In this document: positions 1 to 38,324 of the stretch, piece by piece
Layout of the letters: each line of letters opens with the position of its first letter
How positions within the stretch are numbered: position 1 is the stretch's first letter
DNA from: a virus
Strand: one strand, 5' to 3'
DNA length: 38,324 bases
IMG/VR virus record: IMGVR_UViG_3300047496_000311
The notes under the pieces: generated by a model
Database searches by the model: none
What the model saw: only the letters and a program-made list of their open reading frames with translations
Told to the model about the DNA's origin: nothing
Position numbers and translations under genes: made by a program

Positions 1-127
1 TAATTATCTCCCAGTAAATCATAATGGTCTTTCAGAAAGTTTATAATCTTAAACATAGAATAATGGTGCGGCTTGGTCTGGCCACAAATAAAGCGTCTCA
101 GTGTATTGATATTGATATTGATGTTCC
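1..127. repeat. terminal direct repeat, identical to 38198..38324 (circular-assembly overlap or short terminal redundancy)
   Basis: Compared base by base: 1-127 (taattatctcccagtaaatc...gatattgatgttcc) is the same string as 38198-38324. Unique length is 38197 bp. Confidence 0.95.
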
Positions 128-236
128 TGGCTAACTGTTCCAGGGTGGTTGGATTACTGGCATGGTAATTTAATAAGTCTTTTCTGAGTTCGTCATAATC
201 AAATAACGACTCGCGGGCTTTAAATTTGATTAACAT
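1..236 (-). CDS. Cro/XRE-like helix-turn-helix protein, 5' portion; the gene crosses the circular junction and its last 13 nt including the stop are 38185..38197
   Basis: Absent from the ORF track because it runs off the window edge. Minus-strand ATG at 236..234 with GGAG upstream. My translation: MLIKFKARESLFDYDELRKDLLNYHASNPTTLEQLARNINININTLRRFICGQTKPHHYSMFKIINFLKDHYDLLGDN, then YGTK-stop across the junction (82 aa). TLEQLARNI...NTLRRFICGQ fits an HTH helix-turn-helix pattern. Confidence 0.6.
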   Translation of the reverse strand, partial: MLIKFKARESLFDYDELRKDLLNYHASNPTTLEQLARNINININTLRRFICGQTKPHHYSMFKIINFLKDHYDLLGDN

Positions 237-275
237 CTGAAAGTCATCTCCTGTTCTTAAGAATCTATATTCCTT

Positions 276-303
276 AGTATACAAGATATGTGGTAATTTG
301 CAA
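276..303 (-). promoter_or_regulatory. sigma70-like promoter for the leftward early operon
   Basis: On the minus strand, TTGCAA (303..298), 16 nt, TATACT (281..276), about 40 nt upstream of the ATG at 236. Confidence 0.4.
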
Positions 304-351
304 TGAATGGATAGAATTGATAGACTGAAACTAGGTATTCAGCACTAATAA

Positions 352-377
352 TTAAGCGGCCGTTTAAGACCGCTTAA
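352..377. repeat. perfect 8-bp-stem inverted repeat in the divergent early control region (operator, ori or terminator-like)
   Basis: ttaagcgg (352..359), 10-nt loop, ccgcttaa (370..377). No clear U-tract on either strand. Confidence 0.4.
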
Positions 378-438
378 CATGCAAGATAAAACCGAAATAT
401 TCCACCAATGAGCTTAGTTCAAATACAGAGAAATGACA

Positions 439-467
439 TTGACTAATCCCATCGAGAATATTATGAT
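439..467 (+). promoter_or_regulatory. sigma70-like promoter for the rightward early genes
   Basis: TTGACT (439..444), 17 nt, TATGAT (462..467), 47 nt upstream of the ATG at 514. Confidence 0.45.
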
Positions 468-513
468 AATATCGTAAAAACGATAATCATCATTCTAAAG
501 AACGAGAGAGAAA

Positions 514-1620
514 ATGCAAGCAAAACAAGAAATTATTCCCCCATCCATAGATGCGAGAGAATACTTTCAGTCTTGTTTTTGGCGTGAGCGCGAAGCATGG
601 GAAGTCATGAATGAATTCTCCAGACGCGGCGCCAAAGTTCGTTTCAGTCAAGAATACATCGCTAAAAGAGTGGGAACCAATCGCACCACTATCAATCGTT
701 GGTTTAAGAAATGGAAAGAGCATGGTTTCATCACCAGTACGTATCGCCATATGCGCCCTTGTCACTATGAAGTGAACCCCTGGTTCTCCTTACCTGAAGT
801 TACCTCTTCGTACCGTCATGTTTTCCGTGCCTTTAAGGTATGTGCCTTCTGGTTAGTAGTAGGCTGCTATGCAGCAAAAACCGGTGAGAATACACAAATA
901 AATATAAAGAAATATCATGTATTACATGGTAGTTCAAAAGACAGTATAGAAAATAAAAGATTGCCTCTAGATACAGCCATCTCTTACGAGCTGGCTTCCA
1001 CCGAATTCACCCAAAAAGAGAAGATAGCGCTCTCTGCATTCCCTGACGAAGTCATCCGGAAAGCGTTAGCTCGCTACCATTCGGTTAGACCTAAGATCCG
1101 GGAACCAATCAAGTATGTATTCAAGCTATGCTGGGATATTGCAAATAAGTCTGGTTTGTATCCGGACTGGGTTTGGAAAAACAAGCTCCTCAGCATGGAA
1201 GACACCATGTTCCAAGAACCATTCCCCTTGAAGTCGTACATTGGCAAGGACAAGTCTGGAGATTGGATTCGTAAGAAAGAAACCCCCCCACTTCCGGTCG
1301 CCCCCCCAGCGGACCCTGCAGATAAGTATGCAAAGTTCCCACCAGAGTTAAGGGAAAGATTACACGCCGCTGACGCTAAAAGGGCTGCCATGGCTGCAAA
1401 GCCTACGATCACTGTAGTTAAAAAACCTGAGCCAGTCAGAGAACCTGTGGTCATTAAGTCCTCTGAACCTGTGGATACTGATATAAACGCGTTTACCCCT
1501 ACTCTGTTTAAGGGATGGAGTATGCCGAAGACGCAGTATGAAAGAAACCAAGAAAGCTTGGCCCAATTGTATAAAGAAATGGACATCGCCAGAGCACGAG
1601 AGAGAAAGAATGAAGCATAG
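514..1620 (+). CDS. winged-helix/HTH DNA-binding protein, possible replication initiator
   Basis: 368-aa ORF. N-terminal FSQEYIAKRVGTNRTTINRWFKKWKEHGFI is HTH-like. Pro-rich linker (PPLPVAPPADP), basic C-terminus. First gene after the rightward promoter and next to rusA. Confidence 0.4.
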   Translation: MQAKQEIIPPSIDAREYFQSCFWREREAWEVMNEFSRRGAKVRFSQEYIAKRVGTNRTTINRWFKKWKEHGFITSTYRHMRPCHYEVNPWFSLPEVTSSYRHVFRAFKVCAFWLVVGCYAAKTGENTQINIKKYHVLHGSSKDSIENKRLPLDTAISYELASTEFTQKEKIALSAFPDEVIRKALARYHSVRPKIREPIKYVFKLCWDIANKSGLYPDWVWKNKLLSMEDTMFQEPFPLKSYIGKDKSGDWIRKKETPPLPVAPPADPADKYAKFPPELRERLHAADAKRAAMAAKPTITVVKKPEPVREPVVIKSSEPVDTDINAFTPTLFKGWSMPKTQYERNQESLAQLYKEMDIARARERKNEA

Positions 1621-2014
1621 TTATTGTATTCCGGGAAAACCTATTCCCTGGCAAAGGCCTAAGGTAGGTAGATTTGGTAAATCCTATGATCCTCAAAAAG
1701 AGGTCAAGGAGGAAGTGGGATGGATTATTAAACACCAGCATGGAAGATTACCCCTTTTTAAAGGTTCTCTTTCATTAGAAATAGTTTTTTATATGCCTAT
1801 CCCTGAATCATGGTCTACGGTAAAAAAACAAAAGTTTAATGCACATTATCACATCTCTCGCCCTGATTTTTCAAATATGCTAAAGTTTTACGAAGATGTT
1901 TGTCAGGGTATCCTATATCACGACGACTGTCTTATCGCCACGGTGACTGGTTCTAAGATATACGATCCAGAGCCAAGAACCGTGATAACTATAAAGGAGA
2001 TAGACAATGAGTGA
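1610..2014 (+). CDS. rusA: RusA-family Holliday junction resolvase
   Basis: Internal ATG at 1610 overlaps the upstream stop. MKHSYCIPGKPIPWQRPK...LEIVFYMPIPESW...HISRPDFSNMLKFYEDVCQGILYHDDCLI matches the RusA pattern (GKP..k.R, PD.DN..K...D.L....y.DD). Confidence 0.8.
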   Translation: MKHSYCIPGKPIPWQRPKVGRFGKSYDPQKEVKEEVGWIIKHQHGRLPLFKGSLSLEIVFYMPIPESWSTVKKQKFNAHYHISRPDFSNMLKFYEDVCQGILYHDDCLIATVTGSKIYDPEPRTVITIKEIDNE

Positions 2015-2525
2015 AGAAATTAAAAAAACGATGCCACAGAAAGACAAGAAGCCATTTAAATCGACTTGGAGAGACGAGTACGAGGAAACGTGGTCTCTGA
2101 CGCGTAAACCAGTGAATATTAACTTCTTAAAGAAGCTGGCCTGTGACTGGGTTTTATGGGCGAAAGATGATCCCGAGGCTTTGAAGACTATGATGTTTTT
2201 TTACAATAAGGGTATCGCTGAAAGTACTGCGTACCAATGGATGAAAGAACATGACTTTCTAGAACAATCCCATAAAGTAGTGAAAAAGTTTATCGGTGCT
2301 CGTAGGGAAATTGGTGCTATTAAACGTATCTACGATTCGCCTATGATACGTACCACGATGCACCATTACGATGATATCTTTAAGGAAGATGAGGAATGGC
2401 GTTCAAAATTGCGTTCTGCGTTGGAGAACGAAACCAATGGTACTAAATTTATTATAATGAAAGATATGCCTGAAACTGATAAAGTTCCCCCTAAAAAGGA
2501 AAAGAATGATCAATCTGCCGGATAA
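2007..2525 (+). CDS. terS: putative terminase small subunit
   Basis: 172 aa. FFYNKGIAESTAYQWMKEHDFLEQSHKVVKKFIGARREIGAIKR resembles the HTH plus conserved helix of small terminases. Lies upstream of TerL on the same strand. Confidence 0.5.
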   Translation: MSEEIKKTMPQKDKKPFKSTWRDEYEETWSLTRKPVNINFLKKLACDWVLWAKDDPEALKTMMFFYNKGIAESTAYQWMKEHDFLEQSHKVVKKFIGARREIGAIKRIYDSPMIRTTMHHYDDIFKEDEEWRSKLRSALENETNGTKFIIMKDMPETDKVPPKKEKNDQSAG

Positions 2526-2799
2526 AAATATAATCAGTGTTAGCATGTCTGAAGAGGGTGTTATTACGGTTAAAACCATAGATCCATTGGTATTTCTGAA
2601 TAAGATAATGGGTAAGCCGCAAGAGTCCTTTGCTGAGATGGAATGGAAAGCATACCGCCGTGACCCACCTCTAAGTATTGAGAAGAAAAAAGAGCTGTGG
2701 GAAGAGATTAAGGCATGTCGTGCTGGCCCTGAGATAACGTGTTGTGACGGGATTACCTATCGTGAGTTGGAGCACCCTGTCATAGACGAGATGTCTTGA
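2506..2799 (+). CDS. hypothetical protein
   Basis: 97-aa ORF that overlaps the upstream gene end and sits in the same operon. No motif recognised. Confidence 0.5.
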   Translation: MINLPDKNIISVSMSEEGVITVKTIDPLVFLNKIMGKPQESFAEMEWKAYRRDPPLSIEKKKELWEEIKACRAGPEITCCDGITYRELEHPVIDEMS

Positions 2800-2859
2800 A
2801 TTTTAATGAATAGACTATGCAAAGAGAGTTTTCAAAAAGAGTAATGATTTGAAAGGATA

Positions 2860-3201
2860 ATGATAATGGTAAGCAATATTGATTCTTTAAGAAGAGAGTG
2901 GAAAAAGTTCAATAGCCCGACGCAGGAAAAGAATGATACGGTAAGCGTCTCTGTTAATGTAAGTAATCGTAGTGAAGTTTCGGACTTACCGCCCGCTAAT
3001 CGCTGGTACAGGAAAAAGATAAATAGTGGGGCAAGAAGAGTGGGTGTGTGGTTAGATCTTAGTAATAGCAAGAAGCTGAATTTCTTGTCAGTAATCACTG
3101 ATAAAACCGAGACGAATCTCATTATTGAGGGGATCCTAGACCTTCTTCAGAAGTATAAATTAGATGATTTTATCAGGGACACAGGTATAAAGGAATTATG
3201 A
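2860..3201 (+). CDS. hypothetical protein with possible C-terminal ribbon-helix-helix fold
   Basis: 113-aa ORF. RVGVWLDLSNSKKLNFLSVITDKTETNLIIEGILDLLQKY has a strand-helix-helix pattern. Start could be 2860 or 2866. Confidence 0.45.
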   Translation: MIMVSNIDSLRREWKKFNSPTQEKNDTVSVSVNVSNRSEVSDLPPANRWYRKKINSGARRVGVWLDLSNSKKLNFLSVITDKTETNLIIEGILDLLQKYKLDDFIRDTGIKEL

Positions 3202-3599
3202 TGAAAAAGATTAGAGAATTAGTATTACATTGCTGTACAGAAGAAAAGAAATGCGCAGAATGCCAACCAGAATGGGTTAAGCGCCACTTTATTGAGAAAG
3301 ATGAAGAGTTGCCAGAGGGCGAGCGATATACTGTGTTTATTCCCTTAATGGGCATCGATGATTGTATTCGTGCTAAGATGAAACATTTTGTTCCGGTTAT
3401 ATATAAAACCACTGGCGTTTGGTATATTGATCACCGCAATGCTCTTAAGATCTATAAAGGCAAGCCCATTGCCGATTTGATTCAGAATCGCGTTAGCTCT
3501 ATTTTGGAATATATTAGAGAGAATGATCCGCATTCAACATTAACTGAAGAAGAAGCGCAACAGTATTGGGATGAGGTAAAAGAGGCTAAAGATGAGTGA
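3198..3599 (+). CDS. hypothetical protein
   Basis: 133-aa ORF with a 4-nt overlap on the upstream gene (ATGA-type coupling). Cys cluster CCTEEKKCAEC near the N-terminus. Confidence 0.55.
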   Translation: MMKKIRELVLHCCTEEKKCAECQPEWVKRHFIEKDEELPEGERYTVFIPLMGIDDCIRAKMKHFVPVIYKTTGVWYIDHRNALKIYKGKPIADLIQNRVSSILEYIRENDPHSTLTEEEAQQYWDEVKEAKDE

Positions 3600-4107
3600 G
3601 CATGGTCAATGTCCTGTGTGTTTCCCTCTTCCTCCTCTAAATGTTGTTGCGAATGGGGCCTATAAATATTTAGATGAAGATGACAAGTGGGGCTCTTATA
3701 TACTGTATTTGGATGACAGAAGTATTTTATGTGCTGGTGTTCCATTGAAAGAGTTTCTTGCGCAGGGATTTTTAAAAACCGCCGCTGCCTTGTGGGAATC
3801 AAACGCGATCGAATTCTATAAACATGAGCCCTCTAATCTTAATTTTATTCTCGAAAAAGATTGGGATAAGTTTTTTGATGGTTGTTCCCGTGAGCGTCGC
3901 GATAAATTTCTTGCTCCCATCGAGCAACTCAAGTACAAATACCAAGCCAAGCAAAATAAATTTATGCATGACTGTTGCTTGGGAGGCTATCTAAAGGGCA
4001 TAGAGCTCATAAGAGCCACGCAGTGTGATGCGGAAATGGGGTCATCTAGTTGGGAATGGGTTAAAGATAGTAAAGGTGAATGGCAGCGAAAAGATATTAA
4101 AGAATGA
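3592..4107 (+). CDS. hypothetical protein
   Basis: 171-aa ORF overlapping both neighbours. CPVC motif near the N-terminus. Confidence 0.55.
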   Translation: MSEHGQCPVCFPLPPLNVVANGAYKYLDEDDKWGSYILYLDDRSILCAGVPLKEFLAQGFLKTAAALWESNAIEFYKHEPSNLNFILEKDWDKFFDGCSRERRDKFLAPIEQLKYKYQAKQNKFMHDCCLGGYLKGIELIRATQCDAEMGSSSWEWVKDSKGEWQRKDIKE

Positions 4108-5462
4108 ACATAGAAGCGCAAATACATCTCAATAAGTTCCAACCAAGAGATTATCAATTACCTCTTTTTGATGCCATCGAGAATAAAGACTATAGAAAAG
4201 TCGTGGCCATTCTTCCTCGTAGGGCGGGGAAGGATGTCTGCGCCTTTAATATTGTATTGCGTTATGCCATCAGAAATATCTGTGTGTGTTACTATATTTT
4301 TCCTACTTATAGCCAGGGCCGCAAGGTGATCTTTGACTCAATCACGTCCGACGGCACGAGAATATTGGATTACATTCCTAAACAATTGATAGCCTCCATT
4401 AACTCTCAAGAGATGAAAATACGATTAGCGAATGGCTCATTGATACAGGTTGTTGGTTCAGATAATTACGATACGCTTATGGGAACGAACCCTAAGTTTG
4501 TTGTATTCTCCGAGTACGCATTACAAGACCCGAGGGCATATCAATTCATACGGCCCATTTTAGCAGCCAATGGTGGGTATGCTTTGTTCCTAAGTACGCC
4601 TCGTGGTAAGAATCATCTTTATTCTCTTTATGAAGTTGCCCGTAATTCCGAACAATGGTTTGCCTATAAGTTGACGTTAGATGATACCAGGCATATTCCC
4701 TATGAGGAAATCGAACAGGACCGACGCGATGGTCTCATATCTGAAGATCTGATTCTTCAGGAATATTATACTTCATTTGATATGGGAGTAGAGGGTGCTT
4801 ATTATTCTAAATACCTGGATCGTATGCGTGTTAATCATCAGATTGGGGTGGTGCCATGGGAGCCGGGATTTGCAGTGCATACGGCCTGGGATCTAGGAAT
4901 AAGGGACAGCACGTGCATAGCGTTCTATCAGGTAATTGGGGGCAGCCAAGTTCGCATAATAGACTGTTACGAAAAAAATAAAGAGGGCCTTGAGCATTAT
5001 GTTAATGTGGTTAATAGTAAGCCTTATACTTATGGGAAGCATATTGCGCCGTTTGATATTGCTGTGCGAGAATTGGGAACGGGTATGACCCGGTTGGAAA
5101 AGGCTAGACAGTTAGGTATAAAGTTTACGGTTGCCCCGAATATTGGGATTGAAGATGGAATTGAATCGGTACGAAGCGCGTTGGGAAAAATCTGGATCGA
5201 TGAAGAGAGATGTAAACCACTCATTAAGGCCTTGGAAAACTATAGACAGGAATATGATTCAAAGCGCCAGGTCTATAAATCTCAACCACTTCATGATATT
5301 AATTCTCATTTTGCTGATTGTATGCGTTATCTCTGTGTTTCGCTCCCAAAAATACGAGATGGATTGAGTGCGGAAGAGTTGGAACAAAGATACCAAGAGG
5401 CAGTATATGGCAAAAAATCAAATATGCCGGCAGTGTTCAGAGATGACTTGCCACCCTACTGA
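4104..5462 (+). CDS. terL: terminase large subunit
   Basis: 452 aa. Walker A-like LPRRAGKD and Walker B-like KFVVFSEYA. Nuclease-half motifs TAWDLGIRDSTCIAFYQ, HIAPFD and HDINSHFADCMRYL are typical of TerL. Confidence 0.9.
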   Translation: MNIEAQIHLNKFQPRDYQLPLFDAIENKDYRKVVAILPRRAGKDVCAFNIVLRYAIRNICVCYYIFPTYSQGRKVIFDSITSDGTRILDYIPKQLIASINSQEMKIRLANGSLIQVVGSDNYDTLMGTNPKFVVFSEYALQDPRAYQFIRPILAANGGYALFLSTPRGKNHLYSLYEVARNSEQWFAYKLTLDDTRHIPYEEIEQDRRDGLISEDLILQEYYTSFDMGVEGAYYSKYLDRMRVNHQIGVVPWEPGFAVHTAWDLGIRDSTCIAFYQVIGGSQVRIIDCYEKNKEGLEHYVNVVNSKPYTYGKHIAPFDIAVRELGTGMTRLEKARQLGIKFTVAPNIGIEDGIESVRSALGKIWIDEERCKPLIKALENYRQEYDSKRQVYKSQPLHDINSHFADCMRYLCVSLPKIRDGLSAEELEQRYQEAVYGKKSNMPAVFRDDLPPY

Positions 5463-5802
5463 AAAAAGCGAAATAGAAAAATACTTTGCTTATAAGAATG
5501 AACAAAGGGTTTTTTTTGACAACCTGTTTGGTTGTGTCATCAGTATTTGTCTATACGTTGCATTTTTTATTCTAATTTCTTCATTGTTGAGTCGTTTGAC
5601 AAGAAGATTGTTTAGGGCTCATTTTCAGGAAGCAGAAAAGAAAAGAAAAGCGGAAGAGCAGGCACGTGAATACGCACCCTATATAGAGCATTGGCGTAAA
5701 ATAGATGAACACATAGCCAAATTAAGTGAAAATAACAACAAAGAGACAAGTGAGAGTGATGATAGTAAAATTGTTGAGTCGTTTGACAAGAAGATTATTT
5801 AG
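5443..5802 (+). CDS. membrane-anchored coiled-coil protein (copy 1 of a tandemly duplicated module)
   Basis: ATG at 5443 within track ORF 5368..5802; start uncertain. TM segment LFGCVISICLYVAFFILISSLL, then LSRLTRRLFRAHFQEAEKKRKAEEQARE. Confidence 0.45.
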   Translation: MTCHPTEKSEIEKYFAYKNEQRVFFDNLFGCVISICLYVAFFILISSLLSRLTRRLFRAHFQEAEKKRKAEEQAREYAPYIEHWRKIDEHIAKLSENNNKETSESDDSKIVESFDKKII

Positions 5803-5994
5803 GACTTATTTTGAGGCAGCAGAAAAGAAAAGAAGAGCGGAAGAGCAAGCGCGTGAAGAAGAGCAAGCATATGAAGAAGAGAAAGCACGTGTTCACGCAG
5901 AATACTTAGAGAATTGGCGTAGAATAAATGAACATCTAGCTGAATTACGTGAAAATAACAACAAAGAGACAAGTCAGAGTGATGAGAGTAAAAA
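5584..5994 (+). repeat. tandem duplication: copy 1 at 5584..5770 (187 nt), copy 2 at 5771..5994 (224 nt with a ~37-nt insertion)
   Basis: Both copies start ttgttgagtcgtttgacaagaagatt and end gaaaataacaacaaagagacaagt[g/c]agagtgatga[t/g]agtaaaa. That end segment carries an RBS and ATG for the next ORF. Confidence 0.85.
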
Positions 5995-6001
5995 TGAATA
6001 A
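5759..6001 (+). CDS. coiled-coil protein (copy 2 of the duplicated module)
   Basis: ATG at 5759 after gagag. MIVKLLSRLTRRLFRTYFEAAEKKRRAEEQAREEEQ...NNNKETSQSDESKNE parallels copy 1 but is in a different frame from ORF 5443..5802. Confidence 0.4.
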   Translation: MIVKLLSRLTRRLFRTYFEAAEKKRRAEEQAREEEQAYEEEKARVHAEYLENWRRINEHLAELRENNNKETSQSDESKNE

Positions 6002-6542
6002 TCAAAGTGATTTTATAGATATATATGAATCTCGGCTTCGCAACGCGTATCTATGTGGATTTTTAGATGAATACGTGGAAGGATTGGTGACGTTGAATGG
6101 ATTGACGCGAGAAATTGTGGATCAGATAGTGATCAATCTTTATTCGCGCTACTCAAAGTGTGCGCACCCCGTCCCCTGTAAGTTACATCAAAAAAATAAG
6201 ATAATAGGTATGGGGACCATTGCCTTTTGTAATACACGCACATTGGATTATGTTCGTAAATGCCGCGGATTTATACCAATTGATAGGTATCCTAGGTATC
6301 CTACCGATTCAAATTCCCATTACAATTCTGAGTATGGAGCAGTTGGTAATGCTAGGTTTATAGTTGGCAATTTTTGTCGATCCGTGGTGAATCAGGATAA
6401 GATAACAGATTATCTGTATTTTGTAGCAGTCCCACAATGTGGTTGTGAAGGCCATCCTTGGTTTAGGCCCATAGATATTAAACCTGTTTGTATCTCGAGT
6501 AAATTAGCCACTTCAAATCCACCATCGACTATTGATTGGTAA
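5982..6542 (+). CDS. Cys-rich hypothetical protein
   Basis: Start at 5982 or 5994 (MNNQSDF...). About 185 aa with about 11 Cys. No motif recognised. Confidence 0.5.
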   Translation: MRVKMNNQSDFIDIYESRLRNAYLCGFLDEYVEGLVTLNGLTREIVDQIVINLYSRYSKCAHPVPCKLHQKNKIIGMGTIAFCNTRTLDYVRKCRGFIPIDRYPRYPTDSNSHYNSEYGAVGNARFIVGNFCRSVVNQDKITDYLYFVAVPQCGCEGHPWFRPIDIKPVCISSKLATSNPPSTIDW

Positions 6543-6545
6543 CTA

Positions 6546-6857
6546 ATGGTTTATAGAATATCTCAGATTATATTGTTTTTATTTCTCCTGGCAGGCGATT
6601 TCTGTAGCGTTGAAGTCCCGATCCCCATTCTGTGCAATCCGCCCATCGAGTGTGAAGTATGTGTTATTTATTTTTGGGAAAGTCGTTCTCCTTTTCTTGA
6701 TCGCAATCCCCTGTTCTCGGTAAGCTCTCAAAAGAAACGTACCGTATCATCTTTATATGGGAGGAAAAAAGATGAAAATACTCACGATTCTTTTGCTACT
6801 GGAGACTCTAACGGGTGGGATATTGGTGACGGCTGGCGGCTTGAACTTCGAGAATGA
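6546..6857 (+). CDS. hypothetical protein with N-terminal hydrophobic or signal segment
   Basis: 103-aa ORF, ISQIILFLFLLAGDFCS. Overlaps the next, better-supported gene by 86 nt, so it is doubtful. Confidence 0.3.
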   Translation: MVYRISQIILFLFLLAGDFCSVEVPIPILCNPPIECEVCVIYFWESRSPFLDRNPLFSVSSQKKRTVSSLYGRKKDENTHDSFATGDSNGWDIGDGWRLELRE

Positions 6858-7173
6858 TTTCGTTATTCAAAAGCAGAACGCTTTTCTCTGTGGTTTATTG
6901 AAAGCCGACGTTAATGTCATGGACTTAAGCTCTAAAAACCTAGATAACATAGAGAATATTCAGTATTTAGTGGTGAAACACAATGGTAATTACACATTGC
7001 TTAAGAGTGTAAAAAATCTCTATCTTAAGCTGAATAATAACAATTTAAAGACGCTACCTAAGGGAGTTCAGTCTCTTGATTTGGTGAAACTGAATGTAAA
7101 GAACAATAAAAACTTAATTCTTCCGAAATGGCTTTCCGAAATGAAAAGACTTATGTATATTAAAAAGGATTGA
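6772..7173 (+). CDS. secreted leucine-rich-repeat-like protein
   Basis: ATG at 6772 after GGAGG. Signal-like MKILTILLLLETLTGG. LRR-like LYLKLNNNNLKTLPKGVQSLDLVKLNVKNNKNLILPKWL. Confidence 0.45.
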   Translation: MKILTILLLLETLTGGILVTAGGLNFENDFVIQKQNAFLCGLLKADVNVMDLSSKNLDNIENIQYLVVKHNGNYTLLKSVKNLYLKLNNNNLKTLPKGVQSLDLVKLNVKNNKNLILPKWLSEMKRLMYIKKD

Positions 7174-7208
7174 TTGCCCGCTCCAACAGGCAACACTCAT
7201 CATGACTG

Positions 7209-7240
7209 CCCGTGGGCTTAAAAATCCACGGGTTTTTCTT
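7209..7240 (+). terminator. rho-independent terminator; its 3' half is duplicated at 7250..7271
   Basis: cccgtgg (7209..7215), loop, ccacggg (7226..7232), then tttttctttt. A second cttaaagatccacgggtttttt follows. Confidence 0.6.
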
Positions 7241-7283
7241 TTCACAATGCTTAAAGATCCACGGGTTTTTTGTTCGCATAATA

Positions 7284-7311
7284 TTGACAACCCCTTCATA
7301 AGTGATAGTAT
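7284..7311 (+). promoter_or_regulatory. sigma70-like promoter with extended -10
   Basis: TTGACA (7284..7289), 16 nt, TGaTAGTAT (-10 hexamer at 7306..7311). Confidence 0.5.
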
Positions 7312-7386
7312 TATACAGGAAGTGAGATGAATGGAGCGTATTTAATCATATCCGTTTAACAATTATATCTTTTGAGAAGGGAAGAT

Positions 7387-7797
7387 ATGTGTTCAATTCT
7401 TCGGCCTACGGCCGTTCTTTGTGTTATAGTTTTATTTAGTTCTCCATCCTTATTTGGGATGAATAAGTTCTTTAGTTTTAATCCTACTAGGGGCAATCTG
7501 CAGCTCAAGGTAGTGAGAGAAACGCTTAATCCTGTCCCTAAGGATAGTAGTGAGTTGATTAAAGAGACTATCATAGAGAAACTAGAAGAACAGGATGAAA
7601 AGCAGCTAGAGAAAGATGGGGAACTCTTCGATATGAAGTGGGAAGCTCTTAAGATAATAGCAGCAACCTCCGTGAGTGTAGGGCAACCTGGTGGTACATC
7701 TATACCTGTTGATCTAGGAAAGTTATATCTTACTTATAAAGCAACACAGTACGCTTATAACTATTTTATGTCTAACAAAGATTCGTCTAACGAATAA
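7387..7797 (+). CDS. secreted hypothetical protein (promoter-gene-terminator moron)
   Basis: ATG at 7387 after gaaggga. Signal-like MCSILRPTAVLCVIVLFSSPSLFG. Flanked by the promoter at 7284 and the terminator at 7819. Confidence 0.55.
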   Translation: MCSILRPTAVLCVIVLFSSPSLFGMNKFFSFNPTRGNLQLKVVRETLNPVPKDSSELIKETIIEKLEEQDEKQLEKDGELFDMKWEALKIIAATSVSVGQPGGTSIPVDLGKLYLTYKATQYAYNYFMSNKDSSNE

Positions 7798-7818
7798 TGC
7801 ATTAACTAAAACATCGCT

Positions 7819-7853
7819 TGGCCCCTACTCGGGGCCACAAATTCTTATTATTT
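7819..7853 (+). terminator. rho-independent terminator
   Basis: tggcccc (7819..7825), tactc, ggggcca (7831..7837), then a T-rich tail caaattcttattattt. Confidence 0.5.
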
Positions 7854-7870
7854 ACATTAAAGGAAGCTTT

Positions 7871-8824
7871 ATGAAAAAGGTATTTCTATGGATGACGCTT
7901 GCGTGTGCATCGTCATCTCTTTTTTCTGGTATCGATTCGGAAACATTAGTTGAAACATCTCAAGGCCGTATTAAGATGGGTGCTCTTAAGATCGGTTCTG
8001 AGTTGATGTGTCATTCAAATCCCAACACACGCACATGGGATACGGTTAAATCCATAGAGGGCCACGAAGTAGATAAGTATCTACAAGTTTGTCTTGCTGG
8101 TGGTAATAAACTTGATACCCTTCCCGATGAACGCGTATGGGTTTCTAGTATTAATTCCCATGATCCCGAGACAGGTGAAATCACTCAAAAACCATTTGGT
8201 AAATGGGTTAAGGTATCAGGTTTACGTCCTGGTTATGTTGTCATGGCCAAGAATAAAAAGAAGACGCAGAACGCATTTTTAAACTGTTTCTTTAATGAGA
8301 ACGTAAACTTGGATAGCAATGAGATTGTGAATGTTCGTAAAAAATATGGTCGTAAGATATTCAACTATATCGTCTTAAATAATATTCATAATTACGTTGC
8401 AGGCCAAGAGGGAATTGTTACTCATAATGGACCGTTTTTGGGTATATGCGGCTACTGGATCACTAAGGGTCTCTGTTATACTGGCGTGGTTGGTGGTGTT
8501 GCTGTTGGTGTTACTGCAGGAACTATGGCCGCTGGACCAGGCTTGGTTGGATTCGTTGCTGGAGGCACAGCCGGTGGAGCGGGTGCCGTAGGAGGCGCCA
8601 TTGCAGGAGGAAGTGCCGCTACTACTATAGTTTCTGGTATAGTCGGAGGAGGAATTGCCGTCCAAGGAACAGCCGGGGCAATTGCTGTGGGAGCTACTAC
8701 GGGAGCGGCTACAAGCGCAGGATTAACTGCAGGTGCAACGGCTACCGCTGTTGCTGTGGCTACGCAGATTGAGGTAATATCTATCTCAGTTATGAACTTC
8801 TTAAACCTCATTCCTTGGTGGTAA
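7871..8824 (+). CDS. secreted Hint (Hedgehog/intein-like) domain protein with C-terminal glycine-zipper hydrophobic module
   Basis: Signal MKKVFLWMTLACASSSLFSG. Intein block A-like DSETLVETSQGRIKMGALKIGSELM and block B-like LDTLPDERVWV. Blocks F/G IFNYIVLNNIHNYVAGQEGIVTHN end at N186. Then 131 aa rich in G/A/V/T (GVVGGVAVGVTAGTMAAGPGLVGFVAGGTAGGAGAVGG...), ending NLIPWW. Confidence 0.8.
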   Translation: MKKVFLWMTLACASSSLFSGIDSETLVETSQGRIKMGALKIGSELMCHSNPNTRTWDTVKSIEGHEVDKYLQVCLAGGNKLDTLPDERVWVSSINSHDPETGEITQKPFGKWVKVSGLRPGYVVMAKNKKKTQNAFLNCFFNENVNLDSNEIVNVRKKYGRKIFNYIVLNNIHNYVAGQEGIVTHNGPFLGICGYWITKGLCYTGVVGGVAVGVTAGTMAAGPGLVGFVAGGTAGGAGAVGGAIAGGSAATTIVSGIVGGGIAVQGTAGAIAVGATTGAATSAGLTAGATATAVAVATQIEVISISVMNFLNLIPWW

Positions 8825-8825
8825 T

Positions 8826-9017
8826 ATGAAAAAAGAGTTGTATGACGTGTATAAGGAAATAAACGAAATTAAGATTTGTTTGATTATACTTCCATTCGTA
8901 TTTATGTTATTTTACGGCTTAGGGCTTTCACTTTGGAAGGCTGTACCTATAATCTTTAGTGGTATCATGGTAGCGCTATGGAGAGTACAAGAGAAATTGG
9001 ATAAACTTAAGTCGTAA
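8826..9017 (+). CDS. small 2-TM membrane protein (candidate immunity or partner of the Hint protein)
   Basis: 63 aa. Starts 1 nt after the upstream stop. Two hydrophobic spans, ICLIILPFVFMLFYGLGLSLW and AVPIIFSGIMVALW. Confidence 0.6.
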   Translation: MKKELYDVYKEINEIKICLIILPFVFMLFYGLGLSLWKAVPIIFSGIMVALWRVQEKLDKLKS

Positions 9018-9040
9018 TCATAGACCTTTTTTTAATATGG

Positions 9041-9101
9041 TCCCTGGTGTAAAAGCCGGGGATTTTTTATCATTCTTGGTGTAAAAGCTGGGGATTTTTT
9101 T
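9041..9101 (+). terminator. tandem rho-independent terminators; the second is a degenerate copy
   Basis: tccctgg-tgtaaaag-ccgggga-tttttt (9041..9068), then tcttgg-tgtaaaag-ctgggga-ttttttt (9074..9101). Confidence 0.6.
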
Positions 9102-9155
9102 ATATCTTTTTTTCTGTCGTCTATATTATACTAAGTCAAAAAACGAGGTGTAGTA

Positions 9156-9371
9156 ATGAGGCGACCAGTACCCGGTAAAGCAACTGTTCATATTTATATT
9201 TCTCCAGAAATCCTAGAAAAAACTAAAAGATGGGTGTATTGGAACCCCGGCGCAACTGGTTCTGCATTGATCCAGGAGCTATTGGAGAATCATATTAAAT
9301 CGTATGAAAAAAAACATGGTGAACTTGAAGAGCCGGATGATATTACCTATAAAAGGATTCAGATAAGATAA
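9156..9371 (+). CDS. possible ribbon-helix-helix DNA-binding protein
   Basis: 71 aa. ATVHIYISPEILEKTKRWV...GSALIQELLENHIKSY has a strand-helix-helix pattern. Confidence 0.4.
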   Translation: MRRPVPGKATVHIYISPEILEKTKRWVYWNPGATGSALIQELLENHIKSYEKKHGELEEPDDITYKRIQIR

Positions 9372-9447
9372 TCTTGCCATTTACCTGGTTCTCTTTCTAT
9401 AGTAACTGAAAAGTAAATTTATCAGCGCGCTTAGATGGGAGAAATAT

Positions 9448-11469
9448 ATGTTGTTTCCGGAACTTGGCCCTCAGTATTATGATGATAAACATAAGGCCAT
9501 TTTATCCCGCATGGAAGCGTTCTACGCAGAATCAATCACCATTAATCAGTCTTTTTGGGGGGAAGCAGACACCGATCTTCGCTTTGAGACGGGCGATCAA
9601 ACCGTCTGGACAGATTTATACGGTAATTTACCCGCAAATCGTCGACGCCAATTCAGCTTTAACCGTATCCGCCCTATTGTTAATATGGTTTCTGGTTATC
9701 AAAAACGTAATCGTAAATCAACGATTGTGGTTCCCGTGGAGAACGCAGACGCACAAACAGCGGACGAATTCACTAAAGTGTTAATGTGGATTAACAATCA
9801 AGAAAACGTGTTGGAAACTATTTCTGATGCTTTCCATGGCGCATTAGTCACTGGGATGAATTTGCTTCAGGTATGGGTTGATTACCGTTCCGATCCAATA
9901 TCGGGTAACATTAAGGTCGATCGATGCGCCTATAATAGCTTTCTTATAGATCCCTATTTCCGTAAGGCTGACCTCAGTGATTGTAATGGTATTTGGAAGC
10001 GCACTTTCTTAACCAAACGCGAATGTATCTCTCTGATGCCAGATAAAGCAGATGAGATAATTGGACTAATTGGCAATGATTCAGGTACTGGAAGGGATGG
10101 AAAATTTCAGTTTGCACCGGAATCGTATCACTATGGACACAAAAATTTATTAACGTACGACGAGTATTATTACCGAGACTTCAGACTTCAAAAGTTATTA
10201 GTGGACACCGAAACGGGTGAGACACAAGAATGGAAGATGCAGAATAATGAAGACGCCCTTAAGGCCTTTCTGAAGCAATATCCACAAATATCGGTCGTCG
10301 AGCAAGAAGTTCCAACTACCAATCTAGCTATCGTGATCCAGGGAAAAGTTATGTATCACGGCCCTAACCCCTTGGGCATTGATCAGTATCCCTTCATTCC
10401 GGTGTGGGCTTTTTATAATCCTGAGATGCCTTACTTCCCACAGCGGATCCAGGGGATAGTCCGAAATTTAAGGGATGCCCAATACTTGTATAATCGCCGT
10501 AAGATTATCGAATTAGATATCTTGGAGTCACAGGTAAACTCTGGGTTCAAATATAAAGAGAATGCGCTTATTAATCCCAATGATATATTCCTCTCTGGTC
10601 AGGGTCGCGGCATTGCTATTAAGGAAGAAGCCCAAATGACTGACGTTGAACAGATTATCGCTCCATCTATTCCACCATCAATGATTCAATTGTCTGAGAT
10701 ATTGGCGAAAGAAATTCAGCAAATATCGGGCGTAAACGAGGAATTACTCGGGAGCGCGATGGATGACAAAGCAGGTATCCTGAGTATGCTCCGTCAAGGT
10801 GCAGGTTTAACGACCCTACAAGGCCTATTTGATAACTTAGATAGGGCACAAAAACTTCTGGGTAAACTTATGATAGATTTAATACAAACGACGTTCACGC
10901 CAGGCAAAGTTATGAAGATTCTGGAAGCAGAACCATCTCCCCAATTTTACAATAAGGCATTTGGTAAATATGATGCCGTGGTTGAAGATGGTTTGAATAC
11001 CGGTACCCAAAAACAGATGCAGTTTGCTCAACTATTACAACTGCGTGAAGTGGGTGTTCAAATACCTGATGAGGTTCTGTTAGATGCGGCCACCGTTCAG
11101 GAAAAGAAAAAATTAGTAGAAGCGGTCCGTGCTAACCAACAACAAATGCAGCAGATACAGCAACAACAAGCACAAGTTCAAATGGAAGTACAACAAGCCC
11201 AGATTGAATTGTCTAAAGCGAGAGCGCAAGCTGACCAGGGCCTTGGTATGGAGCGCTTATCTCGTATCCAAGAGAACCAGGCGTTGGCGGTTGAACGAAG
11301 AGCTGCTGCTGAGAAAGACCATGATCTTGCGTTATTGAACTTAGTGAAGGCGTTAAAAGAAATTGATAGTGTTGATCTGGAACACGTAGAAAAATTACTT
11401 GCTCTTGAAGGGATAGCGAGCCAGAGAACGCGGGAGAACGTCGCAGTATCCCCAGAGCAAGTTAAATAA
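9448..11469 (+). CDS. portal protein
   Basis: 673 aa. Positioned between terminase and scaffold/capsid. Long C-terminal Q-rich coiled coil (QQQMQQIQQQQAQVQMEVQQAQIELSKARAQ), as in portal barrel extensions. RBS gggaga. Confidence 0.75.
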   Translation: MLFPELGPQYYDDKHKAILSRMEAFYAESITINQSFWGEADTDLRFETGDQTVWTDLYGNLPANRRRQFSFNRIRPIVNMVSGYQKRNRKSTIVVPVENADAQTADEFTKVLMWINNQENVLETISDAFHGALVTGMNLLQVWVDYRSDPISGNIKVDRCAYNSFLIDPYFRKADLSDCNGIWKRTFLTKRECISLMPDKADEIIGLIGNDSGTGRDGKFQFAPESYHYGHKNLLTYDEYYYRDFRLQKLLVDTETGETQEWKMQNNEDALKAFLKQYPQISVVEQEVPTTNLAIVIQGKVMYHGPNPLGIDQYPFIPVWAFYNPEMPYFPQRIQGIVRNLRDAQYLYNRRKIIELDILESQVNSGFKYKENALINPNDIFLSGQGRGIAIKEEAQMTDVEQIIAPSIPPSMIQLSEILAKEIQQISGVNEELLGSAMDDKAGILSMLRQGAGLTTLQGLFDNLDRAQKLLGKLMIDLIQTTFTPGKVMKILEAEPSPQFYNKAFGKYDAVVEDGLNTGTQKQMQFAQLLQLREVGVQIPDEVLLDAATVQEKKKLVEAVRANQQQMQQIQQQQAQVQMEVQQAQIELSKARAQADQGLGMERLSRIQENQALAVERRAAAEKDHDLALLNLVKALKEIDSVDLEHVEKLLALEGIASQRTRENVAVSPEQVK

Positions 11470-11480
11470 GGAGAGTTAGT

Positions 11481-11630
11481 ATGCCATTACCATCAATCGT
11501 TAAAGCCATCGGTGGTCTATTAAATGAACAAAATATCGAACAAGTGATTGATCTTGTTGAAAAACTTGTAGTGCTTGGGGAACAATTGGAAAATTCGATC
11601 TCTCAATCCAATGCCAACCCACCACAATAA
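11481..11630 (+). CDS. small hypothetical protein (49 aa)
   Basis: Below the ORF-track size cutoff. AAGGAG 7 nt upstream of the ATG at 11481. MPLPSIVKAIGGLLNEQNIEQVIDLVEKLVVLGEQLENSISQSNANPPQ. Confidence 0.5.
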   Translation: MPLPSIVKAIGGLLNEQNIEQVIDLVEKLVVLGEQLENSISQSNANPPQ

Positions 11631-11771
11631 ATCTTATTTTGCTTAAAGCCTCGGCAAATAAGACCAGTCTTCGCCTACAGACTAGGCGCAGGTAGTTAGA
11701 GGTATTTATTAACCTTGTTTGAAAGTGTGATATTTTGTCACGGGTTCAAGCAGTTTCTACAGGAGTCTGCT

Positions 11772-12041
11772 ATGGCAGAAAAAAAACGTTATTACGAAAG
11801 CTCAGAAAAGTACGCAGGAATGGAGTCTCGTCGGAAACAGGAAATGGAAGACGGCGGCATGATCAGTGAGGATCACAGCCAAGTTGCTAATCTTCCACAA
11901 GAAGTTATGTATAAACCGTATCCAAAAAACACTCATTATATGCCAGAAGATTTGGATGATACCATACGTGGTGTTGATCGTCAGATGAATGAGCTTGATG
12001 GTGCAAAAGCGGCACGTCATAACGTTCCGAAGAAAGTTTAA
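11772..12041 (+). CDS. hypothetical protein, paralogue A (RRKQE..MI.EDH..VANL motif)
   Basis: ATG at 11772 after aggag. MAEKKRYYESSEKYAGMESRRKQEMEDGGMISEDHSQVANLPQEVMYKPYP... Confidence 0.55.
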   Translation: MAEKKRYYESSEKYAGMESRRKQEMEDGGMISEDHSQVANLPQEVMYKPYPKNTHYMPEDLDDTIRGVDRQMNELDGAKAARHNVPKKV

Positions 12042-12102
12042 CTTTGCGGGGGTCTTAACGGCCCCTTCACTGCGTGACAAAATGTCACGACCTGGAGTTA
12101 CC

Positions 12103-12336
12103 ATGATTGATAAGGAAATGTTCGCTGAAGAGGCCCTACGGGTTTCCATGGCGATGAATAATGTAGATCCGAGAAGAAAACAAGAGTTGGCTGATGCCAA
12201 TATGATCCATGAGGACCACACTGATGTTGCTAATTTATCTCGTCGTTTTATCCATAGAACCTTCGACGCCAATGAATATCCAGAACGTCTTGCAATGTAT
12301 AACCAAAGCCAGCGCCGACGCAGTAGAGGTGTATAA
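12103..12336 (+). CDS. hypothetical protein, paralogue B
   Basis: ATG at 12103 after ggag. ...DPRRKQELADANMIHEDHTDVANLSRRF... shares its core motif with 11772..12041. Confidence 0.5.
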   Translation: MIDKEMFAEEALRVSMAMNNVDPRRKQELADANMIHEDHTDVANLSRRFIHRTFDANEYPERLAMYNQSQRRRSRGV

Positions 12337-12488
12337 TGCCAGCAATGCCCCGAGTGAAAGACAAGGCGACGAAGATAGCGTACCGGATTTTAGGTAAGCC
12401 ATTAAATCTTCAGCCAAATAAAGAAGACAAAAAGCAACGCAAGGTTCGTGAACGGTTATTGTTTGAAGAAACCTGGAGAGTTCGGTGA
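12336..12488 (+). CDS. small basic hypothetical protein (50 aa)
   Basis: Below the track cutoff. TAATG overlap with the upstream stop and GTGA overlap with the downstream start. MPAMPRVKDKATKIAYRILGKPLNLQPNKEDKKQRKVRERLLFEETWRVR. Confidence 0.4.
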   Translation: MPAMPRVKDKATKIAYRILGKPLNLQPNKEDKKQRKVRERLLFEETWRVR

Positions 12489-12814
12489 AGAAAAGCAGTG
12501 AGAAAAAAGTTACCGTCGCCAAAGGCGTCAAAGTTGCTCGCGGTGTGGAAGAAAAGATGCGCGAAAAGAAAGGCAGCTCTTCGGCAGGTAAGTATAAAGA
12601 TGTGGCACCCAAGGATTTTGCTGGTGGAGCTGGGGGTGCCTCTCGATACAGCTTTCCTATTCCTGATCTTGCTCATGCACGCAACGCTTTGGCGCGAGCA
12701 CATTTCGCTCCAGATCCAGAGGGAATTAAAGCAAAGGTCTATAAGTTATATCCAGAATTAAAAAAACGGAAGGAAAAGCGTGAAAAAAAAGAAAAAGGAT
12801 CAAAAAAAGCCTAA
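12485..12814 (+). CDS. hypothetical protein with FPIPD..HARNALAR motif
   Basis: GTG start. YSFPIPDLAHARNALARAHFAPDPE is a motif I recall from small proteins in phage head modules. Lys-rich tail. Confidence 0.5.
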   Translation: MKKSSEKKVTVAKGVKVARGVEEKMREKKGSSSAGKYKDVAPKDFAGGAGGASRYSFPIPDLAHARNALARAHFAPDPEGIKAKVYKLYPELKKRKEKREKKEKGSKKA

Positions 12815-12980
12815 GAAGGCGGTCCGTCAAGATAAAGTAAAGAAAGTAATGCATGAATTTAAGGAAGATGAACTGCATAGTGGCTCAAAAGAGGGCCCAA
12901 AAGTAACCAATCCTAAGCAAGCCGTTGCGATTGCTCTTTCTGAAGCACGCAAGGCTGGCAAAAAGAAGAAAAAGAAATAG
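12780..12980 (+). CDS. small Lys-rich protein with MHEFK..L.SGS...V....QAVAIALSEARK motif
   Basis: GTG at 12780; start uncertain. The motif resembles a widespread small conserved family (DUF6496-like, from memory). Confidence 0.45.
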   Translation: MKKKKKDQKKPKKAVRQDKVKKVMHEFKEDELHSGSKEGPKVTNPKQAVAIALSEARKAGKKKKKK

Positions 12981-13001
12981 TTTTTCCTATCATTACTCTC
13001 A

Positions 13002-13028
13002 GCCCCTGGATCATACTAGGGGTTTTTG
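13002..13028 (+). terminator. weak rho-independent terminator
   Basis: gcccct (13002..13007), loop, agggg (13018..13022), ttttt. Confidence 0.35.
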
Positions 13029-13071
13029 ACTAATGAGCATCTTTTTTGATATCCTGCCTGCAGGAGTAATG

Positions 13072-13578
13072 ATGAAGAAAAAAACCGTAGGCGCACAGAT
13101 TCAACAAAATGCGCAATCACAGACCGATTCTAGCCAAATAAATGTAATGGAATTGCAGCAATCGATGCAAGAAGATTACATGAAAGAACTTTTAGACCTT
13201 ATTGATAAGGATTACCACAAGTACCCAGGTGATTTTTATGTGGTAGTTCTCACTAAAGCTGAACGACTCTTAGCTAACACTTTTCGCAACTACTTTTTAA
13301 CGCGACACAGTTGTCCTACCCCTTTTTATGATCAGACGGTATGGCGTTATAACAAGAAGATGGGTCGTGTAGAATACCTATGGACGGTTCCCGGAAAAGA
13401 GGAATGCAAGCATATATTGATGACCCACAAGGAAATTCCCACAGAGGGAAGACAATTGGTTCAATTTGTTTGGATGTTTTTTAATGGTGAGCTATTAAAG
13501 TTAGCCCAAAAATTTAATAAAGAGACGCAAGAACAAGGGATTTTATATAGAAAAAAGGAAGAGGAAATACATGTTTGA
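13072..13578 (+). CDS. hypothetical protein (head-module position)
   Basis: AGGAG precedes the ATGATG at 13069/13072. About 168 aa. No motif recognised. Confidence 0.55.
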   Translation: MKKKTVGAQIQQNAQSQTDSSQINVMELQQSMQEDYMKELLDLIDKDYHKYPGDFYVVVLTKAERLLANTFRNYFLTRHSCPTPFYDQTVWRYNKKMGRVEYLWTVPGKEECKHILMTHKEIPTEGRQLVQFVWMFFNGELLKLAQKFNKETQEQGILYRKKEEEIHV

Positions 13579-14395
13579 CGTTAAGTATGATAAGGATGGT
13601 AATGTTATATCCTCGGCTCCCGAAGTGTCTCCAGAACCGGAGAAAATAGAGCCGGAAGAGATAAAATCTGAGCCTGTTATTGAAAGCCAGGACCCAGAAG
13701 TTGTTGAAGAACCAACCCCAGAGGAAGCCCCAGAAGTTGAGACTCCCCGTGAACGTAATACACGTGCTCTGCGAGAACTTAAGGAGAAGGCAGAAAAAGA
13801 GCGTATACGTGCTGAAAAAGAACGCGATGAAGCCCTCCGTAAAATGCAGGAACTGGAATCCAGATATTCTAAGAAATCTGAGTCAGTTAATGAAGATTAT
13901 GACATCGAAATCAAAGAAGATGAGCTTGTAGAGGGGCGTCATGTTCGCAAATTAATGAAAGAGATACGCGATCTTAAGAAAGATCTGGGTGATTCCCGAA
14001 CCCAATATAAGACCCAGTCTCTTCAGGACCGTATCAATAGAGATTTCCCTGATTTTCAGCGTGTGGTCACCCCTGAGAATATTGAGCTACTGAGACACTT
14101 AAAGCCGCATCAAGCACAATTATTGGATCAGTCACAAGATCTTTATGCCACTGCAGCCTCGGCATATGACATGATAAAAGAATACGGTATCTACCAGGAC
14201 ACACAGAAGCATCAACGTGAAAAAGAAATAGTCTACAGAAATAGCACTAAGCCTAAACCAACTAATTCAATCTCTCCACAACGCGGTGAAAGCCCCCTCA
14301 CTAAAGCGCACGATTTTGCTCATGGATGGGCACCAGATAGTGATCTTGCCAAACAGTTATACAAAGAAATGATGGATATTCGTAAAGCTAACTAA
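13571..14395 (+). CDS. putative scaffolding protein
   Basis: 274 aa. Acidic PE-rich N-terminus, long charged coiled coil, immediately upstream of the capsid gene. Confidence 0.55.
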   Translation: MFDVKYDKDGNVISSAPEVSPEPEKIEPEEIKSEPVIESQDPEVVEEPTPEEAPEVETPRERNTRALRELKEKAEKERIRAEKERDEALRKMQELESRYSKKSESVNEDYDIEIKEDELVEGRHVRKLMKEIRDLKKDLGDSRTQYKTQSLQDRINRDFPDFQRVVTPENIELLRHLKPHQAQLLDQSQDLYATAASAYDMIKEYGIYQDTQKHQREKEIVYRNSTKPKPTNSISPQRGESPLTKAHDFAHGWAPDSDLAKQLYKEMMDIRKAN

Positions 14396-14410
14396 GACTC
14401 TTTTGGTCGG

Positions 14411-14449
14411 GCCGCTACTCTCTATCCTTTCTCGGGTAGCGGCTCTTTA
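14411..14449 (+). terminator. terminator-like hairpin after the scaffold gene
   Basis: gccgctac (14411..14418), 17-nt loop, gtagcggc (14436..14443), then tcttt. Confidence 0.35.
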
Positions 14450-14539
14450 AAAATATCTCCTTCTAAACTCTATACATAAACTGCAAGAGACATTAAGATG
14501 AGACATCCTGATAAGGGAGTAATCCCATCCTCTTTTTAA

Positions 14540-14579
14540 AGCACCAAAGAGCGCTAACTCTTCGGTGCTTCTCTTTATT
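14540..14579 (+). terminator. rho-independent terminator
   Basis: agcaccaaagag (14540..14551), cgctaa, ctcttcggtgct (14558..14569); 12-bp stem with 1 mismatch, then ttctctttatt. Confidence 0.55.
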
Positions 14580-14607
14580 GACTATGTTCTGGTTTTCTCG
14601 CTATTAT
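14578..14607 (+). promoter_or_regulatory. sigma70-like promoter for the capsid/late operon
   Basis: TTGACT (14578..14583), 18 nt, TATTAT (14602..14607). Confidence 0.5.
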
Positions 14608-14613
14608 TTGTCC

Positions 14614-14659
14614 GACGCATTGAGCCTCGTCACCTCGGACGCAACAAGCCTCGTCACCT
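14614..14659 (+). repeat. two 22-nt direct repeats in the capsid mRNA leader
   Basis: gacgcattgagcctcgtcacct (14614..14635) and gacgcaacaagcctcgtcacct (14638..14659), period 24 nt, 19/22 identical. Confidence 0.8.
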
Positions 14660-14702
14660 TGATCGGGTATTATAGATAAAAAACTTTATTACTGGAGAAG
14701 AT

Positions 14703-16283
14703 ATGTCAATTACGACTACTTCAACGCTACCAGCACCAGTACAGCAAAGCTTTAGCTATAAGCTGCTGTCGGTGCCGGTGCCTAATATGATCCATAAGAT
14801 CCCTGCTATGAAAAAGCAGATGCCTCGAAATGGTGGTACAACGTTGCGTATGAGAAGATATAATCCTTTAAATACAGCAATGGTTCCCCTTGGAAATAGT
14901 GGCATCACTCCTCCACCACAAAATTTAACTGCCGTGGATATTGACGCTCAGATCTCATTTTATGGGACTTACGTTCAAATTAACGAGCAAGTGACCTTGC
15001 AAAACCAAGATCCAGTTCTTAATGAATGTGCTGCACGTTTAGGTGTTTCTCTTCGTCAAACCGAAGACCAATTAACCTCAAATATGCTCGCATCTACTGC
15101 TTCATTTATCAACTGCGTTGGCGGTGTTAATGGCGACGTTCCGACAGAATTAACTCGTTCGGACGTTGATGAAGTGGTTCGTGCTCTTTTGGGCAATAAT
15201 GCTTACACCATCATGGATAACATTGAAGGTGATTTGAAATTCGGTACAGCGCCTAAAAAGAATGGGCGCTTTAAATCTTTTCTGATTGACTTAGAAGCCC
15301 TATGGGGTGATAAGGCGCAAGCAAGTTTATACTGTGCAGCGTGAACGACTAAGTGAAGAGACCTCGAAAGAGGATGCGATAGTCTGACCTCTATGGAAAC
15401 ATAGAGAGGGAGATCCGAAGAGGTTTCCCCGCCACGCAAGTGGTCATTAAAGTAACAGAATGGTTCGTGATGCTTACTTTGCATTATGTCATACCGATTT
15501 AACAGCAGATATGGATAATATTGCTGGTTTCATACAAAAGAACCAATATCCATCACCAATGAATGCACTGCGTTCAGAGTGGGGTTCTATTGGAAACCTT
15601 AGATTCTTAGTGTCTTCAATTGGCAGCGTTTTCCAAAATGCGTCCAACTTAGGTGCTAATATCTACAATATTTTCTGTGTTGGTATGGAGGCTAAAGTGT
15701 TAGGCCTCATAAAATTTTGGGTAATTGACTTGGAAACCGTAGTGGCTTCTAGCTAACCGGTGACAAGGGGCAAGCGCAAGCAGCCTGAACGACTAAACCC
15801 TGAGACCCAGAAATGGGATGTGATAGTCTGACCTGCATGGAAACATGCAGAGGGAGATCCGAAGAGGTTTCCCCGCCACGCAAGTGGTCATTAAAGTAAC
15901 AGAATTGTATGCATGTATAGAGCAAGATGGATATAGTGCTTCGTTCATAAACTAGATATGTGAACGTTAAATCTTGGGTAATTGACTTGGAACCCGTAGT
16001 GGCTTCTAGCTAACCGGTGACAAGGGGCAAGCGTGATTGCAGCCTGAACGACTAAACCCTGAGACCTCGAAAGAGGATGCGATAGTCTGACCTCTATGGA
16101 AACATAGAGAGGTGACCTGAAGTGGAAGCCCGCTCGCAAGAGTAGTAACACGTGTGATATAGACCGCCGATATATGATGGGCCATTGGCACTTAACGCAT
16201 CTGTAGGCTATAAAATGGCAGAGGTGCCTCGGATATGCAATGATTTATGGGTCCTAAATCTACGCTGCACCTTAGCAGTTTAA
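14703..16283 (+). CDS. major capsid protein (HK97-fold, N4 gp56-like pattern), four exons: join(14703..15254, 15463..15693, 15908..15948, 16157..16283) = 316 aa
   Basis: Exon 1 motifs: GGTTLRMRRYNPL...ITPPPQNLTAVDIDAQISFYGTYVQINEQV. The spliced junctions read GTAP|VRDAYFALCH, CVGMEA|YACIEQDGYSASF, then I-YRPPIYDGPLALNASVGYKMAEVPRICNDLWVLNLRCTLAV. Exon lengths 552+231+41+127 = 951 nt, in frame. Track ORFs 14703..15344 and 15460..15756 are exon plus intron read-through. Confidence 0.8.
15255..15462 (+). ncRNA. group I self-splicing intron 1 (208 nt, no ORF)
   Basis: P1: exon gcgccu (15249..15254) pairs with gggcgc (15264..15269), with a U.G pair at the splice site. P7 is gacta (15347..15351) with tagtc (15380..15384). 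P8 is CCTC-gaaa-GAGG (15362..15373). P9 is CTCTATG-gaaa-CATAGAG (15389..15406). CCAC-gcaa-GTGG hairpin. Terminal G at 15462. Possible P10: gaau (15260..15263) with exon 2 guuc. Confidence 0.8.
15694..15907 (+). ncRNA. group I self-splicing intron 2 (214 nt, no ORF)
   Basis: P1: exon gaggcu (15688..15693) pairs with ggccuc (15703..15708), U.G at the site. Same gaacgactaa ... gatagtctgacc core. P8 is CCCA-gaaa-TGGG and P9 is CTGCATG-gaaa-CATGCAG, both compensatory relative to intron 1. Terminal G at 15907. Confidence 0.8.
15949..16156 (+). ncRNA. group I self-splicing intron 3 (208 nt, no ORF; splits a codon)
   Basis: P1: exon cguucau (15942..15948) pairs with gugaacg (15960..15966), U.G at the site. 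Same core as introns 1 and 2. CTC-gcaa-GAG hairpin. Terminal G at 16156. Exon 3 ends AT and exon 4 starts A, giving an Ile codon and the only open downstream frame. Confidence 0.75.
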
Positions 16284-16298
16284 CCCGAAGGAGATAAC

Positions 16299-17438
16299 AT
16301 GGATGGAACTATATTAAGCCAAGGCACGCTTATCGCGCCGGCAACTATTGTCCCGGTAGCCATTAATATCCCGTCTGGGGTAGACTGGCTGAAGGTTGTT
16401 AACTATACCCAAAAAGGTACCGTTGGTGGTGCTGGTGCGGTTGGTAACGAGTTTTATTGGCAACGTGGAATGGCTGCGGGTTCAGCAGTTGTTTCCTATT
16501 ATTCAAATGGTAGCACTGTTTTAAATGGTGATACGCTCGTGAGTGGTGGTTTTACTCTGTATGATCCATCAGGACAAACACAGGGTGCATTACCATTGGT
16601 TGGTACACCTTTAGCTGCAACTGCTATTACCAACGCACGTCGTCCTGTTGTAAGCACAACACATACTTCTGGATTATCTGTTGGTTCGATTGTAAGACTA
16701 TCAGTTCTTTCAGGAGACACTGCAGTAATTGGTTCTTTGGGAACTATGGATTTTGTGGTTGGTGCTATTAACGCGGGCGTTAGCTTTACCTTATTGTTGG
16801 CAAGCAATCAGCTTCCAGCAAATCCAGGTATTACTACCGGTACGTTGCATTTCTCAATCATTAACTATAATCCACTTTATTATCCATATCATCGGATTAT
16901 CACTGAAATTACTCAAGAAGCAAATGCTGAAGTGAGTACGTCAGTTCCTCACGGATTGACTCCGGGACAAGTGTTAAGATTCAACATTCCGGCTGCTGCT
17001 GGCATGACACAATTGAATCCGTCATCACTTAATAACTACTTCCCTCAATCAGCGAGTCAGAATGCGTACGTGGTTTCGGTGGTTGATGATTATAATTTCA
17101 TTATTAATATTGATACAACTAATTACACTGCGTTTTCGTTCCCATCGGTTGCATCTGCTCCAAGTACATTGCCGCAGATAATTCCATTTGGTGAAAACAC
17201 CTCTGCATCTCTTTCAATTCCTGCATCTCAGATACCAACTATTAATAGTATTCAGATATTTGGTACCCAATCGGGTATTTTAGCTGATGCTACAACAAAT
17301 ACTGGTTATCTTGGTATGATCTTTGGAATTGGTGGTAATGGTACCGTGAGCGGCGCCAATATTACTGGTCCAGCAGGTGCTGATCAAGACGATGTCATCT
17401 ACTGGGTAGCTGGTAAATCAGCATACGGTGGTTTGTAA
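16299..17438 (+). CDS. virion protein with two beta-barrel repeats, possible capsid decoration or fibre protein
   Basis: 379 aa; RBS gaaggag. Directly follows the capsid gene. Repeats ITNARRPVVSTTHTSGLSVGSIVRLS... and ITQEANAEVSTSVPHGLTPGQVLRFNIPAAAGMTQLN...IINIDTTNYTAFSF. Confidence 0.45.
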   Translation: MDGTILSQGTLIAPATIVPVAINIPSGVDWLKVVNYTQKGTVGGAGAVGNEFYWQRGMAAGSAVVSYYSNGSTVLNGDTLVSGGFTLYDPSGQTQGALPLVGTPLAATAITNARRPVVSTTHTSGLSVGSIVRLSVLSGDTAVIGSLGTMDFVVGAINAGVSFTLLLASNQLPANPGITTGTLHFSIINYNPLYYPYHRIITEITQEANAEVSTSVPHGLTPGQVLRFNIPAAAGMTQLNPSSLNNYFPQSASQNAYVVSVVDDYNFIINIDTTNYTAFSFPSVASAPSTLPQIIPFGENTSASLSIPASQIPTINSIQIFGTQSGILADATTNTGYLGMIFGIGGNGTVSGANITGPAGADQDDVIYWVAGKSAYGGL

Positions 17439-17450
17439 TTATTAAATAAT

Positions 17451-17484
17451 GGAGGGGGCGCTAGGGCAAAGTGAGCCCCCCTCC
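17451..17484 (+). other. GC-rich hairpin after the decoration-like gene (attenuator or RNA-stability element)
   Basis: ggagggggc (17451..17459), loop, gcccccctcc (17475..17484). No U-tract follows. Confidence 0.4.
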
Positions 17485-17503
17485 CCTTAGCATTGGAGAG
17501 TAC

Positions 17504-17944
17504 ATGAAAGAAGTTAAGAATTTACCAAAAGACACCACGGTTTCCGCTGGTGATAATAAAAAAAATTACAAGTATCAACGCGATAAAGAACGTGAGTTGG
17601 TGACCGGCGTGGTTAAAAACCATGAATGTCCTGGTGGTACCGTAGAATTTATGTTCCGTAAGTGGCCTGGTGATCCCATTGAGAAGTATTCATTTATTGA
17701 TGGGCAAGTTGTTAAGATCCCTCTTGGGGTAGCGCGCCATTTAAATTCAAATTGCTGGTACCCAGTCCACCAATACGCTCAAGATAAAAATGGTAATGCG
17801 AGCTACAAAGTGGGTAAAAAGATTCGTCGGTATGGGTTCCAAAGTCTAGAATTTCTTGATGAAAATGATTTAGGTTCATATGGAAGTGCGGATACTTCAT
17901 TGGTTACCATTGAAAGAGCTGTTATTCCTGCCCAACTAACTTAA
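17504..17944 (+). CDS. hypothetical virion protein
   Basis: ATG at 17504 after ggagag. 146 aa. In the structural gene block. Confidence 0.55.
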   Translation: MKEVKNLPKDTTVSAGDNKKNYKYQRDKERELVTGVVKNHECPGGTVEFMFRKWPGDPIEKYSFIDGQVVKIPLGVARHLNSNCWYPVHQYAQDKNGNASYKVGKKIRRYGFQSLEFLDENDLGSYGSADTSLVTIERAVIPAQLT

Positions 17945-17954
17945 GGAAGTCGCC

Positions 17955-18320
17955 ATGTCAGAATCGTGTTATTCAGTTCAGTTTCCCGTGTTCCAGCTGG
18001 CGATGCGTGTCATATCATCTATAACCAATGCCCCTCAGGCAGTAGTGACGACGACGATACCGCATCAGTATATTACCGGCGCACTCGTGCGTTTTAATAT
18101 AACGGCTTATCATGGGATGCCACAACTCAATCAGCAAGTCGGCGAGGTCACGGTTCTTACCGATACTACTTTTAGTGTAAATATCGATACCACATCTTAC
18201 CAGCCGTTTTCTCTACCGACTATGAGCAAGTATACCTGTTCGCAGGTTATACCGATTGGTGAAGATAATTCGATTCTGACAGCGGCAACAAGAAATGTTT
18301 TACCTTATAGTGCATCTTAG
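17955..18320 (+). CDS. small protein carrying one copy of the beta-barrel module seen in 16299..17438
   Basis: ISSITNAPQAVVTTTIPHQYITGALVRFNITAYHGMPQLNQQVGEVTVLTDTTFSVNIDTTSYQPFSLP...QVIPIGEDNS parallels the second repeat and tail (PQIIPFGENTS) of the 379-aa protein. Confidence 0.55.
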   Translation: MSESCYSVQFPVFQLAMRVISSITNAPQAVVTTTIPHQYITGALVRFNITAYHGMPQLNQQVGEVTVLTDTTFSVNIDTTSYQPFSLPTMSKYTCSQVIPIGEDNSILTAATRNVLPYSAS

Positions 18321-18329
18321 GAGGGTATT

Positions 18330-19460
18330 ATGCCAGATTCAAGTAACCCACTAACGACGTTAGCGGCCATACAAACCAAAGTTCGAAGATTAACGCGTAA
18401 TTTATCTGAATATCAGTTATCTACCAGTGATCTTAATCAGTATATCAATACGTTTGTATGTTATGATTTTCCCGAACATCTGCGAATGTTTAACTTACGC
18501 ACAACATTCTCCTTTGTTACTAATCCCTATCAAGATATTTATCCCACCGATACCAGCTCTTTTGTTGGTGTCACGAGTAATCAGCTTTATAATTTCCAAA
18601 ATAATTATCTTACCGTGCATCCCCCATTCTATATAGCTGGATATCAGTCGCTTTATTCTCAATCACGGGAACAATTTTATGGAATTTATCCTAATATCAA
18701 TTCTATTGCTTCTATTGGTGTTACTGGCGATGGATCTACCACTCAATTTGCCGGAGTAATTAACTCCCAACAAGCGGTTATACCCCCTGGATTATCACAA
18801 ACAACCGTAGCACTCTTACAGGAAAATGTTTTATTCAGCTCGGTAGATAGTAATGGTAATGGGTTAGCGATGATAGATGTTCCCGTCAAGAATACACAGA
18901 CGGGGAATAACACTGTTTTTGGTAATTTATACCAACCTGGATCCGAACCAGCAACACCACCTACCGTTGTCTTGAGTAATAACTATATTAATTATGCCAC
19001 AGGGCAATTTGTGGTTACTTTCACGGTTAATAGTACTCCAACAGCTCCTGGCTCGGGTGTCGCAATAAATAGTCAGACAGTTGCTCAAAATATCGCCTTA
19101 CCACAAGCGGTCTGTTATTACGATAATAAGTTTATCGTGCGTCCCGTTCCGGATCAGCCCTATGAGATTAATTTTGAGTGCTATAAAAATCCGGTAGCGC
19201 TTTTGAATAGCGGTGATGCACCGGCATTAAATGAATGGTGGCAATACATAGCATATGGTGCCGCTAAAAAGGTGTTTGAAGATCGTCAGGACTTGGAATC
19301 GGTGCAGATGATTATGCCCGAATTCACCAAACAAGAACGTCTGTGTCTTAGACGAACTATCGTACAATTAACTAACGAAAGAACCCGAACCATCTATACG
19401 GATCAGGCTAATGGTAATCAAGCTGGCGGTCTTTGGGGATGGGGCGGCGGACAATTTTAG
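18330..19460 (+). CDS. putative head-tail adaptor or structural protein
   Basis: 376 aa; RBS aggagg. The pattern around FIVRPVPDQPYEINFECYKNPVALLNSGDAP...WWQYIAYGAAKKVFEDRQD resembles phage adaptor families (from memory). Confidence 0.35.
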   Translation: MPDSSNPLTTLAAIQTKVRRLTRNLSEYQLSTSDLNQYINTFVCYDFPEHLRMFNLRTTFSFVTNPYQDIYPTDTSSFVGVTSNQLYNFQNNYLTVHPPFYIAGYQSLYSQSREQFYGIYPNINSIASIGVTGDGSTTQFAGVINSQQAVIPPGLSQTTVALLQENVLFSSVDSNGNGLAMIDVPVKNTQTGNNTVFGNLYQPGSEPATPPTVVLSNNYINYATGQFVVTFTVNSTPTAPGSGVAINSQTVAQNIALPQAVCYYDNKFIVRPVPDQPYEINFECYKNPVALLNSGDAPALNEWWQYIAYGAAKKVFEDRQDLESVQMIMPEFTKQERLCLRRTIVQLTNERTRTIYTDQANGNQAGGLWGWGGGQF

Positions 19461-19469
19461 GAGTTTACA

Positions 19470-20105
19470 ATGCCATATAATGGAAATATTCCGCAGGCCA
19501 CCGACTTACTCTCAAGCTCGCAGCCATTAATACAGGGAAATTTTAGCGCAATTCAAACATTAATTGATGTCGATCATGTTGATTTTGCTTCAGCTAACCA
19601 GGGTAAACACTTTAGAGTTTCTCTTCCTGTGCAATCAGGACCTAGTTTTGATGCGACAGATACGGGATTATACTCAGCGCTTAACCCAAACAGTTCTCAA
19701 AATGAAATTTACGCATACCATTACAATTCTACGGGCACTTTACGAACCCCAATGACTGCTTCTGTGTTGGGAACTAATGCTGATCCGGGTAGTAATTCTG
19801 CGGGATGGAGCTATTTACCCTCAGGAATACTTTTGAAATGGGGAAGTGCTACGGTGACTTCTACCTCGGGAAGCCCTGTTCAAACGGTTACATTACCTAC
19901 AGGTGCAAGTATTCCAGCCTTTAGTAGAATATTTAGTGTTTTGTTGACCGTTAGTACCTCAACAAGTGCAGATAATAATAATTTCGTTATCTTGCAAAAC
20001 ATATCTGGTATCGGAACCAGCTTTAATGTGATTGCGGTAGCTCGATCATCTACACTGACTACGTATGTTCAGGCAACATTTCAATATCTTTGCATAGGTA
20101 TTTAA
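19470..20105 (+). CDS. tail or fibre-associated structural protein
   Basis: 211 aa. The N-terminus PQATDLLSSSQPLIQGNFSAIQTLIDVDHVDFASANQGKHFRVSL resembles the N-termini of phage tail and fibre proteins. Confidence 0.4.
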   Translation: MPYNGNIPQATDLLSSSQPLIQGNFSAIQTLIDVDHVDFASANQGKHFRVSLPVQSGPSFDATDTGLYSALNPNSSQNEIYAYHYNSTGTLRTPMTASVLGTNADPGSNSAGWSYLPSGILLKWGSATVTSTSGSPVQTVTLPTGASIPAFSRIFSVLLTVSTSTSADNNNFVILQNISGIGTSFNVIAVARSSTLTTYVQATFQYLCIGI

Positions 20106-20120
20106 CCCGCGGGAGGCATA

Positions 20121-22361
20121 ATGGCTTACGATAGATTTATGATAGCTCCTGAAGGATTTACGGTGGGCCTTGAAACCGATCGTAGACCGTGGCTTATTCC
20201 CGATCAAGCATTCGCACTTCTTCAAAATGCTTACGTCTTTCGTGGCCGTGTCCGTAAAAGATTTGGTTCTTACGGTACGGGAACACAAAGTTCTACCTAT
20301 AATTCCCGATTGGCTATTCAACTTGGAACCACTAATGGAGCAGGTAATTTAAGTGGCACCGTACCCGGTTCTGTTTTTGCTATTGGACAAGCATTTGTTA
20401 TTGGTACCGAAATATTTACCGTCTATCAAACGGGAACGCCAGCAACTTTATTGACCACTGGAGCATCTGCTACACATACCTATAATACCAGCACGGGTGC
20501 GTACAATTTTACGGGCGCAGCAATCAATACTCCTGTTTATTTTTATCCAAGTACTCCCGTTATGGGGATCTCTCTTTATGAAAATGGACCAGTAAATGCA
20601 CAACCAACATATGCTTTCGATACGCAGTTTGCTTATGTGTGGAGTAATGGGATATGGATACGATCAGGGACAGCTGTTTGGCGCGGAACTGACTCGAATT
20701 TCTTTTGGATTACCAATGCGTACACTGGAACAACTAATCAGAAATCATTATTTGTGAGTAATTTTAATGCAACGGTGCCGACACCAGCTGCGACCGATGA
20801 TCCCCTGTGGTATTTTGATGGAACTTCCTGGACGAGTTTCACCCCGGTTGTATTAAATAATTCAGGAACCCTTACCACAATACAAACATGCCAAGCCATC
20901 ATTTTCTTTAAGGGACGTTTATTATTACTTAACACTATTGAGCAAACAAGTGGTGTTAATTACGCTTTTACTAATAGATGCCGTTATTCTTTTGAGGGTG
21001 ATCCCACGGCTGTTAATGCGTTTTTAGAGCCTAACCAGAGTTATATGGGTCTTTTTGGGGCTGGTGGTAATTTTACCGATGCGCCTACTTCAGAGATTTT
21101 AACGAGTGCTGAATTTGTTAAGGACCGTCTTATTGTGTATTTTGAGCGAAGCACCTGGGAATTGGCTTATACTAATAATCAGATAGACCCATTCATTTGG
21201 CAAAAGATAAATACTGAGCTAGGAACCGAATCTCCTTTTTCCACGGTTCCATTCGATAGAATCATTCTTTCGATCGGCAATACTGGTGTGCATGCTTGTA
21301 ACGCCGCTAATGTAGAGCGTATCGATAATAAGATTCCTGAAAAAGTATTTGAAATTCAGAATCTGGGGTCAGAAGTGGTGCGTATATTTGGTATACGTGA
21401 TTATTTTAATGAGATGGTTTATTGGACTTTTCCATCCGCAAATCGATCGGCTACTTATATATACCCTAACCGTATACTCGTATATAACTATCAAAATTCT
21501 TCCTGGGCTTTTAATGATGATACTATAACTTGTTTTGGTTACTTTGAGCAACAACCCGGATACACTTGGGCTTCCACTACTTTTACATGGGAAGAGTGTG
21601 ATTTTGAGTGGGATAATGGTCTTTCTTCAACAAATGCCCGCCAGGTTATTGGAGGAAATCAGCAGGGGTATGTTATGGTTTGTGATTCAGAGCTTTCTCG
21701 AAATGCTCCTGCACTACAAATAACCAATATAACGTATAATTCTACAACAATAACACTAACCATTGTAAATCACAACATTACCACAGCTTTGATCGATAGC
21801 TATATATTGATTGAAAACGTTCAGGGTATTGCCAATATAAATGGCAATATTTATCAGGTTCAAACAGTTCCGGATATGAATACGATTACCGTTAGTAATA
21901 ATCCGCTTAATCCAGTAAGTGGGACCTATCTTGGTGCAGGAACGATTTCCTATGTTTCCCAAATATCTATCAGCTCAAAGCAATGGAATCCCTATGTTGA
22001 AGAGGATAGAAATGTCTATTTAGCTAAAATAGATTTTGCGGTTCAAAGAACTGTGTATGGTCAGATAACAGTAGATTATTCTCCGAGTTCTACTAGTTTA
22101 TCTATGATACAGCAGGGTAATGCTAGCGGTGCTATTATGGGAAATAATATACTGGAGACCTCTCCTTATGCCTTAGCGCCTCTAGAACAATTTCAAGATC
22201 GATTGTGGCACCCAATTTATTTTCAATCTGATGGCGAATGTATTCAGATAAATATGTATCTTTCTAATGCGCAAATGTGTAATCCTAATATTGCATTAGA
22301 AGATTTTGAGCTTGAGGCAATTACCTTATTCACCCAAAAAACAAGTGCTCGAATGCAATAA
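20121..22361 (+). CDS. large tail protein (nozzle / tubular-protein-B-like by size and position)
   Basis: 746 aa. Largest structural ORF, following a ~200-aa tail protein as in T7-like gp11/gp12 order. No sequence motif confirmed. Confidence 0.4.
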   Translation: MAYDRFMIAPEGFTVGLETDRRPWLIPDQAFALLQNAYVFRGRVRKRFGSYGTGTQSSTYNSRLAIQLGTTNGAGNLSGTVPGSVFAIGQAFVIGTEIFTVYQTGTPATLLTTGASATHTYNTSTGAYNFTGAAINTPVYFYPSTPVMGISLYENGPVNAQPTYAFDTQFAYVWSNGIWIRSGTAVWRGTDSNFFWITNAYTGTTNQKSLFVSNFNATVPTPAATDDPLWYFDGTSWTSFTPVVLNNSGTLTTIQTCQAIIFFKGRLLLLNTIEQTSGVNYAFTNRCRYSFEGDPTAVNAFLEPNQSYMGLFGAGGNFTDAPTSEILTSAEFVKDRLIVYFERSTWELAYTNNQIDPFIWQKINTELGTESPFSTVPFDRIILSIGNTGVHACNAANVERIDNKIPEKVFEIQNLGSEVVRIFGIRDYFNEMVYWTFPSANRSATYIYPNRILVYNYQNSSWAFNDDTITCFGYFEQQPGYTWASTTFTWEECDFEWDNGLSSTNARQVIGGNQQGYVMVCDSELSRNAPALQITNITYNSTTITLTIVNHNITTALIDSYILIENVQGIANINGNIYQVQTVPDMNTITVSNNPLNPVSGTYLGAGTISYVSQISISSKQWNPYVEEDRNVYLAKIDFAVQRTVYGQITVDYSPSSTSLSMIQQGNASGAIMGNNILETSPYALAPLEQFQDRLWHPIYFQSDGECIQINMYLSNAQMCNPNIALEDFELEAITLFTQKTSARMQ

Positions 22362-22370
22362 AGGAAAAAT

Positions 22371-22895
22371 ATGGCAGTTACTGGACCCTTTTTACCCACT
22401 ACGAATATATGGGATGTTTCCCAGGTCTATAATCTTAATATTGATCCAGGGTTAAGGGAGTTATTAGTTCGTCTCTATTTGGATCTCAATAGGACTTCTA
22501 TAGTCATTAATGCTAAGGATACTGGTATTTATTCCACTGATATCTATACAAATGGCCAAACTTTTTTCCCTAACCCAGCTTTAGCTTCTAATACCACACC
22601 TAAACCGACATATAGACAAGTCTACAGGGTAACTATTGATTTTGGTGCATTACCTAATAATACTACCAAGAGTGTGGCTCATGGGATTCCGGTGAATGCT
22701 GCCTATTCTTTTACCAGAATATATGGGTGCTCATCAAATCAAACCTCAAAAGAATTTATTCCACTGCCCTATGTGGGTACTGCAGGGGGTAGCGTAGAGC
22801 TTTATGCGGATGGTACAAATGTATACGTTATAACAAGTTCTAATTTAAGTGCATACAATATAACGTACATTATATTAGAATACATAATACAATAA
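22371..22895 (+). CDS. virion structural protein
   Basis: 174 aa, beta-rich, in the structural operon. Confidence 0.5.
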   Translation: MAVTGPFLPTTNIWDVSQVYNLNIDPGLRELLVRLYLDLNRTSIVINAKDTGIYSTDIYTNGQTFFPNPALASNTTPKPTYRQVYRVTIDFGALPNNTTKSVAHGIPVNAAYSFTRIYGCSSNQTSKEFIPLPYVGTAGGSVELYADGTNVYVITSSNLSAYNITYIILEYIIQ

Positions 22896-22904
22896 GGATA
22901 GATC

Positions 22905-23723
22905 ATGGCATCACTACGTGAAATTGCACTTGGGAGCGAGGCAAAGACAACACAGACTCCTCGCTTTAGTCCCGAGCAAATTGCTCAGCAAAATCAATTA
23001 GCTCAGATGGGCATGAAAGGCATCGAGGGAACTAATTTTAATTTTGGTCCTGTGGAACAGAGATTACGCAGACTCCATTCAGAACAGGCACTACCAACAA
23101 TTGCAAATAGATTTCTTGGAGGACAAGCGGCTAATTCTGGCGCCTATCAAAATGCTTTACGTCAGGGTGGCTTAGATCTTGAGGAGCGTATTGGAATGGC
23201 TGAAAATGCTTTTAATCAGCAGCGGTTCCAAAACTCATTACAACTTTTACAGCAAGGACAGCAGCCTCAATATGAAAACATTTTCCAGCCAGAATCATGG
23301 GGTTTGGTGGGTAGTGCAGGAAATGCACTACAAAGATTATTGGCGGCATATTTTACTGGAGGTGGATCTGAAGCTGGCGCTGGAATTAATTCTCTGGCTA
23401 GCGTGATAAGGTCTATAATGGGTAATTCTGAACAACCAGTTGAGCAAGCCCAAGGTGGTATAGTAGCCCCACGGTATCCTAATTTTGCAGGTGGTCAAGC
23501 ACCTCTTTCTGGAATACCAATGTTGAACTTAATATCTGATCTCGCACAACAAATCAATAAAAGTGGTCAGTCCTACCAAGAACCATCTCAGCGTCCTGGT
23601 GAGGTAAACGCACTTCAAAATCTAGTGCAGAATCTAGGTACGATAGATGTAAATAAATTGCGTCAACAGAAATTATTAAAGCAATTACAGCCATTATTAA
23701 TGGCCGCTGGTGCAGGAGTATAA
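22905..23723 (+). CDS. Q/G-rich protein, possible internal virion or ejection protein
   Basis: 272 aa, low-complexity Q-rich, follows the tail genes. Confidence 0.4.
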   Translation: MASLREIALGSEAKTTQTPRFSPEQIAQQNQLAQMGMKGIEGTNFNFGPVEQRLRRLHSEQALPTIANRFLGGQAANSGAYQNALRQGGLDLEERIGMAENAFNQQRFQNSLQLLQQGQQPQYENIFQPESWGLVGSAGNALQRLLAAYFTGGGSEAGAGINSLASVIRSIMGNSEQPVEQAQGGIVAPRYPNFAGGQAPLSGIPMLNLISDLAQQINKSGQSYQEPSQRPGEVNALQNLVQNLGTIDVNKLRQQKLLKQLQPLLMAAGAGV

Positions 23724-23724
23724 T

Positions 23725-24870
23725 ATGGTACAAATACTACAGGGCCCAAGAAATATTGGAGATGTTTTAGGGACAGGTCTTAGTGATGTCTTAAATCAAC
23801 TAGCCGATAATAAGCTTAGACAAGTACATCAGAGAAATATGGCTCAAGGGCTACAATCTGCTTTACAAGGCATATCTCCTGAGCAGGCTCAAGGATTAGC
23901 TGGATTAGGTGAAGGCGCTCTAGAAAAGATTCTCCCAGAACTTTTTAGAGCACAAAGAGAGCGTGAGTTTCAACAGGGATTCCAAACTGGAGAAGTTGCG
24001 GAGGCAGAATCATTAGGTGGCCCCGCTGAAACCAGGAAAAGCTTGATTCAGCAAGCAATAGATCAAGGATATCAGCCTCCTAGAAACTCCAAAGAAGCAA
24101 ACGATATCATTAAACAGATGCATCAGGCTAACATAGAAAAAGAGAAGTTAAGTAGTAAGGAAAAGTCGTCAGCCTTTAAAGAAACAAAAGCTGAGCGAGA
24201 AAAGATCATACAAGATTATAATGTGGCTAAAAATAACCTTGAGGATTATGATCGTCTCCAAGAATTAGAGGATGAAGGAAAGCTTGATACTCCCGGTTAT
24301 ATTGAATTTCTTAAGAGATCTGGATTAGATATTGCTGCACTAAAGAATCCTGGTTCTGAAGAAGCTCAAAAAATAGTTCAAAATTTTATCAGAGACGCAA
24401 AGCAGGTGTATGGTGGCAAAATAACCAACCAAGAAATGGAACAATTCATGTCTACATTACCCTCACTTTCTCAGTCTCCTGAGGGTAGAAAAAGAGTTAT
24501 AGCTAACCTCAAGAGAATTGCTCGAGCTAAAGTAGAATATTACAAGGCATATAAGAGAGTTTTGAAACAGAATAAAGGGGTTCCGCCGCTGGATTTATTA
24601 GAGCAGGTTCAGGAAGAGTATGAGCCAGCTATAGAAAAACTAGCTTCACAATTTAGAAAAGATCTTGAGAGACCGGTTCCTGAGGGCCAAAATAAATTTG
24701 TGACCGCATTGCAGGCTGGAGCTGGTGAGGTTGCCGGTGCTTTACCTAAGGCTCTTTCAAAGGCGATATCACATGGTGCAATAGGCGCTGCTGCGGGCTC
24801 CGCATTTCCAGGCCTTGGAACCGCAGTTGGTGGAGGTTTAGGAGCTTTGTATGGCCTCTTTAAGGATTGA
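23725..24870 (+). CDS. coiled-coil protein with Gly-zipper C-terminus, possible internal virion or ejection protein
   Basis: ATG at 23725 after ggag. C-terminus GAIGAAAGSAFPGLGTAVGGGLGALYGLF is membrane-active-like. Confidence 0.4.
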   Translation: MVQILQGPRNIGDVLGTGLSDVLNQLADNKLRQVHQRNMAQGLQSALQGISPEQAQGLAGLGEGALEKILPELFRAQREREFQQGFQTGEVAEAESLGGPAETRKSLIQQAIDQGYQPPRNSKEANDIIKQMHQANIEKEKLSSKEKSSAFKETKAEREKIIQDYNVAKNNLEDYDRLQELEDEGKLDTPGYIEFLKRSGLDIAALKNPGSEEAQKIVQNFIRDAKQVYGGKITNQEMEQFMSTLPSLSQSPEGRKRVIANLKRIARAKVEYYKAYKRVLKQNKGVPPLDLLEQVQEEYEPAIEKLASQFRKDLERPVPEGQNKFVTALQAGAGEVAGALPKALSKAISHGAIGAAAGSAFPGLGTAVGGGLGALYGLFKD

Positions 24871-24873
24871 TTA

Positions 24874-25056
24874 TTAACGCTTGGAAATGATCCAGGCCAA
24901 AAAAAGGACCGCTAATATGATATCATGCTGCGTAGCTGGGCGTGGTTCAGAAGGTGGTCCCATTAGTTTTCCTATGACGTATTTACTGATTTTAAATACA
25001 ATAATATAGAGAAGAATAAGCGCCAAAATCGTGACTGGTATTATAAGTATTTCCAT
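24874..25056 (-). CDS. small 2-TM membrane protein
   Basis: 60 aa. ILIIPVTILALILLYIIVF and IILAVLFLAWII hydrophobic spans. Last gene of the leftward island. Confidence 0.45.
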   Translation of the reverse strand: MEILIIPVTILALILLYIIVFKISKYVIGKLMGPPSEPRPATQHDIILAVLFLAWIISKR

Positions 25057-25082
25057 GATATCCTAGGGTTACTGTTTTCCGG

Positions 25083-25115
25083 GGGCCAGCAATTGCGCTG
25101 ACCCTCTTTTTATTT
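25083..25115 (+). terminator. plus-strand-oriented terminator-like hairpin inside the leftward island
   Basis: gggccagc (25083..25090), aattgc, gctgaccc (25097..25104), then tctttttattt. One C.A mismatch in the plus-strand RNA. Confidence 0.4.
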
Positions 25116-25715
25116 AAATGCTTTTGTTATATCTATATCTATATCTCTTATCAGTTTTTTAGTGGTGTCTACAAGGGATATATTGTGTATGGCTTGTACT
25201 AATGAAATAGCGTCCCCGCCGCGACCGCTACTGAAACAATAAAAAATATTCTTTGCTGGGCTTATCGTAAGTGAATTTTCGTCCCCTTTCACGAATGGAG
25301 ATGGTCCTGTGAAATATCTTCCCGATTCAGTTAACTGTATGTATTTCGGAGCTATGGACATAATTGGAACCTCTTGTTGGATGAAGTTGTGAATACTTGT
25401 GTGTATAAGTTCAATCTCATCGGGTACTTCTTTGTCGGTAAAGAATATAAATACATTATCCTCAGCTGATATTATATCCCTACAATACTTTCTGATGCAT
25501 TGACGTAGAGGTTTAATCCACGTGTCCTCCGTTTTCTCCAGCATCTCCCCGTACATCTTAAACTTATTTTTAAGTATCAGTATAGTATCAAAATCATCTG
25601 TTATTGTCTTCATTCCTGTTGAACAAAATATACTCGTTATCATAGGATCATTGAGCGCCACTAATGCCTCCTTAAATCCAGGTATATCTTTGCAGTTTAG
25701 TACTACTTGTTTCAT
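25110..25715 (-). CDS. protein with C-terminal degenerate DnaG-type CHC2 zinc-finger domain
   Basis: 201 aa. GRYFTGPSPFVKGDENSLTISPAKNIFYCFSSGRGGDAISLVQAIHNISLVDTTKKL aligns to the primase ZBD pattern G.y...CPFH.EKTPSf.V....~~yCFGCg.gGD.I.f. Three of the four Zn ligands are replaced (C to S, H to V, C to S). Confidence 0.6.
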   Translation of the reverse strand: MKQVVLNCKDIPGFKEALVALNDPMITSIFCSTGMKTITDDFDTILILKNKFKMYGEMLEKTEDTWIKPLRQCIRKYCRDIISAEDNVFIFFTDKEVPDEIELIHTSIHNFIQQEVPIMSIAPKYIQLTESGRYFTGPSPFVKGDENSLTISPAKNIFYCFSSGRGGDAISLVQAIHNISLVDTTKKLIRDIDIDITKAFK

Positions 25716-25757
25716 TTCATCTCCCAGTTAAATATTCCAGTGTTATTTGATCTTTTT

Positions 25758-25913
25758 TTATCTATTAGCTCTGCGTTCAAGAGCGTCCAATATATCTGAT
25801 ATGCGTTTGGTTTCTTTCTCCAGTATTCGTTGTACTTTATCTATTGCGTAGAAGGCCCTTATATGTAGGAATAGAGAGGCGATTGTGGTTACTAAGAAGA
25901 ATAGTGCTATCAT
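25758..25913 (-). CDS. small TM plus coiled-coil protein (51 aa)
   Basis: Below the track cutoff. ATGA overlap with the upstream gene. MIALFFLVTTIASLFLHIRAFYAIDKVQRILEKETKRISDILDALERRANR. Confidence 0.4.
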   Translation of the reverse strand: MIALFFLVTTIASLFLHIRAFYAIDKVQRILEKETKRISDILDALERRANR

Positions 25914-26110
25914 TGTTTATCCTTTATTTCATCTGCGAGTTTATCTAATTCAAGCATTATCTCTGTGAGTGTATCTAATTTAAGCATTGCCTCGTATACC
26001 AATTTTTCAAGATGGGAAATGCGTAGACAATGAAGTCGTTGCATATCACGCAATAGATACAATTGCACCATGTGTGTGCCTAGTATTATTATAAATAGTA
26101 TTCCTAACAT
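25910..26110 (-). CDS. small TM plus coiled-coil protein (66 aa)
   Basis: MLGILFIIILGTHMV..., then a helical heptad region. Same architecture as the neighbour at 25758..25913. Confidence 0.45.
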   Translation of the reverse strand: MLGILFIIILGTHMVQLYLLRDMQRLHCLRISHLEKLVYEAMLKLDTLTEIMLELDKLADEIKDKQ

Positions 26111-26114
26111 TCTT

Positions 26115-26264
26115 TTACTTCCCGTTTAAATATTCCAAGGTTATTTGATCTTTTTCATCAATAAGAAACTTGATTCTTTCAGCTTTATCAGCGGCATCTA
26201 GATTCATTTTCTCTATTTTTTGTATCGATTTTTCAAGCAGCTCTATCAGTTCTAATTTAGTCAT
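26115..26264 (-). CDS. small helical protein (49 aa)
   Basis: Below the track cutoff. AGGA 5 nt upstream. MTKLELIELLEKSIQKIEKMNLDAADKAERIKFLIDEKDQITLEYLNGK. Confidence 0.4.
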   Translation of the reverse strand: MTKLELIELLEKSIQKIEKMNLDAADKAERIKFLIDEKDQITLEYLNGK

Positions 26265-26306
26265 GGTATCCTATGGTAGCATCCTTCATGAATGCTTACT
26301 TTTGAT

Positions 26307-26347
26307 AATACGCGGCAAGCCGTCTCGCCGCGTATTAATTTTTATTT
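26307..26347 (+). terminator. plus-strand-oriented terminator: perfect 10-bp stem plus T-tract
   Basis: aatacgcggc (26307..26316), 10-nt loop, gccgcgtatt (26327..26336), then aatttttattt. Confidence 0.5.
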
Positions 26348-26352
26348 ACTTT

Positions 26353-26646
26353 TCAGTCGTTTTCTTTAATAGTTATTTCAGGCTCAATTATTTCAGACTC
26401 AACTAACACAAGTTTGTATCCAATAGCATGTAATATACTTAATACAGTTCTAAATTGAGCATGGGATTGCTTCTTACTAAATATCTTATAAAGGCTTTCC
26501 CTTCCAAGAGAAGACCTTCTGGCTACTATGGGATATTTTTGTTTTCTTACTATTTTCTCAACATGTGAAAGAAATATCTCTGTATCTTTTTGGTTAATCG
26601 AATTATTAAGAGATTCTATATCAGTAAGGCTTTTTTCTATATTCAT
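26353..26646 (-). CDS. HigA-family 'addiction module antidote'-like HTH protein (no cognate toxin seen)
   Basis: 97 aa. ARRSSLGRESLYKIFSKKQSHAQFRTVLSILHAIGYKLVLV matches the antidote-family core (gl.ReSLYkaLs..gNP.f.Tvlkvl.alGl.L.v). Confidence 0.65.
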   Translation of the reverse strand: MNIEKSLTDIESLNNSINQKDTEIFLSHVEKIVRKQKYPIVARRSSLGRESLYKIFSKKQSHAQFRTVLSILHAIGYKLVLVESEIIEPEITIKEND

Positions 26647-26867
26647 AGTTTTTCTGACATTTTTGTTAATGTTTTAATAATATGGATATATTCGTCTGCT
26701 TCTATCTCATTTGTAATTATTCCTATAATGGTATCCGCTATAGAAATATTTAATAGATTGGCCACAGAGTAGAGGTGCCCCACAACGTGTTCTAGGGAGT
26801 TTGCTTGTATGCCTTCAATTTTTTCTTGAAGTTCATTGATTTTTTTTGTTAATTCTATGTTTTCCAT
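26643..26867 (-). CDS. helical hypothetical protein
   Basis: ATG at 26867 after aagga (MENIELTKKINELQEKIEG...). ATGA overlap with the downstream HigA-like gene. Not RelE/HigB-like. Confidence 0.45.
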   Translation of the reverse strand: MENIELTKKINELQEKIEGIQANSLEHVVGHLYSVANLLNISIADTIIGIITNEIEADEYIHIIKTLTKMSEKL

Positions 26868-26875
26868 TTTGTTCC

Positions 26876-27049
26876 TTATTCTTTTAATGTCTTGTCCTCT
26901 TCCAACATTCTCATCTTTATGGCTCTTAATATCCACGTATTCATACTAATGCCACGTCGAGCGGCACGCTGTTTTACTTCACTATGGATAGCTGCGTCAA
27001 AATTTAAGATCAACTTCTTACTTTGTTTATGGGCCGTTTCTTTTTCCAT
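26876..27049 (-). CDS. ribbon-helix-helix (Arc/CopG-like) DNA-binding protein
   Basis: ATG at 27049 after ggaga. KKLILNFDAAIHSEVKQRAARRGISMNTWILRAIKMRMLEE is a typical RHH pattern. First gene after the promoter at 27074..27103. Confidence 0.6.
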   Translation of the reverse strand: MEKETAHKQSKKLILNFDAAIHSEVKQRAARRGISMNTWILRAIKMRMLEEDKTLKE

Positions 27050-27073
27050 ATCATCTCCGGTATAATTATTATA

Positions 27074-27103
27074 AATATACCATGATGTATTGATTGTTGT
27101 CAA
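27074..27103 (-). promoter_or_regulatory. strong sigma70-like promoter for the leftward RHH/HigA-like island
   Basis: On the minus strand, TTGACA (27103..27098), 18 nt, TGgTATATT (-10 hexamer at 27079..27074). Its -35 overlaps a plus-strand TTGTCA (27097..27102). Confidence 0.5.
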
Positions 27104-27156
27104 GTTGTCTTGCCATAGTTTTATCAAATCTATTTACTTTTATAGCGGAGAGCATT

Positions 27157-28419
27157 ATGTCAGTTAATCAAAATACGTATGATGTATTTAATCCAACCCA
27201 AAGCACGCTATTGGCGCCAGAACCTATTATTGCCAAAAGAGCGCCAACTACCAATGATAGAGCTGAATTGGGAACCATCTGGGTCAACGAAGTTTCTGGT
27301 GTTGGTTATATTCTCACTCAATTAAACCCATCACCATTATGGTCCACTGGTAATACAGGTGGCACAAGCGCTACTTCGTTTACCGTTAATCCCGGCGATT
27401 TAACTGTTACTGCAGGAAACGTTCTTGTATCTGCAGGCAACTTAACACTGACTGCGGGCAATGCTGCAATTGGTGGTACCTTGACGGTGACGGGAGCGGC
27501 TACCTTTAATGGAGGGGTGACCTTCTCTTCAACCGGCCAAATCGAACTCAATACAAGCTATAATGGCGCAGATGCAATTCAATTAAGCGCGAATGGTGGC
27601 ACAAGTGAAACGATCTTAATTGAAGCCCAACAGGGAACTGGCGATGCTTCTGTGGAGTTATTATCTACTGCTGGTGGTATTACTCTTTCTGCAGGCACTA
27701 AGATTGTCGCAACTTCTACGACGACCATGTCCTTGACTTCAACCAACAGTGCCATGACTTTAGCATCCGGAACGGGAGCCCTTAATATATCCAATGATGC
27801 CCATGCGACTACAGTCAATCTGGGAACTGGGGGGGGGGCTAAAACCGTTACCGTGGGATCGGTGAACTCGACAAGTGCGACAACTCTCCAGAGTGGCAGT
27901 GGTGCTTTACACGTCACCTCAACCAATGGTGCGATGACGCTTGCTTCTGGTACGGGCGCCTTAAACATTTCTGCGGATGCAGCGGCGACCACGATTAATC
28001 TGGCAACTGGAGGGGCATCTAAAGTATTAACGGTTGGATCGACGAATTCGACTTCATCGACAACGATTCAAGCAGGCACAGGTGGTATAGCTCTCAGTGC
28101 TGCGGGTATTGTTACTATGGCCCCTGCAACCCAAAGCTCAAACACTACAAGTATCACCTTGAATGCTAATGTCGGTGCAGCTACCTTTACCGGTTTAACC
28201 ACGGCTTCAGGAGCAACTGAAACATTAACATTGACCAATAGCTTGATATCTGCCACATCGGTTATGTTTGTAAGTGTTTCTAACTTGGGTTCAAATGACG
28301 CTCAAATGTCCTTAACTCGGGTGAAACAAGGTAGTGGCTCAGCAGTTATCCAAATTAAAAATAATGGCGCTGCTGCTTTGAATGGCAATGCGGTAGTTTC
28401 ATTCTGGATCATAGCGTAA
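27157..28419 (+). CDS. tail fibre or spike protein, beta-helix-like, with 2 x 60-aa tandem repeat
   Basis: ATG at 27157 after ggagag. LTVTAGNVLVSAGNLTLTAGNAAIGGTLTVTGAATFNGGVTF. N-terminal APTTNDRAELGTIWVN motif is shared with the fibres at 31067, 32269 and 33459. Confidence 0.65.
   Translation: MSVNQNTYDVFNPTQSTLLAPEPIIAKRAPTTNDRAELGTIWVNEVSGVGYILTQLNPSPLWSTGNTGGTSATSFTVNPGDLTVTAGNVLVSAGNLTLTAGNAAIGGTLTVTGAATFNGGVTFSSTGQIELNTSYNGADAIQLSANGGTSETILIEAQQGTGDASVELLSTAGGITLSAGTKIVATSTTTMSLTSTNSAMTLASGTGALNISNDAHATTVNLGTGGGAKTVTVGSVNSTSATTLQSGSGALHVTSTNGAMTLASGTGALNISADAAATTINLATGGASKVLTVGSTNSTSSTTIQAGTGGIALSAAGIVTMAPATQSSNTTSITLNANVGAATFTGLTTASGATETLTLTNSLISATSVMFVSVSNLGSNDAQMSLTRVKQGSGSAVIQIKNNGAAALNGNAVVSFWIIA
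27733..28092 (+). repeat. in-frame tandem repeat, 2 x 180 nt, inside the fibre gene
   Basis: LTSTNSAMTLASGTGALNISNDAHATTVNLGTGGGAKTVTVGSVNSTSATTLQSGSGALH and VTSTNGAMTLASGTGALNISADAAATTINLATGGASKVLTVGSTNSTSSTTIQAGTGGIA. Confidence 0.85.
27829..27838 (+). repeat. G10 homopolymer inside the fibre CDS
   Basis: Counted as gg + gggggggg at 27829..27838, encoding GGG(A) in frame. Longest homopolymer I found in the window. Confidence 0.9.
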
Positions 28420-28430
28420 GGGGTGAGCTT

Positions 28431-28793
28431 ATGTCAGCAACGACATTCACGTCTCTCAGGATTTATCCAGAGGCGCTTAGATCGGTCAGTTATTTATTGA
28501 TTTCAACGTTATACACGAATATTGGATCACCTTTAAGCAATGCGGCACGTATTATTCAATTGCAAAACACCACGGACGTAAATGTTTTCATTTCCTGGGA
28601 CGGGGTAAATGATCATCAATATTTGCCGGCAGGATCTTTTGTGTTACTCGATGTAACTGCAAATAAAAGTGTTTCCCAACAAGCATGGTTTGTTGGCGCA
28701 AGAACTCAATTCTATGCTAAGGTCGATTCAGGAATGCCAACCCAAGGAAGTATTTTCTTGACTACATTCTATGGATTAGTGGAGGGCGACTAA
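28431..28793 (+). CDS. hypothetical structural protein in the fibre cluster
   Basis: 120 aa, beta-rich, tightly packed between fibre genes. Confidence 0.5.
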   Translation: MSATTFTSLRIYPEALRSVSYLLISTLYTNIGSPLSNAARIIQLQNTTDVNVFISWDGVNDHQYLPAGSFVLLDVTANKSVSQQAWFVGARTQFYAKVDSGMPTQGSIFLTTFYGLVEGD

Positions 28794-29404
28794 TGTCACA
28801 AGCGGGTATATTGAGTGTGAGTGGTAACATCCCACCCATAGTAATAGAAACATTAACAGGTAATACTGGTGGGGCAGTTGGCCCCACCGGCCATAATATT
28901 AATGTCATTGGCAGTGGTACCATAAGTGTTGCGGGCAATCCCGGAACCAGTACCTTAACTATTAGCGCTTCTGGAAGTGTCTCCACCAGTTTTGTCACTA
29001 ATTCTGGCACTGCAACACCAAGTGCTGGGATATTAAATGTTTTGGGTGGAACCAATATAAGCACGACCGGCAGTGGTAATACCGTGACCATAAATGCTTC
29101 TAGTGTGGTTGTTATTCCCTCATACACGTTGGTTAATACGTCTCCCTATGTGGCCACGGGGACTGATTATTATTTGGCGGTCGATTCCTCTGGGGGTGCC
29201 ATTACCATTGATTTGCCTAATGCGCCGACCAACTATCGATCATTTATTATCAAAGATAAGACTGGATCGGCAGCAACACATAATATAACAATCACCACCG
29301 TAGGGGGCGTAGTCACCATAGATGGTTCAACTAGCTTTATCTTGAACACCGCGTATGAGTCAGCTACCATTCTTTTTGATGGCGCTAATTATCAAGTATT
29401 TTAA
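28793..29404 (+). CDS. short tail fibre protein (module X C-terminus)
   Basis: 203 aa. VTNSGTATPSAGILNVLGGTNISTTGSGNTVTI repeat. C-terminus SPYVATGTDYYLAVDSSGGAITIDLPNAP...IIKDKTGSAATHNITITTVGG is shared with 29418..30179. Confidence 0.6.
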   Translation: MSQAGILSVSGNIPPIVIETLTGNTGGAVGPTGHNINVIGSGTISVAGNPGTSTLTISASGSVSTSFVTNSGTATPSAGILNVLGGTNISTTGSGNTVTINASSVVVIPSYTLVNTSPYVATGTDYYLAVDSSGGAITIDLPNAPTNYRSFIIKDKTGSAATHNITITTVGGVVTIDGSTSFILNTAYESATILFDGANYQVF

Positions 29405-29417
29405 CTAAGGAAAAAAA

Positions 29418-30179
29418 ATGTCATATAAAAGAATAAGTCCCATACCGGTTGCTGAAGGCGGCAGTGGTGCTCTAACCCTTACTGGCGTTCTCATAGGAAA
29501 TGGTACGTCTGCATTCACAGGGAATACGGTCACTCAGTACGACGTTTTAGTTGGGGGCGCATCAAATGCCATTTCTTCCATAGCGCCAAGTTCTACAAGT
29601 GGTGTGCCATTAATATCCCAGGGTTCTTCAAGTAATCCGGCTTTTGGTACCGCAGTTGTTGCTGGTGGTGGAACAGGTGTCACTAGTTTTAATGCTAATG
29701 GAGTGGTTATATCAAATACTACGACGACTGGCGCACTGGCTTCTCTCGCTTTAACTGATGGACAAGTGGTTATTGGTTCAAGTGTAGGGGCGCCCGCTGC
29801 AGCAACATTAACCGCTGGCGCTAATATCTCCATAACCAATGGCCATAATACGATAACGATTGCTGCTAGTTCTGGTGGTGAAACGGTAAATTACACCGCG
29901 GTTAACCATGCGGCAAGTCCCTATACTGTGCTGAGCACGGATTATTATATCGGGGTGGATGCAAGTGGTGGTGTTGTAAGTATATTGTTACCCAATGCTC
30001 CTTCTACAGGAAGAGTGGTTGTGGTGAAAGATAAAACAGCATCTGCCGCTACAAATAATATTACAGTTACCACTGTTGGTGGAGCAGTAAATATTGACGG
30101 TGCCACAAGCTTTGTGATGAATACTAATTATGAATCGGCTAACTTTATATTTAATGGCGTAAGCTATGAGGTGTGGTAA
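29418..30179 (+). CDS. tail fibre protein (N-module B + C-module X)
   Basis: 253 aa. N-terminus MSYKRISPIPVAEGGSGALTLTGVLIGNGTSAFTGN is shared with 30179..31057. C-terminus is shared with 28793..29404. Confidence 0.6.
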   Translation: MSYKRISPIPVAEGGSGALTLTGVLIGNGTSAFTGNTVTQYDVLVGGASNAISSIAPSSTSGVPLISQGSSSNPAFGTAVVAGGGTGVTSFNANGVVISNTTTTGALASLALTDGQVVIGSSVGAPAAATLTAGANISITNGHNTITIAASSGGETVNYTAVNHAASPYTVLSTDYYIGVDASGGVVSILLPNAPSTGRVVVVKDKTASAATNNITVTTVGGAVNIDGATSFVMNTNYESANFIFNGVSYEVW

Positions 30180-31057
30180 TGGCATATAAAAGAATAAGCC
30201 CCTCTCCAGTCGTTGAAGGGGGAACAGGAGCACAGACGTTAACTGGTGTGCTTATAGGAAATGGAACTTCAGCAGTCACTGGTAACGCCGTAACTCAGTA
30301 TAATACCCTTGTTGGTGGGGCGAGTAATGCTATTTCATCAATTGCACCATCCGCCACCTCAGGTGTTCCTTTGGTTTCTGGTGGATCATCCGCTAACCCA
30401 TCCTATGGTACGGCGGTCGTGGCTGGTGGTGGCACCGGTATTACAAGTGCTACGGCTTATGCGGTTCTTTGTGGTGGTACTACTTCTACAGGGGCATTGC
30501 AATCTATAGCCGGTTTGGGATCTTCGGGACAGGTATTAACTTCTAATGGAGCATCGGCATTACCAACCTTCCAAAGTGCTGCTGCAGGATCTTTAATCCT
30601 TATTTCTACTCAAACAGTAAGTGGTGTTGCAGCGGTGACATTCACTAGTGGAATATCGAGTACCTATAATAACTATCTATTACTCTGTACTAATGTGACA
30701 AATGCCTCAAGCACTCCCACTATGTGGATCCAGATATCAACTAATGGTGGTAGTAGTTATATTGCCACTGGTTATTTGACAAATACTAATATTGCAACCA
30801 ACGGTATAGCTATAGGTGATGTAAACAGCACCGCTTTCTTTAGGTCCATAAACACAAATATATACAATTTAACTTCGGGTTCCGGATACGTTTCAACTAA
30901 TTCAATAAGCGTAGGCGGCTCCTCAGGGGCTGGTACTACTCAATCTTATTATAGTTATTATGCTACTGCTTCCCAGACGGTTAATGCGATACAATTAGTA
31001 CTATCGAGCGGAACAAATTTTAGTGGCACATTTTCACTTTATGGGTACGCAAAATAG
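30179..31057 (+). CDS. tail fibre protein (N-module B + unique C-module Z)
   Basis: TAATG overlap start at 30179 (MAYKRISPSPVVEGGTGAQTLTGVLIGNGTSAVTGN). 292 aa. Confidence 0.6.
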   Translation: MAYKRISPSPVVEGGTGAQTLTGVLIGNGTSAVTGNAVTQYNTLVGGASNAISSIAPSATSGVPLVSGGSSANPSYGTAVVAGGGTGITSATAYAVLCGGTTSTGALQSIAGLGSSGQVLTSNGASALPTFQSAAAGSLILISTQTVSGVAAVTFTSGISSTYNNYLLLCTNVTNASSTPTMWIQISTNGGSSYIATGYLTNTNIATNGIAIGDVNSTAFFRSINTNIYNLTSGSGYVSTNSISVGGSSGAGTTQSYYSYYATASQTVNAIQLVLSSGTNFSGTFSLYGYAK

Positions 31058-31066
31058 GGAGAAGTA

Positions 31067-32260
31067 ATGGCTAAAAGATACCCCCAAAATAGATTGACTG
31101 GAGTTAACCCCCTGAGCTATATGGGGGTTAATCCCTCAACGCCCCCTGACAGTGCGATTTATGGTTATGATCCAACCACCAATGATACCCAGTTTATTAT
31201 TGGTACTTTATGGATAAATCCCGTTGATGTAACGATATGGATGTTAACGGGCGTCAGTGATGCGATAGCAAATTGGGTTCAATTATATCCCGGCGGTGGT
31301 GCTGGTGCCACTGATTTTCCCACTAACTCTGGTACGGCAGTAGAGAGTGGTGGCGTTTTAAATATGCTGGGTGCGAACGTTATAGCCACTTCAGGAGCAA
31401 GCCATACCGTGACAGTGGCCCTCAGTAATGGTACCAATGGTCAAACACTGATTGGTGGCGGTTCATCACCGGTATGGGCTAATATTACGTCTAATGCAAG
31501 CACGATAACCATAACCAATGGTGCCAACAGCATCGATTTATCGGTTACCTCAGAGGCGGTAGATCAATTTGTTACCGATTCCGGAACTGCGGTTCCCGTC
31601 GGTGGGCATATTAACATACTGGGAACTAATCTGGTAACCACTTCCGGAAGCGGCCATACCGTTACGGTAGGCCTGACTGAAGGAACCAATGGTCAGCTAC
31701 CCATAGCAGCTACCGGTGGCAATGTTGCGTACGCAAATATCACTAGTCATGATGGCTCGGTAACTATTACTAATGGTGCTAATACCATTGACTTATCGGT
31801 GGGTGGTGGTGGTTCTTCGACCTCTAATTTCTTGTATTATCAAGCGACCAATTCATCTGCCCTTAGTGCGGGAACCTATTATCTGGGAGCGATAGTGGCA
31901 TTAACGAAGGTATTTGACGCAGGAAACAACGTTTCTCCGGGGAATGGTAGTGGTACAGCTGCGGTGTTTACTGCTCCCACAAAAGGAGTATATCTTCTTG
32001 GTGGTGCAGTGGCAAACGTGGTAGCCGGTTCTCCTGCTAGTATGCAGATGAATATCCAAACGTCACAGGGAGACTTTCCTTTATCTATGGGTAATACCTC
32101 TTTTAATAACGTTGATGAGCGCATCATCATTGAATTAAATCAAAACGATACGGTAATGTGGTCGTTTAACTGGAGTATTGGAGGCGCTACGCAAACCGTG
32201 GAAGGGGGATCTGTTCCGTATCTTACCTATATTTATGGTTATTTAGTTATGTCCACTTAG
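31067..32260 (+). CDS. tail fibre / receptor-binding protein with C1q/TNF-like C-terminal domain (paralogue 1)
   Basis: 397 aa. Two ~80-aa internal repeats (TNSGTAVESGGVLNMLGANVIATSGASHTVTV...ITNGANSIDLSV). C-terminus FLYYQATN...NGSGTAAVFTAPTKGVYLLGG...LNQNDTVMW...YLTYIYGYLV. Confidence 0.6.
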   Translation: MAKRYPQNRLTGVNPLSYMGVNPSTPPDSAIYGYDPTTNDTQFIIGTLWINPVDVTIWMLTGVSDAIANWVQLYPGGGAGATDFPTNSGTAVESGGVLNMLGANVIATSGASHTVTVALSNGTNGQTLIGGGSSPVWANITSNASTITITNGANSIDLSVTSEAVDQFVTDSGTAVPVGGHINILGTNLVTTSGSGHTVTVGLTEGTNGQLPIAATGGNVAYANITSHDGSVTITNGANTIDLSVGGGGSSTSNFLYYQATNSSALSAGTYYLGAIVALTKVFDAGNNVSPGNGSGTAAVFTAPTKGVYLLGGAVANVVAGSPASMQMNIQTSQGDFPLSMGNTSFNNVDERIIIELNQNDTVMWSFNWSIGGATQTVEGGSVPYLTYIYGYLVMST

Positions 32261-32268
32261 GGAGTCTC

Positions 32269-33450
32269 ATGGCGAAGAAATATCAGCAAAATTATCTCAG
32301 TAATCAACCCCTTGCATATATGGGCGTAGAGCCAAGCTCTCCACTCGATACCACGGTCCAGCGACGTGCACCGACCGTACGTGATACAGGGTTTGCCATT
32401 GGCACTTTTTGGTTACAACCCACTGGCATTGGTGTATGGATGTTGGTTAATATATCTCAGGGATCGGCAGTATGGGTTCCCTTGTATCCAAATAGTGGCG
32501 CGGGGGCCAGCTCTTTTCCCACTAACTCGGGAACAGCGACATCGTTAAATGGTGTCTTAAATATGCTTGGATCCAACGTTGTTACCACTTCTGGTGCGGG
32601 AAATACCGTGTCGATATCATTAGTGAATGGTACCAATGGTCAAATATTAATCGGTGGTGGTTCCAATCCCGCTTGGGAAAACATAACCTCCAACGATGGC
32701 AGCGTATCTATAACCAATGGTCCCAATAGTATTAATCTAGAGGTAAGCGCAGCGGGAGTTAATACCGTCGGTACTAACTCGGGAACCGCAACCGCATCAG
32801 GCAATTCCATTACGTTATCGGGTGCAAATATATTAACCACTTCAGCAAGTGGTAATACAGTGACGGTGGCATTCCGTGAGTCCACCAATGGTAAGGTTCC
32901 CATAGCAGCAACATCTGGTGCCACGGCGTATGCAAATATCACTTCTTTGGACTCCAGTCTGACGATAACCAATGGTCCCAACAGCATCGATATTATTGTC
33001 ACTGGTGGTGGCGGTGGTGGTTCTAAGCCAAACTTCTTCTATTATCAGGCGAGTAATTCACCGTCGTTGACACCGGGAATATATTTCTTGGGTACGTATG
33101 AAGCGTTAACTAAGGTAATAGACACTGGTAATAATGTGTATCCTGGTGATGGGTCGGGGACGGCTGCATCTTTTACTGCCCCTGTGGACGGTGTTTATTT
33201 AATTGGAGGGGGAGTTAACTCGCTTACCAATATCCAGCTTGAATTCTTTTTGGTAACAACATCAAGTGCTTTCGGTATTTATCAGGGAACGACCACATCA
33301 AGCGCTGGTATTGCGGGAGCGGTATTAGTGAACTTAAGTGCAAGTGACACCGTTAAGTGGGAGGCTATTACCGGTCTTTCTGGAATTATAAATGGCGGAA
33401 CACAGCCATATTATACATGGATATATGGTTATTTGGTTGCTCAGACATAG
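32269..33450 (+). CDS. tail fibre / receptor-binding protein with C1q/TNF-like C-terminal domain (paralogue 2)
   Basis: 393 aa. Same architecture. C-terminus FFYYQASN...DGSGTAASFTAPVDGVYLIGG...LSASDTVKW...YYTWIYGYLV. Confidence 0.6.
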   Translation: MAKKYQQNYLSNQPLAYMGVEPSSPLDTTVQRRAPTVRDTGFAIGTFWLQPTGIGVWMLVNISQGSAVWVPLYPNSGAGASSFPTNSGTATSLNGVLNMLGSNVVTTSGAGNTVSISLVNGTNGQILIGGGSNPAWENITSNDGSVSITNGPNSINLEVSAAGVNTVGTNSGTATASGNSITLSGANILTTSASGNTVTVAFRESTNGKVPIAATSGATAYANITSLDSSLTITNGPNSIDIIVTGGGGGGSKPNFFYYQASNSPSLTPGIYFLGTYEALTKVIDTGNNVYPGDGSGTAASFTAPVDGVYLIGGGVNSLTNIQLEFFLVTTSSAFGIYQGTTTSSAGIAGAVLVNLSASDTVKWEAITGLSGIINGGTQPYYTWIYGYLVAQT

Positions 33451-33458
33451 GGAGAGAC

Positions 33459-34751
33459 ATGGTATCATCAGTAAATAGAAGAGTCGCATCGGCGAATGCG
33501 CTCAGTTATATGGGAGTTAATCCCGCAACGCCACCAAATTTAGTTACGTACACATTTGCACCAGCCACCGATGACACGAATGCTCCCCTAGGGACTTTGT
33601 GGTTGGTTATTGATCCCACTAACCCAAGTCCCCCTACCCCACAAATATGGTTATTGGGAAACGTTGTTGGCTTTACGGCAACGTGGGTTGAACTTTATCC
33701 CGGCTCCGGATCTGGTGTGAATCAAATCGTCACCAATATGGGCACCGCTATCGAATCTATGGGCGCCATCAATATATTTGGCGTCAATGTTATAACCACC
33801 ACCGGCTCGGGCAACACCGTTACCATTGAAATGACCGATGGCACCGATGGCCAACTATTGATTGGTGGTGGCACCGAACCGCAGTGGGCGAATTTAACTT
33901 CAACGGGGGGAACGGTAACCATTAGCACAGGAGCCAATACCCTTAATATTGAGGCCACCGTAAGTGGTAACATCCATGACATAGTGACCGACAGCGGGAC
34001 AGCCACTGAGTCCAACAATATTATCAATATTCTTGGTGGTACTCTGATTAATACATCAGCAAGTGGTAATACGATAACGATTGCCATGGACAATGGCTTA
34101 AATGGACAGGTTCCCATAGCTGCCACGAGTGCCGCCACGGCGTATGCAAATCTAATGAGCCATGACGGATCTGTTTTTATAACCAATGGTCCCAATAGTA
34201 TAGATCTATCCGTGCAGGCATCAACCAAGAGCGGATTCTTTTATTATCAGGCAACCGATTACGTGGTTACTTATGGTACACAGACCACGTTCTATTTGGG
34301 CGCTTCAAAAATATTAACCAAGCTGTTTGATGTCAATAATGACGTCTATCCCGGGAATGGTACCTATAACTTCACCAACTATCCACCACCATCACCAATG
34401 CCCAATAGCTTTCCGGGAAGAGCTTATTTCACTGCTCCTGTCACGGGTACCTATATGTTTGGCACCGGTATACTCACGAATAATGGGAATCTTTTGGCAG
34501 CCCCGGCAATAGGTATAGGAACCTCCGAGATTGCAACTCAGTTTTATGCACTCTTTATTTTCCAGCCGCCAACGGGGCCACAGTTAACTATTTCCAATAG
34601 AGCTGAGACACTCATCAGTTTGACTAAAGGCCAGCAGGTATGGGTGGGAACACGGGTAGTAACGCGAGGCGGAGCTTCAACAGTCTATGGAGGATCTGGT
34701 AGTCCCAACTATGTTACGTATTTTTGGGGATTCCTTGTGTATCAATCATAA
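33459..34751 (+). CDS. tail fibre / receptor-binding protein with C1q/TNF-like C-terminal domain (paralogue 3)
   Basis: ATG at 33459 after gggaga. 430 aa. C-terminus FFYYQATD...GRAYFTAPVTGTYMFGTG...LTKGQQVWV...YVTYFWGFLV. Confidence 0.6.
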   Translation: MVSSVNRRVASANALSYMGVNPATPPNLVTYTFAPATDDTNAPLGTLWLVIDPTNPSPPTPQIWLLGNVVGFTATWVELYPGSGSGVNQIVTNMGTAIESMGAINIFGVNVITTTGSGNTVTIEMTDGTDGQLLIGGGTEPQWANLTSTGGTVTISTGANTLNIEATVSGNIHDIVTDSGTATESNNIINILGGTLINTSASGNTITIAMDNGLNGQVPIAATSAATAYANLMSHDGSVFITNGPNSIDLSVQASTKSGFFYYQATDYVVTYGTQTTFYLGASKILTKLFDVNNDVYPGNGTYNFTNYPPPSPMPNSFPGRAYFTAPVTGTYMFGTGILTNNGNLLAAPAIGIGTSEIATQFYALFIFQPPTGPQLTISNRAETLISLTKGQQVWVGTRVVTRGGASTVYGGSGSPNYVTYFWGFLVYQS

Positions 34752-34758
34752 CAAATCT

Positions 34759-34778
34759 GCCCTGGTTTTACCCAGGGC
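34759..34778. terminator. hairpin between convergent operons
   Basis: gccctgg (34759..34765), ttttac, ccagggc (34772..34778). Weak U-tracts on both strands. Confidence 0.4.
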
Positions 34779-34823
34779 AACAGCAGTATATTTAAAACAC
34801 ATTGTTTATGTTTTCATACATTA

Positions 34824-35051
34824 TTATTCTATATTACTTTTAGTTTTTTTTCTAGTCATTTCCTGCTTTTCAGATATTTTCCTGTCTACTTTTTCTATTT
34901 TGTAGTGAAGCGTATCTAATCGCTCGTTGTAATCAGAGTTAAATTCTAGTATTTCTGACTTCAGGCAGTTGATCTTGCATTTAACCCAGAGGGTTAATAA
35001 AAGAGATGCTAAAGCCATTACTGCGTAATATCCTATTTTAATCATTACCAT
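34824..35051 (-). CDS. small TM plus coiled-coil protein
   Basis: 75 aa. IGYYAVMALASLLLTLWV hydrophobic span, then a charged helix. Confidence 0.45.
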   Translation of the reverse strand: MVMIKIGYYAVMALASLLLTLWVKCKINCLKSEILEFNSDYNERLDTLHYKIEKVDRKISEKQEMTRKKTKSNIE

Positions 35052-35235
35052 CTATAAGCTCCCATATTGGATTGGACTCGTCTTTGTTTACCTGAATATA
35101 ACGTAGTCGCTGGCTTTCGAGAAGCAATTCTCCATTAATATTCTTTGGTTCTTTAAGATTCACAATACAGACGGTTCCCCGCGGAGCCGGATCTAGTCTG
35201 GTTGGGCTACTACGCCGCTGGATTTGCATATACAT
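35038..35235 (-). CDS. hypothetical protein
   Basis: 65-aa ORF. Overlaps the upstream ORF by 43 nt, so the start may be the ATG at 35229. Confidence 0.35.
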   Translation of the reverse strand: MYMQIQRRSSPTRLDPAPRGTVCIVNLKEPKNINGELLLESQRLRYIQVNKDESNPIWELIDGND

Positions 35236-35513
35236 TCTCCCACTCGGATCATTTTAATCCTGCGTATTTCGTTTATGGTTGACCGATATTTTGATCTTTC
35301 CATATCAGATAAGCGTACAATCCCCAAACGCTTGAAAATACTAAGGCACAGCTCAATATCATTGCCCAGTTCATATTCAAGTTCCTCCACTTGATGCGGT
35401 GTGACATATTTATCTTCATTAGATGATGGCGCGGTAGCAGGCCTTTCGTCAAGAGATTCAGATACTATTTTCTGCAACGCCTGTAATTGTTCGAGTATTT
35501 CTTTTTTATTCAT
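35193..35513 (-). CDS. hypothetical protein sharing a C-terminal module with the Erf protein
   Basis: VTPHQVEELEYELGNDIELCLSIFKRLGIVRLSDMERSKYRSTINEI aligns with the Erf C-terminus ISDKQAGLLRFKLQNNKEKELAILKRLNISRLEEMPWSKFSEVLDYA. Confidence 0.5.
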   Translation of the reverse strand: MNKKEILEQLQALQKIVSESLDERPATAPSSNEDKYVTPHQVEELEYELGNDIELCLSIFKRLGIVRLSDMERSKYRSTINEIRRIKMIRVGECICKSSGVVAQPD

Positions 35514-35869
35514 TGTAACCCTTGCTTTAGGTATATTGCTTGGTCAATCACTGAAAACATATTTTCAAGTAAGGTGATTGTATTATTTAATACAGGTATA
35601 ATATTATCCAGATATGCCTGTTCTTTTTCATCCAATGGTCGTCGACCCGCGTTTTTTTTTGCCATAATCACAAGGCATGTTTCCGCGATTGATTTTGCTT
35701 CATCGTAGCAACCCATAATCTCTGAAAATTTTTCTTGGCCTTCAATGCTAAGGTCTTTAAAGAATGAATCATATTCTGGTGATTTTATGAGCCACAGAAG
35801 ATAATATGCCTTCATTATTCCAATAATTACTTCTTCGTTTTTATCTGTGTCTTTAAATATATTAAACAT
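35510..35869 (-). CDS. hypothetical protein
   Basis: 119 aa, helical. N-terminus MFNIFKD resembles the neighbour's MLNIFKK. Confidence 0.5.
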   Translation of the reverse strand: MFNIFKDTDKNEEVIIGIMKAYYLLWLIKSPEYDSFFKDLSIEGQEKFSEIMGCYDEAKSIAETCLVIMAKKNAGRRPLDEKEQAYLDNIIPVLNNTITLLENMFSVIDQAIYLKQGLQ

Positions 35870-35878
35870 GACTATCCT

Positions 35879-36283
35879 TTATTCTTTTATGGATTTCTTA
35901 TGTTCCAATTCCATCATTTCTCTTACTCCGGGATGATTGAATATGGCAGCCAGGGCCTCTCTGAGTTGTTGTGTTCTCTCCGGCAATTCTTTAAAGATAT
36001 CTTGATGCCCGGGCAATACATCATCAAGAATTTCTTTATGATTTCCTAGCATTGTGTACATGAGCCATAGGTCGGTTATGATTTCAATGTCGTTGTTTAA
36101 TACGTCCAGTAGCTGCGTGGCGCACTTACCTTCTCCATTTACAACGATTTCCGAACCTTCTAGTGCCTTTATAATCTTATTCTTGCGCATGTTTATCGAA
36201 TTTAGTGTATACCAACATTTAATGATGTTGTTTGCCGTTTGTAAGTCTTTGGGCGCTTCATTTTTTTTAAATATATTCAACAT
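35879..36283 (-). CDS. hypothetical protein
   Basis: 134 aa, helical. Possible distant paralogue of 35510..35869. Confidence 0.5.
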   Translation of the reverse strand: MLNIFKKNEAPKDLQTANNIIKCWYTLNSINMRKNKIIKALEGSEIVVNGEGKCATQLLDVLNNDIEIITDLWLMYTMLGNHKEILDDVLPGHQDIFKELPERTQQLREALAAIFNHPGVREMMELEHKKSIKE

Positions 36284-36285
36284 GA

Positions 36286-37620
36286 CTATCTTTCTTGAAA
36301 TAAAGTATATTCTTTAGTGTACAGCATCGGAATAATACCTAATGGGCCATTTCTATGCTTTGCTATTATTAAATCCGCGGTGTTTTGTTCCGAGGAGTCA
36401 TTGTACATGCCTTCGCGATGTAAAAACATGACAATGTCAGCGTCTTGTTCTATAGCTCCGGAATCCCTTAAATCTGAAAGAACAGGTCTTTTATCTGCTC
36501 TGGTTTCAATGTTTCGGGACAACTGTGAAAGCGCCAAGATAGGTATATCAAGTTCTCTAGCTAATTCTTTAAGCGCTCTACTGATGGATGATATTTCTTG
36601 GTTGCGATTATCAAAGTCACGATAATCTTCTCCATTGATAAGCTGCAAATAATCTACTATAAGAAACTTAATATTACAGGTCATCTTCGCTTGTCGTATT
36701 GAAGACCTGATGCTATTAAGCTCTGATGAAGACTCTTGGATGTAGAAGGGGTATTGTGTTAATGTGGCCACCGTAGGAGTTATTCTTTCCCATTCATCTG
36801 AATTAAGGTCATCACCCTTCAGCTTAGATATTGATACCCGAGCAGTTCCCCCAATAAGGCGTAATCCCAATTCCCGCTTACTCATCTCGAGTGATAAAAA
36901 CGCTGTGGCATGACCATTTTGGGCTGCACCCAAACCAAGCCAGAGTGATAAGGCGCTTTTACCCACGCTTGGACGTGCCCCAAGAATAATAAGATCGCCG
37001 GGATAGAACCCATTGAGAATCTTATCCAGCTTGGTAAATCCTGTGTGGATACCACTCTTTCTATCTTTTATGCTGTTAATGAAACCTATACTATCGTGTA
37101 GTGTAGAGGTGATATTATCGAACTTATTTATGTTGTTTTTTCTGTGAGCAAGTTTCATAATCTCTTTTTGTGCTATTTGAAGGATTTCTGATTCATCTTT
37201 ATGATCCGGCTTCAAACACTCTCCCTCAAGTCTTTTACCGAGAAAATACATTTCTCTCAAAAGAGATTTCTTTTTAAGTATCTTTATATATTCTTCATTT
37301 AATCCATCCGCTTGAAACTTTTCTACTAAATCAATTAAAAATATATGGTCTTCGGCTATATCAACGAATCCCTTCTTTACCAACTCTTCCTGGACGATCA
37401 ACACATCAACAGGTATTTTTCTGGTATGAAGATCCTTTAGAGTTTTAAAAATTATTTTATGGCGAGTAGAATGAAAATCATCCTCCTCTAGGGCCTCATA
37501 AACCGCATTAACTATTTCATGATCACCCCCCAGGAACCATAAAGTGCCAATGACCACTTCTTCTACTTTTAAATTGTATAAAACAATGCTGGTTAGTACT
37601 TCGTTCTCATTTTTCTTCAC
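36286..37620 (-). CDS. dnaB: replicative DNA helicase, DnaB family
   Basis: 444 aa, GTG start. Walker A GARPSVGKSALSL, LSLEMS, Walker B FLIVDYLQL, ISRALKELARELDIPILALSQLSR and RDSGAIEQDADIVMFLHR are canonical DnaB motifs. Confidence 0.9.
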   Translation of the reverse strand: MKKNENEVLTSIVLYNLKVEEVVIGTLWFLGGDHEIVNAVYEALEEDDFHSTRHKIIFKTLKDLHTRKIPVDVLIVQEELVKKGFVDIAEDHIFLIDLVEKFQADGLNEEYIKILKKKSLLREMYFLGKRLEGECLKPDHKDESEILQIAQKEIMKLAHRKNNINKFDNITSTLHDSIGFINSIKDRKSGIHTGFTKLDKILNGFYPGDLIILGARPSVGKSALSLWLGLGAAQNGHATAFLSLEMSKRELGLRLIGGTARVSISKLKGDDLNSDEWERITPTVATLTQYPFYIQESSSELNSIRSSIRQAKMTCNIKFLIVDYLQLINGEDYRDFDNRNQEISSISRALKELARELDIPILALSQLSRNIETRADKRPVLSDLRDSGAIEQDADIVMFLHREGMYNDSSEQNTADLIIAKHRNGPLGIIPMLYTKEYTLFQER

Positions 37621-37643
37621 TGCTTAGTCTCACTGCTAAAACA

Positions 37644-38198
37644 TCACTTACTCGCGTAGTCCAGAACCTCACTAAATTTACTCCATGGCATCTCCTCAAG
37701 CCGTGAAATATTTAATCTTTTTAAGATTGCTAACTCTTTTTCCTTATTGTTTTGCAGTTTGAATCGAAGCAATCCAGCCTGTTTATCTGAGATGGTATTA
37801 CTCTTTGACGCTACTTCTCCATCATTATCAGCTTCGTCATCCTCTGCCGCTAATCCCAACAGCAACATAATGTGATACCGAGAATGATAGGTGCATGAAC
37901 CACCAAATGCCTGGTCATTACTTTGTGGATTATCTGCCGGAGTCAATGTAGAGACTGATGAGATGTACTGACCAGTCTCAATGTGAACGACGATGGTCTT
38001 TAACGCTTGTTTTTCACCAATGTGACACAACTCCTGGAAAAATTTTAATCCGTGCTTAGAAGTCATTTTTGACACGGTTTCAATTATCTGGGATCGAGAG
38101 GCGTAGGTACTTTTATGGCCCTTGGAGTCTTTCCGTATGATAACCCCAAACTCCTTGTGCATGGCATCAAGAGCTGCCATTATTTTATTTAGTTCCAT
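37644..38198 (-). CDS. erf: Erf-family single-strand annealing (recombination) protein
   Basis: Start taken at the ATG at 38198 (MELNK...) after gggaga. KSTYASRSQIIETVSKMTSKHGL...VVHIETGQYIS...QAFGGSCTYHSRYHIMLLLGLAAEDDEADNDG matches the ERF pattern (kY.Ya.l..i...v...l.khGl; GSa.TY.rRY.l...lGi..eDDD). Confidence 0.75.
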   Translation of the reverse strand: MELNKIMAALDAMHKEFGVIIRKDSKGHKSTYASRSQIIETVSKMTSKHGLKFFQELCHIGEKQALKTIVVHIETGQYISSVSTLTPADNPQSNDQAFGGSCTYHSRYHIMLLLGLAAEDDEADNDGEVASKSNTISDKQAGLLRFKLQNNKEKELAILKRLNISRLEEMPWSKFSEVLDYASK

Positions 38199-38324
38199 AA
38201 TTATCTCCCAGTAAATCATAATGGTCTTTCAGAAAGTTTATAATCTTAAACATAGAATAATGGTGCGGCTTGGTCTGGCCACAAATAAAGCGTCTCAGTG
38301 TATTGATATTGATATTGATGTTCC
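38185..38324 (-). CDS. 3' portion of the junction-spanning HTH gene (second representation of 1..127 plus the last 13 nt with the stop)
   Basis: The reading frame from 236 continues through the repeat and ends ...GDNYGTK-TAA at 38187..38185, overlapping the erf start. Confidence 0.6.
   Translation of the reverse strand, partial: NINININTLRRFICGQTKPHHYSMFKIINFLKDHYDLLGDNYGTK
38198..38324. repeat. terminal direct repeat, identical to 1..127
   Basis: See the feature at 1..127. Confidence 0.95.

Follow-up and report, generated by a model that had tools for sequence, protein, structure and literature searches.

The described systems closest to the locus reported here are the Sec-dependent ('T2SS') PT-HINT (PF07591) polymorphic toxins of Zhang et al. 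2012 (PMC3482391). In these, a HINT autopeptidase sits directly before a variable toxin module, a signal peptide suffices for export, the immunity gene lies directly 3′, and tails are exchanged at a fixed junction; the placement of the HINT domain and the exchange of tails recur here, along with a predicted signal peptide and a candidate immunity gene. The general kind of system is already known, and the cassette we describe is a variant of it, set apart by several features: its predicted signal peptide runs straight into the Hint domain, without any repeats, RHS or further trafficking domain; neither the N-terminal nucleophile nor the block-B His is retained; our copy fails the PF07591 model and has a β-rich insert of ~50 aa; its tail modules are non-enzymatic, hydrophobic and without a Pfam family; and it is phage-borne.

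MafB is a secreted polymorphic toxin that depends on a signal peptide and is followed by its cognate immunity gene, mafI. It reportedly has a large DUF1020 domain ahead of its BIL domain, and the MafB toxin that was tested is said to be a nuclease; the protein described here has no N-terminal domain, and its payload is a predicted membrane peptide. For the payload itself, the likeness is to the T7SS toxins TelE, EsxX and TspA, which are depolarising toxins of the glycine-zipper type with immunity proteins in the membrane (PMC12744356), and to the CdiA-CT ionophore of CDI systems, whose CdiI immunity is hydrophobic (PMC11630599). These toxins share with our protein a hydrophobic glycine-zipper C-terminal module, and their immunity proteins (TsaI, ExiCD, CdiI-EC93), like the predicted one here, are small or polytopic membrane proteins and highly polymorphic. 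Delivery here, however, would be by plain Sec export plus self-cleavage, with no T5SS, T6SS or T7SS involved; our tail is longer, more Gly/Ala/Thr-rich and has a low-complexity middle; and no sequence relationship to these toxins was detected by way of Pfam and PDB searches with the tail, which compare the sequences only indirectly. The closest solved structures to the Hint domain are BIL domains (2LWY of Clostridium thermocellum and BIL2 of Tetrahymena BUBL; E=7e-10, target TM 0.73-0.81), which occur within hypervariable secreted proteins and auto-cleave instead of splicing. Structurally characterised BILs keep Cys1 (in the BIL2 entries, a native Cys1 was replaced by the C1A mutation), whereas the present family has Gly. 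A literature search for the combination of HINT domain, glycine zipper and toxin found none.

Layout of the cassette and predicted export of its product

The window is a stretch of 38,324 nucleotides from IMG/VR virus record IMGVR_UViG_3300047496_000311, and all features given below are on its plus strand. We read two of its genes, with somewhat more confidence than doubt, as a minimal Sec-dependent polymorphic-toxin/immunity cassette carried as phage accessory cargo. The putative toxin precursor gene is an ATG ORF of 317 aa (7871..8824), composed of signal peptide, Hint domain and hydrophobic tail; the second ATG ORF (8826..9017) encodes a 63-aa membrane protein with two hydrophobic segments, the predicted cognate immunity protein. 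A single base (8825) lies between the toxin-gene stop and the ATG of the second gene. An SD-like AGGAAG (7861..7866), read from the sequence, is found 4 nt before the toxin-gene ATG, and GGTGG is found 4 nt before the ATG of the small ORF, which appears to be translationally coupled to the toxin gene. Downstream are an intrinsic terminator called by the terminator scan (9039..9071; 9-bp stem at 9039-9064 followed by T6; -15.8 kcal/mol) and a weaker tandem terminator, a direct repeat (9072..9102; stem at 9072-9095 followed by T7; -6.4 kcal/mol). The initial annotation had reported both ORFs, the 1-nt gap and the tandem terminators, and all of them were confirmed. On the upstream side, a G+C-rich hairpin (GGCCCC-loop-GGGGCC, 7819..7837; RNAfold -14.6 kcal/mol) stands 3′ of the preceding 136-aa gene; it was not called by the terminator scan and, because no U-run follows immediately, can be taken as no more than a possible boundary of the cassette on that side. 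Promoter-like sites are no more frequent than in shuffled sequence, and a search for tRNAs found none.

Residues 1-19 (MKKVFLWMTLACASSSLFS; 7871..7927) form a predicted Sec signal peptide with a KK n-region and a hydrophobic core, assigned by eye and by a motif of the family; AlphaFold2 places a helix at residues 2-13. The predicted signal peptidase I site, LFS|G, is immediately N-terminal to the Hint domain, and of the 29 relatives scored, 21 have [LIVM]-x-[AS]|G directly ahead of the Hint domain, together with an N-terminal Lys-rich hydrophobic segment. A lipoprotein signal (LAC, residues 10-12) was considered and rejected, as the relatives do not conserve it. The 317-aa precursor would be exported via this signal peptide and cut by signal peptidase I after Ser19; since that cut would make Gly20 both the mature N-terminus and the first Hint residue, the signal peptide would act as the N-extein. 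Delivery would be as simple as conceivable (a Sec signal, a Hint domain cutting C-terminally, and a peptide), with the Hint domain in effect standing in for the leader-peptide protease of bacteriocin systems. The cassette encodes no route for crossing an outer membrane, which counts against the toxin/immunity reading.

A Hint fold with a fixed His-Asn junction

The Hint (PT-HINT/BIL-like) autoprocessing domain covers residues 20-186 (7928..8428), as delimited by profile, AlphaFold2, Foldseek and residue conservation. The initial annotation had named this domain from the letters alone and proposed Pfam as a check, which came out divided. The window protein on its own gives, over residues 111-186, a match to Intein_splicing that stays below the threshold (E=0.024; 14.9 bits where 35.8 are required) and no match to PF07591 PT-HINT at its gathering threshold of 27.7 bits; it thus lies below every Pfam Hint threshold, a point against the toxin/immunity reading. 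Nearly all of its relatives, on the other hand, pass PT-HINT, and a family profile built from five sequences matches a bacterial intein-like domain, 2LWY, best in the PDB (E=6.5e-4), with the eleven matches after it all being inteins or Hedgehog proteins. The AlphaFold2 model (19 sequences) has a pLDDT of ~90 or higher over most of residues 21-186. Foldseek with this model against the PDB gives 67 matches at E<=1e-3, the best 50 of which are all Hint-fold proteins (inteins, BIL, Hedgehog), including BIL2 6y75 as the best (E=7e-10), 2lwy (target TM 0.81) and the gp41-1 intein (TM 0.84). The predicted structure and the family profile together establish the Hint fold in this protein, and so bear out the original claim. 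Membership in PT-HINT rests on transitive homology and structure, because the window protein misses PF07591 while its homologues, linked to it at profile E-values of 1e-14 to 1e-60, pass.

The catalytic residues follow a clear pattern. The Cys1 position is occupied by Gly20 (the family pattern is [AS]-G), and in place of the block-B His the window protein has Glu87 (LPDE) and most relatives have Gln (xPDQ). Block F reads IHNYVAG and block G reads VTHN; the 19 aligned sequences all have H185, N186 and P188, and nearly all have G187. At the junction, HN is found in all 38 full-length relatives scored, followed by Gly in 37 and by Asp in one. The earlier description of lost N-terminal catalytic residues and intact C-terminal blocks therefore stands. 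As compared with class 1 inteins, the protein has no Cys/Ser/Thr at position 1, no block-B TxxH and no nucleophilic +1 residue, and it is flanked by a predicted signal peptide on one side and a hydrophobic tail of variable type on the other, not by the parts of a conserved host protein.

Asn cyclisation uncoupled from the other steps, leading to C-terminal cleavage, is established intein chemistry (PMC7765530). With the N-terminal chemistry lost (no Cys1, no block-B His), the window Hint domain is expected to cut C-terminally only. It would fold on the periplasmic side, where His185-Asn186 would drive cyclisation of Asn186 and break the bond to Gly187. The predicted scissile junction, Asn186|Gly187, occupies 8426..8431 (N186 is codon 8426-8428 and G187 is codon 8429-8431), so the break had been placed correctly at nt 8428/8429; the same junction is the recombination breakpoint of the family (see below). 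Against the toxin/immunity reading, the F-block His that assists Asn cyclisation, H173 here, is not kept across the family. If it cuts as expected, this compact periplasmic Hint domain, whose N-terminus would be made by signal peptidase, might also serve as a tool, a self-releasing tag. A β-rich insertion at about residues 96-150 (~50 aa) is specific to the phage copies; large PKD, fn3 and RTX proteins (P0008, P0009, P0011 and P0012) match this insert only and were judged irrelevant.

A profile of the Hint domain plus junction, used as query, found a family of ~40 relatives, the full-length members being 190-304 aa long; a word-indexed search with the whole protein had been swamped by low-complexity candidates and returned one relative. 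Nearly all of the ~40 carry a precomputed PF07591 PT-HINT match (for example, 52.5 bits in P0002 and 42.8 bits in P0010, against the cut-off of 27.7). Two relatives are named Dependentiae/Babeliales, and the NCBI name of P0002 is 'polymorphic toxin-type HINT domain-containing protein' (Candidatus Dependentiae bacterium). The sole match of a GTDB genome scan with a two-sequence query was an unrelated archaeal Hint domain (L006), and a metagenome scan returned only L008, which had already been found.

Between otherwise near-identical relatives, sequence identity collapses exactly at the HN junction: from 99.4% up to HN to 19% beyond it for P0037 and P0042, from 95.5% to 19% for P0037 and P0040, and from 98.0% to 26% for P0020 and P0022. 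Behind the junction, at least three types of hydrophobic tail with no relation to one another (A, B and C) are found, and in the related phage L022 a type C tail stands behind a pre-domain that is not a Hint domain. A conserved N-terminal part joined at a fixed junction to unrelated C-terminal modules is what characterizes polymorphic toxins, and we take this junction polymorphism, as read from the aligned proteins, to be the decisive result for the polymorphic-toxin reading. The arrangement proposed in the initial annotation, a Hint domain upstream of a toxin tail with an immunity gene following, thus gains support from a PT-HINT family of ~40 proteins, from tails swapped after His-Asn and from a paired small ORF.

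Hydrophobic tail and small partner

The window protein has a type A tail of 131 aa (residues 187-317; 8429..8821), a predicted membrane-active peptide of ~11.9 kDa once released. It consists of 24% G, 20% A, 12% V and 11% T, with 2 charged residues and a GRAVY of 1.11. The extended (G/A/S)xxxGxxxG pattern in a hydrophobic C-terminal segment, by which zipper toxins are recognized, is present in the tail. Glycine-zipper motifs ((G/A/S)xxxGxxxG as defined in PMC12744356) number 7 and 6 in the tail, as compared with 3.2 and 2.5 in composition-preserving shuffles (p ~0.04), and small-xxx-small-xxx-small patterns (i/i+4/i+8) number 24, as compared with 12.7 in shuffles (p=0.0008). Composition and shuffle statistics both agree with the earlier description of a Gly/Ala/Val/Thr-rich tail full of zippers. 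Two helices are modelled in the tail: a junction helix at residues 189-213 (8435..8509; pLDDT 65-75), in which GYWxTKxLCY is conserved and Y195 and K199 are invariant, and a conserved C-terminal hydrophobic helix at residues 287-313 (8729..8809; pLDDT 75-78), with an invariant Glu301 in the motif E-x-x-S-x-x-V-x-x-F-L...P. The middle of the tail (210-286) has a pLDDT below 35, which counts against the toxin/immunity reading. The same is true of the database searches: Pfam at E<=10 on five type A tails and on the type B and C tails returned nothing, phmmer of the tail against the PDB returned noise only, and these Pfam and PDB sequence searches revealed no homology of the tail to any characterised toxin. 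A C-terminal outer-membrane β-signal or sortase-type signal was also considered and rejected, since the ends vary (WW, TP, TW, LP, IP) and lack a basic tail. In all, the family contributes at least three uncatalogued modules that are hydrophobic and rich in glycine zippers and have no relative in Pfam or the PDB.

The 63-aa product has hydrophobic segments at about residues 15-29 and 40-54 and a charged C-terminus, which agrees with the two-segment protein originally noted 1 nt after the toxin gene. A small ORF with two hydrophobic segments is found directly 3′ of the toxin gene in nine of the ten copies whose downstream sequence is readable (those of the window, L001, L005, L008, L012, L013, L016 (twice) and L081), its offset ranging from a slight overlap to +91 nt. 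The partners in L001 and L013 are 64% identical with a dN/dS of 0.29, a ratio that points to purifying selection; among the phage copies the partners have diverged beyond recognition.

From these features, the cassette most likely encodes an exported, self-cleaving membrane-toxin precursor and a small membrane protein for protection of the producing cell. The freed tail would be a peptide of ~12 kDa and 131 aa, almost without charge and rich in Gly, Ala, Val and Thr, with two conserved membrane-length helices on either side of a glycine-zipper-rich stretch. It would enter the cytoplasmic membrane from outside, oligomerise and dissipate the membrane potential, as TelE, EsxX, TspA and the CDI ionophores do, while the co-translated 63-aa two-TM protein in the producer membrane would block insertion or assembly of the cognate tail. 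Against this mechanism, SecYEG may insert the long hydrophobic tail laterally during export instead of allowing soluble release.

Such insertion is what would be expected if the cassette were a non-toxic membrane or periplasmic accessory, with the tail as an inner-membrane anchor, the Hint cut as a maturation or shedding step and the gene pair altering the infected cell's envelope, acting, for example, in superinfection exclusion by blocking DNA entry. Sec export is likely to insert a long hydrophobic tail into the membrane, the toxicity of the tail is so far only a prediction, and the island in which the cassette lies (see below) contains moron-like, separately terminated small genes with secreted or eukaryote-like products. 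We nevertheless hold this explanation to be rather improbable, since it leaves unexplained the at least three unrelated tails behind an N-terminal part that is 95-99% identical, the strictly linked and fast-diverging small partner gene, and the invariance of HN|G; and PADLOC finds no known defence or exclusion family. Should cleavage or toxicity fail, what remains of the toxin/immunity reading is a divergent PT-HINT homologue with a low-complexity tail.

Phage and chromosomal settings

Neither blastn of positions 7000-12000 nor tblastn of the protein found a match among 50,697 deposited phage records, and the portal is at most 25% identical to those of deposited phages. PHROGs and NCBIfam searches on the toxin, partner and neighbours gave nothing significant. 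Among 80 related phage loci (portal 68-84% identical), only 2 have the cassette gene. The cassette of the window is held in a hypervariable cargo site, an island between TerL and portal in which several small genes, terminated separately, code for secreted or eukaryote-like products (such as an LRR protein and a 136-aa secreted protein); the gap between TerL and portal is only 443-800 bp in many related loci, and in L081 the cassette is at a different site, on the opposite strand. Between the phages, identity is 84-94% for TerL and portal but 43% for the toxin, and the partner is without detectable similarity. This distribution marks the cassette as accessory cargo in the phage lineage, and as such it is disfavoured as the lysis system of the group.

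A lysis role had nonetheless been put forward in the initial annotation, and it can be given a concrete form: Hint self-cleavage would be a slow clock that frees a holin-like depolarising peptide from accumulated exported precursor, and the 63-aa protein would be an antiholin or a class II/pinholin-type holin. No endolysin or holin is recognisable in the genome by precomputed Pfam (all called genes) or PHROGs (30 ORFs), as originally remarked, and the lack of a recognised integrase would suit a virulent phage. The 63-aa protein has generic holin traits (two hydrophobic segments and a charged C-terminal tail), as in the small two-TM proteins of holin/antiholin pairs with their charged C-termini, and a depolarising activity is predicted here. 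The related phage L005 encodes, two genes before the Hint gene, an M15 peptidase (Pfam 1.2e-7) that carries a TM segment at its C-terminus and would be the endolysin. But this linkage is confined to L005; in 20 of the 80 loci an M15 peptidase is encoded elsewhere, without linkage to the cassette, and the window has none. The lineage must lyse without the cassette, because the gene is present in just 2 of the 80 loci and the TerL-portal gap is so short in many of them, and where the cassette does occur, it is in the variable island or, in L081, elsewhere on the opposite strand. Moreover, unlike holin/antiholin pairs, the precursor is a 317-aa protein with predicted export and self-cleavage, tail swapping at a fixed junction marks conflict toxins rather than holins, and most family members are found in ordinary chromosomal neighbourhoods of Dependentiae-like genomes (with PolA, PriA, tRNA synthetases and ankyrin proteins), sometimes in two copies. 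The lysis proposal is accordingly disfavoured, and we regard it as unlikely. A virion or ejection protein was also rejected, as it fits neither the signal peptide nor the chromosomal homologues.

For the toxin/immunity cassette, candidate benefits to the phage would be competition, exclusion or action on the membranes around the host cell. No integrase was recognised in this genome, and the portal relatives, all 120 among those listed, are on contigs of at most ~40 kb, which suggests that the phage may not be temperate; classical lysogenic conversion is then a less obvious explanation, and this counts against the reading.

Action on surrounding membranes could also be directed at a eukaryote. 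The Dependentiae/Babeliales are described as parasites of protists in PMC6561590; if the phage host is such an intracellular bacterium, the peptide might permeabilise a vacuolar or organelle membrane of the protist, which could let bacteria or phage escape, with the small protein guarding the producer. The named cellular homologues come solely from Candidatus Dependentiae/Babeliales, an LRR protein adjoins the cassette in the phage island, ankyrin proteins are nearby in L015, and there is no module for outer-membrane crossing or receptor binding as bacterial targets would call for. A Dependentiae host, however, is an assumption, high allelic polymorphism with paired immunity typifies conflict among related bacteria, and the Pfam and PDB searches with the tail revealed no homology to eukaryote-directed pore formers; an anti-eukaryotic effector therefore seems doubtful to us. 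More doubtful still would be a use in egress, in which a phage of an intracellular Dependentiae-type bacterium has recruited a cellular polymorphic-toxin cassette for its exit: Hint self-cleavage would be the release step or timer for a membrane-breaching peptide, either a new kind of holin or a permeabiliser of the surrounding protist membrane, and the 63-aa protein would restrain it until egress.

Beyond the related phages, which are abundant, with some 5000 portal relatives, but uncultured, Dependentiae/Babeliales, obligate associates of protists, are the sole named sources of the family, and the cassette thus gives access to conflict or host manipulation in a system about which little is known. 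The identical 317-aa protein is also recorded on circularly permuted 38-kb contigs.

The two-gene unit and its Hint domain

The initial annotation had described a secreted Hint protein and a small partner encoded one nucleotide apart and followed by tandem terminators, and we found exactly this layout: the putative toxin ORF (the Hint-tail gene) is located at 7871..8824 (+ strand, 317 aa) and the partner ORF at 8826..9017 (+ strand, 63 aa), with one base between the toxin-gene stop and the partner ATG. Shine-Dalgarno-like elements precede both the toxin gene (AGGAAG) and the partner gene (GGTGG); a G+C-rich hairpin (7819-7837) lies upstream of the unit, and two hairpin/T-run elements, at 9039-9071 (-15.8 kcal/mol) and 9072-9102 (-6.4 kcal/mol), lie downstream of both ORFs.

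The Hint domain had been called clear, a description in need of support, since the Pfam Intein_splicing match of the window protein alone is sub-threshold (E=0.024, residues 111-186). A full HMMER search with residues 20-190 against 1.84 billion representatives returned the homologous proteins P0006 (53% identity), P0007 (43%), and P0010, and a word-indexed search recovered P0002; both P0002 and P0010 pass the Pfam PT-HINT model (52.5 and 42.8 bits, respectively; cut-off 27.7). A five-sequence profile compared to the PDB sequences ranked 2LWY (a bacterial intein-like domain) at the top, followed by inteins and Hedgehog only. In the AlphaFold2 model (built from a 19-sequence alignment), residues 21-186 mostly have pLDDT >90, and Foldseek matched this model to 67 PDB entries at E<=1e-3, the 50 listed all being Hint-fold, with BIL2 (E=7e-10) and 2LWY (target TM 0.81) as the best matches. 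Together, these results support the presence of the Hint domain.

Comparison of the family members revealed that the Cys1 position is occupied by Gly. The motif directly before it, [LIVM]-x-[AS], looks like a signal peptidase I site positioned precisely where the Hint domain begins. In most members Gln stands in for the block-B His, and in the window protein Glu87 does. The Hint domain always ends in His-Asn (HN); in 37 of 38 sequences a Gly comes next, and Pro follows in 23. Given the Gly, the Gln/Glu, and the constant HN, only C-terminal cleavage is predicted, at N186/G187; this residue pattern agrees with the earlier proposal that the N-terminal chemistry has been lost and cleavage by Asn cyclisation retained. 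[quoted passage not shown] A point of caution is that the F-block His, although found in the window protein (H173), varies across the family.

Tail exchange at the junction and the partner genes

The tail of the window protein (187-317) consists of 24% Gly, 20% Ala, 12% Val, and 11% Thr, and has only two charged residues (GRAVY 1.11). Both glycine-zipper motifs (p about 0.04) and small-residue i/i+4/i+8 patterns (p=0.0008) occur in it above composition-matched shuffles. AlphaFold places two membrane-length helices in the tail at moderate confidence, 189-213, bearing a conserved GYWxTK motif, and 287-313, bearing the invariant Glu301; the ~75 residues between them have no confident model. Across 19 sequences with this type of tail (type A; 22-42% identical to the window protein), H185, N186, P188, Y195, K199, and E301 are invariant.

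A profile of the Hint domain and junction collected 40 proteins, the full-length ones being 190-304 aa long and nearly all containing PF07591. The named sources are one “Candidatus Babeliales bacterium” and one “Candidatus Dependentiae bacterium”, and NCBI labels one cellular homologue as a polymorphic-toxin HINT protein. The relatives are conserved up to the His-Asn, and beyond it fall into at least three unrelated classes: type A (about 100-160 aa; GYWxTKxLCY ... AVExAS ... PFLP), type B (65-77 aa; ... WTAAPA ... GIALGTxTGPV), and type C (about 72-77 aa; ... GKFxVxxVGHG ... ALExTF ... TGPV), none of which has a Pfam or PDB relative. Pairwise comparison of relatives showed that the drop in identity falls exactly at the HN/G junction: for example, P0037 shares 99.4% identity with P0042 and 95.5% with P0040 up to HN, and 19% with either after it, while P0020 and P0022 share 98.0% before and 26% after. 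Furthermore, the related phage L022 encodes a 159-aa protein (6303-6782, minus strand) in which the type C tail is preceded not by a Hint domain but by a signal peptide and another pre-domain, whose last residues are ...GHVNG. Swapping of cassettes at one fixed junction is what defines polymorphic toxins. For Sec-exported (“T2SS”) toxins, a HINT peptidase placed right in front of the toxin module has been described (PMC3482391), and the MafB class 1 toxins of Neisseria offer a parallel that has been studied experimentally (PMC4287609).

At nine of the ten gene copies with readable downstream sequence, the toxin gene is directly followed or overlapped by a small ORF (56-97 aa) whose product has two hydrophobic segments; several of these ORFs were missed by the original gene finders. 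They start at +2 nt from the toxin gene in the window (63 aa), -18 nt, an overlap, in L001 (76 aa) and L013 (84 aa), +34 nt in L005 (56 aa), +13 nt in L008 (83 aa), and +91 nt in the cellular locus L012 (58 aa); the cellular locus L016 has an overlapping one (69 aa) after its first copy and one at +11 nt (63 aa) after its second, and in L081 the partner (97 aa) is adjacent, on the opposite strand of the phage. The exception is L015, which has no two-segment ORF of at least 30 aa after the toxin gene. The L001 and L013 partners are homologous (64% identity) with a dN/dS of 0.29, and therefore represent a real gene under purifying selection. The partners of different phage copies are unrecognisably different from each other, as expected if they are cognate immunity proteins tracking divergent tails.

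Several further genes were observed at these loci. In L022, two small multi-TM ORFs (6030-6302 and 5800-6033, minus strand) follow the 159-aa gene, and another secreted Gly/Ala-rich protein (211 aa) is encoded at 4716-5351 (minus strand); L013 encodes a similar protein of 207 aa (1726-2349, minus strand) beside its toxin cassette. Some cellular loci contain two Hint-toxin genes (L012, 8812-9870; L016, 2548-3480). The first one in L012 is fused to or disrupted by transposase-like sequence at its 3′ end, with a resolvase fragment and an IS transposase just downstream, which points to mobile elements driving cassette turnover.

The TerL-portal island and the role of the cassette

In 64 related phages (from an IMG/VR set of 80), the gap between the large terminase (TerL) and portal genes is between 443 bp and about 5 kb long; in the window it is about 4 kb (5462-9448). 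Only two of the 80 relatives have a Hint-tail gene: L017, which is the L005 contig, and L081, in which the gene lies downstream of the portal and on the opposite strand. A comparison of the window with L005 gives 88% identity for TerL and 84% for the portal, vs. 43% for the toxin and 28% for the neighbouring leucine-rich repeat (LRR) protein, with no detectable similarity between the small partners; overall, genes flanking the island are 84-94% identical between phages and island genes 0-43%. Because of this rare carriage, variable gap, and divergence, we regard the cassette as accessory cargo that evolves rapidly within a hypervariable island, and not as a core function.

Among the genes of the window island (5463-9447) are several small ones whose products are secreted or eukaryote-like; two of these genes end at terminator-like hairpins. 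The small LRR protein (6772-7173) has weak Pfam LRR_14 and LRR_1 matches, an N-terminal hydrophobic segment, its own tandem terminators (7208-7233 and about 7255-7270), and a counterpart at the same place in L005; its presence hints at contact with a eukaryotic cell, which would fit a host living in association with protists. Where L005 has an M15 peptidase, the window encodes a 136-aa protein (7387-7797) whose N-terminus resembles a signal peptide and which matched no family. Directly upstream of the portal, a 71-aa protein (9156-9371) is 38-42% identical among the three Hint-carrying phages (window, L005, L008); a further relative (L019) matched it weakly in tblastn, and no family match was significant.

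The strongest argument for the cassette being the phage's lysis system comes from that L005 peptidase, which has a C-terminal TM segment and is encoded a short distance upstream of the cassette; as the initial annotation had also noted, no endolysin or holin is recognisable in the window genome, here with Pfam and PHROGs. However, M15 homologues occur at other positions in 20 of the 80 relatives and are absent from the window. The position of these Peptidase_M15_4 endolysin-like genes differs between genomes (for example, 3669-4127 in L005, 14724-15065 in L069, 9545-9883 in L095, and 14504-14845 in L051). Moreover, the cassette is rare among related phages, its tails are polymorphic, and ordinary chromosomal surroundings (PolA, PriA, Ddl, tRNA synthetases, and ankyrin proteins) also harbour it. 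A lysis role is thus disfavoured.

Alongside the observed fold, residue pattern, junction polymorphism, gene pairing, and accessory status, we consider a toxin-immunity mechanism, each biochemical step of which we infer, to be the most likely explanation, with moderate confidence. The protein would be exported by Sec and cut by signal peptidase at Ser19/Gly20; the Hint domain would fold on the periplasmic side, and cyclisation of Asn186 would free a tail of approximately 12 kDa, which would insert into the membrane, oligomerise via its small-residue faces, and depolarise it, with the 63-aa membrane protein shielding the producer. No route for the tail across an outer membrane is evident. By function, the nearest systems are the glycine-zipper depolarising toxins TelE, EsxX, and TspA (PMC12744356) and the CDI ionophores (PMC11630599), with which the tail shares a general character rather than a demonstrated homology; the immunity proteins of both are membrane proteins (PMC12744356, PMC11630599). 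A Hint domain placed before a toxin and an accompanying immunity gene are both known already; new are the minimal signal-peptide/Hint/peptide architecture lacking the N-terminal catalytic residues, three families of hydrophobic tails that had not been catalogued, the finding that named homologues come only from Dependentiae/Babeliales, and carriage by an abundant uncultured phage lineage.

The phage genome and its lineage

The 127-bp terminal direct repeat (1-127 and 38198-38324) indicates that the window is a complete circular assembly (about 38.2 kb, 41% G+C); the same genome is also on record in circularly permuted forms. It encodes TerL (4104..5462, PHROG) and a P22-type portal (9448-11469, Pfam 7e-80). 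More than 5000 close relatives of the portal are present in metagenomes, and the 120 listed share 73-90% identity with it; the contigs carrying these relatives have maximum lengths clustering at 32-39 kb. The portal is at most 25% identical to that of any deposited phage, and no deposited phage encodes the toxin. The phage belongs to an abundant, uncharacterised lineage. No integrase or tRNA was recognised in the genome, and since every listed portal relative is on a phage-size contig and no integrase was found, the phage may not be temperate.

The sole “major head protein” PHROG match (6e-17) is a 213-aa ORF (14703-15344), covering only positions 22-202 of the 356-position profile; a 379-aa ORF at 16299-17438 has no PHROG match. 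A pair of 97-aa genes at 26353-26936 (minus strand), one with a precomputed Pfam “dnstrm_HI1420” match and a PHROG “transcriptional repressor” match (2.7e-10), may be a toxin-antitoxin or regulatory module, and a weak HicB-like gene is located near it.

Follow-up and report, generated by a model that had tools for sequence, protein, structure and literature searches.

Three predicted compact, ORF-less group I introns in the major capsid gene of an uncultured 38-kb tailed phage

Introduction

The orf142 gene of Staphylococcus phage Twort contains three group I introns and undergoes exon skipping, according to the title of the report by Landthaler & Shub (1999; via PMC6669764). In the Delta and Zeta groups of crAss-like phages, the capsid gene is divided by introns into five fragments (PMC7886860). 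The Jug jumbo gut phages have 2513 group I introns with a mean length of ~206 nt, and splicing was confirmed by metatranscriptome reads for 37 of 76 predicted introns (PMC12880540). In mycobacteriophage LittleE, splicing of a capsid gene intron was demonstrated by RT-PCR and N-terminal sequencing, with a U at the end of the exon and a G at the end of the intron, and a related, ORF-less intron of 265 bp is present in the BAKA tail gene (PMC3706429).

The DNA described here, referred to in the following as the window, is the whole 38,324-nt stretch of viral DNA that was analyzed (IMG/VR record IMGVR_UViG_3300047496_000311). It represents the complete genome of an uncultured tailed phage of ~38.2 kb, assembled as a circular contig with a terminal overlap of 127 nt; its source samples correspond to ENA ERZ12293048, runs ERR9963788 and ERR9963794. 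An earlier note on this DNA had proposed that its major capsid gene is interrupted by three group I introns, and our analysis of the sequence leads to the same view: the elements are very probably compact, ORF-less group I introns, located on the sense strand of the gene. Of the computational checks that the note had named as possible refutations, each either favored its proposal or was uninformative. The note also considered the arrangement unusual. It is less so than that, given the three introns of Twort orf142, the five-piece crAss-like capsid gene, the thousands of Jug introns, and relatives of this phage in which the same gene has up to four full introns; the intron set joins these precedents, LittleE included.

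With Twort orf142, the locus shares the presence of three group I introns in one phage gene, although Twort is a large Staphylococcus myovirus, unlike this 38-kb phage, and the two are likened by description only. Exon skipping may be a risk here too, given that exon 3 is only 41 nt long. The crAss-like phages offer another case of a phage major capsid gene with several group I introns, but those introns were recognized via their endonuclease domains, and thus carry ORFs, and they reside in gut genomes of 145–192 kb, whereas the present ones are ORF-less and reside in 38 kb. The Jug introns are of the same size class and are likewise inserted in essential phage genes; the comparison is again one of description only, as Jug are 360–402-kb phages of Bacteroides/Phocaeicola, with introns in the terL, nrdD and DNA polymerase genes. 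LittleE and BAKA differ in that each gene has just one intron, the capsid belongs to another family and the hosts are not the same.

Results

Structure of the three predicted introns

The features of the locus are as follows (positions in the window; IGS, internal guide sequence):

14549–14570: terminator-like hairpin, preceding the promoter-like site; consensus match only
14578–14607, + strand: promoter-like site TTGACT-18-TATTAT, just 5' of the capsid gene; consensus match only
14703–15254, + strand: capsid exon 1, codons 1–184; final six bases, GCGCCT, are the exon strand of P1 of intron 1
15255–15462, + strand: intron 1, 208 nt, no ORF; phase 0, after codon 184; IGS GGGCGC 15264–15269; P3 15276–15283/15353–15361; P4–P6 15290–15342; P7 15345–15351/15380–15385; P8 15362–15373 (GAAA loop); P9 15389–15406 (GAAA loop); P9.1 15408–15415/15422–15429; P9.2 15431–15435/15440–15444 (GCAA loop); conserved GUAACA tail; terminal G 15462
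15463–15693, + strand: capsid exon 2, codons 185–261; final six bases, GAGGCT, are the exon strand of P1 of intron 2
15694–15907, + strand: intron 2, 214 nt, no ORF; phase 0, after codon 261; IGS GGCCTC 15703–15708; P3 15715–15722/15797–15805; P5a extension 15743–15755; P7 15789–15795/15824–15829; P8 15806–15817; P9 15833–15850; P9.1 15852–15859/15866–15873; P9.2 15875–15879/15884–15888; terminal G 15907
15908–15948, + strand: capsid exon 3, 41 nt, codons 262–274 and two bases of codon 275; its end, (C)GTTCAT, is the exon strand of P1 of intron 3
15949–16156, + strand: intron 3, 208 nt, no ORF; phase 2, inside codon 275; IGS GTGAAC(G) 15960–15966; P3 15972–15979/16056–16064; P7 16048–16054/16083–16088; P8 16065–16076; P9 16092–16109; imperfect P9.1 16111–16130; P9.2 16132–16135/16140–16143 (GCAA loop); short-tail variant; terminal G 16156
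16157–16283, + strand: capsid exon 4, last base of codon 275 to codon 316, plus TAA stop

The three elements, of 208, 214 and 208 nt, are homologous and 74–82% identical to one another outside P1. All three start with AAA, end with G and follow a U as the last exon base, and in 3/3 introns this U pairs with a G in a P1 of 6–7 bp (GCGCCU/GGGCGC, GAGGCU/GGCCUC and (C)GUUCAU/GUGAAC(G)). The P7 strands, ACGACUA...UAGUCU, are common to the three copies, the GAAA-capped P8 and P9 hairpins differ between them by compensatory changes, and P9.2 is capped by GCAA. The earlier note had read the positions of the elements and each of these features from the sequence, and all were present. The core pattern GAACGACTAA-N20-50-GATAGTCTGA occurred three times in the window and in none of 100 shuffles.

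The overall layout comprises P1, a P3/P7 pseudoknot, P4–P6, P8, P9, P9.1, P9.2 and the terminal G, and free-energy folds of the introns recovered P1, P3–P6, P8, P9, P9.1 and P9.2. P8 directly follows the 3' strand of P3, and only 6 unpaired bases lie between P1 and P3. In the RF00028 alignments of these introns, the P2 positions are deleted and the classical P, Q, R and S core sequences are recognizable. Rfam's P4 pairing (UG/CA) was dropped in favor of P6 (GGGC/GCCU), which has strong covariation. The P2 and P7.1/P7.2 helices of the IA2 (T4 td) type were absent from the introns, so that they do not assign to IA2 by these helices. The Twort ribozyme has both P2 and P7.1/P7.2.

When a 1.2-kb region was searched with the Rfam group I intron model RF00028, the elements scored 25.8, 25.2 and 23.9 bits (E 3e-4 to 1e-3), below the gathering score of 50 bits. 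The covariance-model check suggested in the earlier note thus found all three, at 24–26 bits. When the entire window was scanned with all 4227 Rfam families, these were the only matches with E ≤ 0.1; at the gathering threshold, there was no match in the window, nor any for the family in 26 related loci scanned. The proven introns of T4 td and nrdB also fall below the gathering score, at 40.3 and 35.7 bits, and the Rfam cut-off is therefore uninformative for phage introns.

A model of the window introns was also run against 12 kb of T4, where the top two matches were nrdB (26.7 bits, E 1e-5) and td (22.5 bits, E 1e-4), followed by a match at E 0.16. The T4 introns have P1 with its U·G pair, the P3/P7 pseudoknot, P4–P6, P8, P9 and the terminal G in common with those of the window, but they are ~0.6–1 kb long, compared to ~210 nt here without P2, P7.1/P7.2 or an endonuclease ORF. 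The resemblance to T4 td suggested in the earlier note consequently held as a distant similarity, but did not extend to the td-type peripheral helices.

In the splicing mechanism that we propose, the capsid gene would be transcribed as a single pre-mRNA, in which each intron would fold into P1 and a P3–P9 core with the P3/P7 pseudoknot, and then P9.1 and P9.2. The G-C pair of P7 beside the bulged C would bind a free guanosine, which would attack after the exon U of the P1 U·G pair. The terminal G of the intron would then occupy the guanosine site, and the exons would be ligated. Three such events would produce a 951-nt mRNA encoding a 316-aa capsid protein of the N4-gp56 family, while unspliced RNA would yield only a truncated 213-aa product. 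Here, we infer the catalysis of the introns as well as its efficiency and timing.

One alternative is that the elements descend from group I introns but cannot splice by themselves, needing a phage or host protein, or each other, to fold or react, so that splicing would take place only in vivo. This would fit with ribozymes so compact that they are without the P2, P5abc and P7.1/P7.2 peripheral helices, with the weak P10 of intron 2 (~2 bp, read by eye) and the imperfect P9.1 of intron 3, and with three near-identical cores within 900 nt, which could misfold together. However, the Azoarcus and Anabaena tRNA introns and the Twort ribozyme, at ~200–250 nt, self-splice or are catalytically active alone. 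Moreover, self-stabilization usually relies on features present here, namely the GNRA loops L8, L9 and L9.2 and the conserved L9.1, and no maturase-like ORF was found in or beside the introns. We consider this alternative unlikely. Crystal structures of the Twort and Azoarcus ribozymes are cited in PMC3984707.

The predicted spliced capsid protein

Excision of the three elements restored a single ORF of 951 nt and 316 codons. The junctions in the spliced product read GTAP/VRDAY, GMEA/YACIEQDG and SASF-I-YRPP, with intron 3 splitting codon 275, as the earlier note had described, and the predicted junction-spanning peptides are GTAPVRDAY, GMEAYACIEQDGY (GMEAYACIEQ) and SASFIYRPP. The 316-aa product aligned without gaps to 11 uninterrupted homologues, taken from a search that returned 2508 matches; these were 84–91% identical to it, and all three junctions were identical.

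The spliced product matched TIGR04387 (N4-gp56 major capsid) with 150.2 bits (cut-off 60), residues 4–312 covering positions 1–322 of the 324 in the profile, whereas the match of the unspliced 213-aa ORF ended at profile position 183 and reached only up to the first junction. The assignment to N4 gp56-like capsid proteins made in the earlier note thus applies end to end in the spliced product. A match to PHROG 1357 (major head protein) was found as well, with E 6e-32. The capsid proteins of crAss-like phages are also of the N4 gp56 type. AlphaFold2, run on the spliced protein to look for a contiguous HK97 fold, with a shallow alignment of 12 near-identical sequences, gave a mean pLDDT of 28, and a sequence-profile search of the PDB with the same protein yielded only a weak capsid match (9d82_A, E 0.14). 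The predicted mass of the spliced protein is ~34 kDa, compared to ~23 kDa for the 213-aa product.

A rule-based search, requiring exons ending in T, introns ending in G and colinearity with the spliced product, returned exactly the three coordinate pairs; it serves as a consistency check only, because its reference was built from the coordinates of the earlier note. Independent support for the predicted junctions comes from the gap-free alignment to the uninterrupted homologues and from comparison with the intron-less allele of relative L001, against which this genome has clean insertion points.

In the genomic DNA, the reading frame of exon 1 extends 30 codons into intron 1 before reaching a stop. 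Ribosomes translating from exon 1 into intron 1 could disturb its folding.

If the interruptions were dead intron relics or other insertions, the gene would be a capsid pseudogene in a defective genome. Gene callers recognize only two pieces of the gene (213 and 98 aa), and the Rfam scores stay under the threshold, both of which would suit a pseudogene. Yet no exon contains a stop or a frameshift, intact homologues have the very same junction residues, each IGS fits its own exon, and the cores keep their pairing by compensatory changes. In addition, the genome is a complete circle that recurs in several samples, and, lacking a capsid protein, a phage would neither persist nor become abundant enough to be assembled. 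A pseudogene is accordingly very improbable.

Covariation and boundaries in related introns

Using a model from the three copies, we found 161 relatives of the introns in 100 sources. Cultivable bacteria are among the carriers: one relative (L157) lies in a prophage tape-measure gene of Sporomusa aerivorans DSM 13326, and three others (L139, L156, L174) in Paenibacillus isolates. Among 142 distinct relatives, 90.9% of the cells in the 44 modelled pairs were paired, compared to 63% in shuffles and 39–46% with slid partners. Compensatory (double) changes were seen in 41 of the 44 pairs, and 0/500 shuffles reached the observed values. The alignment was model-fitted, but the slid-partner control, which was far lower, argues against the fitting as the cause of the covariation. 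All six P1 pairs covary, U·G being the commonest last pair (87/142 relatives), and changes in the IGS track those in the local exon of each copy. P7 hardly varies; two of its pairs show double changes, from A-U to G-C and from A-U to U-A. At the sequence level, the guanosine-binding site consists of A-C(bulge)-G-A-C-U-A pairing with U-A-G-U-C-U; the bulged C was present in 129 and the G-C pair in 133 of 150 sequences. In P9.1 and P9.2, 10 of 13 pairs covary.

For each of 28 high-confidence junctions, protein colinearity allowed excision after U and after G, and the 5' site predicted by the model fell within the colinear excision (28/28 in both cases). All 75 copies inside capsid genes were on the coding strand. 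Covariation, boundaries and strand bias are all as expected of group I introns.

These observations bear on the possibility that the elements are DNA-level repeats (MITE-like or REP-like), or are skipped by the ribosome through translational bypass, rather than RNA introns. They are indeed direct repeats of ~210 nt with internal hairpins, but in 75/75 relatives they lie on the sense strand, their U...G boundaries hold in 28/28, the pseudoknotted core covaries, and neither terminal inverted repeats nor target-site duplications were found at the junctions. Bypass would entail a hop of 208–214 nt between take-off and landing codons that do not match (CCU/GUU, GCU/UAU), for which we know of no precedent. 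Both versions are more improbable still than a pseudogene. The interruptions occur in a metagenome assembly containing repeats, but an assembly artefact is hardly conceivable, since the copies differ from one another and are each flanked by unique exon sequence, the same intron-bearing first ORF (213 aa, exon plus intron) was assembled identically on contigs of several independent sequencing runs, and dozens of unrelated assemblies are interrupted in the same way.

Antisense ORFs of 58–93 aa within the introns were rejected as genes; their recurrence follows from that of the DNA, and their frame is broken by an indel of 14 nt between copies. Some relatives appeared as 'introns' of 347–389 nt with two model matches. 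The one that was read, L076 5712–6100, is not a twintron; it is one intron whose P6 loop holds an insertion of ~170 nt, and the other long variants have small ORFs starting at the same point of that loop.

A megablast search of the locus against 50,697 phage records gave no match. With intron 2, blastn against the same records returned only 30-nt matches in J8/7-P7, to Lactobacillus phage LBR48 and Aeromonas phage AS1, and no cultured close relative was found. The window-intron model scored these two weakly, at 34 and 26 bits, respectively; the LBR48 match is an endonuclease-bearing intron of terL. Genome bins were discarded as noise for assigning a host, as the relatives were binned in unrelated phyla (Chitinophagaceae, Nitrososphaeria, Legionellales, Parachlamydia).

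Distribution and mobility

The introns are distributed patchily: 35 relatives have no intron at site 1, 34 none at site 2 and 32 none at site 3. The family was seen at ~20 distinct sites of the 316-codon capsid gene, as closely related copies whose guide sequences each match their own exon. Within this genome, the three copies are more closely related to one another than to any other copy and form a recombinant patchwork.

No endonuclease ORF fits in introns of 208–214 nt, and no HNH, GIY-YIG or LAGLIDADG domain was found in the 46 window ORFs of at least 90 aa, in agreement with the endonuclease-free introns of the earlier note. Among the relatives, L061 carries a reverse-strand LAGLIDADG, comparable to the bottom-strand LAGLIDADG ORF of LittleE. 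The genome encodes an ERF recombinase and RusA. Because neither the introns nor the 46 ORFs include an endonuclease, we infer that spread uses two routes. The first would be recombination between co-infecting phages, and the second an occasional move to a new site, with reverse splicing as the classical candidate, as yet unproven; according to a review (PMC3984707), direct experimental support for the reverse-splicing route is lacking. It is conceivable, though somewhat doubtful, that one lineage of ORF-less mini group I introns moves to new sites in phage capsid genes at the RNA level and is also the ancestor of helper-dependent descendants.

A core-less element at codon 88

In at least 10 relatives, codon 88 is followed by an element of 29–59 nt that lacks a catalytic core. 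The element retains a P1-like hairpin with the exon U·G pair, has G as its last base and is always found 27–48 nt from a full intron. Its 3' half and the downstream exon form a clear, covarying helix of 9–10 bp in 6/10 cases; the helix is partial or absent in the other 4/10. Since the pattern TACGGT-N3-25-GTGCCGTA gave mostly chance matches on viral contigs, only context-filtered cases were used. Translational bypass of the gene 60 type was rejected, as no GGN triplet ever precedes the resuming codon.

The core-less mini-element with intron-like ends is a lead. Splicing of such elements by an intron core, either neighboring or excised, would make them non-autonomous group I introns, of which, to our knowledge, none have been described, and they could then constitute a new class of intervening sequence.

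Discussion

The group I introns proposed here change the reading of both the gene and the phage. The annotation is corrected in that two called fragments of 213 and 98 aa, together with an uncalled remainder, make up one ordinary capsid gene, and production of virions by this phage would depend on three RNA splicing events.

More broadly, the introns are part of a large family of ~200-nt introns in environmental phages that is not seen by Rfam at its curated threshold. In public assemblies, the family breaks up the genes of capsid, tape-measure and ribonucleotide reductase proteins, which distorts gene calls and protein clusters, and presumably also the marker-gene surveys that rely on them. 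With many related ORF-less copies at differing sites in one short gene, and guides re-matched to each, the family constitutes an unusually dense natural data set, relevant to the long-standing, unproven proposal that reverse splicing carries group I introns to new sites.

Capsid Gene and Restored Reading Frame

The ORF that starts at position 14703 ends at a stop codon at 15344, with more open stretches downstream in other frames. Three homologous elements lie in this region, referred to in the following as introns 1, 2 and 3, with their insertion points as sites 1, 2 and 3:

15255–15462, homologous element 1, 208 nt
15694–15907, homologous element 2, 214 nt
15949–16156, homologous element 3, 208 nt

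Joining the remaining segments (14703–15254, 15463–15693, 15908–15948 and 16157–16283) generated a 951-nt ORF of 316 codons. A homologue search returned 2508 matches, the best 120 of which were uninterrupted proteins of 313–317 aa with 84–91% identity; for many of them, the source record gives the name "N4-gp56 family major capsid protein". When the spliced product was aligned with 11 homologues, the alignment was gap-free around the junctions, and the junction residues (GTAP|VRDAY, GMEA|YACIEQDG and SASF-I-YRPP) were invariant, upholding the frame restoration proposed in the earlier note. The NCBIfam profile TIGR04387 matched the spliced product end to end (150 bits, cut-off 60; residues 4–312 on profile positions 1–322 of 324), whereas the unspliced 213-aa ORF covered only profile positions 1–183, up to the first junction. 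The spliced product also matched PHROG 1357 (major head protein; E 6e-32) and, weakly, Pfam Phage_capsid_4. Judged by these sequence matches, the predicted spliced product is an ordinary capsid protein.

Our own boundary search, which used exon-final T, intron-final G, colinearity with the spliced product and no other rule, returned exactly the three coordinate pairs of the earlier note. Because the reference had been built from those coordinates, this is a check of the method and not independent evidence. Independent support for the junctions comes from the homologue alignment and from an intron-less relative, L001 (a 38,375-nt contig), whose DNA aligned with the window exons and left three clean insertion points. 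The occupied allele needs a T for the U.G pair at the splice site; at sites 1 and 2, the corresponding base of this empty allele is A.

In public protein clusters (P0136–P0143), many capsid fragments of 77–124 aa were present on long contigs, and the gene calls on the window's own contig (L175) contained only capsid pieces of 213 and 98 aa. Automatic calling would yield such pieces from intron-split genes, the cause being confirmed for the window's contig only.

Genome Context

The window is the entire ENA contig ERZ12293048 scaffold_981_c1. Its ends overlap exactly over 127 nt (1–127 and 38198–38324), indicating a complete circular assembly of about 38.2 kb. The gene products include a terminase, a P22-type portal, DnaB, a primase zinc finger, ERF and RusA; no close cultured relative of the phage was found in database comparisons. 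The intron-bearing first ORF was found, identical, on contigs of independent runs. A search of 46 window ORFs found no homing endonuclease domains, in agreement with the earlier description of the introns as endonuclease-free. Several features lie upstream of the capsid gene:

14549–14570, terminator-like hairpin (consensus match only)
14578–14607, promoter-like TTGACT-18-TATTAT (consensus match only)
14611–14658, two tandem 24-nt repeats, TCCGACGCATTGAGCCTCGTCACC / TCGGACGCAACAAGCCTCGTCACC

Group I Anatomy of the Three Elements

The window contains three occurrences of the core pattern shared by the elements, and 100 shuffles contained none. At the curated threshold, Rfam gave no match in the window. 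When the group I intron model RF00028 was run on the 1.2-kb region, it matched all three elements, as had been anticipated, at 25.8, 25.2 and 23.9 bits (E 3e-4 to 1e-3), below the gathering score of 50. When the whole window was scanned permissively with all 4227 Rfam families, RF00028 on the three elements gave the only matches with E ≤ 0.1. As a calibration, the proven td and nrdB introns of phage T4 (L296, NC_000866 136000–148000) scored 40.3 and 35.7 bits, both also below the gathering score, showing that annotation at the curated threshold misses even textbook phage introns.

Free-energy folds of each element recovered P1, P3, P4, P5, P6, P8, P9, P9.1 and P9.2, and the helices were written out on an alignment of the three copies. 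The alignment bore out the proposed anatomy, with a P1 ending in U.G at the 5' splice site in all three copies, P7, GAAA-looped P8 and P9 with compensatory changes, and a terminal G.

Table. Helices and 3' end of the three window introns.
P1: exon GCGCCU / GAGGCU / GUUCAU with GGGCGC / GGCCUC / GUGAAC; U.G at splice site
P2: absent
P3: compensatory differences among copies, UUC/GAA vs. GGG/CCC
P4: CUUA/UAAG vs. CUUG/CAAG
P5: P5a extension in introns 2 and 3
P6: GCGC/GCGU vs. GGGC/GCCU
P7: A-C(bulge)-GACUA with UAGUCU
P7.1/P7.2: absent
P8, P9: GAAA loop each, compensatory differences
P9.1: 8 bp, loop CGAAGA
P9.2: GNRA loop
3' end: conserved GUAACA, 3–6 nt, terminal G

The P9.1 of intron 3 (16111–16130) is imperfect, with about five pairs and an internal loop, compared to eight clean pairs in introns 1 and 2. 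Of the three, intron 3 may have the lowest efficiency.

Relatives, Covariation and Boundary Rule

The core pattern matched at least 120 IMG/VR contigs and 48 stretches in species-representative genomes. R1, a covariance model built from the three window copies, gave 161 matches in 100 sources (including the window, where it found the three known copies only), 33 in 24 further loci and 54 in 48 genome loci. Among 142 distinct sequences, standard pairs filled 90.9% of cells, compared to 63.0% in shuffles, in an alignment that was fitted to the model and therefore inflates pairing. When the partners were slid by 1–3 columns, a control that retains the fitting bias, pairing nevertheless collapsed to 39–46%, which speaks against the fitting as its cause. 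Both-sided changes occurred in 41 of the 44 pairs, and none of 500 shuffles reached any observed measure. All six P1 pairs covaried, the last pair being U.G in 87 of the 142 sequences. P7 was near-invariant, with a few double changes from A-U to G-C or U-A, and 10 of 13 pairs in P9.1 and P9.2 covaried among 15 full-length copies. On 12 kb of T4, the top two R1 matches were the nrdB and td introns (E 1e-5 and 1e-4), followed by a match at E 0.16.

The boundary rule was tested at 28 capsid-homologue junctions with strong flanks, combining 5' ends within 4 nt of the prediction with 3' ends within 260 nt. In all 28, the best colinear excision included the predicted site after U and an intron-final G. 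All 75 model matches inside capsid homologues lay on the coding strand. Introns of the family are typically 197–229 nt long.

Insertion Sites and Spread

About 48 viral loci selected by the core pattern carry a homologue of the window's capsid gene in two to five blastable pieces. Intact ORFs could be reconstructed in L076 (four introns), L054 and L165 (three each) and others. Pooling the reliable cases gave about 20 distinct insertion positions in the 316-codon gene. Sites 1, 2 and 3 were empty in 35, 34 and 32 relatives, respectively, and were occupied elsewhere only in L046 (site 1) and L059 (site 2), the latter having an extra intron 3 nt upstream of site 3.

The introns did not group by site. 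The window's three are mutual nearest relatives (0.81–0.82 identity outside P1), closer to one another than to same-site introns of other phages. Introns 2 and 3 are near-identical over P3–P6, introns 1 and 3 are identical at all 40 positions of P8–P9, and introns 1 and 2 do not differ anywhere from P9.1 onward. This pattern of pairwise identities points to a patchwork produced by recombination among the copies.

Family introns also interrupt two further, unrelated capsid families, the P22-coat-like type (PF11651; L079, L029 and L019) and phrog_9953 (L077, L010 and L042), as well as tape-measure genes (L097, L062 and L157) and genes for class II ribonucleotide reductase (L052) and NrdD (L027). 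Some copies (L093 and L087) have a GIY-YIG ORF immediately upstream.

Strong family members (97–105 bits) were present in cultured Bacillota, namely Paenibacillus isolates (L139 6314–6501, L156 725–907 and L174 7020–7209) and Virgibacillus profundi (L144 1161–1346 and 1758–2024). The open frame that enters the intron spans only eight codons in all three Paenibacillus genomes and is identical among them, so the interrupted host gene may encode no protein. The Virgibacillus genome has, about 400 nt from a family member, a second intron that scores above the Rfam threshold. In two cultured phages, weak model matches probably mark group I introns that lack annotation: one in Aeromonas phage AS1 (38.2 kb; L125 2960–3031), between two hypothetical proteins, and one in Lactobacillus phage LBR48 (L126 2427–2531), whose annotation places an "endonuclease" between two pieces of the large terminase gene.

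Longer family members (L061 6506–7305; L076 5712–6100 and 6128–6487; L063 3881–4240; L033 8480–8826) have insertions in the P6 loop. The L061 insertion encodes a LAGLIDADG endonuclease on the reverse strand; the others contain unrelated ORFs of 50–75 codons, several Cys-rich, starting at a conserved point in P6.

Core-Less Element after Codon 88

At least ten relatives have a 29–59-nt insertion directly after capsid codon 88, at TTY TAC GGT|:

L061 6229–6263, core-less element
L045 966–999, core-less element
L017 6353–6382, core-less element
L121, L015, L046, L044, L050, L072 and L188, further loci

The element contains stop codons, its length is mostly not a multiple of three, and it is without a catalytic core. 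It carries GUGCCGUA, which pairs with exon UACGGU in a P1-like hairpin with U.G at the junction, and its final base is always G. In six of the ten elements, the 3' half forms a clear, covarying 9–10-bp helix with the downstream exon (GUUUAUCUG/CAGAUAAAC, GUUUAAGAU/AUCUUAAAC, GUUUAUUGU/ACAAUAAAC and GUUCAAGAU/AUCUUGAAC); this pairing is partial or absent in L044, L050, L072 and L188. A full-length intron always lies 27–48 nt away. Codon 88 is GGT in 10/10 bearing alleles, compared to 6/29 uninterrupted Gly-88 alleles (30 alleles compared overall). Excising the element together with the full introns gave intact ORFs in five independent contigs. Bypass of the gene-60 type is disfavored by the triplet preceding the resuming codon, which in no case is GGN. 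The element may be a helper-dependent, core-less group I mini-intron.

Mechanism and Known Systems

The best-supported reading is that the window elements would act as three self-splicing group I introns, each removed independently from one pre-mRNA. Exon 3, of 41 nt, would then have two roles, one in the 3' reaction of intron 2 and one in the P1 of intron 3. What we infer for the window introns is their catalysis, their efficiency and any part they play in regulation. Splicing may depend on a protein cofactor. Several independent observations speak against each of the other proposals, namely that the elements are dead relics or DNA repeats, that they are skipped by translational bypass, or that the interruptions are an assembly error.

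Phage group I introns are already known. A review covers them, ORF-less cases included, together with "collaborative homing" (PMC3984707); in mycobacteriophages, one capsid-gene intron is known to be spliced, and a related intron of 265 bp has no ORF (PMC3706429); crAss-like phages have capsid genes in five pieces (PMC7886860); and Jug phages have 2513 introns of about 206 nt, with splicing observed in metatranscriptomes (PMC12880540). In the full texts searched, we found no description of the present family or of its occurrence across N4-gp56-type capsid genes of small phages, an absence that is not proof. Spread without an endonuclease would proceed through recombination when infections are mixed and, rarely, through moves to new sites.

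Follow-up and report, generated by a model that had tools for sequence, protein, structure and literature searches.

An uncultivated phage known from IMG/VR record IMGVR_UViG_3300047496_000311 (38,324 nt, referred to here as the window) carries a capsid gene interrupted by three small introns, which an earlier note on this DNA described as mosaics of one another: each pair shares a segment, and the segment is a different one for each pair. How could three introns at three sites of a single gene come to share their parts in this way? The note proposed recent spread of one intron within the gene, followed by recombination or gene conversion between the copies. The spread and persistence of group I introns without an endonuclease is an old and open question, natural cases of reverse splicing not being known to have been demonstrated, for which this locus and its approximately 100 relatives provide a compact natural system, with introns of about 200 nt, an essential and highly expressed host gene and many alternative insertion sites.

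The gene (14703–16283, plus strand) is split by three predicted group I introns into four exons, and excision of 15255–15462, 15694–15907 and 15949–16156 yields a 951-nt ORF encoding 316 aa. This spliced product displays 84–91% identity over 99–100% coverage to more than 100 uninterrupted proteins of 313–317 aa, several of which are annotated as N4-gp56 family major capsid protein, and by its sequence it is a capsid protein of the N4-gp56 type. Its junctions align to the intronless homologues without indels (KFGTAP/VRDAYF, CVGMEA/YACIEQ and SASF(I)/YRPP). Exon 1 (14703–15254, plus strand; residues 1–184) ends in GCGCCU at the 5' splice site, exon 2 (15463–15693, plus strand; residues 185–261) ends in GAGGCU, and exon 3 (15908–15948, plus strand) is a micro-exon of 41 nt, encoding YACIEQDGYSASF plus two nucleotides of an Ile codon, the rest of which is supplied by exon 4 (16157–16283, plus strand) before it continues from YRPPIYDGPL onwards to the stop. 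The micro-exon peptide is invariant among homologues, and the frame closes only with the boundaries 15908 and 15948. No cultured relative of the gene was found, the best tblastn match of the capsid having 26% identity, and megablast and blastn searches of the capsid gene or intron 2 against 50,697 phage records returned no match. Elsewhere the window encodes DnaB, a protein with a CHC2 primase-type zinc finger and a P22-like portal.

All three introns lie on the plus strand and contain no ORF. Intron 1 (15255–15462, 208 nt) has its guide, GGGCGC, at 15264–15269, a P7 of GACUA/UAGUC and its terminal G at 15462; intron 2 (15694–15907, 214 nt) has the guide GGCCUC at 15703–15708 and its terminal G at 15907; intron 3 (15949–16156, 208 nt) has the guide GUGAACG at 15960–15966, its terminal G at 16156 and a divergent 3' tail. 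That each guide is tailored to its own exon, as had been noted, is borne out by three P1 pairings of 6–7 bp (exon/guide GCGCCU/GGGCGC, GAGGCU/GGCCUC and CGUUCAU/GUGAACG), in each of which the U preceding the intron pairs with a guide G, giving a U·G wobble at all three 5' splice sites, matched by a terminal G at each 3' splice site. A 4-bp P10 with the 3' exon can be read from the sequence in introns 1 and 3. Minimum free energy folds recovered P4-P5, P6, P8, P9 and two 3' hairpins (P9.1 and P9.2), with Z-scores of -2.2 to -3.1. Several hairpins in these folds carry GNRA-type loops.

The Rfam group I model RF00028, run in E-value mode on 1.3 kb, matches all three introns and nothing else in the window, at 25.8 bits (E 3.5e-4) for intron 1, 25.2 bits for intron 2 and 23.9 bits for intron 3, the weakest E-value being 1.3e-3. 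At gathering thresholds the window gives no Rfam match, the curated RF00028 cut-off of 50 bits not being reached. The introns are without peripheral elements that the model expects. P2 and a P7.1/P7.2 extension between P7 and P3' belong to the IA2 architecture; P2 and P7.1/P7.2 are absent from all three introns, the gap from guide to P3 is only 6 nt, and P3' follows directly 3' of P7 (GACUAA followed by GUGAAGAGA). The P7 pairing GACUA/UAGUC is found in all three and, being invariant, is supported by sequence only. We identify the three elements as real, very compact group I introns without ORFs, presumably removed from the mRNA by self-splicing, in which P7 would bind the guanosine. Introns that score below threshold fragment capsid genes into small called ORFs, distorting phage annotation and marker-gene surveys.

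Further support comes from relatives. More than 120 IMG/VR contigs contain the intron core motif, and the homologous capsid gene is in pieces at around 45 of 120 loci examined. A covariance model built on the three window introns recovered another 99 matches, spread over 44 of the related capsid loci; in the resulting alignment 90.2% of cells are paired, compared to 35–48% when partners are slid by 1–3 columns, and 37 of 38 base pairs show changes on both sides among the approximately 100 relatives, counts which are to be read in the light of an alignment fitted to the same model. Independent support for P1 is provided by the exon hexamers, which track intron presence: GCGCCT occurs at site 1 in 10/10 intron-bearing alleles versus only a few (at least 3) of 73 intronless ones, and GAGGCT occurs at site 2 in 5/5 intron-bearing versus 4/76 intronless alleles. 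A targeted literature search found no paper describing this mini-intron family, and so large a family within this family of capsid genes is apparently undescribed so far.

A search for alleles with and without introns had been suggested with the original observation. All of the 80 best IMG/VR relatives of the capsid protein (82–90% aa identity) are intronless, and same-site introns were found in nine contigs for site 1 and four for site 2. Intron-bearing alleles as a group use roughly 20 or more distinct insertion positions (positions being approximate), including one 9 nt upstream of site 1 (L084, L087, L069 and L082) and one 3 nt upstream of site 3 (L052). Intron counts per gene must be read with the caveat that covariance-model matches overcount and a strict P7' motif undercounts; apparent counts of up to 7–8 introns per gene were rejected, since an intron with an ORF in L6 scores twice, which was confirmed on L069. 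Small ORFs in L6 are carried by same-site relatives; those of related introns are without a match in Pfam and have only five homologues.

The sharing of segments between the window introns held on realignment to the letter. Block A (15717–15807, plus strand) comprises P3-P4-P5-P5a-P6 through P7-P3' of intron 2 and corresponds to 15974–16066 of intron 3 apart from a single mismatched position and loop L6; its first part, the 60-nt domain reported before with a single mismatch, aligns at 59/60 (15717–15776 with 15974–16033, the mismatch being at 15736), and beyond a 3- versus 5-nt difference in L6 the identity resumes as an exact 28-mer (15780–15807 = 16039–16066). Block B (15358–15409, plus strand) covers the P8-J8/7-P7'-P9 core of intron 1 and recurs without change at 16061–16112 of intron 3 (52/52). 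Block C (15405–15461, plus strand) covers the P9.1-P9.2 3' tail of intron 1 and recurs without change at 15849–15905 of intron 2 (57/57). Both matches are maximal. What had been called the 5' domain of introns 2 and 3 is preceded in each by 23–25 nt of intron, which hold that intron's own P1 loop and guide. The compensated stems ascribed to the core of intron 2 are likewise present, as eight of its nine differences from introns 1 and 3 form four compensated pairs in P8 and P9.

In a three-way alignment of the sequence 3' of the guide region, 56 informative sites fall into just 6 runs, in the order 2=3, 1=3, 1=2, a number as low as this not being reached in any of 100,000 permutations (p < 1e-5). 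Blocks that are 98–100% identical adjoin segments that are 58–62% identical, and the tail of intron 3 is approximately 58–60% identical to those of introns 1 and 2. The longest exact blocks between the window introns are 57, 52 and 40 nt; in a sample of 102 related intron matches, 0.1% of the 5,045 between-locus pairs have an exact block of at least 50 nt in common, compared to two of the three window pairs. The helices of P8, P9 and the tail covary freely in the family, and identity of these helices is therefore not imposed by function. The segment sharing is real, non-transitive and far beyond chance, and its non-transitivity requires recombination or gene conversion, as the earlier note had concluded.

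Identical blocks of this kind could also be manufactured by chimeric joining or strain collapse during assembly, and the window does derive from a short-read metagenome assembly, in which context it is relevant that k = 31 contigs break within the repeat. Two independent Logan contigs, assembled from other runs, agree with the window throughout and both end at 15387, 30 nt inside the 52-nt repeat. Logan assemblies use k = 31, and a graph of that k-mer size stops in this way at a true repeat at least 31 nt long. A mis-join would be expected to skip or reorder exons, yet the four exons are complete and colinear and the guides match their own exons. Typical reads are longer than the repeats, which measure up to 60 nt. 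The sequence was recovered by independent assemblers, the contig is on record in three samples, and ORFs reading through from exon into intron recur in 16 and 11 index blocks, including contigs of 10–50 kb. We therefore consider an assembly artefact highly improbable.

How old the three insertions are can be approached through introns at the same sites in other phages. Nine IMG/VR contigs (L040 and L208–L215) carry an intron exactly at site 1, and four (L052 and L216–L218) carry one exactly at site 2; at both sites these introns agree with that of the window in splice site and guide and very nearly in the P1 loop. The flanking exons of these loci are approximately 71–79% identical to those of the window at the DNA level, a rough figure as the compared stretches may contain further introns; the exon-1 values are unreliable on account of further introns within the upstream stretches of other loci, and the exon-2 stretches are possibly affected likewise. 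The presence of same-site introns in such diverged phages indicates that the insertions at sites 1 and 2 predate this genome. Junction and tail searches found no intron at site 3 elsewhere in IMG/VR or JGI metagenome contigs, and intron 3 is possibly a lineage-specific insertion. Five candidate site-3 matches (L219 and L221–L224) proved to be chance matches in unrelated sequence.

Same-site relatives carry different modules, and the exon stretches compared differ by approximately 20–30%. Intron 1 resembles its closest same-site relative (L215) unevenly, with 79% identity in the 5' domain, 94% in the core and 88% in the tail, and the P8 type common to introns 1 and 3 is the type found in site-1 relatives. 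Intron 2 shares only 65–78% with site-2 relatives in every segment. It has in common with them the P1 loop AAAGUGUUAGG and P6, and not P3-P5, the core or the tail; its tail is 98% identical to that of intron 1 and 87–90% identical to those of site-1 relatives. The tail type of Block C matches site-1 relatives at 85–90%, compared to 70–78% for site-2 relatives. Intron 2 may thus represent an independent insertion at site 2 or the result of near-complete overwriting, which fit alike since only the P1 loop and P6 resemble the relatives.

These observations bear directly on the proposal that one intron was recently copied into the other two sites, by reverse splicing and reverse transcription or by ectopic DNA insertion, with divergence and recombination following. 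Some features are in keeping with such transposition: introns 2 and 3 rank second in similarity among all pairs of the 102 family matches (88% over P3-P9) and form the only within-gene pair near the top, the site of intron 3 has no counterpart elsewhere, and the closest intron bodies in the family (up to 89% over P3-P9) are mostly at different sites in different contigs, which suggests that bodies do move between sites. However, the same guide and P1 loop occur at sites 1 and 2 in phages whose exon stretches are roughly 20–30% different, the guides of the three introns differ from one another at 3–5 positions, such that reverse splicing into the other sites would not occur without prior retargeting, and the tail of intron 3 is too unlike the other two to sit easily with a recent copy. 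No reverse transcriptase was found among the 40 ORFs of the window, nor any HNH, GIY-YIG or LAGLIDADG domain, in agreement with the original statement that no homing endonuclease is present. Recent transposition as the source of all three introns is in our view unlikely; the part of the earlier proposal that concerned recent spread is not supported for sites 1 and 2, on the evidence of same-site introns in diverged phages and of guides that are too different, and can stand only as a possibility for intron 3.

We propose instead that the mosaic arose by ectopic gene conversion, or copy-choice, between three originally distinct resident introns of one gene, and consider this the probable explanation. 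The exchanges would have occurred during replication, by non-reciprocal homologous recombination or copy-choice between copies lying 200–450 nt apart. In the most economical history introns 1 and 2 would be old residents, and the most parsimonious directions, which rest on a handful of same-site relatives, would be transfer of the 52-nt core from intron 1 to intron 3 and of the 57-nt tail from intron 1 to intron 2; the 5' domain of about 90 nt, which appears foreign to site 2, would have been exchanged between introns 2 and 3, with a donor that cannot be fixed. No near-identical strain in the pre-conversion state was found.

Conversion tracts that extended over a guide, or altered a helix on one strand only, would abolish splicing and be removed by selection, and crossovers between the direct repeats would delete capsid exons and be lethal, so that the survivors would be swaps of the intron body with each P1 intact. 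If exon-deleting crossovers are lethal, persistence of the repeats requires neither positive selection nor a very recent origin, and the suggestion in the earlier note that it implies one or the other is unnecessary. The phage encodes an ERF-family single-strand annealing protein (37644–38219, minus strand; Pfam PF04404, E 5.8e-16) and a RusA Holliday-junction resolvase (1538–2014, plus strand; Pfam PF05866, E 7.4e-25), functions which would probably aid exchange over short homologies. The guide is site-specific and the ribozyme body demonstrably exchangeable, and the mosaic can be read as a natural domain-swap experiment in which P3-P6, P8-P9 and the P9.1-P9.2 tail are freely recombinable.

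An alternative source for the blocks is the wider population, with each acquired separately from a co-infecting relative. Module shuffling is seen across the population, for example in the P5a extension of introns 2 and 3, which is also present in the site-1 introns of L040, L214 and L212, and exact blocks of 50–61 nt occur between introns at different sites in different contigs. However, blocks are 98–100% identical within the gene compared to 90–96% over partial length for the best external matches, no external locus having blocks above 96%, and import would need the same donor module twice in one gene where a single internal copy event suffices. We consider separate import rather improbable, though less improbable than an artefact of assembly and somewhat more improbable than transposition. 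Conversion within the genome, which we favour, may nevertheless not be strictly separable from recombination with unsampled co-infecting relatives.

A broader reading of the family is that endonuclease-free mini-introns are proliferating within the capsid gene across this phage clade and reach new codons by combining new guides with interchangeable ribozyme bodies, with the mosaic in the window as a snapshot of the process. We offer this only tentatively, as a possibility that we would not at present favour. If true, it would be evidence from nature that group I introns can undergo transposition and retargeting without an endonuclease, neither of which, to our knowledge, has ever been directly shown.

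The closest parallel is orf142 of phage Twort, a tail tube gene which, as summarised in later accounts, contains three IA2 group I introns, introns 2 and 3 being highly similar, together with a 23-nt micro-exon and exon skipping (Landthaler & Shub 1999; PMC10136302, PMC11878797). In both cases three small group I introns interrupt a late structural gene, and introns 2 and 3 flank a micro-exon, of 23 nt in Twort and 41 nt in the window. The covariance model built on the window introns also picks up each of the three Twort introns (E 4e-5 to 4e-4), chiefly via J8/7-P7'-P9. An exact P7'-P9 block is common to the Twort introns, and introns 2 and 3 there have a 79-nt 3' block in common at 97%, but the similarity is essentially tree-like, with introns 2 and 3 close and intron 1 distant, whereas in the window each pair shares a different block. 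The window introns are also about 50 nt shorter, having no P2 or P7.1/P7.2, and interrupt the capsid gene of an unrelated, uncultivated podovirus-like phage; the exon skipping has been demonstrated in Twort.

Mosaic group I introns formed by gene conversion are known from the omega introns in the 21S rRNA genes of yeast mitochondria, where introns with an endonuclease have also exchanged sequence with introns that lack one (Wu & Hao 2014, PMC4059233). There the exchange is allelic, between introns at the same site in different strains or species, whereas in the window it would be ectopic, involving three sites and excluding the guides. Group I introns, one to four per gene, have likewise been described as interrupting phage capsid genes, in Zeta-group crAss-like phages (Yutin et al. 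2021, PMC7886860) and, for capsid and tail genes, in cluster J mycobacteriophages (PMC3706429). The crAss-like introns are long and were recognised by their endonuclease ORFs, unlike the ORF-less introns of around 200 nt in the window, and a reticulate relationship among co-resident introns was not reported in either group.

Related introns at several positions of one gene without a homing endonuclease also recall the rDNA introns, for which spread by reverse splicing or ectopic insertion has no direct experimental support (reviewed by Hausner et al. 2014, PMC3984707). In the window, by contrast, the guides differ and two of the three insertions are old, and later conversion therefore explains the similarity better than recent transposition. 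Genes with multiple introns and gene conversion of introns are both already known; what appears from the sequence to be new is their combination here, in which three mini-introns without ORFs, all resident in a single phage gene, would have exchanged segments ectopically and in a reticulate pattern.

Introns of the family found in the window occupy roughly 20 or more different insertion positions in homologous capsid genes of other contigs (IMG/VR loci L001–L120), some of them only 3 or 9 nt away from the window sites. Intron-bearing examples include the capsid genes of L038, L040, L069 (4632–7018) and L054 (5375–7941), the largest intron total within a single gene being about 1.6 kb, in L054. 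The 80 closest relatives are all intronless. Comparison with the intronless alleles L128–L207 showed that intron presence co-varies with synonymous exon positions that form P1, the exon/guide helix (window 15249–15254, 15688–15693 and 15942–15948). The sequence GCGCCT is present in 10/10 intron-bearing alleles compared to only a few (at least 3) of 73 intronless ones, and GAGGCT in 5/5 compared to 4/76.

Two independently assembled Logan contigs (L122 and L123, from ERR9963788 and ERR9963794) are identical to the window in sequence, and both end at 15387, exactly 30 nt inside the 52 nt repeat common to introns 1 and 3. A k=31 assembly graph is expected to break in this way where a repeat is genuine.

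Related introns at site 1 (L208–L212) contain small ORFs in loop L6, as do those of L069 (5711–6100 and 6117–6487). These encode 56–122 aa, several being Cys-rich (e.g. MIQICKLDDYNICEH...CPVC), and every one starts directly 3' of GGGGCAAG; in several the reading frame extends into the ribozyme core, up to the UGA of GUCUGA. A Pfam search with these ORFs gave no match, and only five homologues were found among 5.8 billion proteins. The ORFs may encode very small nucleases or maturases, or may be cargo that hitch-hikes with the introns.

Elsewhere in the window, the interval that separates the portal gene from the scaffold-like genes (11469–13033) contains nothing but small ORFs of 108, 115 and 109 aa, some of which overlap; these have no Pfam match, and the intron model has no hit within the interval. 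A 97 aa protein (26353–26646, minus strand) hits the probable addiction-module antidote family PF21716 with E 1.3e-11, and the 97 aa ORF upstream (26643–26936, minus strand) could be its partner. Paralogous tail-fibre-like genes lie in tandem at 29418–34751, their translations having similar N-termini (e.g. ...YKRISP..V.EGG.GA.TLTGVLIGNGTS and MAK.Y.QN....NPL.YMGV.P).

The model derived from the window introns detected all three orf142 introns of phage Twort (L225, NC_007021, 16600–17550). These three have an exact P7'-P9 block in common, and introns 2 and 3 additionally share a 79 nt 3' block (97%).

What the first reader, a model, noticed from the sequence alone, without database searches (positions are those of the whole stretch)
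27157..34751. A 7.6-kb arsenal of eight fibre-like genes built from shuffled modules
About 20% of the genome is a run of fibre or spike-like genes that share modules combinatorially. N-module A (YMGV.P..P...D....GT.W......W.L....WV.LYP) is in 31067, 32269 and 33459, with a weaker copy in 27157. N-module B (YKRISP.PV.EGG.GA.TLTGVLIGNGTSA.TGN.VTQY..LVGGASNAISSIAPS) is in 29418 and 30179. The shaft repeat (T/D)NSGTA....G.LN.LG.N..TTS.SGNTVT occurs in 28793, 31067, 32269 and 33459. C-module X (SPY....TDYY..VD.SGG...I.LPNAP......KDKT.SAA..NIT.TTVGG) is in 28793 and 29418. C-module Y (C1q-like) is in 31067, 32269 and 33459, and a unique C-module Z is in 30179. Same anchor with different tip, and same tip with different anchor, suggests several receptor-binding proteins displayed at once or exchanged by recombination. 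That is unusual density for a 38-kb podovirus-like genome. The block also has its own control region (27050..27156), shared divergently with an RHH repressor-like gene.
Basis: seen in the sequence. Interest (0 to 1): 0.7.

Follow-up and report, generated by a model that had tools for sequence, protein, structure and literature searches.

The report
Modular multi-fibre operon of an uncultured phage
One fifth of this 38-kb uncultured phage genome is a single operon of tail-fibre genes built from a small set of reusable head, shaft, joint and tip modules; the repeated modules are real, but three of the genes probably form one segmented fibre, and the layout is typical of a large, undescribed phage family.

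Summary
Seven of the eight genes at 27157-34751 are fibre-like and share modules at highly significant levels. The eighth, 28431-28793 (here called Q), is a conserved 120-aa non-fibre protein.

- C-module Y is a C1q/TNF jelly roll by fold (TM 0.73-0.80).
- "C-module X" is probably not a tip. It has the fold of the XD1 domain of T4 gp9/gp10 and CBA120 TSP4. It is always the extreme C-terminus (20 of 20 proteins). It is almost always followed at once by a gene that starts MAYKRISPxPVxEGGTG (module B). Together with that B head it is the most conserved part of the block (56-60% identity, against 28-33% for tips Y and Z).
- I therefore read 28793, 29418 and 30179 as segments of one chained fibre that ends in tip Z. 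One old unequal crossover explains the shuffled look of these three genes.
- Four further fibres carry head A.

About 80 related 33-41 kb metagenomic phage genomes use the same grammar. Each has a divergent ribbon-helix-helix (RHH) gene upstream of the block and a block of about 8.5 kb. The gene density is therefore normal for the family.

Multi-RBP and branched systems are already known, so this is a new variant in an uncharacterised lineage. The host is unknown and virion incorporation is untested.

The parts
26876..27049 (-). Small ribbon-helix-helix (HicB/Arc-like) gene, divergent from the fibre operon; candidate regulator
   Evidence: Pfam HicB PF05534 at 27.8 bits (cutoff 21) and FitA-like RHH at 23 bits. 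PHROG Arc-like repressor E 6e-4. Homologues sit directly upstream of and divergent from the first fibre gene in at least 30 related genomes.
27050..27156 (.). Divergent intergenic control region. It holds the palindrome GGTATA-N11-TATACC at 27059-27081 and a minus-strand sigma-70-like site at 27103..27074.
   Evidence: Promoter scan: 11 of 12 matches plus TG on the minus strand only. Palindromes lie near the RHH start in most relatives. No + strand promoter was shown.
27157..28419 (+). Fibre 1: head A (aa 1-~90), then two ~60-aa P1 repeats and a small C-terminal domain
   Evidence: Module A profile E 5.5e-16; P1 profile hits. A-P1 is the first gene of the block in most relatives, with 2-12 P1 units. 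No Pfam, PHROG or PDB relatives.
28431..28793 (+). Q: conserved 120-aa non-fibre protein of unknown role (adaptor or assembly factor?). It always precedes the MSQAG-headed gene.
   Evidence: 107 homologues in 68 loci, 1-3 copies per genome. No Pfam, PHROG or PDB relatives. Its stop overlaps the start of 28793.
28793..29404 (+). Fibre segment 1: head C (MSQAG...TLTGNTGG), two shaft units, C-terminal module X (aa 99-203, nt 29087-29401)
   Evidence: PHROG 972 (tail fibre proximal subunit) E 4e-4.
29418..30179 (+). Fibre segment 2: head B (MSYKRISPIPVAEGG..., aa 1-135), then shaft, then C-terminal module X (aa 147-253, nt 29856-30176). It is the chimera created at a tandem-duplication junction.
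   Evidence: AF2 pLDDT 93-97 for X. Foldseek: CBA120 TSP4-N E 3e-6 at 25% identity, T4 gp10, KP1 baseplate chains, CpaA. Profile hit to the KP1 gp9-like 'baseplate wedge tail fiber connector', E 0.0034. blastn 29252-29700 vs 30027-30461, E 3e-30.
30179..31057 (+). Fibre segment 3: head B (aa 1-135) plus tip module Z (aa 136-292, nt 30584-31054)
   Evidence: Z matches PHROG 14820 (unknown function), E 5e-7. Z is found on A heads, on B heads and alone in relatives.
31067..32260 (+). Fibre 3: head A, two 84-aa shaft units, C1q/TNF-like tip Y (aa 250-397, nt 31814-32257)
   Evidence: AF2 pLDDT above 90 for A (aa 30-75) and Y. Foldseek: C1QL3, C1QL1, Caprin-2, APRIL, E about 1e-6, TM 0.73-0.80. BFVD: C1q-domain proteins of uncultured phages.
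32269..33450 (+). Fibre 4: paralogue, A-S-S-Y
   Evidence: 53% identical to 31067. Pfam C1q at 13.5 bits, below cutoff. The tip is the most diverged part.
33459..34751 (+). Fibre 5: paralogue, A-S-S-Y with a larger tip
   Evidence: 39-42% identical to the other two. Pfam C1q at 14.9 bits, below cutoff.
34757..34780 (.). GC-rich hairpin between the end of the fibre operon and the convergent minus-strand genes; possible bidirectional terminator
   Evidence: Terminator-like scan, 9-bp stem with 6 GC pairs. Terminator-like sites are not enriched over shuffles.

Best explanation
The block is the host-recognition operon of an uncultured, probably podovirus-like phage (N4-gp56-type capsid protein, P22-type portal). 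It belongs to a large metagenomic family of 33-41 kb genomes.

The operon is written in a modular grammar:
- Conserved N-terminal heads attach a protein to the virion or to another fibre protein. These are A, B (MAYKRISPxPVxEGGTG) and C (MSQAG...).
- Repetitive shaft units follow the heads.
- Variable C-terminal tips end the fibres. These are the C1q/TNF-like Y, Z, and the C-terminus of the P1-repeat protein.

In this genome, four A-headed trimeric fibres are each anchored through head A. They are 27157 and the three C1q-tipped paralogues 31067, 32269 and 33459.

The genes 28793, 29418 and 30179 are proposed to build one segmented, or branched, fibre. The C-terminal X domain has a gp9/gp10/TSP4 XD1-type fold. 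In this model it acts as a socket for the invariant, positively charged B head of the protein encoded next. The chain would be C-head-X : B-shaft-X : B-Z, and only Z contacts the host. Q, which always precedes the C-headed gene, would be an adaptor or assembly factor.

New combinations arise in two ways. One is unequal crossover within the shaft repeats; one such event created 29418. The other is exchange between genomes, helped in some relatives by homing endonucleases sitting exactly at the X|B junction. The small divergent RHH protein probably regulates the operon.

Shown: module homologies, the two folds, the synteny rules, the conservation pattern, and the family-wide distribution.
Inferred: virion location, the X:B contact, the roles of Q and the RHH protein, and simultaneous display of several fibres.
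For: Modules are real: BLASTP E 1e-40 to 1e-128, family profiles, and no cross-similarity between module profiles.

Tail-fibre identity:
- PHROG tail-fibre families match X-bearing proteins.
- A Peptidase_S74 intramolecular chaperone (39-42 bits, cutoff 22) sits at the C-terminus of C-headed and B-like-headed proteins in relatives.
- The tip has the C1q/TNF fold, as in many phage C1q proteins.
- C1q domains are reported as putative variable RBPs in phage metagenomic islands (PMC7468147).

X as a joint:
- Foldseek matches to CBA120 TSP4-N (E 3e-6, 25% identity over 105 columns), T4 gp10, KP1 baseplate chains and CpaA.
- A profile match to the gp9-like 'baseplate wedge tail fiber connector'.
- PMC8825819 places this fold (XD1) in gp9, gp10 and TSP4, which connect fibres and spikes.
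- X is the extreme C-terminus in 20 of 20 proteins.
- 15 of 20 X genes are followed at once (from a short overlap to about 55 nt) by a B-headed gene. In three of the five exceptions one ORF lies between X and the next B-headed gene; two of these ORFs are GIY-YIG endonucleases.
- The strict B-head motif occurs in 11 of 16 X-bearing genomes and in 0 of 64 without X (Fisher 4e-10).
- Within the same 16 genomes, X is 56% and the B head 60% conserved, against A 37%, Q 40%, Z 33% and Y 28%.
- X is always acidic (-2 to -8) and the first 12 residues of B carry +1 or +2. This is like the charge complementarity described for TSP4 XD3 with TSP1 and for G7C (PMC8825819, PMC6872550).
- The 'anchor plus gp10-like domain plus second RBP with a conserved N-terminal peptide' scheme is established for other phages (PMC6872550).

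Duplication: the blastn match 29252-29700 vs 30027-30461 crosses the gene boundary.

Tip diversification: among the three paralogues the Y tip is the least conserved segment, 34-47% against 57-60% for shaft unit 2.

RHH: Pfam HicB above cutoff, with conserved divergent synteny in at least 30 genomes.
Against: - No experimental or structural evidence places any of these proteins in the virion.
- The X fold is the XD1 type. Its function in TSP4 and gp10 is described as unclear or a spacer. The proven docking modules are XD2 and XD3 (PMC8825819).
- The same fold binds glycans in CpaA and StcE, so X could be a conserved carbohydrate-binding tip.
- X:B co-variation is not significant (Mantel r 0.18, p 0.14).
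- No fused X-B protein ('Rosetta stone') was found.
- X-B co-occurrence may reflect shared descent of one clade.
- L081 has 3 B heads for 2 X domains, and L054 has X without B.
- Both shafts were modelled as monomers with low confidence.
- No + strand promoter was detected.
- What head A and head C bind is unknown. Head A has no PDB or PHROG relatives; head C was not searched on its own.
Confidence: 0.6

Rival explanations
1. One reading: seven or eight independent receptor-binding proteins. Each attaches directly to the tail through its own N-terminal anchor and each ends in its own receptor-binding tip. X would be a conserved glycan-binding tip shared by 28793 and 29418. All would be displayed at once or swapped by recombination.
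For: Each gene has its own SD and start codon and an intact ORF. The XD1 fold is a glycan-binding module in CpaA and StcE (6o38 is among the Foldseek hits). X:B co-variation is not significant. Phages with many independent RBPs are known (PMC6872550).
Against: - X is the most conserved module of the block (56%, against 28-33% for Y and Z), which is unusual for a receptor tip.
- X is always the extreme C-terminus and is followed by a B-headed gene. B never occurs in genomes without X.
- Some relatives encode proteins of only 160-172 aa that are just C-head plus X, which looks like a connector.
- 28431 has none of the fibre modules.
Confidence: 0.25
2. The proteins are fibres on another part of the particle, such as head or neck fibres or whiskers (decoration or reversible adhesion), and not the primary tail receptor-binding apparatus. 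The real tail fibre would be encoded in the main structural module, for example at 19470-20105.
For: The block is physically separated from the main structural module by minus-strand genes. 19470-20105 has weak tail-fibre matches (PHROG 1396 E 9e-5; Pfam Gp53-like_C E 0.01). C1q-tipped fibres decorate spores and giant-virus capsids (BclA and pandoravirus hits). Head A has no known tail-anchor relatives.
Against: PHROG tail-fibre hits. The gp9/gp10/TSP4-type fold and the Peptidase_S74 chaperone of relatives are typical of tail fibres and spikes. Spending 20% of a small genome on decoration would be surprising. In relatives only the RHH gene separates the block from the structural genes.
Confidence: 0.1
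3. Only one or a few genes are expressed at a time. The rest would be a reservoir of cassettes for switching host range by programmed rearrangement (Mu Gin / P1 Cin-type inversion, or DGR-type mutagenesis).
For: There are tandem paralogues with diverged tips. Repeated shaft sequences could support recombination.
Against: - All genes are on one strand, with SD sequences and tight spacing.
- There are no significant inverted repeats in 26800-35000.
- No invertase or reverse transcriptase was found among the ORFs scanned with Pfam or PHROGs.
- The paralogues share only about 66% nucleotide identity.
- The block is 99.99% identical in contigs from other samples.
Confidence: 0.05

Closest known systems
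Branched multi-tailspike complexes using T4 gp10-like XD domains (CBA120 TSP1-4, G7C gp63.1/gp66, K1-5/SP6 adaptor gp37, Klebsiella KP32/Menlow/PhiK64-1 groups)
   Same: Several RBP genes lie in one cluster. One protein carries a gp9/gp10-type beta domain. The partner RBPs carry short, conserved, positively charged N-terminal sequences. Heads are conserved and distal parts are exchanged (PMC8825819, PMC6872550).
   Different: Here the gp10/gp9-like domain is of the XD1 type and sits at the extreme C-terminus of short proteins that have no enzymatic or tip domain. It can be repeated serially (X:B-X:B-tip). The tips are C1q/TNF jelly rolls and unknown folds, not beta-helix depolymerases. The heads (A, B, C) have no sequence relatives in PDB, Pfam or PHROGs. 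The genome is only 38 kb.
T4 long tail fibre (gp34-gp35-gp36-gp37 joined end to end and attached to the connector gp9)
   Same: This is a fibre assembled from separately encoded segments joined head to tail. X resembles the gp9 middle domain (profile hit to a gp9-like connector), and PHROG 972 'tail fiber proximal subunit' matches X.
   Different: There is no sequence homology of the shafts or tips to gp34-37. The segments are much shorter (203-292 aa). The joint is inferred, not shown.
C1q-domain putative receptor-binding proteins of environmental phages (metagenomic-island genes; 'C1q domain containing protein [uncultured Caudovirales phage]')
   Same: There is a C-terminal C1q/TNF jelly roll on a fibrous stalk, the tip is hypervariable between related genomes, and paralogues occur together.
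   Different: The sequences do not reach the Pfam C1q threshold (13.5-14.9 bits against 23.7). The stalk is a beta-type repeat, not collagen. Three tandem copies share a family-specific head A.
P22 immI region (mnt / arc-ant next to tailspike gene 9); recalled from memory, not tested
   Same: A small RHH repressor gene is transcribed divergently from a unit that leads into the receptor-binding gene, in a phage with a P22-type portal.
   Different: No ant-like gene is present. Similarity is only at the RHH family level (Pfam HicB, PHROG Arc-like). Regulation here is untested.

Membership tests
C1q/TNF-like jelly-roll domain (Pfam PF00386 C1q) | Sequence match to PF00386 at or above the gathering score (23.7 bits) | tested here: not met
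   32269 scores 13.5 bits and 33459 scores 14.9 bits; 31067 gives no hit. Some homologues in the database do carry PF00386.
C1q/TNF-like jelly-roll domain (Pfam PF00386 C1q) | Ten-stranded jelly-roll fold superposable on gC1q/TNF domains | tested here: met
   AF2 model of 31067 aa 250-397, pLDDT above 90. Foldseek against PDB: C1QL1/3, Caprin-2, Cbln, APRIL, EDA, with E about 1e-6 and target TM 0.73-0.80.
C1q/TNF-like jelly-roll domain (Pfam PF00386 C1q) | Trimeric assembly of the globular head | not testable with these tools
   Only monomer predictions were available.
gp10-like (XD) branched RBP systems | Domain with the fold of T4 gp9/gp10 / CBA120 TSP4 XD domains | tested here: met
   AF2 model of 29418, X region pLDDT 93-97. 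Foldseek: 7rej/7rfv/7rfo TSP4-N E 3e-6 to 1e-4, 5iv5 gp10 E 7e-3, KP1 baseplate chains E 4e-5. HMM hit to the gp9-like connector 9f4a_LN, E 0.0034.
gp10-like (XD) branched RBP systems | The domain is of the XD2/XD3 type shown experimentally to dock partner trimers | tested here: inconclusive
   The aligned length (about 100-108 columns), the CpaA 6o38 hit and the match to the gp9 middle domain all point to XD1. The role of XD1 is described as unclear or a spacer in PMC8825819. Target coordinates of the Foldseek alignments were not available.
gp10-like (XD) branched RBP systems | Partner RBP(s) with a conserved N-terminal peptide, encoded nearby | tested here: met
   MAYKRISPxPVxEGGTG starts the gene right after X in 15 of 20 cases. 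The strict motif is found in 11 of 16 X-bearing genomes and in none of 64 without X. It is 60% conserved.
gp10-like (XD) branched RBP systems | Physical binding of the partner to the XD domain | not testable with these tools
   No multimer prediction or experiment was possible. The co-variation test was not significant.
Tail fibres/spikes with Peptidase_S74 intramolecular chaperone | C-terminal PF13884 domain | tested here: not met
   No PF13884 hit in any of the eight window proteins. It is present in relatives L001:2004-5849 (41.9 bits) and L011:6498-9989 (39 bits), which carry the same head types.
Invertible tail-fibre switches (Mu Gin / P1 Cin) | Site-specific invertase plus inverted repeats flanking alternative fibre C-termini on opposite strands | tested here: not met
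   All genes are on the + strand. Only chance-level imperfect inverted repeats were found. No recombinase appears among the annotated ORFs.
Diversity-generating retroelement targeting a fibre tip | Reverse transcriptase gene and template/variable repeat pair | tested here: not met
   No RT domain was found in the eleven non-fibre ORFs of 300 aa or more: nine were scanned with Pfam here and two are covered only by JGI precomputed Pfam hits. Self-blastn of the block shows only about 66% paralogue matches and no near-identical TR/VR pair.
Ribbon-helix-helix transcriptional regulators (Arc/Mnt/HicB-C type) | Sequence match to an RHH family above threshold | tested here: met
   Pfam HicB PF05534 at 27.8 bits (cutoff 21). 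FitA-like RHH at 23 bits, below its cutoff of 27. PHROG Arc-like repressor E 6e-4.
Ribbon-helix-helix transcriptional regulators (Arc/Mnt/HicB-C type) | Binding to an operator that controls the adjacent promoters | not testable with these tools
   A palindrome at 27059-27081 overlaps the minus-strand -10 element, and palindromes occur in relatives. Palindromes are easy to find in AT-rich DNA, so this is only suggestive.

The most novel reading that the evidence does not exclude
The family uses a plug-and-socket system for building fibres from separately encoded segments. The socket is an XD1-type domain at the extreme C-terminus. The plug is the near-invariant MAYKRISPxPV N-terminus of the next gene product. 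Fibres could then be lengthened (X:B-X:B-tip) or re-tipped by a single unequal crossover, or by endonuclease-promoted exchange at the X|B gene junction. The whole receptor-binding operon would sit under a dedicated RHH switch. This would give the so-far enigmatic XD1 fold a docking function and define a new, portable assembly rule for engineering phage host range.
Probability: 0.35. Interest if true: 0.65.

Novelty: new variant of a known kind. Interest (0 to 1): 0.5.

Why it matters
Receptor-binding proteins decide which bacteria a phage can infect. The rules by which several of them are mounted on one particle are known for only a few cultured phage groups.

This block, with about 80 related genomes, gives a compact grammar that can be read from sequence alone:
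- four conserved head types;
- a conserved C-terminal connector;
- variable C1q-like and other tips.

The lineage is abundant and environmental, and it has no cultured representative and no nucleotide or fibre-protein match in GenBank phages.

If the X:B joint is real, it offers a simple handle for predicting virion architecture from metagenomes and for swapping tips in engineered phages. It would also assign a function to the XD1 domain of gp9/gp10/TSP4.

If the joint is not real, the block is still a clear natural example of fibre evolution by tandem duplication, unequal crossover in shaft repeats and exchange between genomes.

Tried and rejected
- Megablast of the block against 50,697 GenBank phages gave no match. 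tblastn of 31067 and 29418 against the same set also gave none. There is therefore no annotated relative to lean on.
- PDB sequence searches with 29418, 27157 and 30179, and with profiles of Q and head A, gave nothing significant. PHROGs gave nothing for Q or A.
- Host identification failed. The genome-contig scan returned only five short or inconsistent MAG contigs (Nitrosopumilaceae, Deltaproteobacteria, Crocinitomicaceae, Patescibacteria, Desulfonema). These look like mis-binned phage contigs. No tRNA genes were found. The nearest TerL relatives are uncultured spring phages (41-42% identity), then Stenotrophomonas, Acetobacter and Pelagibacter phages (38-40%). The host stays unknown.
- I asked whether Z is a diverged Y, or whether any two modules are related. 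hhalign shows no relation.
- I looked for a Rosetta-stone fusion, meaning an X domain fused upstream of the internal B-like repeats in long fibres of relatives. None was found.
- Mirror-tree (Mantel) co-variation of X against the B head was r 0.18, p 0.14, which is uninformative.
- A global nucleotide alignment of the two duplication units gave 63.7% identity against 56-59% for the flanks, which is too weak to use. I relied on the local blastn HSP and the protein identities instead.
- Invertible-segment and DGR models were rejected.
- The sigma-70 scan found no + strand promoter. The totals of promoter-like and terminator-like sites do not exceed shuffles.
- Iterating the module B profile drifted into the shaft repeats. 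I therefore used a non-iterated 60-aa head profile and a strict regular expression.

Full report
WHAT THE WINDOW IS

The window is a circularly assembled phage genome of about 38.2 kb. Its two ends overlap by 127 nt. It encodes a large terminase, a P22-type portal (Pfam PF16510, E 7e-80), a major capsid protein that JGI labels N4-gp56 family, ERF, RusA and DnaB. It has no nucleotide match among 50,697 GenBank phages. The portal is only about 22-25% identical to podophages of Rhizobium, Pseudomonas and Burkholderia. TerL is at best 42% identical to uncultured spring-water phages. The same genome was assembled at 99.99% identity from other samples. The host could not be determined.

CHECK OF THE OBSERVATION

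Eight tightly packed + strand genes fill 27157-34751. That is 19.9% of the genome. Each gene has a Shine-Dalgarno sequence, and JGI gene calls give the same coordinates.

- Module X: the C-termini of 28793 and 29418 are 55% identical over 130 aa (E 9e-40).
- Module B: the N-termini of 29418 and 30179 are 68% identical over 137 aa (E 4e-50).
- 31067, 32269 and 33459 are full-length paralogues at 39-53% identity.
- The 28793 mid-region matches their shaft unit at 53-56% over about 40 aa (E about 1e-7).
- Module A: the N-termini of 27157 and 31067 are 33% identical over 99 aa (E 1e-4). Against a family profile this becomes E 5.5e-16.

The shaft motif gives no hits in 2000 shuffles. The module profiles are mutually unrelated in profile-profile comparison, so the matches are not compositional artefacts.

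- 28431-28793 (here called Q) is not fibre-like.
- 28793 has its own conserved head (here called C), MSQAG...TLTGNTGGxVGP.

FOLDS

An AlphaFold2 model of 31067 was built with 40 homologues. It is confident for a small beta domain in head A (aa 30-75) and for the C-terminal 150 aa. The C-terminal domain superposes on gC1q and TNF-family domains: C1QL1/3, Caprin-2, cerebellin, APRIL and EDA, with E about 1e-6 and TM 0.73-0.80. In the viral structure library the top hits are 'C1q domain containing protein [uncultured Caudovirales phage]'.

The model of 29418 is confident (pLDDT 93-97) for module X. X does not look like a known receptor tip. Its best structural matches are the N-terminal assembly region of CBA120 tailspike 4 (E 3e-6, 25% identity over 105 columns), baseplate chains of Klebsiella phage KP1, T4 gp10 and CpaA. 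A sequence profile of X also hits the gp9-like 'baseplate wedge tail fiber connector' of KP1 (E 0.0034, residues 59-146). According to PMC8825819 this is the XD1 fold shared by T4 gp9, T4 gp10 and TSP4. These are proteins that connect fibres or spikes to the baseplate and to each other. That paper stresses that docking has been demonstrated for XD2 and XD3. It also notes that the role of XD1 is unclear and that the same fold binds glycans in CpaA and StcE.

THE FAMILY AND ITS GRAMMAR

Homologues of 31067 and 29418 are abundant in metagenomes. There were 180 and 1489 hits, many on contigs of 33-41 kb. I fetched 79 related loci from IMG/VR plus one closer genome. I then mapped module profiles on all their ORFs.

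The same order recurs across the family:
1. a small minus-strand RHH gene;
2. an A-headed protein with 2-12 P1 repeats;
3. one to three Q genes;
4. a C-headed protein;
5. either B-headed proteins, or small proteins of about 220 aa with C1q-type tips and a fourth conserved head (MAKINAINNKSxELTIDPGASGDSF);
6. one to three A-shaft-shaft-C1q fibres.

Heads and C-terminal modules occur in many combinations: A-S-X, A-X, B-S-X, B-Y, B-Z, B-P1-Y, A-S-S-Z, A-Y, and Z alone. Combinatorial shuffling is therefore real at the family level.

In 52 relatives with a complete block, the block spans a median of 8.5 kb and has a median of 5 module-bearing genes (range 1-9). The window is gene-rich but ordinary in total length for this family.

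Two relatives encode proteins with C-type or B-like heads that end in a Peptidase_S74 intramolecular chaperone above the Pfam threshold. This domain is a hallmark of tail fibres and spikes.

WHY X IS PROBABLY A JOINT

Five independent observations support this.
1. X is the extreme C-terminus in all 20 non-redundant proteins that carry it. Some of these proteins are only 160-172 aa, that is, head C plus X and nothing else.
2. In 15 of 20 cases the next gene begins at once (from a short overlap to about 55 nt) and starts with MAYKRISPxPVxEGGTG. In three of the five exceptions one ORF lies between X and the next B-headed gene. Two of these ORFs are GIY-YIG/NUMOD3 homing endonucleases.
3. The strict B-head motif is found in 11 of 16 X-bearing genomes and in none of 64 genomes without X (Fisher 4e-10). 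These genomes are not phylogenetically independent.
4. Within the same 16 genomes, X (56%), the B head (60%) and the C head (52%) are far more conserved than head A (37%), Q (40%), Z (33%) and Y (28%). Receptor tips are normally the least conserved parts. Among the three paralogues of this genome, Y is indeed the most diverged segment.
5. X is always net acidic, and the first 12 residues of B always carry +1 or +2. This is the kind of charge complementarity described for TSP4 XD3 with TSP1 and for G7C.

The scheme 'first protein with a gp10-like domain, second RBP with a short conserved N-terminal peptide' is the accepted model for branched RBP systems in K1-5/SP6, G7C, CBA120 and several Klebsiella phage groups (PMC6872550).

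Against the joint model:
- X is of the XD1 type, not XD2/XD3.
- X:B co-variation is not significant.
- No fused X-B protein exists.
- There are exceptions in stoichiometry: L081 has 3 B heads for 2 X domains, and L054 has X without B.

The contact is an inference.

HOW THE PATTERN IN 28793, 29418 AND 30179 AROSE

A blastn self-comparison finds one contiguous match, 29252-29700 against 30027-30461 (65.7% over 449 nt, E 3e-30). It runs from the end of X, through the intergenic spacer, into the start of B. At the protein level the duplicated unit is about 790 nt and the two copies abut inside 29418. A single unequal crossover between shaft repeats of an ancestral pair [C-shaft-X][B-shaft-Z] yields exactly [C-shaft-X][B-shaft-X][B-shaft-Z].

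The event is old. B-shaft-X proteins of 234-253 aa are widespread in the family, and the closest distinct genome has [A-S-X][B-S-X][B-Y]. In the joint model this inserts one extra segment into the fibre.

PROPOSED MECHANISM

Four fibres attach through head A. These are 27157, with a P1-repeat shaft, and three C1q-tipped paralogues with diverged tips. One segmented fibre is built from 28793, 29418 and 30179 through X:B joints and ends in tip Z. Q is an adaptor or assembly factor for the C-headed protein.

The phage would thus present about five different distal domains, consistent with a broadened or layered host recognition. Location on the virion, simultaneous display, and the partners of heads A and C are all untested.

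REGULATION

The 57-aa minus-strand gene 26876-27049 is an RHH protein (Pfam HicB at 27.8 bits, cutoff 21; PHROG Arc-like). Its homologues lie directly upstream of, and divergent from, the first fibre gene in at least 30 related genomes. Palindromes lie close to its start; in the window this is GGTATA-N11-TATACC at 27059-27081.

However, the only strong sigma-70-like site points towards the RHH gene, and no + strand promoter was found. Promoter-like sites are not enriched over shuffles. A hairpin at 34757-34780 follows the last fibre gene.

RIVALS

- Fibres on the head or neck cannot be excluded (about 0.1).
- Programmed switching by inversion or a DGR is unlikely: all genes are on one strand, there are no inverted repeats, and no invertase or reverse transcriptase was found.

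NOVELTY AND SCORE

Multi-RBP clusters, branched complexes, modular exchange and C1q-type phage tips are all known (PMC8825819, PMC6872550, PMC7468147). The new elements are:
- the lineage, which has no cultured or annotated relative;
- the head families;
- the C-terminal, serially repeatable XD1-type connector paired with an invariant N-terminal plug;
- the family-wide RHH-fibre operon arrangement.

I rate this a new variant of a known kind, with interest 0.5.

SIDE OBSERVATION

The major capsid gene is split into four exons (14703-15254, 15463-15693, about 15908-15949, and 16158-16274). Three homologous elements of about 210 nt separate them. These elements match the Rfam group I intron model below its threshold and show compensatory stem changes.

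Noticed in passing
window 14703-16277: The major capsid protein gene (labelled N4-gp56 family by JGI) is interrupted three times. An intron-less homologue (P0243, 314 aa, about 90% identical) maps onto four exons: 14703-15254, 15463-15693, about 15908-15949 and 16158-16274. The three inserts (about 208-214 nt) are homologous to each other and have stop codons in all frames. They show compensatory changes in GAAA-capped stems. They match Rfam Intron_gpI over the full model at 24-26 bits (E 3e-4 to 1e-3, below the gathering score of 50). Many relatives have capsid genes truncated at about 200 aa in gene calls, so such introns may be common in the family.
   Followed up: partly
L044:2317-2922 and L057:568-1215: In two relatives, GIY-YIG + NUMOD3 homing-endonuclease genes are inserted exactly between the X-ending gene and the B-headed gene. 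This is a module boundary where exchange would re-pair sockets and tips.
   Followed up: partly
window 28431-28793 and 68 related loci: Q is a conserved family of about 115-aa proteins, probably all-beta. It occurs in 1-3 tandem copies, always just upstream of the MSQAG-headed fibre gene. It has no Pfam, PHROG or PDB relatives and its function is unknown.
   Followed up: partly
related loci, e.g. L007:8142-9466, L058:7678-9674, L038:7369-9367: Genomes that lack X and B instead carry 2-3 tandem small proteins (about 220 aa) with C1q-type tips. These have a fourth conserved head, MAKINAINNKSxELTIDPGASGDSF, and lie downstream of a long C-headed fibre. This looks like a second type of branch system in the same family.
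   Followed up: partly
window 26353-26867 (minus strand): Downstream of the RHH gene, on the same strand, lies a 74-aa ORF followed by a 97-aa protein. The 97-aa protein matches the 'probable addiction module antidote protein' family (Pfam dnstrm_HI1420, 44.6 bits). This may be a toxin-antitoxin-like pair carried by the phage. It is absent from the closest distinct relative, L001.
   Followed up: no
window 29670-29864 (29418 aa 85-149): The shaft of 29418 matches Pfam Pgp3_N weakly (E 0.064), and two homologues carry that family in precomputed hits. From memory, Chlamydia Pgp3 also combines a fibre-like N-terminal region with a TNF-like C-terminal domain, so it may share ancestry with this kind of phage fibre.
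   Followed up: no
window 1-127 and 38198-38324: The two ends of the window are identical over 127 nt, so the contig is a circular assembly or terminally redundant genome of about 38.2 kb. Contigs from other samples are 99.99% identical.
   Followed up: yes
window 19470-20105: A 211-aa gene in the main structural module has weak tail-fibre matches (PHROG 1396 E 9e-5; Pfam Gp53-like_C E 0.01). It is a further fibre-like gene outside the block and might be the docking partner of head A or an independent fibre.
   Followed up: no
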